From: Magallana gigas
Taxonomy: Eukaryota
Reading direction: 5' to 3'
Assembly (NCBI RefSeq): GCF_963853765.1
Contig: NC_088857.1
Coordinates: 42,346,001-42,410,000, forward strand
DNA: 64,000 nt
Part shown: one piece after another, positions 1-64,000 of the stretch
Layout: each line of letters starts with the position of its first letter
Position numbering within the stretch: position 1 is the stretch's first letter
The notes under the pieces: generated by a model
The model's database searches: none
Told to the model about the DNA's origin: nothing
Seen by the model: the letters and a program-made list of their open reading frames with translations, nothing else
Program-made: the position numbers and the translations under genes

Positions 1-847
1 ATTTGCTAATTTCTAAAATGTTTAAGTACCCTGAAAGGTCCATGGATTTTTTTTTATTGTTTCCGTATTCTTAATACATGTATGATAAAAGGTCTTAAAG
101 AATCTTTGGCAACTTTTTTAGTTCAATTCATCGCACTTATCGTTCAGTCACAGTTTCAAAGTTATAATTTCTTATGAAACTCTCTTTGTTTTATTCTCAT
201 TAGTGTACATTATTAGTATTCCAAGAATTCAAGAGTATTTATGCGTTGTTTATCCATTTTATTTATAATTTTTATATCGTCACAAATATGGTTTGGCTAT
301 ATGGCTAGAGTTAAGAGTCATTTTCTTAAGAACCCTCTGCTTTCGACAAAAACACATTCTTAACGCTCAACGGACTATTGTTTCACAGCCATCTGAAGTT
401 AAAGAGAATATTTTGAATACATTTGAAATTATTTAAATATGATTAAAGATAATTAATTATATCCTTATTTTCATCTAGTAATATACTGATGAGAAAAATA
501 TAAGTTCTGAACGAAACACTAAAAATGAATGCAAACCATCTTAGGGGGGCTCGATGGTCGTGGTCATTTTAAGACTATATTTATCTTCTTTAGAGGAAGA
601 GCTCTCAATAAAGATATTGGGAAATATTCAAATTTTAAGGCAAAGATATTTGGATATTTTTTTTACTAATGAAAAGTTTATGGTCAATTTTATCATACCT
701 AAAATTTTAAGGCCTATCGGATGGTTAATTTGTTGACCATTAGGCTTCTTAAAAAGATATTCCTTGCAAAAATTCATCGCAAATTAGGCCTATATGTAAA
801 TGTAAGGATTTGACACGTTCCTGTGAAATCCCTGCCCCCATCTCGAG

Positions 848-3010
848 ATGTCAAAAGATTGGGTTAGTCTCTCGAGAATTATTTTTCCTATTTCTTTATT
901 ATAAACAGGTATGGTAATTTTGTTTGACACACAAGACTAGACTTACAATTCGGCTCGAATCAATTTTTTAAATGTTCAAATAAAACATTACTTAATTTTA
1001 ATAACACTGGAAAAGAAATCCAGAGCAACTTAAAATAAATTGTAGTTGAGGGGAAAAATGAGTGTTGCTTGCCATGAGCGTTCCTAAAGATATTTTAGGC
1101 ATGCTACTTGGCTAGTGGCTGGTTTATATCCTTTGAATGCTCCTAAATGATTGGTTTATTTTACAGCCGTCTTGCTAGTAGCTGGCTTAAGCGTTATAAG
1201 TGTTCCTACATGAGATTTTCTGTTCATGGAGGCCTGATTAGTGGCTGGTTTAGGTGCTAAAAGCATTCCTGTATGAGATTTTGTTTTCTTTAAAGGATGT
1301 CTAGCCAGTGGCTGGTTTAAGTGCTATGAGTGCTCCTACATGAACTATGATGACAGTGACTACCGATGCGTCACAAGTCCTGCCAACGCCACCAACGTTA
1401 GAGTCCGAGAATGTAGGCAGGGTGCCGCCGAGACGTGCGTCACAAAAACAGTGTATACAAAAGGTATATTGTAAAAGTGTATACGAAAGGTCGTGTATAT
1501 TGTAAAACAGAGTATAAAAAAGGTAGTGTATATTGAAAAACAGTGCATACAAAAGGTAGTGTATATTGTAAAACAGTGCATACAAAAGGTAGTGTATATT
1601 GGTAAATAAAATAATGTATACAAAGGTAGTGTACATCGTTAAACAGTGTATACAGAAGGAAGAGTGAATTAAAACAGTGTATGCAAAAGGGAGTGTACTA
1701 GTAAATTGTAAACAGTGTATACAAAAGGTAGTGTATATTGTAAAACAGTTCATACAAAAGGAAATGTATATTGTAAAAGGTAGTGTATATTTTAAAAGGG
1801 AGTGCATAGTGTTAAACTGTATACAAAAGGTAGTGTATATTGTAAAACTGTATACAAAAAGTAGTGTATATTTTAAAAGGTAGTGTATATTGTAAAAAGT
1901 AGTGTACATTGTAGAAACAGTGTGCATACATAAGGCAGTATTAATGTCGTAAAACATTGTATACAAAATGTAGTGTATATGCTTAAACAGAGTATTCAAT
2001 ATGTAGTGTATATCGTAAAACAGAGTAAACAAAAGGTAGTTTATATCGTATAAATGTATATCGTAAAACAGCGCAAACCAAAGGCAGTGTTTATCTTAAA
2101 ATACTGCACACAAAAGGCAGGGTTTATCGTATAACAGGGCATACAAAAGACATTGAATATCGCAAAACAGTATACACAAAAGATAATCTATATTGTTATA
2201 AAGGACTACGGACGCATGCTCCCTACCATGACCGATTCCATCTTGATTTATTTTTAATTTGTATACTATGGCCACGATAACATGCGGAAGATGCAAGTGT
2301 GAGTGCACATCCTTAAGAAATCGTTGACTTTAGTTCCCAACGAGTGAGGGAAAATTTCTTGAAAAAGAAGGATATATAAGCAATAACAAATTGCTCTTTC
2401 ACCAATCTTTCATTAAAAAAAACCCAGCTAGAAGTCTAGGACGATTCTGAGCACTTCATATTATACCTGCACTCATTAAGTAAATTTATGAAATTCTTTC
2501 TCAGGCGTTATTTAGCCTTGTGGTTGACCTTTTCTTTGTTAAACGTAATTAAAACATAAATTATGATGTAAAACAAAATGATCAAAGAAAATTTAACGTA
2601 AAATTCTTATCTGAAAAATAAAATGAATATAAAACTTTATTTAATTATTTGCATCTGTTATCAATGCATATTTTCATAAATGGATGAAAATTAATCTTAC
2701 TCTGTTTTATTTTCTGTTTACAGATAGAACACAGATCTATTTTATGTACAGAAATTGCTCAGTGCCCGACTCGTTTGACTGTGGTATATCGTGTTGTGTG
2801 AATGACAGCGTCCATGACTTCACTTGTCAGAAGCATTGCCGCGGTGATTTCTGTAATTTCGAGGACGAGAGTGTTCGATTAGTTCAAACTCAAGCCCATC
2901 AAACAGCACCCGGAAGTGGGGCGTTGTCCATTTTACACAAATTTATTCGAATGACCGTTTGTATGGGATTATTATTTATTTATATCTTTAATTTTCTTTT
3001 CTGTTTTTAA
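848..3010 (+). CDS. Ly6/uPAR (three-finger, quiver/sleepless-like) GPI-type protein, locus Ly6-0; candidate exon 1 carries a stop codon
   Basis: Exon 1296-1463 (phase 1-1, 168 nt): GCLASGWFKCYECSYMNYDDSDYRCVTSPANATNVRVRECRQGAAETCVTKTVYTK. Exon 2724-3010: DRTQIYFMYRNCSVPDSFDCGISCC...CQKHCRGDFCN plus a hydrophobic tail. CxxC start, terminal CN motif and GPI-like tail are typical of Ly6. Candidate signal-peptide exon 848-908 (donor CAG|GTATGG) has an in-frame TAA at 902-904, so the 5' end is uncertain. Confidence 0.75.
1050..1345 (+). repeat. Degenerate ~63-bp tandem repeat copied from the acceptor end of the Ly6-0 exon
   Basis: Motif (a)gtggctggttt..tgctcctacatga recurs at about 1115, 1178, 1241 and 1308 (periods 63, 63, 67); the last copy is the true exon start. 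Confidence 0.75.
1445..2190 (+). repeat. ~33-bp minisatellite (aaaacagtgtatacaaaaggtagtgtatattgt), roughly 20 degenerate copies
   Basis: Directly visible. The first unit overlaps the last exon bases and the donor at 1463/1464. Confidence 0.92.
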
Positions 3011-3601
3011 AACTATTCATTATCAAAGCAAAAGCTAGTGTTTCATTTATTGTATCCACGTACAAGTATTATAAGTGTTACTGATGTCCTTATATTGTAC
3101 TTTTTGAAATGTTTTATTAATTAGCTTTAATTGTTTTATACTTTAAAATATTAAATATTATTTATTGTAAAAGAAAGATTTGGTTTCTTTTTTAGATATA
3201 AAGAAAATTAATGAAATGCACCCTGCATGCCGTGAGCACTTTGTAATGTCAAATGGGGCTTTGTAAAACATCAATGGTCGATTGTTAAACAATAGCTACT
3301 AAACCATCTGACAGTGTATTCGTCTTTTTTTCTTAATGAGTCGTGCACTTGGTTCAAGAATGCCTTTTCGAAGACAAACGCATTTTATCAAATGCAAATT
3401 TAAATCAATTCAAAGTGATATCGATAAGAAGATTGCATGTTAACAAGTTCTTGAATAGCCCAAAGTGAAAAGTGTAAAGAATGGGTATATACAGATCTTC
3501 TTTAACATAGGAAGAAAATGCTTTAAAATGGTCATAACTATTTTGCCTCTTTAATGCGAAATTTAAATGAGGAAAATCGTTAATAAGATAATGGGATTTA
3601 A

Positions 3602-3938
3602 GGTGGTTCACTATACTTTGATATTGTTTCTCAACTCAGCATAAAACTATTTGATTATAAAAAAAATAGCATAATACATAAGTGTATTACTATGTAACTC
3701 AAATAGTCGAAAAATAAGGAGTTTGGGGTTCGGGGAAAGAATATGATTTTCTAAAATTAGATTCAGAAATATAAACAAAAACCTCGGCGAATTTGAACTC
3801 CTTGTTGCAGTTCACATGTTTGATACTTTAAACACTGAGCTATGATGATATTCAATTAAATCTATTGATACAAATGCTTTCACAAAACATTAAAATCCCT
3901 ATCTTGTGACATCGTGTCATGAGCTGTAGTTAGCTACC
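3602..3938. mobile_element. Old TTAA-associated (Kolobok-like) MITE with an internal tRNA-like cassette
   Basis: TTAA at 3598-3601, then GGTGGTTCACTATAC, with an imperfect inverted copy ending GCTACC near 3938 (about 10/15 match). Minus-strand A box TAGCTCAGTG and B box GAGTTCAAATTC lie within 3781-3847. Confidence 0.5.
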
Positions 3939-4922
3939 TCTAATGCAGTTTATACATATTACTTTTTACAAATGTAAACAATTTCACAGACTCATTAAGA
4001 CTCATCAAAAAAGTACATGTACATGATGAAGAAATGATGAACATGTATAAACAGATAGAGAAAATTACCCTGTATTTCTATTTTAAGAAGGTAAGGAGAT
4101 TTTATTCGTGAATTTGTGACGTGGACTTTGTGTTCGTGGCCATCTTTAAGCTATATTTACCTCCCTTTAACGGAGAGTTTTGTATCAAGATATAGGGAAA
4201 TGTTCAAATTTTGAAAGAAAAATATTTGGATTTTATTTTACTAAACAGTGGCCAAAAATTTCAGATTCAAAAATTTAAGTCAGATTTGATGGTTAATATG
4301 TTGGCCATCTAGCCTTCTCAAGTAGTTTTTTTTTATTTTCTGGAAAAAATACCGTACATACAATAAAAATGCATTTCATAGAATAGGTTTTTTTTATAAG
4401 TGAAAAAGTTTAACTAAATCAACCATAGAGAAGAAGCGAATGACGATTTACGAGATGCGATTCCTATTGTCTGTAATGTTTCTCATCAATTCTACTCGTG
4501 TCACAAATGGTACACCATTCAATCCTTAATAAAGGCGTATCTCTGTCCTGACACATACCATCCAAATGATGAAAATATTAACTAAGATATCCAACAACTG
4601 CGCAGAAGTCTGATGGAAATGATACTAACAATGCTTTCATACGGGCAATAAAGTCCGTTTCAAATTTAGAAATAGAAAGTCATGTCAACTTTCATTAATT
4701 AGATAAAGCACTTATTAATAATAGTAAAACAAATAACAGAAGTAAACCGAATAATTCAACACACCCAAAAATATGAAGTTTGAACATTGATAAGACAACG
4801 TCTATCAATTCCTCTCATGTTACGTAATACAATATCTGGCTATAATAATAGTGTGATCTTTCTGAGGAAAACATCTGGTACATGCGCATTTGTTGTTGCG
4901 CTTCATTCCATTCGACTGCAAT

Positions 4923-6134
4923 ATGGGGCGCCTTTTGATAGCCACTCTCTTCTTCTGTTATCGTAAGTTTAAATTATGCATTCTTTTCTTTATCATTTTG
5001 GTGGAAACATTAAAGTCATAGATGTTAATTAATTAAATTATTTCCAGTCATGTTAAAGGTGCAAATAGTTAAAAAAACAATGTACACTTTTTTTTACACA
5101 TTTATATTTCACGTGATTTATAGTATATACTTATTTCACCAACCTAATTACCTAATTACCCAAAGAGCTAACAATTTATTATTCCAATTTTAAATTTAAA
5201 AGTCGCAAATTTTGAAAATTGACTTCACCGAATTTGTTCCACTTTTAACAATATTTTTCAGATTTTATATGGCTAACAAATATTGAATTACTCTTCTTCG
5301 TTTAGTTCCGACTTGAAAAATGTATTCACACATACTAAATTAAATTAGTCTTGGTTGAAAATGTGTTATTTTGGGTATTTTGAGGTTAAAAGACAAAAAA
5401 TCATGGTTATTTTAAATAGTTTCCATTAAAAAAGCTTTGATTAAATGTTGTTTTTCTTTCTAATATTTTTTATATGAATTGTTTCTGTATTTTACATTTC
5501 TGATTAGATGATACGTTATAATCTTATATAGGAACAATGAAAACAAAACATGAAAAATTAAATAATAACAAACAATGACAATAGTCTTTCAAATTGTCTT
5601 CTTTTTAATTACTTACAGTGGAATAGATTACTTTGAGATATACATTCAATATTTTTAAAAGTATGTGAAATCAAAAAAAAAAATATTACCGTTCCAACGA
5701 AATAAAGAATTATAACGATTGGTAATAAAATGCACTTTAAAATTCTTTTTAAAAAACGTAAGAATTCCAACAGTTCTCGAAATTCCTTGCATATAAAAAC
5801 TTTAACCTACTAAGTTACGCTGCTACGCTGAAAGGATTAATTATATTGTTTATCTCAAAATATTGATAGAGTCCTATTCCTTTACATGACCGACCTGACA
5901 TTGAGACCTAAATCGCAACTTCTCGGACCTTTTCGACAACTGGGCTGATTGGTTTCAGCAATGTCCCTTGGTGTTTTCAAAAGACAGATGAACTCTTCCC
6001 TATTTCAGTGGACTTATCTCTGGAGGCTGACCATGCCTGTCACGGCCATCACCACTGCACCAGCGTACAGTGTCCGAGCACCACGAGCGCCAGTTCAATC
6101 TGTGTCCACGGGGAGTGTCGATGTTCTCAATGTC

Positions 6135-6199
<65 letters not shown>

Positions 6200-6698
6200 T
6201 CAAATATTTTCATATAGATTATGACTTAATCGCGACAAAACGGACTGGCGTAGGATATTAAAAAGCTTGGAGATCAGTGTTCGTGAGACACATGAACTGT
6301 TTTATCTCTGTAGTCGGCGTTGGGCTGCTTTGCCATGCCTACCATCATGCGGACAACACCCATGACCTGAACTGTGTAGACGCAGGCGTTAATTGTACCG
6401 ACGGCCATAGACCAAGCTGCCACGGTGGATACTGTGCATGCACCCATAACTCAGTCCGTAAGAGCGCGTTTAATACATAAAATCGTGATTTTTCCCTTTT
6501 TGCATCAATCGTTTAATGGTTTTTTACCATACTGTAGATTGTCATACTGTGAACGATTGCATACACGGGGATCAGGACTTTCACCTCGGACAGTGCGTGG
6601 ACGTGGGCGGCGTACACGGTTTCTGGTTTTGTTCTGCCGATCACCAGTGTAAATGTATATTCTACTCCCACACGAACGCCAGCAGTTTAGTTGGTTAA
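4923..6698 (+). CDS. Secreted His/Cys-rich cvSI-type (I84-like) protease-inhibitor homologue with three six-Cys modules, 155 aa
   Basis: Exons 4923-4962 (MGRLLIATLFFCY, donor GTAAGT), 6009-6131, 6314-6457 and 6538-6698, all phase 1; total 468 nt, open. Each module is C-C-C-C-x4/5-CxC, e.g. CHGHHHCTSVQCPSTTSASSICVHGECRC. AATAAA follows the stop. Family assignment rests on Cys spacing. Confidence 0.82.
6138..6191. repeat. (AG)n microsatellite immediately after a splice donor
   Basis: Perfect dinucleotide run; it generates the spurious ERER/SLSL ORFs. Confidence 0.97.
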
Positions 6699-6859
6699 AA
6701 TAAACCAAAATCTATATTTATTTAGTATGTAAGTATTGTTGTACTTTGATAATGTATAGTAGAACAAAAACGTCCAAACATTTTTTGTTGTTGGGAACAA
6801 TACAATATTCAAGTGAAAGTACCTTGAAATAAATTCAGACTGTTAATCAATCAGCTCAA

Positions 6860-7302
6860 GGTCAGACGACACGTTCCTCGATTTTAGATAACTTTTTCCA
6901 GGAATTTGTTAATGGTTTACTACTACTTTGACAAGCTTTCTTGCAAAAAATTAGGGTACCTTACCAGGCATTTCTGCAAAATACTAGAGTATTCAATTTC
7001 CTATATAACCTTCTTGAAAATACACTTGAATTGCTGATATAAATACATATACAGCACAGTAAAATTCACTATATTGAAACTCTATCTCGACCGGGGCGGG
7101 GCTTTGAACTCACGACCTCTAGAACCTATATGCTTCTAGCACTGAGCGGCCACGGTTCTAACCACTCGGCCATCTAGACACATAACTACATCCAATTAAA
7201 TTTTAATCATTTTTAAAATAATTATAAAATTATTCTTTTTTATTGGAACTCTTTATTACGCGGAGATACAAAAAAGATTCTCGAGGAACGTGTCGTCTGA
7301 CC
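6860..7302. mobile_element. Kolobok-like MITE with 22-bp TIRs and an internal tRNA-like cassette
   Basis: GGTCAGACGACACGTTCCTCGA ... TCGAGGAACGTGTCGTCTGACC, flanked by TCAA and TTAA. Minus-strand 7091-7178 reads TGGCCGAGTGG (A box) ... GAGTTCAAAGCC (B box). Confidence 0.8.
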
Positions 7303-7516
7303 TTAAGGTGATTAAAAAGGAGGTCGTTTCAATAGCAAAGTGGTTCCTGAAAGTACAGAAGTAAATTTTAAAGAAAAAAACCATTGTACTAACCAATAAA
7401 CATATGCCCATGGTTTAAGTTACACTATGTTTAAGGTATACGGTACAAGGTATGGCTATCAGTAAGTTCGCCTGGGACGAAAAAAGAGAAAGAACTTGTC
7501 TTTAAGATACTTGCTA

Positions 7517-9175
7517 AAGTTCAAGTTCTTTATTCCAAGAGACAAATGTCTCATAGGTTATATATATGAACATATACATATTAAATAAACAGTAAGAAAA
7601 ACAAAGTGTACATAATCAATTTGGATAATTCACATGGAGAGTTCGTTGCTTGTTTGTATAATATAAATATTTACATAAATTACACAGTTCTTTAGTATTA
7701 GAGGTAGAAAATAACTGTATAACTTTATAGACACTTGGTTTTCGGGAGTAGTATTTTTTAATATACTTATCTCTTAACTACAAAGTGATGGACAAATAAG
7801 TAAAAAATGGAACTCATCTTCAGTTACATTTAAGTTGCAAGATTCACATTTTCGACAATCACGTGTTAAATTATCATACCTCCCTGTTTCAATCTTTAAG
7901 TCATGTGAGGACAACCGTAAGCGTGTAATTAATTTACGATATTTTACATGAATTGGTTTCTTTAGGTAAACTTGTAAACAAAAATGATCAACAACATGTT
8001 TATATAATATACATTTTGATGCATTGCTTATATCGTTAACAACTTTTTGTTTAAAGACATCACACATTCTATTAAAAATAATATCTAAAATAACAGACTC
8101 TTTCATAGTACTTTGATATAAATCGGCTAAGCCTAAGATGGACAATTCTTTCCTAATATTTGAAATCCATATGTCATTATTTTTCACCATGTCTTCGTAG
8201 CATGCTTTTAAAATACAGTTTTTACTGTTTCTTAATTTAAACCAGTATTTAAAAATTTTTTGTTTCCTGAAAATCTCTAATGGAAATCTACCTACTTCAT
8301 AATAAACTGCACTGTTGCAAGTATTTTTTCTGACACCCAAAACCTTCTTACAAAAATTTATATAGACTTTTTCTACATCTTGACCTTTATGGAATCCCCA
8401 AATTTCAGCACCATAACTAAGTACACTTTTTACATAAGTATCAAAAACATTCAATTGAGTTTCAACATTAAAACTCAAATCTTTCATTTTACTAGATATG
8501 CTGAACATTGCTTTATTTCCCTGTGGTGCACAGTGCTTTTGTGTAGATAAAAATTTACCATTGTAGTTAAACAACATACCAAGATAGTTAAATTGATTCA
8601 CTACTTCTACGTATTTGCTATTGTATTCCCATTTTTCATTATCTTTAACACATTTTCCGTTTCTAAAAATTACAATTTTGGTTTTTTGTACATTAACAGA
8701 TAAGTTCCATTCATCAGTATATCTGTGCAATGTGTTCAGCATATCCTGTAAACCCTCGGGCGATTCTGCCAAAAGGACAGTATCATCAGCATACATAATT
8801 AAAAACATATTAATCATTTGTAATTCAATTGATGTACAATTACTATTTATAAAATATCTTTCAAAATCATTATGGTACATTGAAAATAATAATGGAGACA
8901 ATATTTCACCTTGTAGAACTCCAGCTGAGATTCTAAATGTTTCTGTAAATGTACCTTTATGTTTAACACATGCTCTTACATTCTTATATAGAGACTTAAT
9001 AATACGTAACAATTTTCCTCCAAAACCCTCCATTTGCAATTTATACCATAGTTTTGATCTATCAATTAAGTCAAAGGCCTTTGTATAATCCACAAAACAA
9101 CAGTACAATCTTTTTTTGTTTTTTAAAGTTCTACTTATGAGATTCTGTAAAAGAAAACATCTTTTACCCAAAAAA
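7517..9175 (-). mobile_element. 5'-truncated non-LTR retrotransposon (LINE; RT plus C-terminal zinc knuckle; RTE-X-like)
   Basis: ORF 7774-9171 has FVDYTKAFD, GVLQGEILSPLLF, YADD and CESC..EDEFHFLLIC. The native C-terminus continues in another frame (RDKYIKKYYSRKPSV), so there is a frameshift near 7780. The 3' end reads AATAAAGAACTTGAACTT at about 7517-7535. An A36 run (9189-9224) sits at the truncated end. The clade call is inference. Confidence 0.9.
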
Positions 9176-9180
9176 CGAGG

Positions 9181-9225
<45 letters not shown>

Positions 9226-10077
9226 AAGACTAAAAATCGTTTAGATAAACGAAACATTTTACATTTTCTGTCATAATTAGTGTTGATATTTTGAAATGCT
9301 GCAAAACTAGCTTTACAAGAATTTCAAGTTGAGCGACCGTATAGAGCTTTAGTTCAGCATGATGATGGAGACACTTCGAAATTTTAATGTATGGGTAAAT
9401 TTTAGAACATTAAAATGAAAAACACCCGCATTGTATTTCGCGGATAAATGAACGTTTGTTTTGAGCTAATCTCATTAGATTTCTTTCATATATCGTGGAA
9501 ATATCTTATATCAAAATTTTCTTCTGACAATTTACGATTAATATTGACATTTAGTCATTTCCCTACATCATAACTGTTGCAAGTTTTTGTTTTTTTTTAA
9601 TCCTTGTGATACAAAATAAATACATATATGTAGTGTTGTTTTAAATGAACTTCATCACCTTTTTACGAGAAGTGGAAACTTAAAAGGTTATAAAACCTAT
9701 CATTAGTGGTTCCATCATACTGTTGTCATGAAGGCTCTTTGGAATAAACTGCATTTACGGAATGACGTAGAAATTTTGAATGTATGGATTGTTCCCAAAG
9801 ATATTAAATGATTCTATATGAACTGCTCGATACATTTACCTCAAAATTTAAGACGACATCTTGGCACAAGGTAAAAAAGAATTCTCTTGTAGAGACCACC
9901 ATCAAACTCAAATACGTACATAAACTAAAAGGTTGGGTTTTTTTTTTTATAAATTAAATGATTTAGAAAATTGAATGATGTTTCCTTGAAATAAGGCTAT
10001 TCAAACAAGATCGCATGAATTTGATTTTATTGAAAAACAGATAAAAACACACGTACAAAATTCAGAGGAGTCCACAT

Positions 10078-11863
10078 TTAGAAGAAGAAACACTTGCACA
10101 CGTTATCAACACAATGCCAAAATCCGTCTCTTCCGTGGAGGTTACACTGCCCTAAATTCAGACAGTCGTTGACAAACTTGCAGGATTGTGCTGGAAGGAG
10201 AACGGTATGTTATAAACTGTGGTTTATTTATTTCGTTTCAATGATGTTTTACTTTGGATCAGTGATTCTATCAAAAAAAATTATTAGATATTGCACTTCA
10301 CACTTCAACAAATTAATTATTTAAGTTTGTGGGTCAACAAAATGAAATCCATTAAATTTGGAATTCAACAAATATTGATACATATCATTTATAAAATTGA
10401 TTTCTTGTAAATTGCCCTCTTTATAAAGCAGTACATATACGCACTAAAGATAAAAATCCAATATATAAATCTCTTTAGACGATAAAATGTATATACTATC
10501 TAGTTTTTGCTAATTTGAGAGTTTCTTACATACATGGATTTACATTATTTTGCATTTTATTAACATAGTCATATATCTAATCAACTCCTTTTAGTCTTCA
10601 CAAAAATAAGTCTGTACAAAAAAGGAAACGTTACGTATATTTGGCAAACTTTATTTATCTATTACTTAATCAATCTATTCTACCTAGATCTTATACGAAT
10701 TTCTTACATGTAGCATGCTCGCACGTGCATAATCCTGAGTGGCAGCCTTTGACATATCCATGGGCACAGTGGAGTTCGTTACTGGTACACACCCCGTCAG
10801 AATTACAGGGGACACCTACTGCTAACCCCACTAAAAATACAAAAAAAGTGCATCGTAATTTTGTATTAGTTGGTTTTTATTCAAGGATATTTTGTATTGC
10901 TGTGTCATCCGATTAGAAATCATGCACTTTGTAAGCTTGTATTTTGAATATTTGGTATATTTTTAATGTTAGCTGGTGTATTATATCGGTTTAAATGACT
11001 TGAATTCGACCTTTGAACCCAACAAACTCCATTTACAATAATGATAATATTTTTTCATCAATAAATATGATTGCAGGCGATTTGTACAAAGTTTCTCTGG
11101 TCTTGTCAATGAATTTGTTGACTTAAATGATATAATTGATAAACATTGGTTTTTATTTGCTTTATATCTGTTTTGTTTAAAATTGTTTAATCTTGCCTTT
11201 AGAAACTGAAGATACTGTCAAAGGACAGCTACTTAATTACTAGTGTTATAGATTTAGCTGAATTTTTTTTACACAATTTAATGTACATTATCTTTGTGAG
11301 CTTCATAATAGTACCAGTTTTCATTTATTGTTTTATTGTTATATGTTTTTATTTATAATTCGTAACTTGTTCTAAGCAAATTAGCGTTTTGTTATATTTG
11401 AAATTCAAGTTGAATTCATAAATTTCAAGTTTTTCGAGTTAAGGTGAAATGGGACACCTCCATATTGTGATGCTATTGATAAACGTATGCTAAGGATCAA
11501 GGGGAAAGTGTACTCGTATAAAATAGACTTTTGACAAGTTTTGACAGAGAGATGTTTTAATTATTCAAATGTCCTCGTTTGAACAACGTCTTTTAGATAC
11601 GTTTTTCTTAATCTTACATCAGTTAGATTTTTCTTAAATGTTTTGTAAAGATATCTATGTTCACTGTACTTGTGAAACGCTGATAAGACCCTGCCTGTAT
11701 GATATATTAAAAACCTATTAAGAACACAAAGTTGTATGATTTTCCAGTTGCGAAACAGGAACATTTTGACCATTTTGCAAAGTTTAGTGGTTTGGCAAAA
11801 CAAATGCAAATTAATATACTTACAAAGACACACGACAATGAGAAGATGAGGAACTATATCCAT
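10078..11863 (-). CDS. Secreted cvSI-2-like (I84-like) two-module protease-inhibitor homologue, 91 aa
   Basis: Exons 11863-11824, 10830-10708 and 10190-10078 (phase 1) give MDIVPHLLIVVCLLGLAVGVPCNSDGVCTSNELHCAHGYVKGCHSGLCTCEHATSQSCKFVNDCLNLGQCNLHGRDGFWHCVDNVCKCFFF, with 12 module Cys and strong GTAAGT/GTAAGA donors. Confidence 0.87.
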
Positions 11864-24782: not shown

Positions 24783-27582
24783 ATGAGCATGGTTGTCGCA
24801 TGGATACTTTTATTTTACATCATTGTTTATTATTTCAAAACATATGTACTAGTAGTTTTATTTAAAACATATTCGAACGATGTTCTTGAAACTATAATAC
24901 CTCTTATTCATTATAATCAATATATCCTTATTATAAAATGAATTCAGAAATTCTAAAGTTAATTTTGTTTAACTAAAAAATAACTTAAGCCAAATTGAAA
25001 AAAAAAATTAAGTAAACTAATTCTAAATTTGTCTTTTCACTTCTTAATTTTAACAAGCTCCCCGATGTGTTTGTTTAACTTAAAAATAACATGAAACACA
25101 TTGGAAAAAAAATAAGTAAACTAATTTTAAATTTGTCTGTTCACTTCTTAAGTTTAACAAGCCCTCTAATGTGTTTTTAAATAATCGCACGAATGTATTA
25201 ATGATGATCTAAGTGAACAGGATGTTCTATTTCTTTAAGAAGATTGTTAATCATTTGCTATCATTTATAATTAATTTAATCTGACTTTTTTTTTTATAAA
25301 GATACAGTTTACGAATTGCTTTTTTATTTAAGAATGTGTACAGAGTTCTTATTAATATTCTTAAATTCAATATCAAACATTCAAGAGACAGTGCATTGAT
25401 AACAAGCGAAAGACTTTTAAAAACATTAAATTGTCTTAGATTCCTTTTTAGAACAGGTAAATACAACCGCTAATAATCTGCGAACATATGTCATATAACT
25501 TGAGTTTTCTCTCCTAGCACGTGCTTTACTTATACATGTATCATTAATTTGTGTTTTGTTGTGTATATGTGTGTGGGTGTCGATTGATCTTATCTTTTCA
25601 ATTTATTTTTATATCGTTTGAATTTAGTTCGCATTTAGTTTAAGTCTCCAATAATTATCATCAAGTTCGTCTGTCTGTTCATCAACCATCACTTCGGAGC
25701 ACCTTGTCTCTTTTATACATATGTACGTGTAGCTTGGCCCATTTTGGCTTAAGCCTCTCTTTATAAATTTTCATAAGTAAAAGATGTGCAGTGATCTTGA
25801 ATCACTTGTCATGGTCAAAGTTCAAGGTCTAATAACATCTTTATATGAAATCCTTCTAAAATGCAAATATTTTCTGCTCTTTGGTCAACTTTTACCAAAA
25901 GAGAGCTTACGTGAAAGGATTGTGCAATGATTATGAACAAAGTTCATTTTTTTTTCACATTCATCCTATCTAGCTCAATAACTACCAAAAGAGTGTTCCT
26001 GGGTAAAGGAGTGTCTAGTGGCCTGGAACCGGCTTTCTGGGTCAGACGTCAAGGGCATATGGACCTCTGTGTAAAATCCCAGCATATTGCCCAATCCTTG
26101 CATGACACAGTCAGAATCACATTTTACCCAGGGAGTGTTCGAGTGAATATATTGTGTAGTAACCTTGAACCAACTTTTCATGGTCAGGGGTTAAGGACGT
26201 ATCAGGTCATCTTTGTGTAAAATCATATGCCATAAAATTCCCTTTGTCATGTGGCTAAAAGCGTCTTTGTTTAAAGCCCACGTGTATTTTCTTTCTTTTT
26301 AAATTATGGTTCAGATTTCTACCAACATGTGCCTGTGAATGAGATAGGGCCGGTGCAGTGACCTTCAACTACTTGTATGTTGTTTAGGTCGATCTCAGCC
26401 ACTCTACAATTCTCATTCGTCTAAATGTTTTTTATAAAACATGGTCTTTTGAGATGTCTATCTTCTCATTGTTAATGATATTTAAATCTTCACTTTATAT
26501 AGAAGGAGAGATTAGTGTATATGTATCTAGTATAATTTCGTTATCTTGGAGGGTTAAGTAGTCCTGCGCCTAGAGTAGCTTCAAAAGAGGGTTTTTTTTA
26601 GTGAGGCGTGTTCGTCGTGTGTTTATTTTATAAAGCAAAGATGTATTCTGAAATGTAAAAAAGTCATCTATAATGTTTCAGGATCGGTTGCAATGGTAAC
26701 CACTCCGAACGGAAACCAATGTTTTACTTGTTCATTCACCGTGAACAAGCCATGGATGAAGACGGAATGTGTGAACAATACGGAACAAATATCTATCCAC
26801 GACGACTCCCGACCCTGCAAAAACTACTGCTACACAGAGGATCGCTTCAATATACGTAAGACGACATACTTTATTTTTCTTTGATATATATATAGTTGGT
26901 ATTTACGCATTTCAATTTTATGGGGAATCAGGTTTTGTTGGGGGGGGGGGGTATCTAAATCATAGAATATTCGAAGACATTTGAAAATTTTCTGGGGTCA
27001 TTTTTTACGAATTTTGTAAAAAAAAAAATTAAAAAAAATACCGGTATTTCAGAAGTATGTAAAAAGGTTTTTGGCCTTTAATATTAATAAACAATCATAT
27101 CAAAAATTAAATAATTTATCTTACAATTTGTAGTGGGTTTTTTTATTAATCACCTTTCACACTGTACTCTACACTCGGTCGCACTTAATGAACTAAATCG
27201 TATTTTAGAACAAATGAACTTGTTAAAAGGTATTTTAAAAAAAGCTGAATGCTTTTCTTGCCGTTTTCGTTTTATTTGTTAGCTCCATTTATTTTATTTT
27301 GTTTTATTCTTTTTAAAATATCCAAATATAAATATGAAGTATATTTACTTCAATTCATAACAACTCAAGAAGTATAGTTTTCTCCGTATTACCCATGTAG
27401 AATTTATTAAAGATCTGTTTCGTCATGAGCCACTATCCATGTCACTTCAGGCACAAAACAAGTAGATTCAGTATTTCGGTCCTGCATGCCGAGACTATCC
27501 CAAAAATGGATGTTCCGAAAATTACGGGTTTGTCACGTGCACGTATTCCTGCATGGGCAGCTTATGTAACAACATCTCTGTG
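24783..27582 (+). pseudogene. Ly6-B1 pseudogene (paralogue of Ly6-A1)
   Basis: The exon 1 donor is deleted, a 4-bp ATGC insertion at 27486-27489 frameshifts exon 3, and a ~328-bp deletion (A coordinates 17619-17946) removes the GPI tail and stop. Exon 26682-26855 is still open. Confidence 0.88.
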
Positions 27583-27793
27583 TAATGTTTAATTTGTATT
27601 AATGAGATAAGACGGGAAAACCACTTCACAGACTAACTACGGTCCGTCGAAACACCCAAAAAGGCGTGGGCCTCCGATTTTCGTGATAAGGGAAGATGTC
27701 TCATTCAGTACAAATTCTAGTTACCGAACCATCTAGCGATTTCAAGCTTAAACTGCATTTATCGACATCCGGAAGCCCCGTATTCTGCTTGCA

Positions 27794-28073
27794 ATGGAGT
27801 CGAAAAGAAACATGAAAACCTCTGTCTTTTTGGTTTTTTCATCATTACTAGTACAAGGTAACTTAATCATATTATCAAAATATTATTTATTGATATTTTC
27901 CAAATTTTAAATATGATTTTAAGATTTTCAAACATGAAGACATAAAGTTAATAGATATTCTAAAATGTTGATTACATGTACATTTCATATACCGGGTATA
28001 TTGCTTTTTAAATATCATAAGTATCGTGCTCAAAGTTTGGAGTGTATGGTAAGCGATTAAACAAACATTATTT

Positions 28074-28124
<51 letters not shown>

Positions 28125-28694
28125 CGAGGACATTTTTATTTCAGTTGCTTGGTCCAATCATGTCCGATACTTTACCTGCCTGTCATGTGCCGGAATTGAT
28201 TTCACACAGGAAAAGGACTTCCAATGTTTGAATGACCCGGCATCCATTACGACTTTCATTCATTGCAATAGTACCTGGTCTTGTTCGCACCGCAAACAAA
28301 TCAATGAGAGTATGTATTCCATGTTTAAATAAATACTCAGTATACCGTCCGTCAAAAATATTAAGATTCAAGGCACAAAAATTTCAATTCCAAATATTTA
28401 GGATTTGGTTTTTTAGGGGATTTTTTGGATTTTTTTTTTTTTTTTACAGAAACTGGAAAGATCAACTCTGTCTTGCGCGGTTGTGAACCTCAACTAGTTA
28501 CGGGCGACTGCATATACTCCAATCCAAACAACGACTGTTTCAAGTTTTGCTACTCGGAAAATTGCAATAACGAGATAAACCCTTGGCTTCACGATAACCC
28601 TTGGCTTCACGATAACCATAATGGCTGTTCCTACAATGTCGCCTCCGGGTTTTTGGCGGTGGCTGTTCCATTAATTATCTTCTTTACTCCATAA
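27794..28694 (+). CDS. Ly6/uPAR GPI-type protein, locus Ly6-B2 (intact paralogue of A2, 157 aa)
   Basis: Exons 27794-27857, 28145-28309 and 28450-28694; all Cys retained; 18-nt in-frame duplication (PWLHDN twice). Confidence 0.87.
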
Positions 28695-29352
28695 CATAAA
28701 TGGATATTAAGCTGCAGATTCTTTGTTCTAATTGTGTCATGAAATGTGTTTTGCTGTATTTCATTGCTTAAAGCATACAGTTACTTTATAATAAAAGTAA
28801 ACCTATACTTTATTGAAAGGAGTCACATTCACATGCGTCCGCTGCATTCATACAAAGACACTCATGTTCATTTATTACGCCACTTTTGCCAACCATGTCG
28901 CTTCCTCTATTTTGTTACTGATGACTTGAAGCTTGATAATGTATTTTTCTAGCCTTTTATACTGTTCTTCGTTCAGAATGTTCTTAACTGCCATCTGTGA
29001 AGAAAATATGTTGTTTTAGAGTATAGAGAGTGTTTTTTTTCTTTTCATTTTAACATGTCTCAAACTTTTTGGTCAGTGGTTTAATCGATTATCGAACTAT
29101 CGTAATTTCGATTCCTGTATCTCTGTCATACATGATATTTTCCCCCCGAAAACGAGTTATTTTATTTCAATCGACAATGAAAATTGATATTCATTACAAT
29201 AACAACCAATAAGATCGTTTTGAGTAAATTAAACACTTTCCAGATAATCTTCATACATTGTAATGTTTGATGCATGTGTTGTTTATAATCTAGTTCAGTG
29301 TTAATGTAAATTTTCAACATACATTCAACGTTCACAAATGCTTTATAGTTAC

Positions 29353-31594
29353 CAATTGCATTTCTTCTTCCGATATGACTCTGAAAATATATATCACATT
29401 TTGCACAGTCTCAAGCTCATGCAACTTTCCCACTAAGATGCTGAAATGTAAAAATAAAATTAATCATAGTAAAACACATTTTAAAACTAATCTTCCTTCA
29501 ATTTGCACTCGAGTTTTTAATTAAGCTTGTATCACCTCTGGTATTTGGAAGATTTTCGACTGAGAACATTTAGATCCTCCGGTACATCCTCATCGCTGTC
29601 CATGGCACTGTCTAGACAGTCATACAGATTGCAATACGAGTTAAAACGAATTAATAGATTTGGGTTTTTTAACAATGCCCTCTTGCTTAAATCCTACACT
29701 GTATATTTTAATGTTAATAATTCTATTGATATTACTGTATTCAAGGAAATATTTGCTCCCGTTTTATTTTCATCTCTTTTGCCCTCGTTGTCAGCGGGCG
29801 AATTTAAAACTGGACGAAATCCAATGTCTCAAACAATCTGTCTTAACACAACTTTGTCTGGACGAATTCTAAACGGGGCGAAACCGCTTGTCAGTTAAAA
29901 GGACGAAAATAACACGGGCGGAAATAACCCTGTATACAGTATATTGAATATCTACAGATCTATGTATCTTATTTTATATCTATAATCATATAATGAAAGT
30001 TTAAGATGTTTTTTGTCATATGTAGAATTGCGTACCCTCGTCTGTCGATTTAACCAAGGCTGACAGTTGTCTCTGAAAACGAAGAGTTGTTTCCGGCGAA
30101 GATAGAGTCTTAAAGAAGAAGCGCATAAATCAGAAGTAAAATGTGCTCTCTAATCACCTTAAACTCCAATACTTTCTCTTAAAAATCTATAAACTAAAAT
30201 CAAACCTCGGACCAATCCTCTATAAGTAGCGGCTCATTATCATCATCGCCATCATCACCACCACCATCATCATCATCATCCTTATCATCACCATTCCAAT
30301 TGGTAAGAAACCCAACCTTATCCTTGAAGATGTGACCTGCTTTTATGGATGATTGCAGAGATTATAAAGTGAATTTGATAAGAACAACGTTTTATTCACA
30401 TTCATGATAACTTACTCAGACTTTACAGTTTCGTGTATTACGTACCCTCATCCGTCGATTTAACCACCAAAGCTGACATTTGACTTTCATTACGAGTTGT
30501 TTCCGTCAAAGATAGAGTCTTAAAGAAAAACCGTATAAATCAGAATTAAAATGTGCTCTCTATATGGGTTACACTCTATTACTTTCTCTTAAAAAATCTA
30601 TCAACTAAAATCAAACCTCTGACAAATCTTCTACAAGTTGCTGCTCGATATCATCATCATCGCCATCGCCATCATCATCATCACCACCACCATCCTTGAA
30701 GATGCGACCTGCTTTTATGAATGATAGCAGTCATTATAAAGTGAATTTGATACGGACGAAGTTTTATACAGTATCATCTGGTATATGATAACTTACTCAG
30801 ACTTTGCAGTTTGTTTAAAACAGTGTTTAGTTTTAAAACCTCGTCTTTGATTGCGCCGTACTTTTTAGGATATTTCGTCTTTACTCTCTCCTATATAAGT
30901 TAGTTAGAATTAGAATAATTATTTCAGGGATCATCAAGAAAAATCATGGTTCTCATAAAATTGAATTCTTTTACTCCGTAACTCCTTAATAAGTTTTATC
31001 ATTTTATTGTAATGAGGAAAACATGCAATGTTTTCAATTCAAATTTTAAACAAATACTATTTAGCCACAAGATTGGTCTACGTGTCAGGAATATATTCGG
31101 ACTCACCATTCGTGCCCTTTTGCTAACATCTCGCGTTGATAATATGCATCGTATATCAACGACGTATTCTACTTTTCCTAGTTTTCTCGTCAGTTTCCTG
31201 ATGAAAAGAAGTTGAATAATTAAAGTTTTATTATAGCTATCATTTATTCTTCGAGATTACTGGTTACATGAACGTTAAACGCTAACAATATTACCAATTT
31301 AAATTGAAATGATAGTAAACTTACGAAAGTATACTTGATGTGTCGGATTCCAATTCTCTAATCAGTGACTCCTTGCTCGATACATCTCTCTGCATATTGC
31401 CATTTGAATCCTACAGTGTCGGTTATATGGGTTTATTCAATATCTAAGGCGCATATGATACTAAGGAAATGTACACATTAAATAGCAGAAAAAAGGAATG
31501 ACAAAAAAGGAAAGTCGTAAATAGCGCGGGCAAAATATTAATGAAATATCTTAAATGTATACAGTATGTGCTCATCCTCTAACTTTACTACACG

Positions 31595-31662
<68 letters not shown>

Positions 31663-34600
31663 TAAATACGTATACAACACTATTCACATATTTACACTGT
31701 CTGAGGAGGTGGATTCCTCGGACTGACTGCCCGGCTGTTCAAGACCCGGATGTTCGAAGTGTTGCTGCGGTTCTTCCTCTCTGACATACAGACACTCTGA
31801 ATTCATATTTTCGCTTTTGCCTTGGATAAAGAACATTTCTAATCTTAACACAAGCTCGTCATTTTCATTGCTCTACGGATCATTTAGGTAATTACAGACA
31901 TTACCTTCTGACATAAGCTCCAGCAAAAAGTTTCCTTGGAACAATAATCCATTTTCCTCATTAAAAGCTTCATATTCAATTTTTGCGTTCCTTCTTTCAT
32001 CTATAAAATAGAACACAAATTATCAATACAACTTGTCCTTCAATAAAAGTCATAAAAATTAGGGATTTAAAAATCTTGCATTGCTCAATAATTTGTGTTA
32101 CTGCTATACCTTTGCTAACTTGGAGTGTGTCCATTTTATTTAAAAGTCTTTTAATGTCCATTCCAATTGAGTTTTCAAGGGCGACAAGAAAAATCCTGAC
32201 GGCTTCATCTCCTCTATGTAAAACCATCCGAACAAAATGTAAGTTTTCTGTTCGAACACTCTCGCTGCTCATGTGTAGCGAGTCGAGCTCCTCGTAAGAC
32301 ATGATCCCAGCACTCACGAAAGGGGTCTGAAGGGCTGCGACACTCATCACATCTAATATCTCCGGCAAATTGTCCAGGATATTGCTCTTGATGTGTTCGA
32401 TGTCTGAAAATATTGCTTCAAATTACGTTACAACGAAAATTGTTCCATATACATGTAATTAAAAGGCCTGCATGCATTGACACCATTGACGACGATTAGG
32501 GGTAAGTATAAGTGAAACATAGCATTTTCCATGGATAAATAATACATATAGAGACGATATAGAGTTTACATTGTATGTATGCAGAAAATTCATTGTCTTT
32601 TATGTTGTCAGATTTCTCAGTTGGTACTTCTTTACTACTTTTACTTTAATTAATACTCACCTAAATCTTGGAATTTTTCCACGTTTGGAAACAGTTTATC
32701 ATAAACATATCTGTTTTTCTCTTTCAGTCTGTCTAGTACAAGTTCAATCGTTTCTTCGGACTCCTTTTTTAGATGTTCCAACAACAACTTTACTTTGTCC
32801 GTCCTGGTTTTCCTGTTTTCTATGTCCGCCTTTACAGAACTAAAGATATGTCCCATCTCTGTGTCCCGTACCAAACATCCTGGTTCTAGCTCTTCCAATA
32901 AAAAGCTTTCACATCGGTCCAAACGGGCTTTGTGCCTCGTGTCAGACTCTTTCTTTGGTTGAAATGCAGTTGGCTTGGAACCTCAAAATGAAGATTAAGT
33001 TACATGATAAATAATGAAGATGTCATTCTTACAGAAAATTATCCACCGTTTCATGAATGGGTATCAATGATTCTATACAGTTAGAAATTATTATGCAATG
33101 TATTGTATATTTTAAAATTTTATTAAATTGACATGTACATGTTTGCATTATATGTGTACCTTCAGTAGCATTCTTAACTTTGATTTCAATTTGTATTTTG
33201 TATTTATCCTTTGTCAAAAGTTTCCGAACGCCCTTCGTCTTGAACAAACTTTCTAAGAATGTGGAAATGTCTCCACTTTCTATGAAATGTCTCAATTTTT
33301 CCTTTGCGTCGCTGGATTCTGTGCGTAGCCAGATTGTAATGGACCCCTCCGACAAACGATCAATGGTTGAGTGTATTCCTTGCATAATCTTGTCTTCTGA
33401 TTCTGGAATTTCTTGTTTCAGAGCTCTGTATACTCTTAAGCTTTCACTGCCGTCAACATGTGTGATTCTCAATTCCACTGATTTAACAGTAGAGCTGGAG
33501 GCTGACATATTAAATATAACTTGTGGTGCAACAAATTTTCTGGTAAATGATATTCTTTTTTCGCTAGAAATATTTCTTATACTAGCCCTTAGGTAAGGGT
33601 ACTAAAATATTGATTAACTTTAATTTGGCAACACAATTATACATATGTACATACCAAGGCCAAAAAAATGATTCCAAAATGAATAAAACATATTTTTGAA
33701 ATGATATTTTAATCAGTATTTAACTGTATGGAAAATAAGGTTGCAACTACCTTCGGTAGGGAGGAACATCCATCCGTTCACCATTTCAACTGTTAGTGGT
33801 CTTTCATTGTCTGGAGATGAGAAACACAGGTTAATGGTTTAGTTCCAAAACGGAGATAAAATATCAAAACAGAATTTCAAAGTTTTTGAAAGTCGGGCTA
33901 CATTATCTTAGTATGAATTAATCATGTATACAACCTGCAGTATCGCCCTCCGCCGGTACATCTTGCTGAAGGCTCTCAGCAAGATCATCTAATTCATGGA
34001 ATTTCAAAATGGAGAGCAGTTTTCTTGAAAAGGACCCGGGTCTGTTTTTCTCACTATATTTCAGAATCTTTTTCGCCGCTTCATCTTTGTTTGTAATGCG
34101 TGATATTTCCTCATGCTCGTCTACAGAAATAAGATCCTCTTGGAGGAAATCGTCCAAAATGCTGTTGGAACTCAAAACATTAATGCGTTTTCTAATTTCT
34201 GTCAATAACTTTTCTCGATGTTTCCCGTGTTGCTTCAGATTGTAATGTAGACGTGTGTTTGAGGAATCTAAGCCTAAAAAATGAAATAAAGGCTTTAAAG
34301 GGATTAAATTAAAAGGCTTTTTCAAGACAGTCTAAGAGTCGTAAAATACTAGTAATTTGTGATGATAGTGCATTTTGATTTACCATCATTTGAACTTTCC
34401 ATTGCATATGCAGCGGAACATAACAGGTGCCCAAAACTGCAGCATTCATCAGCTATTATATTTTTCATCATTTTGATAAATTTCTCTGGATCTGGATTCT
34501 TTATCAATTTACGTAAAATGATATCACACTTCCTTGCTCGGCATTCTTTCAGAAGGTGGGTGTTTTCATCAGTGTCAAGAATTTCATACTGAACAAGATA

Positions 34601-35977
34601 ATCAAGGATCTCGTTTGGTTCCATTTCCTCTTTAAGTTTTTTATAGTTTTTTCTAATACATGTATGATGTGTTTCCAAGGCAACCAAGCTGTCTGGATAG
34701 CCACTGTCTTGTCTGTCGTAAGGGGGTTCGGTCATAACAGAAGCCGTGTCAGTTGTCTGTAAGGAATGATTCTAAATTTTATTAAAGGAGCATGGTCACG
34801 ATTTTGGTCATTTTTTTTTTTTTTTTATTATTTACAATGCTTTAAAAATGCATTTATAATGATCAAATTAAATTTAAGAGTCTTTCGTAGAGTTATAAGC
34901 AATATACAGGGCTCACAATTCTCTAACATGTAAACAAGGCTCGTACCTTGTTTTTGTTTACATAAGTTCAATATACCAGTGAAAAAAAAATTCCAGCTTA
35001 TTTGTCAATCTTTTTATTTATTTTAAGCATAGATAAACAGTTGCTAACGTTTAACACATTCGTTTTAGGTTTAAAACTGAAACCTTTACTTCAACGTTCA
35101 AAATGTAAACAAACGCTTTGTTAACATAGCGAAGAATTTCAAGCTCTATAACTTGCTTATAACTCAACAAATGACACTCAAAATTCGGTTCCCTATTAAA
35201 AATGCCTTTCTGAAGCATTGTAAATATTTAAAAAATCGGAAAAATAATTTTTGACCAAAATCGTGACCATGCCCTTTAAACGGGAAGACATTATTAACAC
35301 ATGTATTAATAAATCTATTCAATGAACTAGTATATTCTTGTTTGAGTTTGTAGAACTTTTTAATCGAATTTACAGGATTTTAACAAAAATGTGTAACTGG
35401 GGCGATTCTTGAGTAGGTTGGCCAATCGTTAACTTACGATTTTGTGCTGTTTTTAAAATAGCTAGTAGCATAAGGATCTAATATTATTCTGTATTCTGTA
35501 AAGCAATTGTGGCCAGCTTGAATCATTTCGCACTAGTAACAGCTAAGCAATGTTGAATTCTGTCGTAATATGGTATGTACATGAGAATTTTGTCAGTCTA
35601 CATGACGCGTCATACCCGATGAATCTACACGGTAAGATTTAAAAAAAAAATTTAAGACTACAGAATAAATTCAAAGGAGATTTAAAATCATATACATTTG
35701 TAGTTCGGCATTCTCTGCTTGGTCCGTATATTTGACTTTAATTGTATTATGTATTGAGAAACTGTTACTCTACAAGAAAAGCATTGATCAGAATTGTTTT
35801 GGATTCAGCAACAGTTCACAATATGCACATGCAGATATTAACCTTATTTTGACTATTTATGGAAATAAGAGAATATCTTACCTCTATACATAACATTTTG
35901 TCAACTTTCTGTTCACCGATGTCAAATGTTCCTCCAGAAATCTGTTTGTCCTCATTTTCTTACCTTCCTGGTGAATC
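29353..35977 (-). CDS. Large non-catalytic death-fold protein: CARD-CARD-(TRADD-N-like)-CARD-CARD plus acidic tail, at least ~940 aa
   Basis: Phase-compatible open exon chain: 34756-34384 (CARD1), 34273-33935 (CARD2), 33810-33782 (donor uncertain), 33601-33160, 32981-32661 (CARD3), 32403-32110 (CARD4), 32000-31905, 31820-31696, 31410-31325, 31197-31107, 30890-30797, 30708-30617, 30518-30446, 30336-30206, 30108-30036, 29611-29536, 29440-29353. An upstream exon is likely at about 35977-35881. CARD-like pattern e.g. IRKNYKKLKEEMEPNEILDYLVQYEIL. The true start and final exon are not resolved. Confidence 0.75.
29735..29939. mobile_element. TA-flanked Tc1/mariner-type MITE (copy in unit B)
   Basis: TA|CTGTA ... 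TACAG|TA. Confidence 0.7.
31597..31659. repeat. (AG)n microsatellite (others at 18799-18852, 23522-23541, 28075-28122)
   Basis: Direct observation. Confidence 0.95.
34786..35275. mobile_element. Complete Kolobok-like MITE, 490 bp
   Basis: TTAA|AGGAGCATGGTCACGATTTTGGTCA ... TGACCAAAATCGTGACCATGCCCT|TTAA. Confidence 0.9.
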
Positions 35978-36179
35978 TAATTCAGTGACAAGACATTTAA
36001 TGGACCAGTCAATCATGTTATAGACATGGAATATATCAAGAGCTAACTTTGAATCCGTGCCAAACTTTATTGATTTTAACGAAATAGTTCCGTTCTGATT
36101 GATTTGCAGGTGTTTGGTGTAAACAAATGCATGTTAAATGTCTTCATCATTCTGTTGTTTCAGGAAGGGACGTCACATG

Positions 36180-37074
36180 CAGTGGCGTCGGAAGCAAATT
36201 GAAAGTGTGTGTGTGGGGGGGGGGGGGGCTGACTAATCCTCAGAGATCTTTATCAATAAAAAAAAATCCCAAAATCATGACAATCCTAATCCGTGGTGGT
36301 GGTGGTGGGGGGGGGGGGGGTTACCTATGGTTCCAAAGAAATTTTTCTTACCGATCAAAATTCCCCCCCCCCCCCCCCCAAATCATGATATACCTAATCC
36401 GGATTTACAGTCAAGTCGTACACAGACCAACTCGTATACAGGTCAACTCGTATACAAAAATTTCCGCATAAAAAAAATAAAAGTAAACTAGTATACAAAA
36501 AATTCCGCATATAAAATAGGTATGCTAAACCGAAAGTCAACTCGTATACAAAAAATTCCCGTATACTTTCTATGATAAGATTTTCATCAATTTTAGTAAA
36601 TAACCCCATACCTACAATAGAGTAGGACTTGTGTTACTATAGAGTCAACAAAATAATGAGGAGTATCTTAATTTGCCTTTAAGAAGTCATCCGTTTGGAG
36701 AAGCAAGAAACATCGCGCTTGTTGTTTTAACAATTATTGTTTTTATGCGGAAATTTTGTATACGAGTTGACCTGTATACGAGTTGGTCTGTGTACGACTT
36801 GACCGGACACCCTAATGAGTGCTATTTCGTGGGGGGAGGGGGGCGGGGGGGGGGCAGTTTACCCATGACTCCAACTTCTCATTATTTCCATCTTTTCTAC
36901 GTAAATTTAGGAACAATTATCTTTGCTCCAAGAAAAAGTGGGGGGGGGGGGGGGGGGGGGCTGAACCCTCTCTGATGCTATGTGCCTAATGGTTAGGTCT
37001 AACTTTGCAAAAAAAAGTAGAAGGGGGGGGGCTAAGTCCCCCTAGCACCCTCACCCCCTGTTCCGACGCCTATG
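36180..37074. mobile_element. G/C-homopolymer-rich MITE hosting a nested element
   Basis: CAGTGGCGTCGGAA ... TTCCGACGCCTATG (12/14 complementary); ACATG on both flanks. Confidence 0.6.
36410..36803. mobile_element. MITE with ~65-bp TIRs built from aactcgtatac subrepeats, nested in 36180-37074
   Basis: gtcaagtcgtacacagaccaactcgtatacaggtcaactcgtatacaaaa is mirrored at about 36740-36803. Confidence 0.8.
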
Positions 37075-37479
37075 ACATGACAAATCCTGGAGGGGGCAAT
37101 GGCTGTTTGCATAATCATGGTTACATTTCGTCCCTATAAAATGCTTTGTTTTACGTTTTTACAAAATTTCTTATTAAAAACAAATATGTGATCGGCACGT
37201 TGTTTTACAGCAGATAATCTAACTCAAACTCCGTATGCTTAAAATATAAAAAAAGGAATTATGTAATTACATGTATGTAGGGAAAGGGTGCTTGTTGTTT
37301 TAAAATTGAAACACTTTTTCTGCAAGTTAAAGTTATTGTTATGTTTCAATTACTCTGCAGTCATCCTGTACAGTAATTACAAATAGTTTTCCTTTCAGGC
37401 TGATAAAATTCAAAGCTTTAAGTCTTGTTTATCGTAAGATTTAGTGACGTGCAAAATTAGTAAACAAGTTGTATGTGCA

Positions 37480-39025
37480 GCGATTCCTCTAGATTACAAA
37501 TCAAATGATCCCCCTAGGTGTCCACTATGTCACAAACACGGCGTCCATCGATTCCTTTATGTTTAATACATAGTGGGTGTTCTATGACTCCGCTATGTTT
37601 CCGGTAAACTAGGGTACATACACTTTTCCAAAGATTTAACAAGGTTACAGACCCTGTATTAATACATGTTATTCCGCCAGGTTACAGATTCAACGGCGAA
37701 CGGATTCCACTATAGCTTAATTCTCGGTGTGCACTTATTTCGATCGGTTACAAACTCTGGGTCTTATGATTCTGCTAGGTTACAAACTTTGTGTCTAATG
37801 ATACTTTTATGTTACAGACTAGTCGGTGCCTAATGTTTATGCTAGGTTACATCAGAGACATAAATAACATGTTATTTATGTCTCTGGTTACATAGTTGAT
37901 GTACAATGATTTTACTTTGGTACAGACTGTCCTGTGATTCCGCTAGGTTACATACATGTACATCAATAAAATGATTTTATTAGCTTCCGGATTGGTGTAC
38001 AATTATTCAGGTAGGTTACATTACCCCCTTGTTACATTTACGGTGTGCAATGATTTATAATAGACTGATAGACTCTGTGTCTAATGATTCTGCTTAGTTA
38101 CAGACTCAATATCCAATGATTCAGCTAGGTTACGATCTTAATTAATGTCAAATGATCCCACAAAGTTACATACATTTGTCCAATGATTTAACTAGGTTAC
38201 AGATTTGGTATCGAATACTTCCGCTAGCCTACAGACTCAGTTTCCAATGATTGCACTAGGCTACAGACGCAAAAGGTGTTGTTATGTTAATACTCTGTTT
38301 CCAATGATTCAACTAGGTTACAGACTTGATGTCCAATAATGCAGGTTACAAACTCAATGCATGAGTATTTCACCTCTCATTAGCTACGATTTTGCAATGT
38401 TATTGTGTCCAACGACTGCACTAGCTTACAGAATTGACGTCCAAAGATTTTGCAAATTCAGCAGTGCATACATTTGTCCAATGACTCTACTAAGGTACAG
38501 AATTGCTGTACAATTATTCAGAAACGTAACAAACTCTGTGTCCAATGATACTCTCTTAGTTACAGGCTCAGTATCTTATGATTCCACTAGGTTACAGACA
38601 CAATGTCTAATGATACCCCTAGGTTACAGACACAATGTCTAATGATTCCACTAGGTTACAGACACAATGTCTAATGATTCCACTAGGTTACAGACACAAT
38701 GTCTAATGAATCCACTAGGTTACAGACACAATGTCTAATGATTCCACTAGGTTACAGACACAATGTCTAATGATTCCACTAGGTTTCAGACACAATGTCT
38801 AATGATTCCACTAGGTTACAGACACAATGTCTAATGATACCCCTAGGTTACAGACACAATGTCTAATGATACCCCTAGGTTACAGACACAATGTCTAATG
38901 ATACCCCTAGGTTACAGACACAATGTCTAATGATTCCACTAGGTTTCAGACACAATGTCTAATGATTCCACTAGGTTACAGACACAATGTCTAATGATTC
39001 CACTAGGTTACAGACAATGTCTAAT
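37480..39025. repeat. 32-bp satellite (gattccactaggttacagacacaatgtctaat): 14 near-perfect units at 38580-39025 preceded by ~1.1 kb of degenerate units; second copy 44087-44532
   Basis: Period 32 measured directly (38644, 38676, 38708...); no unique spacers. Confidence 0.95.
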
Positions 39026-39391
39026 TATTCTGCTTAGCTACATATTTGGTGTTCAATGCTTTTGCAAGGTTTTGGAAACTGAGAAATCATGATAAACAAC
39101 AAACGACATGGTCTTTATATTTTTTCTTTTAATAAATATAGCATCTAATGACTAGATATTACCAAGAATTTTTACTCTCTAAGTTGTCAAAGATACAATC
39201 ATTTTCCAGGTTTCATTGACTGCACATCTGAACTTATCATAATTTCAATGGAATGTTTATAATTCATCACAAACAGACTTGAATGATTTGCTGATATTGC
39301 CATTCACTAGTAATGGTGCATCCGGACTCCGAGTAAATACACTACACATATATACATATATTAACCACAGTTACTCTACAGCTCTCAATCC

Positions 39392-40681
39392 TCATCTCAT
39401 GTCCTCAGCAGAAAACATGCCCTACAAAGAAACCACCAGAAATTGATTTATACATGTAATGTTCTTGCATTATGATCTTATTATTAACTTGACTGCTCAA
39501 GTCACTGTCACATTTAAGGCAAATTGATAAATATTAAATAAATATGGAATCGATGTACTATATTGCCCCAGTAAACTGTATGGTACATAATCGAGTATAC
39601 TAAGTCTATTTTATATACATGTATATTAAAATTGTCATACTGTATATAATTCACTTTTGACATATCTATAGCAACTCTTAACTACTTGGAATTATAATCA
39701 CATATTCTTACATACAAAGAACTACATATTTTGATAAGCACAAATAAAGGTGGGAGTACACATTTGACCGAGAGTTTTACCTTGGCACGTCGTAGAATGG
39801 AATCTTTACTAGAATCGTATGGTGAATCTTTGCTGGGGATTTCTAGTACAGCTGGGATTGGCTGATCATGGGAATCAATAACATACCTGATTTCTTCTGC
39901 AATCTAAAGAGACGATAACTCATGACATTGCTAAGCATGCTACTGGTGTTACATATTATATAGATTTTGAATAAATCATTCTAATCCTGTAAAACTGCAA
40001 CTGATGAATACACATCAATCTCCTATGGAAGTGAAATTTTGCATGGCGGAAATCATATATAGCAAAGATCATTAATAATATTCAGTTTATTGACATCTAC
40101 AAGCAAACTATACAACAGTACATACTGTCTGATTAATCAGAATAATGGCAATGTCGTCTCTCTTCAGAAATCCTCGGAAAGCTTCCTCAATGTCATGTCT
40201 GCTGGTATCTAAAGAACAAAATCAACGGCTTTTAGACTGATATCTGTTATATTTGACTGATTATAAATTATGAAAGAGCATAAAATAAATACATGAAGGA
40301 ATAGAAACCAATTAATATTAAACACTCCTTTAGTAGTAAATGGAATAAGTATTTTAAATTTATAACATTTATTTCAATTTCAGATCAGTATCTCATTATA
40401 AAAGTCACATCCGAATGTGAACTTTTATAACTATACATGTATAATGGATTTCTACTACATGTACTATCTGCTAACAATTTTTAACTTTTACAATTTTTAA
40501 ATATTAAATATTTTTAAGGATATCTAATATGCAGGTTTATTTATCTGAATGGTAAATAGAGACTTCGTGAATTTGAATGGTTAACTTCACTGTTCTTACT
40601 TTTGTCGACAACAAGGAAATTTGGTTCTCTCTTTTTGTTCAATTCACCTATACCTCCTAATAAGAAACCTGTACAAGTGTC
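39392..40681 (-). pseudogene. ATP6V1F: Duplicate of ATP6V1F exons 2-5 without exon 1
   Basis: Exons 40681-40600, 40208-40126, 39903-39781 and 39421-39392 match the upstream copy; no start exon lies inside the duplicated unit. Confidence 0.85.
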
Positions 40682-40865
40682 CTGAAAAAAAAATCACAGA
40701 CCTGTACAATATTTGACTTAATAAATCAACATTTTAATTATCATTAATATGACTTTTTTATGATAACACTGCATAGTTCTGCCACAACTTATATCAAGAT
40801 TATATATTGACCAATTTACAGGTACATGTAGAAGTCGACTTGTCTAATATCTATATCAACTTTTC

Positions 40866-40960
40866 CGATTATGGCTCAGTTGGCAGAACATCTCACTAGA
40901 GATTCAGGGGGCCAGGTTTCAATCCTGGTCTGGTCCTTCATTATTTCTCCTGCCCCGCTA
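40866..40960 (+). mobile_element. Short tRNA-derived SINE-like fragment (second copy 46373-46467)
   Basis: TGGCTCAGTTGG (A box) and GGTTTCAATCC (B box), without a convincing acceptor stem. Confidence 0.6.
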
Positions 40961-41034
40961 TATATGATTATGAATGAGTTGACTTATCAACTAAAAATGT
41001 GAATTTGGTAAATCTGTATATGGTCCTTTTCATA

Positions 41035-41286
41035 TAGAACCATTTTAACAAGAGCTTGGCCTTTGGTAGTTGTGTCAAACAGCAATGTGATGTAGGCCTG
41101 TCTATTTCATTGCTAGCCACTCAGCCATGGCTCTTTCAAATCAACAAGATTTGTCTGGCTTTCGAGCTAAGACTATGCAATCAGTGCATATTTCATTTGA
41201 AACAGCATCATTTTTAACTTGTTTTGACGCAAGGAATAGATAGCTACGCCCCACTGGAAGTCCAAGGTCTTGTTAAAATGGTTCTA
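41035..41286. mobile_element. TA-ended MITE with ~25-bp TIRs (second copy at +5507)
   Basis: tagaaccattttaacaagagcttgg ... ccaaggtcttgttaaaatggttcta. Confidence 0.75.
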
Positions 41287-41308
41287 ATTATAACACCTTA
41301 CAATAAAA

Positions 41309-42264
41309 CTAGACTTTGACCCGTGCGTGCACGGGTTGACATTGCATAACGAACATTTAGAAATAGGTACATCGATACACCTTATTATTGACATTTACAT
41401 AACAAAGCTATAAGCCTACAATAATGCTATTAATTTCACTACACTTTCCTTAGTTTGAATAACCTAACTGTGTCTCGGGAAAAGCCCCTCCCTTACTTAT
41501 ACCCGTAAAGTAGCAGAAAATTGCAGAATCGCTCTGGAACGATTTTGGAGAAAGTTAATGAATGATGTTGCCTTGAAAATAACAGTCAAATACATCACAA
41601 CAAACCTTTTTGAGACTGCAAATACCTTTCAACTAAAAATTTTAATCCATAGAATGGTAGAACTCAACACCTTTTCACCAACGTACACGTAATCGTATAT
41701 TCTTTGTAAAACTGGGTCTGTAGGACATTATTCATTTTTACGATAAAACACATTCTATCATCTCTCTCCTAACAAATATAATGTAACATTTTTGCATGTA
41801 ATCAAATATTTTTTGTCATCACGAAGATGAAAGTAAGTGCTTAGTTGAAATGTATATTTGTTATTTTATACTTTCTCTAATAAGAAATCATTAATTTATA
41901 TGAACAAAATATATAGCAAAAGTCCAATGAAAATTTACCCGTATTTGTATTATCATTTCTGAGTTTATTCAGGCAGATGTGATATTGTGGAAACAAATAT
42001 AAACTAAAGATCCCGTTAGTGTGAATGTATTGCGCAAGTGCAAGATTGTAAAATCCAAAAAATCCAGGTGATTTCCGGGATTTTTTGAGGAATTTTCGTT
42101 GATTATTAATTAGCGAAGCTTAACTGAGAAAAAATAAAAACAAATTGGTAATCTTCAAGTACCAAAGATGTTTAAAATATATAAAACAAAAGACAGTATT
42201 CTTCCGATTTCTCGGTATTAAAGACTAAAAATTCGAGTCTATTATTTTAATATAGTAGTATAGA
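41309..42264 (-). mobile_element. Non-autonomous Helitron, 956 bp
   Basis: On the minus strand: A|TC 5' end, subterminal hairpin CCCGTGCACGCACGGG, 3' end CTAG|T; no TSD. Confidence 0.85.
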
Positions 42265-44898
42265 TATGCAGACTTGTACAAAGCTTGTTAGATTCTTATG
42301 TCTACATAAATCTGACTTATGTTAACTAGAGTGCTATTTCGTGGGGGGAGGGGGGCGGGGGGGGGGGCAGTTTACCCATGACTCCAACTTCTCATTATTT
42401 CCATCTTTTCTACGTAAATTTAGGAACAATTATCTTTGCTCCAAGAAAAAGTGGGGGGGGGGGGGGGGGCTGAACCCTCTCTGATGCTATGTGCCTAATG
42501 GTTAGGTCTAACTTTGCAAAAAAAAGTAGGGGGGGGGGCTAAGTCCCCCTAGCACCCTCACCCCCTGTTCCGACGCCTATGACATGACAAATCCTGGAGG
42601 GGGCAATGGCTGTTTGCATAATCATGGTTACATTTCGTCCCTATAAAATGCTTTGTTTTACGTTTTTACAAAATTTCTTATTAAAAACAAATATGTGATC
42701 GGCACGTTGTTTTACAGCAGATAATCTAACTCAAACTCCGTATGCTTAAAATATAAAAAAAGGAATTATGTAATTACATGTATGTAGGGAAAGGGTGCTT
42801 GTTGTTTTAAAATTGAAACACTTTTTCTGCAAGTTAAAGTTATTGTTATGTTTCAATTACTCTGCAGTCATCCTGTACAGTAATTACAAATAGTTTTCCT
42901 TTCAGGCTGATAAAATTCAAAGCTTTAAGTCTTGTTTATCGTAAGATTTAGTGACGTGCAAAATTAGTAAACAAGTTGTATGTGCAGCGATTCCTCTAGA
43001 TTACAAATCAAATGATCCCCCTAGGTGTCCACTATGTCACAAACACGGCGTCCATCGATTCCTTTATGTTTAATACATAGTGGGTGTTCTATGACTCCGC
43101 TATGTTTCCGGTAAACTAGGGTACATACACTTTTCCAAAGATTTAACAAGGTTACAGACCCTGTATTAATACATGTTATTCCGCCAGGTTACAGATTCAA
43201 CGGCGAACGGATTCCACTATAGCTTAATTCTCGGTGTGCACTTATTTCGATCGGTTACAAACTCTGGGTCTTATGATTCTGCTAGGTTACAAACTTTGTG
43301 TCTAATGATACTTTTATGTTACAGACTAGTCGGTGCCTAATGTTTATGCTAGGTTACATCAGAGACATAAATAACATGTTATTTATGTCTCTGGTTACAT
43401 AGTTGATGTACAATGATTTTACTTTGGTACAGACTGTCCTGTGATTCCGCTAGGTTACATACATGTACATCAATAAAATGATTTTATTAGCTTCCGGATT
43501 GGTGTACAATTATTCAGGTAGGTTACATTACCCCCTTGTTACATTTACGGTGTGCAATGATTTATAATAGACTGATAGACTCTGTGTCTAATGATTCTGC
43601 TTAGTTACAGACTCAATATCCAATGATTCAGCTAGGTTACGATCTTAATTAATGTCAAATGATCCCACAAAGTTACATACATTTGTCCAATGATTTAACT
43701 AGGTTACAGATTTGGTATCGAATACTTCCGCTAGCCTACAGACTCAGTTTCCAATGATTGCACTAGGCTACAGACGCAAAAGGTGTTGTTATGTTAATAC
43801 TCTGTTTCCAATGATTCAACTAGGTTACAGACTTGATGTCCAATAATGCAGGTTACAAACTCAATGCATGAGTATTTCACCTCTCATTAGCTACGATTTT
43901 GCAATGTTATTGTGTCCAACGACTGCACTAGCTTACAGAATTGACGTCCAAAGATTTTGCAAATTCAGCAGTGCATACATTTGTCCAATGACTCTACTAA
44001 GGTACAGAATTGCTGTACAATTATTCAGAAACGTAACAAACTCTGTGTCCAATGATACTCTCTTAGTTACAGGCTCAGTATCTTATGATTCCACTAGGTT
44101 ACAGACACAATGTCTAATGATACCCCTAGGTTACAGACACAATGTCTAATGATTCCACTAGGTTACAGACACAATGTCTAATGATTCCACTAGGTTACAG
44201 ACACAATGTCTAATGAATCCACTAGGTTACAGACACAATGTCTAATGATTCCACTAGGTTACAGACACAATGTCTAATGATTCCACTAGGTTTCAGACAC
44301 AATGTCTAATGATTCCACTAGGTTACAGACACAATGTCTAATGATACCCCTAGGTTACAGACACAATGTCTAATGATACCCCTAGGTTACAGACACAATG
44401 TCTAATGATACCCCTAGGTTACAGACACAATGTCTAATGATTCCACTAGGTTTCAGACACAATGTCTAATGATTCCACTAGGTTACAGACACAATGTCTA
44501 ATGATTCCACTAGGTTACAGACAATGTCTAATTATTCTGCTTAGCTACATATTTGGTGTTCAATGCTTTTGCAAGGTTTTGGAAACTGAGAAATCATGAT
44601 AAACAACAAACGACATGGTCTTTATATTTTTTCTTTTAATAAATATAGCATCTAATGACTAGATATTACCAAGAATTTTTACTCTCTAAGTTGTCAAAGA
44701 TACAATCATTTTCCAGGTTTCATTGACTGCACATCTGAACTTATCATAATTTCAATGGAATGTTTATAATTCATCACAAACAGACTTGAATGATTTGCTG
44801 ATATTGCCATTCACTAGTAATGGTGCATCCGGACTCCGAGTAAATACACTACACATATATACATATATTAACCACAGTTACTCTACAGCTCTCAATCC

Positions 44899-47800
44899 TC
44901 ATCTCATGTCCTCAGCAGAAAACATGCCCTACAAAGAAACCACCAGAAATTGATTTATACATGTAATGTTCTTGCATTATGATCTTATTATTAACTTGAC
45001 TGCTCAAGTCACTGTCACATTTAAGGCAAATTGATAAATATTAAATAAATATGGAATCGATGTACTATATTGCCCCAGTAAACTGTATGGTACATAATCG
45101 AGTATACTAAGTCTATTTTATATACATGTATATTAAAATTGTCATACTGTATATAATTCACTTTTGACATATCTATAGCAACTCTTAACTACTTGGAATT
45201 ATAATCACATATTCTTACATACAAAGAACTACATATTTTGATAAGCACAAATAAAGGTGGGAGTACACATTTGACCGAGAGTTTTACCTTGGCACGTCGT
45301 AGAATGGAATCTTTACTAGAATCGTATGGTGAATCTTTGCTGGGGATTTCTAGTACAGCTGGGATTGGCTGATCATGGGAATCAATAACATACCTGATTT
45401 CTTCTGCAATCTAAAGAGACGATAACTCATGACATTGCTAAGCATGCTACTGGTGTTACATATTATATAGATTTTGAATAAATCATTCTAATCCTGTAAA
45501 ACTGCAACTGATGAATACACATCAATCTCCTATGGAAGTGAAATTTTGCATGGCGGAAATCATATATAGCAAAGATCATTAATAATATTCAGTTTATTGA
45601 CATCTACAAGCAAACTATACAACAGTACATACTGTCTGATTAATCAGAATAATGGCAATGTCGTCTCTCTTCAGAAATCCTCGGAAAGCTTCCTCAATGT
45701 CATGTCTGCTGGTATCTAAAGAACAAAATCAACGGCTTTTAGACTGATATCTGTTATATTTGACTGATTATAAATTATGAAAGAGCATAAAATAAATACA
45801 TGAAGGAATAGAAACCAATTAATATTAAACACTCCTTTAGTAGTAAATGGAATAAGTATTTTAAATTTATAACATTTATTTCAATTTCAGATCAGTATCT
45901 CATTATAAAAGTCACATCCGAATGTGAACTTTTATAACTATACATGTATAATGGATTTCTACTACATGTACTATCTGCTAACAATTTTTAACTTTTACAA
46001 TTTTTAAATATTAAATATTTTTAAGGATATCTAATATGCAGGTTTATTTATCTGAATGGTAAATAGAGACTTCGTGAATTTGAATGGTTAACTTCACTGT
46101 TCTTACTTTTGTCGACAACAAGGAAATTTGGTTCTCTCTTTTTGTTCAATTCACCTATACCTCCTAATAAGAAACCTGTACAAGTGTCCTGAAAAAAAAA
46201 TCACAGACCTGTACAATATTTGACTTAATAAATCAACATTTTAATTATCATTAATATGACTTTTTTATGATAACACTGCATAGTTCTGCCACAACTTATA
46301 TCAAGATTATATATTGACCAATTTACAGGTACATGTAGAAGTCGACTTGTCTAATATCTATATCAACTTTTCCGATTATGGCTCAGTTGGCAGAACATCT
46401 CACTAGAGATTCAGGGGGCCAGGTTTCAATCCTGGTCTGGTCCTTCATTATTTCTCCTGCCCCGCTATATATGATTATGAATGAGTTGACTTATCAACTA
46501 AAAATGTGAATTTGGTAAATCTGTATATGGTCCTTTTCATATAGAACCATTTTAACAAGAGCTTGGCCTTTGGTAGTTGTGTCAAACAGCAATGTGATGT
46601 AGGCCTGTCTATTTCATTGCTAGCCACTCAGCCATGGCTCTTTCAAATCAACAAGATTTGTCTGGCTTTCGAGCTAAGACTATGCAATCAGTGCATATTT
46701 CATTTGAAACAGCATCATTTTTAACTTGTTTTGACGCAAGGAATAGATAGCTACGCCCCACTGGAAGTCCAAGGTCTTGTTAAAATGGTTCTAATTATAA
46801 CACCTTACAATAAAACTAGACTTTGACCCGTGCGTGCACGGGTTGACATTGCATAACGAACATTTAGAAATAGGTACATCGATACACCTTATTATTGACA
46901 TTTACATAACAAAGCTATAAGCCTACAATAATGCTATTAATTTCACTACACTTTCCTTAGTTTGAATAACCTAACTGTGTCTCGGGAAAAGCCCCTCCCT
47001 TACTTATACCCGTAAAGTAGCAGAAAATTGCAGAATCGCTCTGGAACGATTTTGGAGAAAGTTAATGAATGATGTTGCCTTGAAAATAACAGTCAAATAC
47101 ATCACAACAAACCTTTTTGAGACTGCAAATACCTTTCAACTAAAAATTTTAATCCATAGAATGGTAGAACTCAACACCTTTTCACCAACGTACACGTAAT
47201 CGTATATTCTTTGTAAAACTGGGTCTGTAGGACATTATTCATTTTTACGATAAAACACATTCTATCATCTCTCTCCTAACAAATATAATGTAACATTTTT
47301 GCATGTAATCAAATATTTTTTGTCATCACGAAGATGAAAGTAAGTGCTTAGTTGAAATGTATATTTGTTATTTTATACTTTCTCTAATAAGAAATCATTA
47401 ATTTATATGAACAAAATATATAGCAAAAGTCCAATGAAAATTTACCCGTATTTGTATTATCATTTCTGAGTTTATTCAGGCAGATGTGATATTGTGGAAA
47501 CAAATATAAACTAAAGATCCCGTTAGTGTGAATGTATTGCGCAAGTGCAAGATTGTAAAATCCAAAAAATCCAGGTGATTTCCGGGATTTTTTGAGGAAT
47601 TTTCGTTGATTATTAATTAGCGAAGCTTAACTGAGAAAAAATAAAAACAAATTGGTAATCTTCAAGTACCAAAGATGTTTAAAATATATAAAACAAAAGA
47701 CAGTATTCTTCTGATTTCTCGGTATTAAAGACTAAAAATTCGAGTCTATTATTTTAATATAGTAGTATAGATATGCAGACTTGTACAAAGCTTGTTAGAT

Positions 47801-48464
47801 TCTTATGTCTACATAAATCTGACTTATGTTAACTAGATGACACAGATATGACAAAGACATGTTTTTTGTGTTGATTTTGAAACCTTTAATAACAATCAAT
47901 GGCAAGGCGGCATAAAGTTAAAACGGGTCCGTAGAACATCAGTCATTTTAACGATAGAACATTCTATATAGGCGGCATAAAGCCTTGACAAGTCACTCAA
48001 CTTAATCATCAGGCAAGTGGTGGCAGAACATTTAGATTGAATATAAGAAATTGAATCAAGTTCAACTGGGTTTTTTTTGACAATCAACAACAGGTGTGTC
48101 AAAATGACTATCACATGTAAATAATAATAAAAAAAATTTGGCAAATATATGAAGACAATATCTTAAAAGAGGGAATTGCAAATACAGAAGTAAAAGCAAT
48201 ATTTAGACATCAGAATGATAGTACCTTATAGATACTATACCCTATAAAATAAAGAGATAAGTATATACTGTAGTCAGGTAGTAGTGTAGAACTAAGAACA
48301 TTCCTTGGTTGTCAATCATCATGTCCCCTCGTTTGTTAACTCTTTGTATGTAAAAATATGTTAAACATATTGCAAGAGTTTAATACAATGGGAAAATCAT
48401 TACAAAAGCGTACCTCATCGCCGATGACAGCGATTAATTTTCCTTTCACTGCTGAGTGGGACAT
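44899..48464 (-). CDS. ATP6V1F: V-type proton ATPase subunit F, 122 aa
   Basis: Exons 48464-48414 ([17 protein letters not shown]), 46188-46107 ([27 protein letters not shown]), 45715-45633, 45410-45288 ([15 protein letters not shown]) and 44928-44899 (GMFSAEDMR*); 369 nt, open, canonical splice sites. Confidence 0.97.
46816..47771 (-). mobile_element. Non-autonomous Helitron, second copy, in ATP6V1F intron 1
   Basis: Same termini as 41309-42264. Confidence 0.85.
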
Positions 48465-49158
48465 CTTGTTCAATAATGATCATGTGATAGTACGGTATGG
48501 CTAATTAACGATAAAAGGGAGGTCATCATAAAAGACAATCTTTGAAAATAACTTTCATAAAAAATTTTATCTGTATATAAAGCTTAAATTTATACATTCA
48601 GACTTACAACAGACTTTAATTCTTTTCGATATATTAAACATTTACATGTTGATCTTTTATTTATCTACTTTTTTTAATCCGGGAATGTTTGTTCTACCAT
48701 TCTGGATAAGCGTTATGTAAATTTCTTGTACTTCCTGAGAAAAAAAAAACTTTCGTTTCGTAGAAAAATATTGGAATATCGGAATATGAAAGAGTAAGAA
48801 CAATTTCATATTTTTATTCAATGTTAAACCGCCTGTTTAACGACTATATAAGTGATTGATTTCCTTTACGAGATTTATTGTTTCGATTTTGGCTTAAACA
48901 GTTGAACAGCTGGAAAACACCCTATAAGACTAAAAGATCTTTCATCAGCATTTAACATGGACGTAACTGTCATATACAGTATACTTCTCTGCATTTAAAC
49001 ATGTAAAATGATTTTCCAAGTGTCAGTCCAAATGATAGAAAAAAATTTTATGAAGAAATGTCATGAAAAACTCGTTTTAAATTTATGTTTTATGTTTGCA
49101 GAGTTCTGATGGTGACAATACTACATTATTCAACTGAATAAAGGTTGAAAGAGGAACC
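48465..49158. promoter_or_regulatory. Probable bidirectional promoter between ATP6V1F and the TMUB-family gene
   Basis: The two start codons are 694 bp apart, head to head. An acceptor (TTTGCAG near 49100) precedes the TMUB ATG, implying a non-coding first exon in this interval. Confidence 0.55.
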
Positions 49159-50564
49159 ATGTCTTTAATAGAAGGATTCGGAGATGAAGTGACTATATTT
49201 TTGGGCATTCTGTTAGTTCTATTTATAATTTGTTTGGCATGGATTTCGACAAACATACGGGACATTCCCTTTTTCAGTGTAATAATTATTGAACTAACTC
49301 ATAGAAGAAATAGGAACACAGAAAATACAAATCAGACAGAGGGTTTGAGCTCTTCAGAAGCCAATCCACCTAATCAAAGCAGTCAAAATAATTCTGAAAA
49401 TGTAGTGGAAGACATAATACCACAATCAGAAACAACATCCTTAGACAATGAACAATCTTCTACCATAGCGGATGAAGTTTCATCTGTAAATAGTCAAAAT
49501 GGCGAAGAAGAGGAGACACGTGAAAACCCAAATACCGATATAAATGTGACACAGGACACTAAAACTGATAGCACTGATTCTTCACAGCAATTAGATGAAA
49601 CAGAGCTTCGACACAGACGTTTGAATTTCTTTCAGGGTAAAAATGAAAGTAGCACTATATCAAATCCACAGACAGTTGTGGCAGACTCTTTGAATTTAAA
49701 TCAAGAACAGGGGTCACCAGTTCTAAGTCCTGTGACAGAACCCATTAACAGACAGCAAGAATCTGTACCATTGTCAGCCGAAAATGAGACTGTCCATTCT
49801 AGAGAAACAGATTCAGAAACGGGGTTAATTACTGTGAGATTGAAATACCTAAATGAGACCCAAAGAAATGTCACAGCAGCACCAAATGTAACCATTGGCC
49901 AGTTTAGAAGGTAATACTAAGTTTATCATTGAATCAACATGATCCTTTACTGATTAGAGTACGGGGCATAATAATATTTTTTGCTTCCTGACAAGTAATG
50001 TATAAAGATAGCCTGGCAGTAGAAGAATGAAGATTACTTTGAATATTACTTTAAGAATTAAGGATGTAAAATTAAGGTCTTTTGATTTAGAAACATCACT
50101 GGAATGATATATAATATACAATGATGGTTTATTACTTTGATACTTAAACATAATTTTTTTTCATAAATATTTGTAGAGACCATTTTGCCACAGAACTTTC
50201 TCAGAATAAATTGGTGCGGTTCATCTTCAATGGACAGGATCTACGCAATGACTCCAACACTCTCCAGAATTACAACATTGGAAACAACAGTGTAGTTCAC
50301 TGCCTAATCACTCAGGTCAACCAACAGGCCCCACCCCCACGCCAAGAAAACCAGGGCAGCTTTGACTTTGGGGTGGTAGTATTGCCTATCTTCGGTCTAC
50401 TCCTCTGTTTTGTGTGGTACCTGCGATTTGAGTACAGACATTTCTTCACTGCCACCTCAACGTTTATGTTAATAGGACTTACCTTTTTGTTCATTGCTGC
50501 CGTTTTGGCCTCATGGGATAGTCAGAGGCATAGGGAGCGGATTCCACATCAGCACATTGATTAG
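49159..50564 (+). CDS. TMUB1: Transmembrane and ubiquitin-like domain-containing protein (TMUB1/2 family), 379 aa
   Basis: Exons 49159-49910 and 50177-50564. N-terminal IEGFGDEVT plus TM helix; ubiquitin-like domain (ITVRLKYLNE..VRFIFNGQDL..SVVHC); two C-terminal TM helices (LLCFVWYLRFEYRHFFT). TMUB1 versus TMUB2 cannot be separated. Confidence 0.9.

Positions 50565-64000: not shown

What the first reader, a model, noticed from the sequence alone, without database searches (positions are those of the whole stretch)
29353..35977. Four-CARD protein built around a TRADD-N-like domain: candidate undescribed immune signalling scaffold
Seen: four CARD-like blocks, each on its own exon ending in phase 1, arranged 2+2 around a ~145-aa exon (33601-33160) reading ...IDRLSEGSITIWLRTESSDAKEKLRHFIESGDISTFLESLF.... 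There is no protease, NACHT, kinase or helicase motif in the recovered chain. Established: CARDs mediate homotypic filament/adaptor assembly, and TRADD-N-like domains recruit partners in death-domain signalling. Inference: the GSIxIxL..S..A.E.L...I.SG.I..FL pattern resembles invertebrate TRADD-N-like domains. A CARD2-TRADD-N-CARD2 scaffold could bridge two different CARD partners to a TRAF/MATH-type effector. I do not recognise this architecture from a named gene.
Basis: partly seen in the sequence, partly recalled or inferred. Interest (0 to 1): 0.75.

Follow-up and report, generated by a model that had tools for sequence, protein, structure and literature searches.

The report
Oyster four-CARD adaptor with TRADD-N core
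This is a real, expressed Pacific-oyster gene for a non-enzymatic docking protein (two CARD domains, a small TRADD-N-type domain, two more CARD-type domains, then an acidic tail), but the same layout was already listed for its eastern-oyster counterpart in a 2021 paper, so it is an unstudied member of a known kind and not an undescribed system.

Summary
The locus is Magallana (Crassostrea) gigas LOC105323171 on the minus strand. It has 19 coding exons (35896 to 28875) and encodes 963-968 aa. RNA-seq contigs and reads show every GT..AG junction, so it is one spliced gene and not a pseudogene or two genes.

Each of the four death-fold blocks and the middle domain sits on its own phase 1-1 exon. 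CARD4 and CARD2 are confirmed CARDs. CARD1 and CARD3 are divergent: Pfam CARD is their top hit, but below threshold.

The true exon is 33501-33160, preceded by a real 60-nt mini-exon at 33810-33751.

The TRADD-N reading is supported by several weak lines:
- a predicted beta-alpha-beta-beta-alpha-beta fold (low confidence);
- an invariant Gly and a near-invariant Ser (Cys in one member) at the beta2-beta3 turn, the superfamily hallmark;
- Kaur et al. [quoted passage not shown]

Pfam TRADD models do not detect the domain, and the fold match is generic.

The architecture is therefore catalogued, not undescribed, and no functional data exist. The scan reached the same verdict for a paralogue on other DNA. 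New details here: the TRADD-N exon is a cassette exon, the exon plan is conserved in Saccostrea, and a promoter-less 3' duplicate lies downstream.

The parts
35882..35985 (-). First exon (5' UTR plus ATG at 35896, encoding MLCIE); the 5' end is not defined and the exon extends at least to 35985
   Evidence: RNA joint 35882|34756 in X2, X4 and X20; the X4 contig reaches 35985. The peptide matches P0001/P0033.
34384..34756 (-). CARD1 exon, ends in phase 1; an alternative acceptor 15 nt upstream (34771) gives the +5-aa NHSLQ isoform
   Evidence: Joints at 34756 and 34384|34273. Pfam CARD E=0.0017 on the exon; 7 of 9 homologues hit CARD. The model shows a helical bundle of seven short helices, pLDDT about 77-86. 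P0033 carries the NHSLQ insert.
33935..34273 (-). CARD2 exon, phase 1-1
33751..33810 (-). 60-nt linker mini-exon, phase 1-1 (DNERPLTVEMVNGWMFLPTE)
   Evidence: Joints 33935|33810 and 33751|33501 in all four runs; exact match to P0001.
33160..33501 (-). TRADD-N-type (DEDD2-clade) domain exon, phase 1-1; a cassette exon skipped in some isoforms
   Evidence: Joints 33751|33501 and 33160|32981. Gly invariant and Ser in at least 90% of members at the beta2-beta3 turn. Predicted ferredoxin/RRM-like fold. The orthologue is listed as TRADDN-DEDD2. Isoforms P0041 and P0042 lack exactly this exon.
32661..32981 (-). CARD3 exon, phase 1-1 (divergent death-fold domain)
   Evidence: Joints. Pfam CARD E=0.002; 5 of 11 homologues hit CARD. 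Six predicted helices, pLDDT 67-87. Not structurally matched here.
32110..32403 (-). CARD4 exon, phase 1-1
28875..32000 (-). Twelve small exons encoding the 382-aa acidic, Ser-rich tail with an internal tandem repeat and a C-terminal helical segment. Exons: 32000-31905, 31820-31696, 31410-31325, 31197-31107, 30890-30797, 30708-30617, 30518-30446, 30336-30206, 30108-30036, 29611-29536, 29440-29353, 28994-28875 (stop TAA at 28877-28875)
   Evidence: RNA joints; exon-by-exon exact peptide matches to P0033 with AG/GT edges; no Pfam family in the tail; DNA repeat 30027-30431 ~ 30437-30812.
20415..24721 (-). Promoter-less partial duplicate of the gene's 3' part (second half of CARD3 with a frameshift, CARD4, tail exons), made by a roughly 10-kb tandem duplication whose breakpoint lies inside the CARD3 exon (32851)
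   Evidence: tblastn and blastn self-comparisons.

Best explanation
The locus is M. gigas LOC105323171. It is a single expressed gene for a non-catalytic death-fold adaptor with this layout: tandem CARDs, a short linker, a TRADD-N-type domain (RRM/ferredoxin-like, DEDD2 clade), two further CARD-type domains, and a long acidic tail that is probably disordered with a coiled-coil end.

Shown here: the gene model, its expression, the domain order, the one-domain-per-exon phase 1-1 structure (conserved in Saccostrea), and an isoform that lacks only the TRADD-N exon.

Inferred from the established behaviour of these domain families: the CARDs recruit other CARD proteins (caspases, RLR/MAVS-like or BCL10-like proteins) by homotypic, filament-type assembly. 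[quoted passage not shown] Under this reading the protein is a hub in oyster apoptosis or innate-immune signalling, and skipping the TRADD-N exon would uncouple the CARD scaffold from that partner.
For: Gene and splicing: all junctions are GT..AG in three contig runs and one raw-read poly(A) run. Full-length 3.0-3.8-kb transcript ORFs of 963 aa occur in many runs. Every exon matches NCBI isoform X3 exactly.

TRADD-N: the predicted topology is beta-alpha-beta-beta-alpha-beta, with invariant G58 and S59 in at least 90% of members (Cys in P0017) at the beta2-beta3 turn. This is the 'uS' hallmark defined in PMC8195603. The motifs GS-strand, SG[DE][LI] and L[LI]T.[DE] are co-linear with DEDD2-clade rows of the published alignment. 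Foldseek lists TRADD-N 1f3v_A at prob 0.97. [quoted passage not shown] Synteny with V-ATPase subunit F supports orthology.

Cassette exon: P0041 and P0042. Conserved exon plan in S. cucullata.

Against: No bridging sequences to bona fide TRADD-N proteins were found. CARD1 and CARD3 are below Pfam threshold individually and were not matched structurally.

No interaction, induction or phenotype data exist, and no paper mentions the gene.
Confidence: 0.75

Rival explanations
1. The protein is a decoy or inhibitor and not an activating scaffold. Like vertebrate CARD-only proteins (ICEBERG, INCA, ARC), its divergent CARDs would cap or sequester CARD filaments and damp caspase or NF-kB activation, while the acidic tail keeps it soluble.
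For: There is no effector domain. CARD1 and CARD3 are divergent. ICEBERG and ARC appear among the CARD matches. An isoform lacks the TRADD-N domain.
Against: Paralogues carry the same five-domain module fused to effector-type domains: F-box, SAM plus AIG1 GTPase, and IIGP GTPase. That suggests the module recruits or activates and does not only block.
Confidence: 0.2
2. The middle domain is a generic ferredoxin/ACT-like domain that is not homologous to TRADD-N (for example a small-molecule-binding or dimerisation module), and the Gly-Ser turn is convergent.
For: Pfam TRADD models fail. The top structural hits are unrelated ferredoxin-like proteins. There are weak hits to DUF1892/1n6z.
Against: The published iterative and profile-profile analysis places the orthologue's domain in the DEDD2 TRADD-N clade. 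Three co-linear motifs are shared with that clade. The Ser-to-Cys substitution pattern matches the superfamily. Fusion to death-fold domains is the typical TRADD-N context.
Confidence: 0.15
3. The locus is two separate genes, or a pseudogene with an unspliceable junction between CARD2 and the middle domain.
For: Low-depth contigs retain intron 33502-33750 (records 4, 10 and 16).
Against: Spliced joints 33935|33810 and 33751|33501 are present in all four runs. Contiguous 963-aa ORFs occur on 3.0-3.8-kb transcript contigs from many runs.
Confidence: 0.02

Closest known systems
[quoted passage not shown]
   Same: Same five-domain order. 42% identity over 98% of the protein (P0047). Same upstream neighbour, V-ATPase subunit F, which is fused into some gene models in both species.
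   Different: Different genus and a divergent tail. The M. gigas gene itself was not found in the stored part of that table, and the file was cut when stored. Neither gene has been studied experimentally.
Vertebrate DEDD2/FLAME-3 (DED + TRADD-N) and TRADD (TRADD-N + Death domain)
   Same: A TRADD-N-type RRM-like domain with the conserved tiny-residue-Ser turn, joined to death-fold adaptor domains in a non-enzymatic protein.
   Different: Here the death-fold partners are four CARDs flanking the TRADD-N on both sides. Pfam TRADD models do not detect the domain. Binding to TRAF/MATH is unknown.
RIG-I/MDA5 tandem CARD (2CARD) signalling module
   Different: There is no helicase or C-terminal RNA-binding domain, so this is an analogy for how paired CARDs could nucleate partner filaments and not membership.
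Oyster paralogues carrying the same module plus effector domains: C. virginica LOC111106572 (module + SAM + AIG1 GTPase), C. virginica LOC144619747 (F-box + module), S. cucullata LOC134271809 (IIGP GTPase)
   Same: The CARD-CARD-TRADD-N-CARD-CARD core aligns at 40-63% identity block by block.
   Different: The window gene has only an acidic low-complexity tail in place of an effector domain.

Membership tests
CARD (death-fold superfamily, Pfam PF00619) | Sequence match above Pfam's gathering score | tested here: met
   The whole protein P0001 scores 45.5 bits against a cut-off of 23.9, E=8e-12, with 2 stretches. Taken exon by exon, each block is below cut-off (18.8, 22.8, 18.4 and 14.9 bits), but CARD is the top family each time.
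CARD (death-fold superfamily, Pfam PF00619) | Six-helix antiparallel bundle superposable on solved CARDs | tested here: met
TRADD-N superfamily, DEDD2 clade (Kaur et al. 2021; Pfam PF09034 / PF20694) | RRM-like two-layer alpha+beta sandwich with a four-stranded antiparallel sheet (beta-alpha-beta-beta-alpha-beta) | tested here: met
   The AF2 model gives E13-20, H27-44, E48-55, E59-66, H69-103 (broken into three) and E106-108, but at mean pLDDT 59. Foldseek and VIA-align top hits are ferredoxin-like folds; 1f3v_A (TRADD-N) appears at E 0.02, prob 0.97, TM 0.45. The fold class fits, at low confidence, and is not specific.
TRADD-N superfamily, DEDD2 clade (Kaur et al. 2021; Pfam PF09034 / PF20694) | Conserved 'uS' motif (tiny residue, usually Gly, then Ser, occasionally Cys) in the beta2-beta3 turn | tested here: met
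   G58 is invariant and S59 is present in at least 90% of 25 family members; P0017 has Gly-Cys. The motif sits between the predicted strands 48-55 and 59-66. The definition is quoted from the paper.
TRADD-N superfamily, DEDD2 clade (Kaur et al. 2021; Pfam PF09034 / PF20694) | Statistically significant sequence or profile match to known TRADD-N domains | tested here: not met
   Only 1 of 25 members hits PF20694, at E=0.066, and none hits PF09034. The profile against PDB sequences finds no TRADD chain. Profile searches found only oyster family members. The published analysis reports the assignment for the orthologue.
TRADD-N superfamily, DEDD2 clade (Kaur et al. 2021; Pfam PF09034 / PF20694) | Occurs fused to death-like superfamily adaptor domains | tested here: met
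   The domain is flanked by CARDs on both sides. The paper describes this as the constant feature of the clade's lineage-specific expansions.
TRADD-N superfamily, DEDD2 clade (Kaur et al. 2021; Pfam PF09034 / PF20694) | Binds a partner (TRAF MATH domain in TRADD) through the exposed sheet and the conserved Ser | not testable with these tools
   No complex prediction or binding assay is available.
RIG-I-like receptors (2CARD + helicase) | DExD/H helicase and C-terminal RNA-binding domain after the tandem CARDs | tested here: not met
   Pfam finds only CARD in the 963-aa product and nothing in the tail.

The most novel reading that the evidence does not exclude
The TRADD-N domain is encoded by a symmetrical phase 1-1 cassette exon. 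Its inclusion or skipping could act as a splicing-controlled switch that couples or uncouples a four-CARD filament hub from a TRAF/MATH-type or other partner. The strict one-domain-per-exon phase 1-1 plan, conserved between Magallana and Saccostrea, could be the engine of the oyster-specific diversification of this module (3+3 CARDs, F-box, AIG1 and IIGP GTPase fusions). That would make exon shuffling and tandem duplication the mechanism, instead of or alongside the retrotransposition route proposed in the literature.
Probability: 0.2. Interest if true: 0.55.

Novelty: new member of a known kind. Interest (0 to 1): 0.3.

Why it matters
Oysters lack adaptive immunity and have greatly expanded death-fold, TRAF, IAP and GTPase families, yet almost none of the lineage-specific adaptors has a known partner. 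This gene is a clean, well-expressed, effector-free representative of the CARD-CARD-TRADD-N-CARD-CARD module, with a natural isoform that lacks TRADD-N. That makes it a convenient entry point for testing what invertebrate TRADD-N domains bind and whether paired CARDs nucleate filaments in molluscs. It does not change any concept: the layout is already catalogued.

Tried and rejected
- Pfam and NCBIfam scans of the middle exon gave nothing above noise.
- phmmer and profile searches of the middle domain against PDB sequences gave only a weak DUF1892/1n6z hit.
- hhalign between the four CARD-block profiles and the middle-domain profile had no power. Neff was about 2, and even the two confirmed CARDs did not match each other.
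- Profile searches for bridging relatives outside oysters found none.
- Look-ups of C. virginica loci for P0047, P0048 and P0050 found nothing on record.
- Literature searches for the gene and protein identifiers found nothing.
- The two-gene and pseudogene idea was rejected on the RNA joints.
- Hits of the middle domain to two bacterial Fn3-repeat proteins (P0016, P0020) were set aside as summed weak strand matches. The domain is clearly alpha+beta, not an Fn3 sandwich.

Full report
**What is there**

The window is AT-rich animal DNA. RNA and DNA runs that hold the stretch are labelled oyster.

I laid three transcript-contig runs and one raw-read poly(A) run on 29990-35985. This gave canonical GT..AG joints (CT..AC on the plus strand) at 35882|34756, 34384|34273, 33935|33810, 33751|33501, 33160|32981, 32661|32403, 32110|32000 and 31905|31820, followed by a chain of small 3' exons.

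A phmmer search of the middle exon against 1.84 billion representatives returned a 963-aa protein, P0001, at 99% identity. P0001 is the ORF of 3.0-3.8-kb transcript contigs found in many runs. The word search named the gene as Magallana/Crassostrea gigas LOC105323171, annotated 'uncharacterized protein' or 'CARD domain-containing protein', with isoforms X1-X7.

I checked the model exon by exon against P0033 (NCBI isoform X3). Every exon peptide is an exact substring with AG/GT edges, giving 19 coding exons from the ATG at 35896 to the TAA at 28877-28875.

Whole-protein work used database proteins returned by the tools, and exon work used window references.

**Check of the observation**

CARD2, the linker mini-exon, the middle domain, CARD3, CARD4 and the first tail exon are all symmetrical 1-1 exons.

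Two corrections are needed:
- The middle exon starts at 33501, not 33601. An acceptor at 33601 would meet a stop in the required phase.
- The stretch at 33810 is a separate 60-nt mini-exon (33810-33751) that is spliced on both sides.

**The death-fold blocks**

- On the whole protein, Pfam CARD passes its gathering score (45.5 bits against 23.9). On single exons, CARD is always the top family but is below threshold (E from 9e-5 to 0.03).
- A 600-residue AF2 model built with 13 homologues gives four helical bundles at pLDDT roughly 67-91.
- Profiles of CARD2 and CARD4 hit PDB CARD chains, almost exclusively so for CARD4.
- CARD1 and CARD3 are divergent. Their profiles find no clear PDB CARD. 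However, 7 of 9 and 5 of 11 homologues respectively hit Pfam CARD at E down to 1e-3, with single hits to DED, bDLD1 and a DEATH-like family.

I treat CARD1 and CARD3 as death-fold domains, probably CARDs, that were not confirmed structurally here.

**The middle domain**

No Pfam, NCBIfam or PDB sequence match is significant. Homologues are confined to oysters (Magallana, Crassostrea, Saccostrea) and to single-exon fragments.

An alignment of 25 members shows invariant E41, G58, L64 and L75, and near-invariant H49, S59, E67, K74, F78, I79 and L88. The AF2 model is low confidence (pLDDT 59) but gives a beta-alpha-beta-beta-alpha-beta order, with the Gly-Ser pair exactly between strands 2 and 3.

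The literature supplies the most informative evidence. Kaur, Iyer, Burroughs and Aravind (eLife 2021, PMC8195603) define the TRADD-N superfamily as an RRM-like sandwich with a strongly conserved 'uS' motif in the beta2-beta3 turn, where Ser is occasionally Cys. In TRADD this is Ser67, which contacts the TRAF2 MATH domain. The oyster family has exactly this motif, including one Gly-Cys member.

Their tree alignment shows, for the DEDD2-like clade, the same co-linear pattern as the oyster domain: GS plus an alternating hydrophobic strand, then a helix ending in SG[DE][LI], then L[LI]T.[DE].

[quoted passage not shown] It lists LOC111106572 as 'CARD x3 + TRADDN-DEDD2 + CARD x3 + SAM + GTPase-AIG'.

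These two proteins are P0047 and P0050 in my searches. They align block by block with the window protein. The V-ATPase subunit F gene lies just upstream of the window gene (45285-48464, minus strand), so the synteny behind the fused models is conserved.

That step is left out. On balance I put the TRADD-N assignment at about 0.8.

**Other features**

- The tail (582-963) is rich in Glu, Asp, Ser and Leu. It has a tandem repeat of an acidic Gly/Asp run followed by ...IED[LW]SETL...SALVVKSTDE, and a helical C-terminus. It has no Pfam family.
- Isoforms P0041 (transcript ORF) and P0042 (NCBI X7) lack exactly the 342-nt TRADD-N exon and stay in frame.
- The same exon plan, one domain per phase 1-1 exon, is present in Saccostrea cucullata LOC134279403.
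- Paralogues attach the five-domain module to an F-box, to SAM plus an AIG1 GTPase, or to an IIGP GTPase.

**Mechanism**

Shown: a spliced, expressed, non-enzymatic multi-death-fold protein with a central TRADD-N-type domain.

Inferred: CARD-CARD homotypic recruitment, by analogy with Apaf-1/caspase-9 and RIG-I 2CARD/MAVS assemblies. TRADD-N would act as a docking surface or conformational switch, by analogy with TRADD-TRAF2 and the model of Kaur et al.. Exon skipping would be a way to uncouple the two functions.

A decoy role like that of CARD-only proteins is the main functional rival. No binding, induction or phenotype data exist, and the gene identifiers appear in no searchable paper.

**Novelty and verdict**

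The layout is in a published catalogue for the orthologue, and the gene is annotated.

I file it as a new member of a known kind, of modest interest. The small additions here are the cassette TRADD-N exon, the conserved 1-1 exon modularity, and a promoter-less 3' duplicate created by a roughly 10-kb tandem duplication whose breakpoint lies inside the CARD3 exon.

Noticed in passing
window 14748-24716 versus 24711-32851: A tandem duplication of roughly 10 kb at 88-92% identity. One breakpoint lies inside the CARD3 exon (32851). The downstream unit carries a promoter-less copy of the gene's 3' part (half of CARD3 with a frameshift at 24721-24481, CARD4 at 24277-23987 with 92% aa identity, and tail exons down to 20415). 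It also carries a second copy of a plus-strand Cys-rich small gene (15807-20233 versus 25915-28691). Whether the partial copy is transcribed was not tested.
   Followed up: partly
window 36817-42330 versus 42329-47837: A 5.5-kb tandem duplication at 99.9% identity. It duplicates exons 2-4 of the V-ATPase subunit F gene (45285-48464, minus strand; copy at 39778-40684). It is either very recent or an assembly artefact. A roughly 32-bp-period tandem array lies inside it at about 38540-39030 and 44046-44537.
   Followed up: partly
window 34778-35279 (intron 1 of the CARD gene) and 23062-23523: A high-copy interspersed repeat with internal inverted symmetry. RNA contig depth is 2700-3900 there against about 100 over the exons, with many loose ends at 35232 and 35274. 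It is probably a MITE-like element transcribed from many loci.
   Followed up: no
window 7777-9240, minus strand: A 488-aa stop-free segment with a reverse transcriptase domain (RVT_1, E=4e-24), that is, a retrotransposon remnant.
   Followed up: partly
window 49138-50561 (plus strand) and 53704-62665 (minus strand): Neighbouring genes: a transmembrane protein with a ubiquitin-like domain (PF00240, E=6e-7), and a large gene with bromodomain and WSD/DDT-associated motifs (BAZ-like chromatin factor).
   Followed up: partly
P0016 and P0020 (metagenome proteins), hits to middle-domain residues 12-68: phmmer of the middle domain also matched two bacterial Fn3- and DUF5018-repeat proteins (E 6.5e-7 and 1.9e-4, four stretches each). 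This is unexplained. It is probably a sum of weak beta-strand matches over repeats and not homology.
   Followed up: no
window 33502-33750 and 32982-33159: Lower-depth transcript contigs retain the introns on either side of the TRADD-N exon (records 2, 4, 8, 10, 14 and 16). This is consistent with slow or regulated splicing around the cassette exon, or with pre-mRNA or DNA in the libraries.
   Followed up: no
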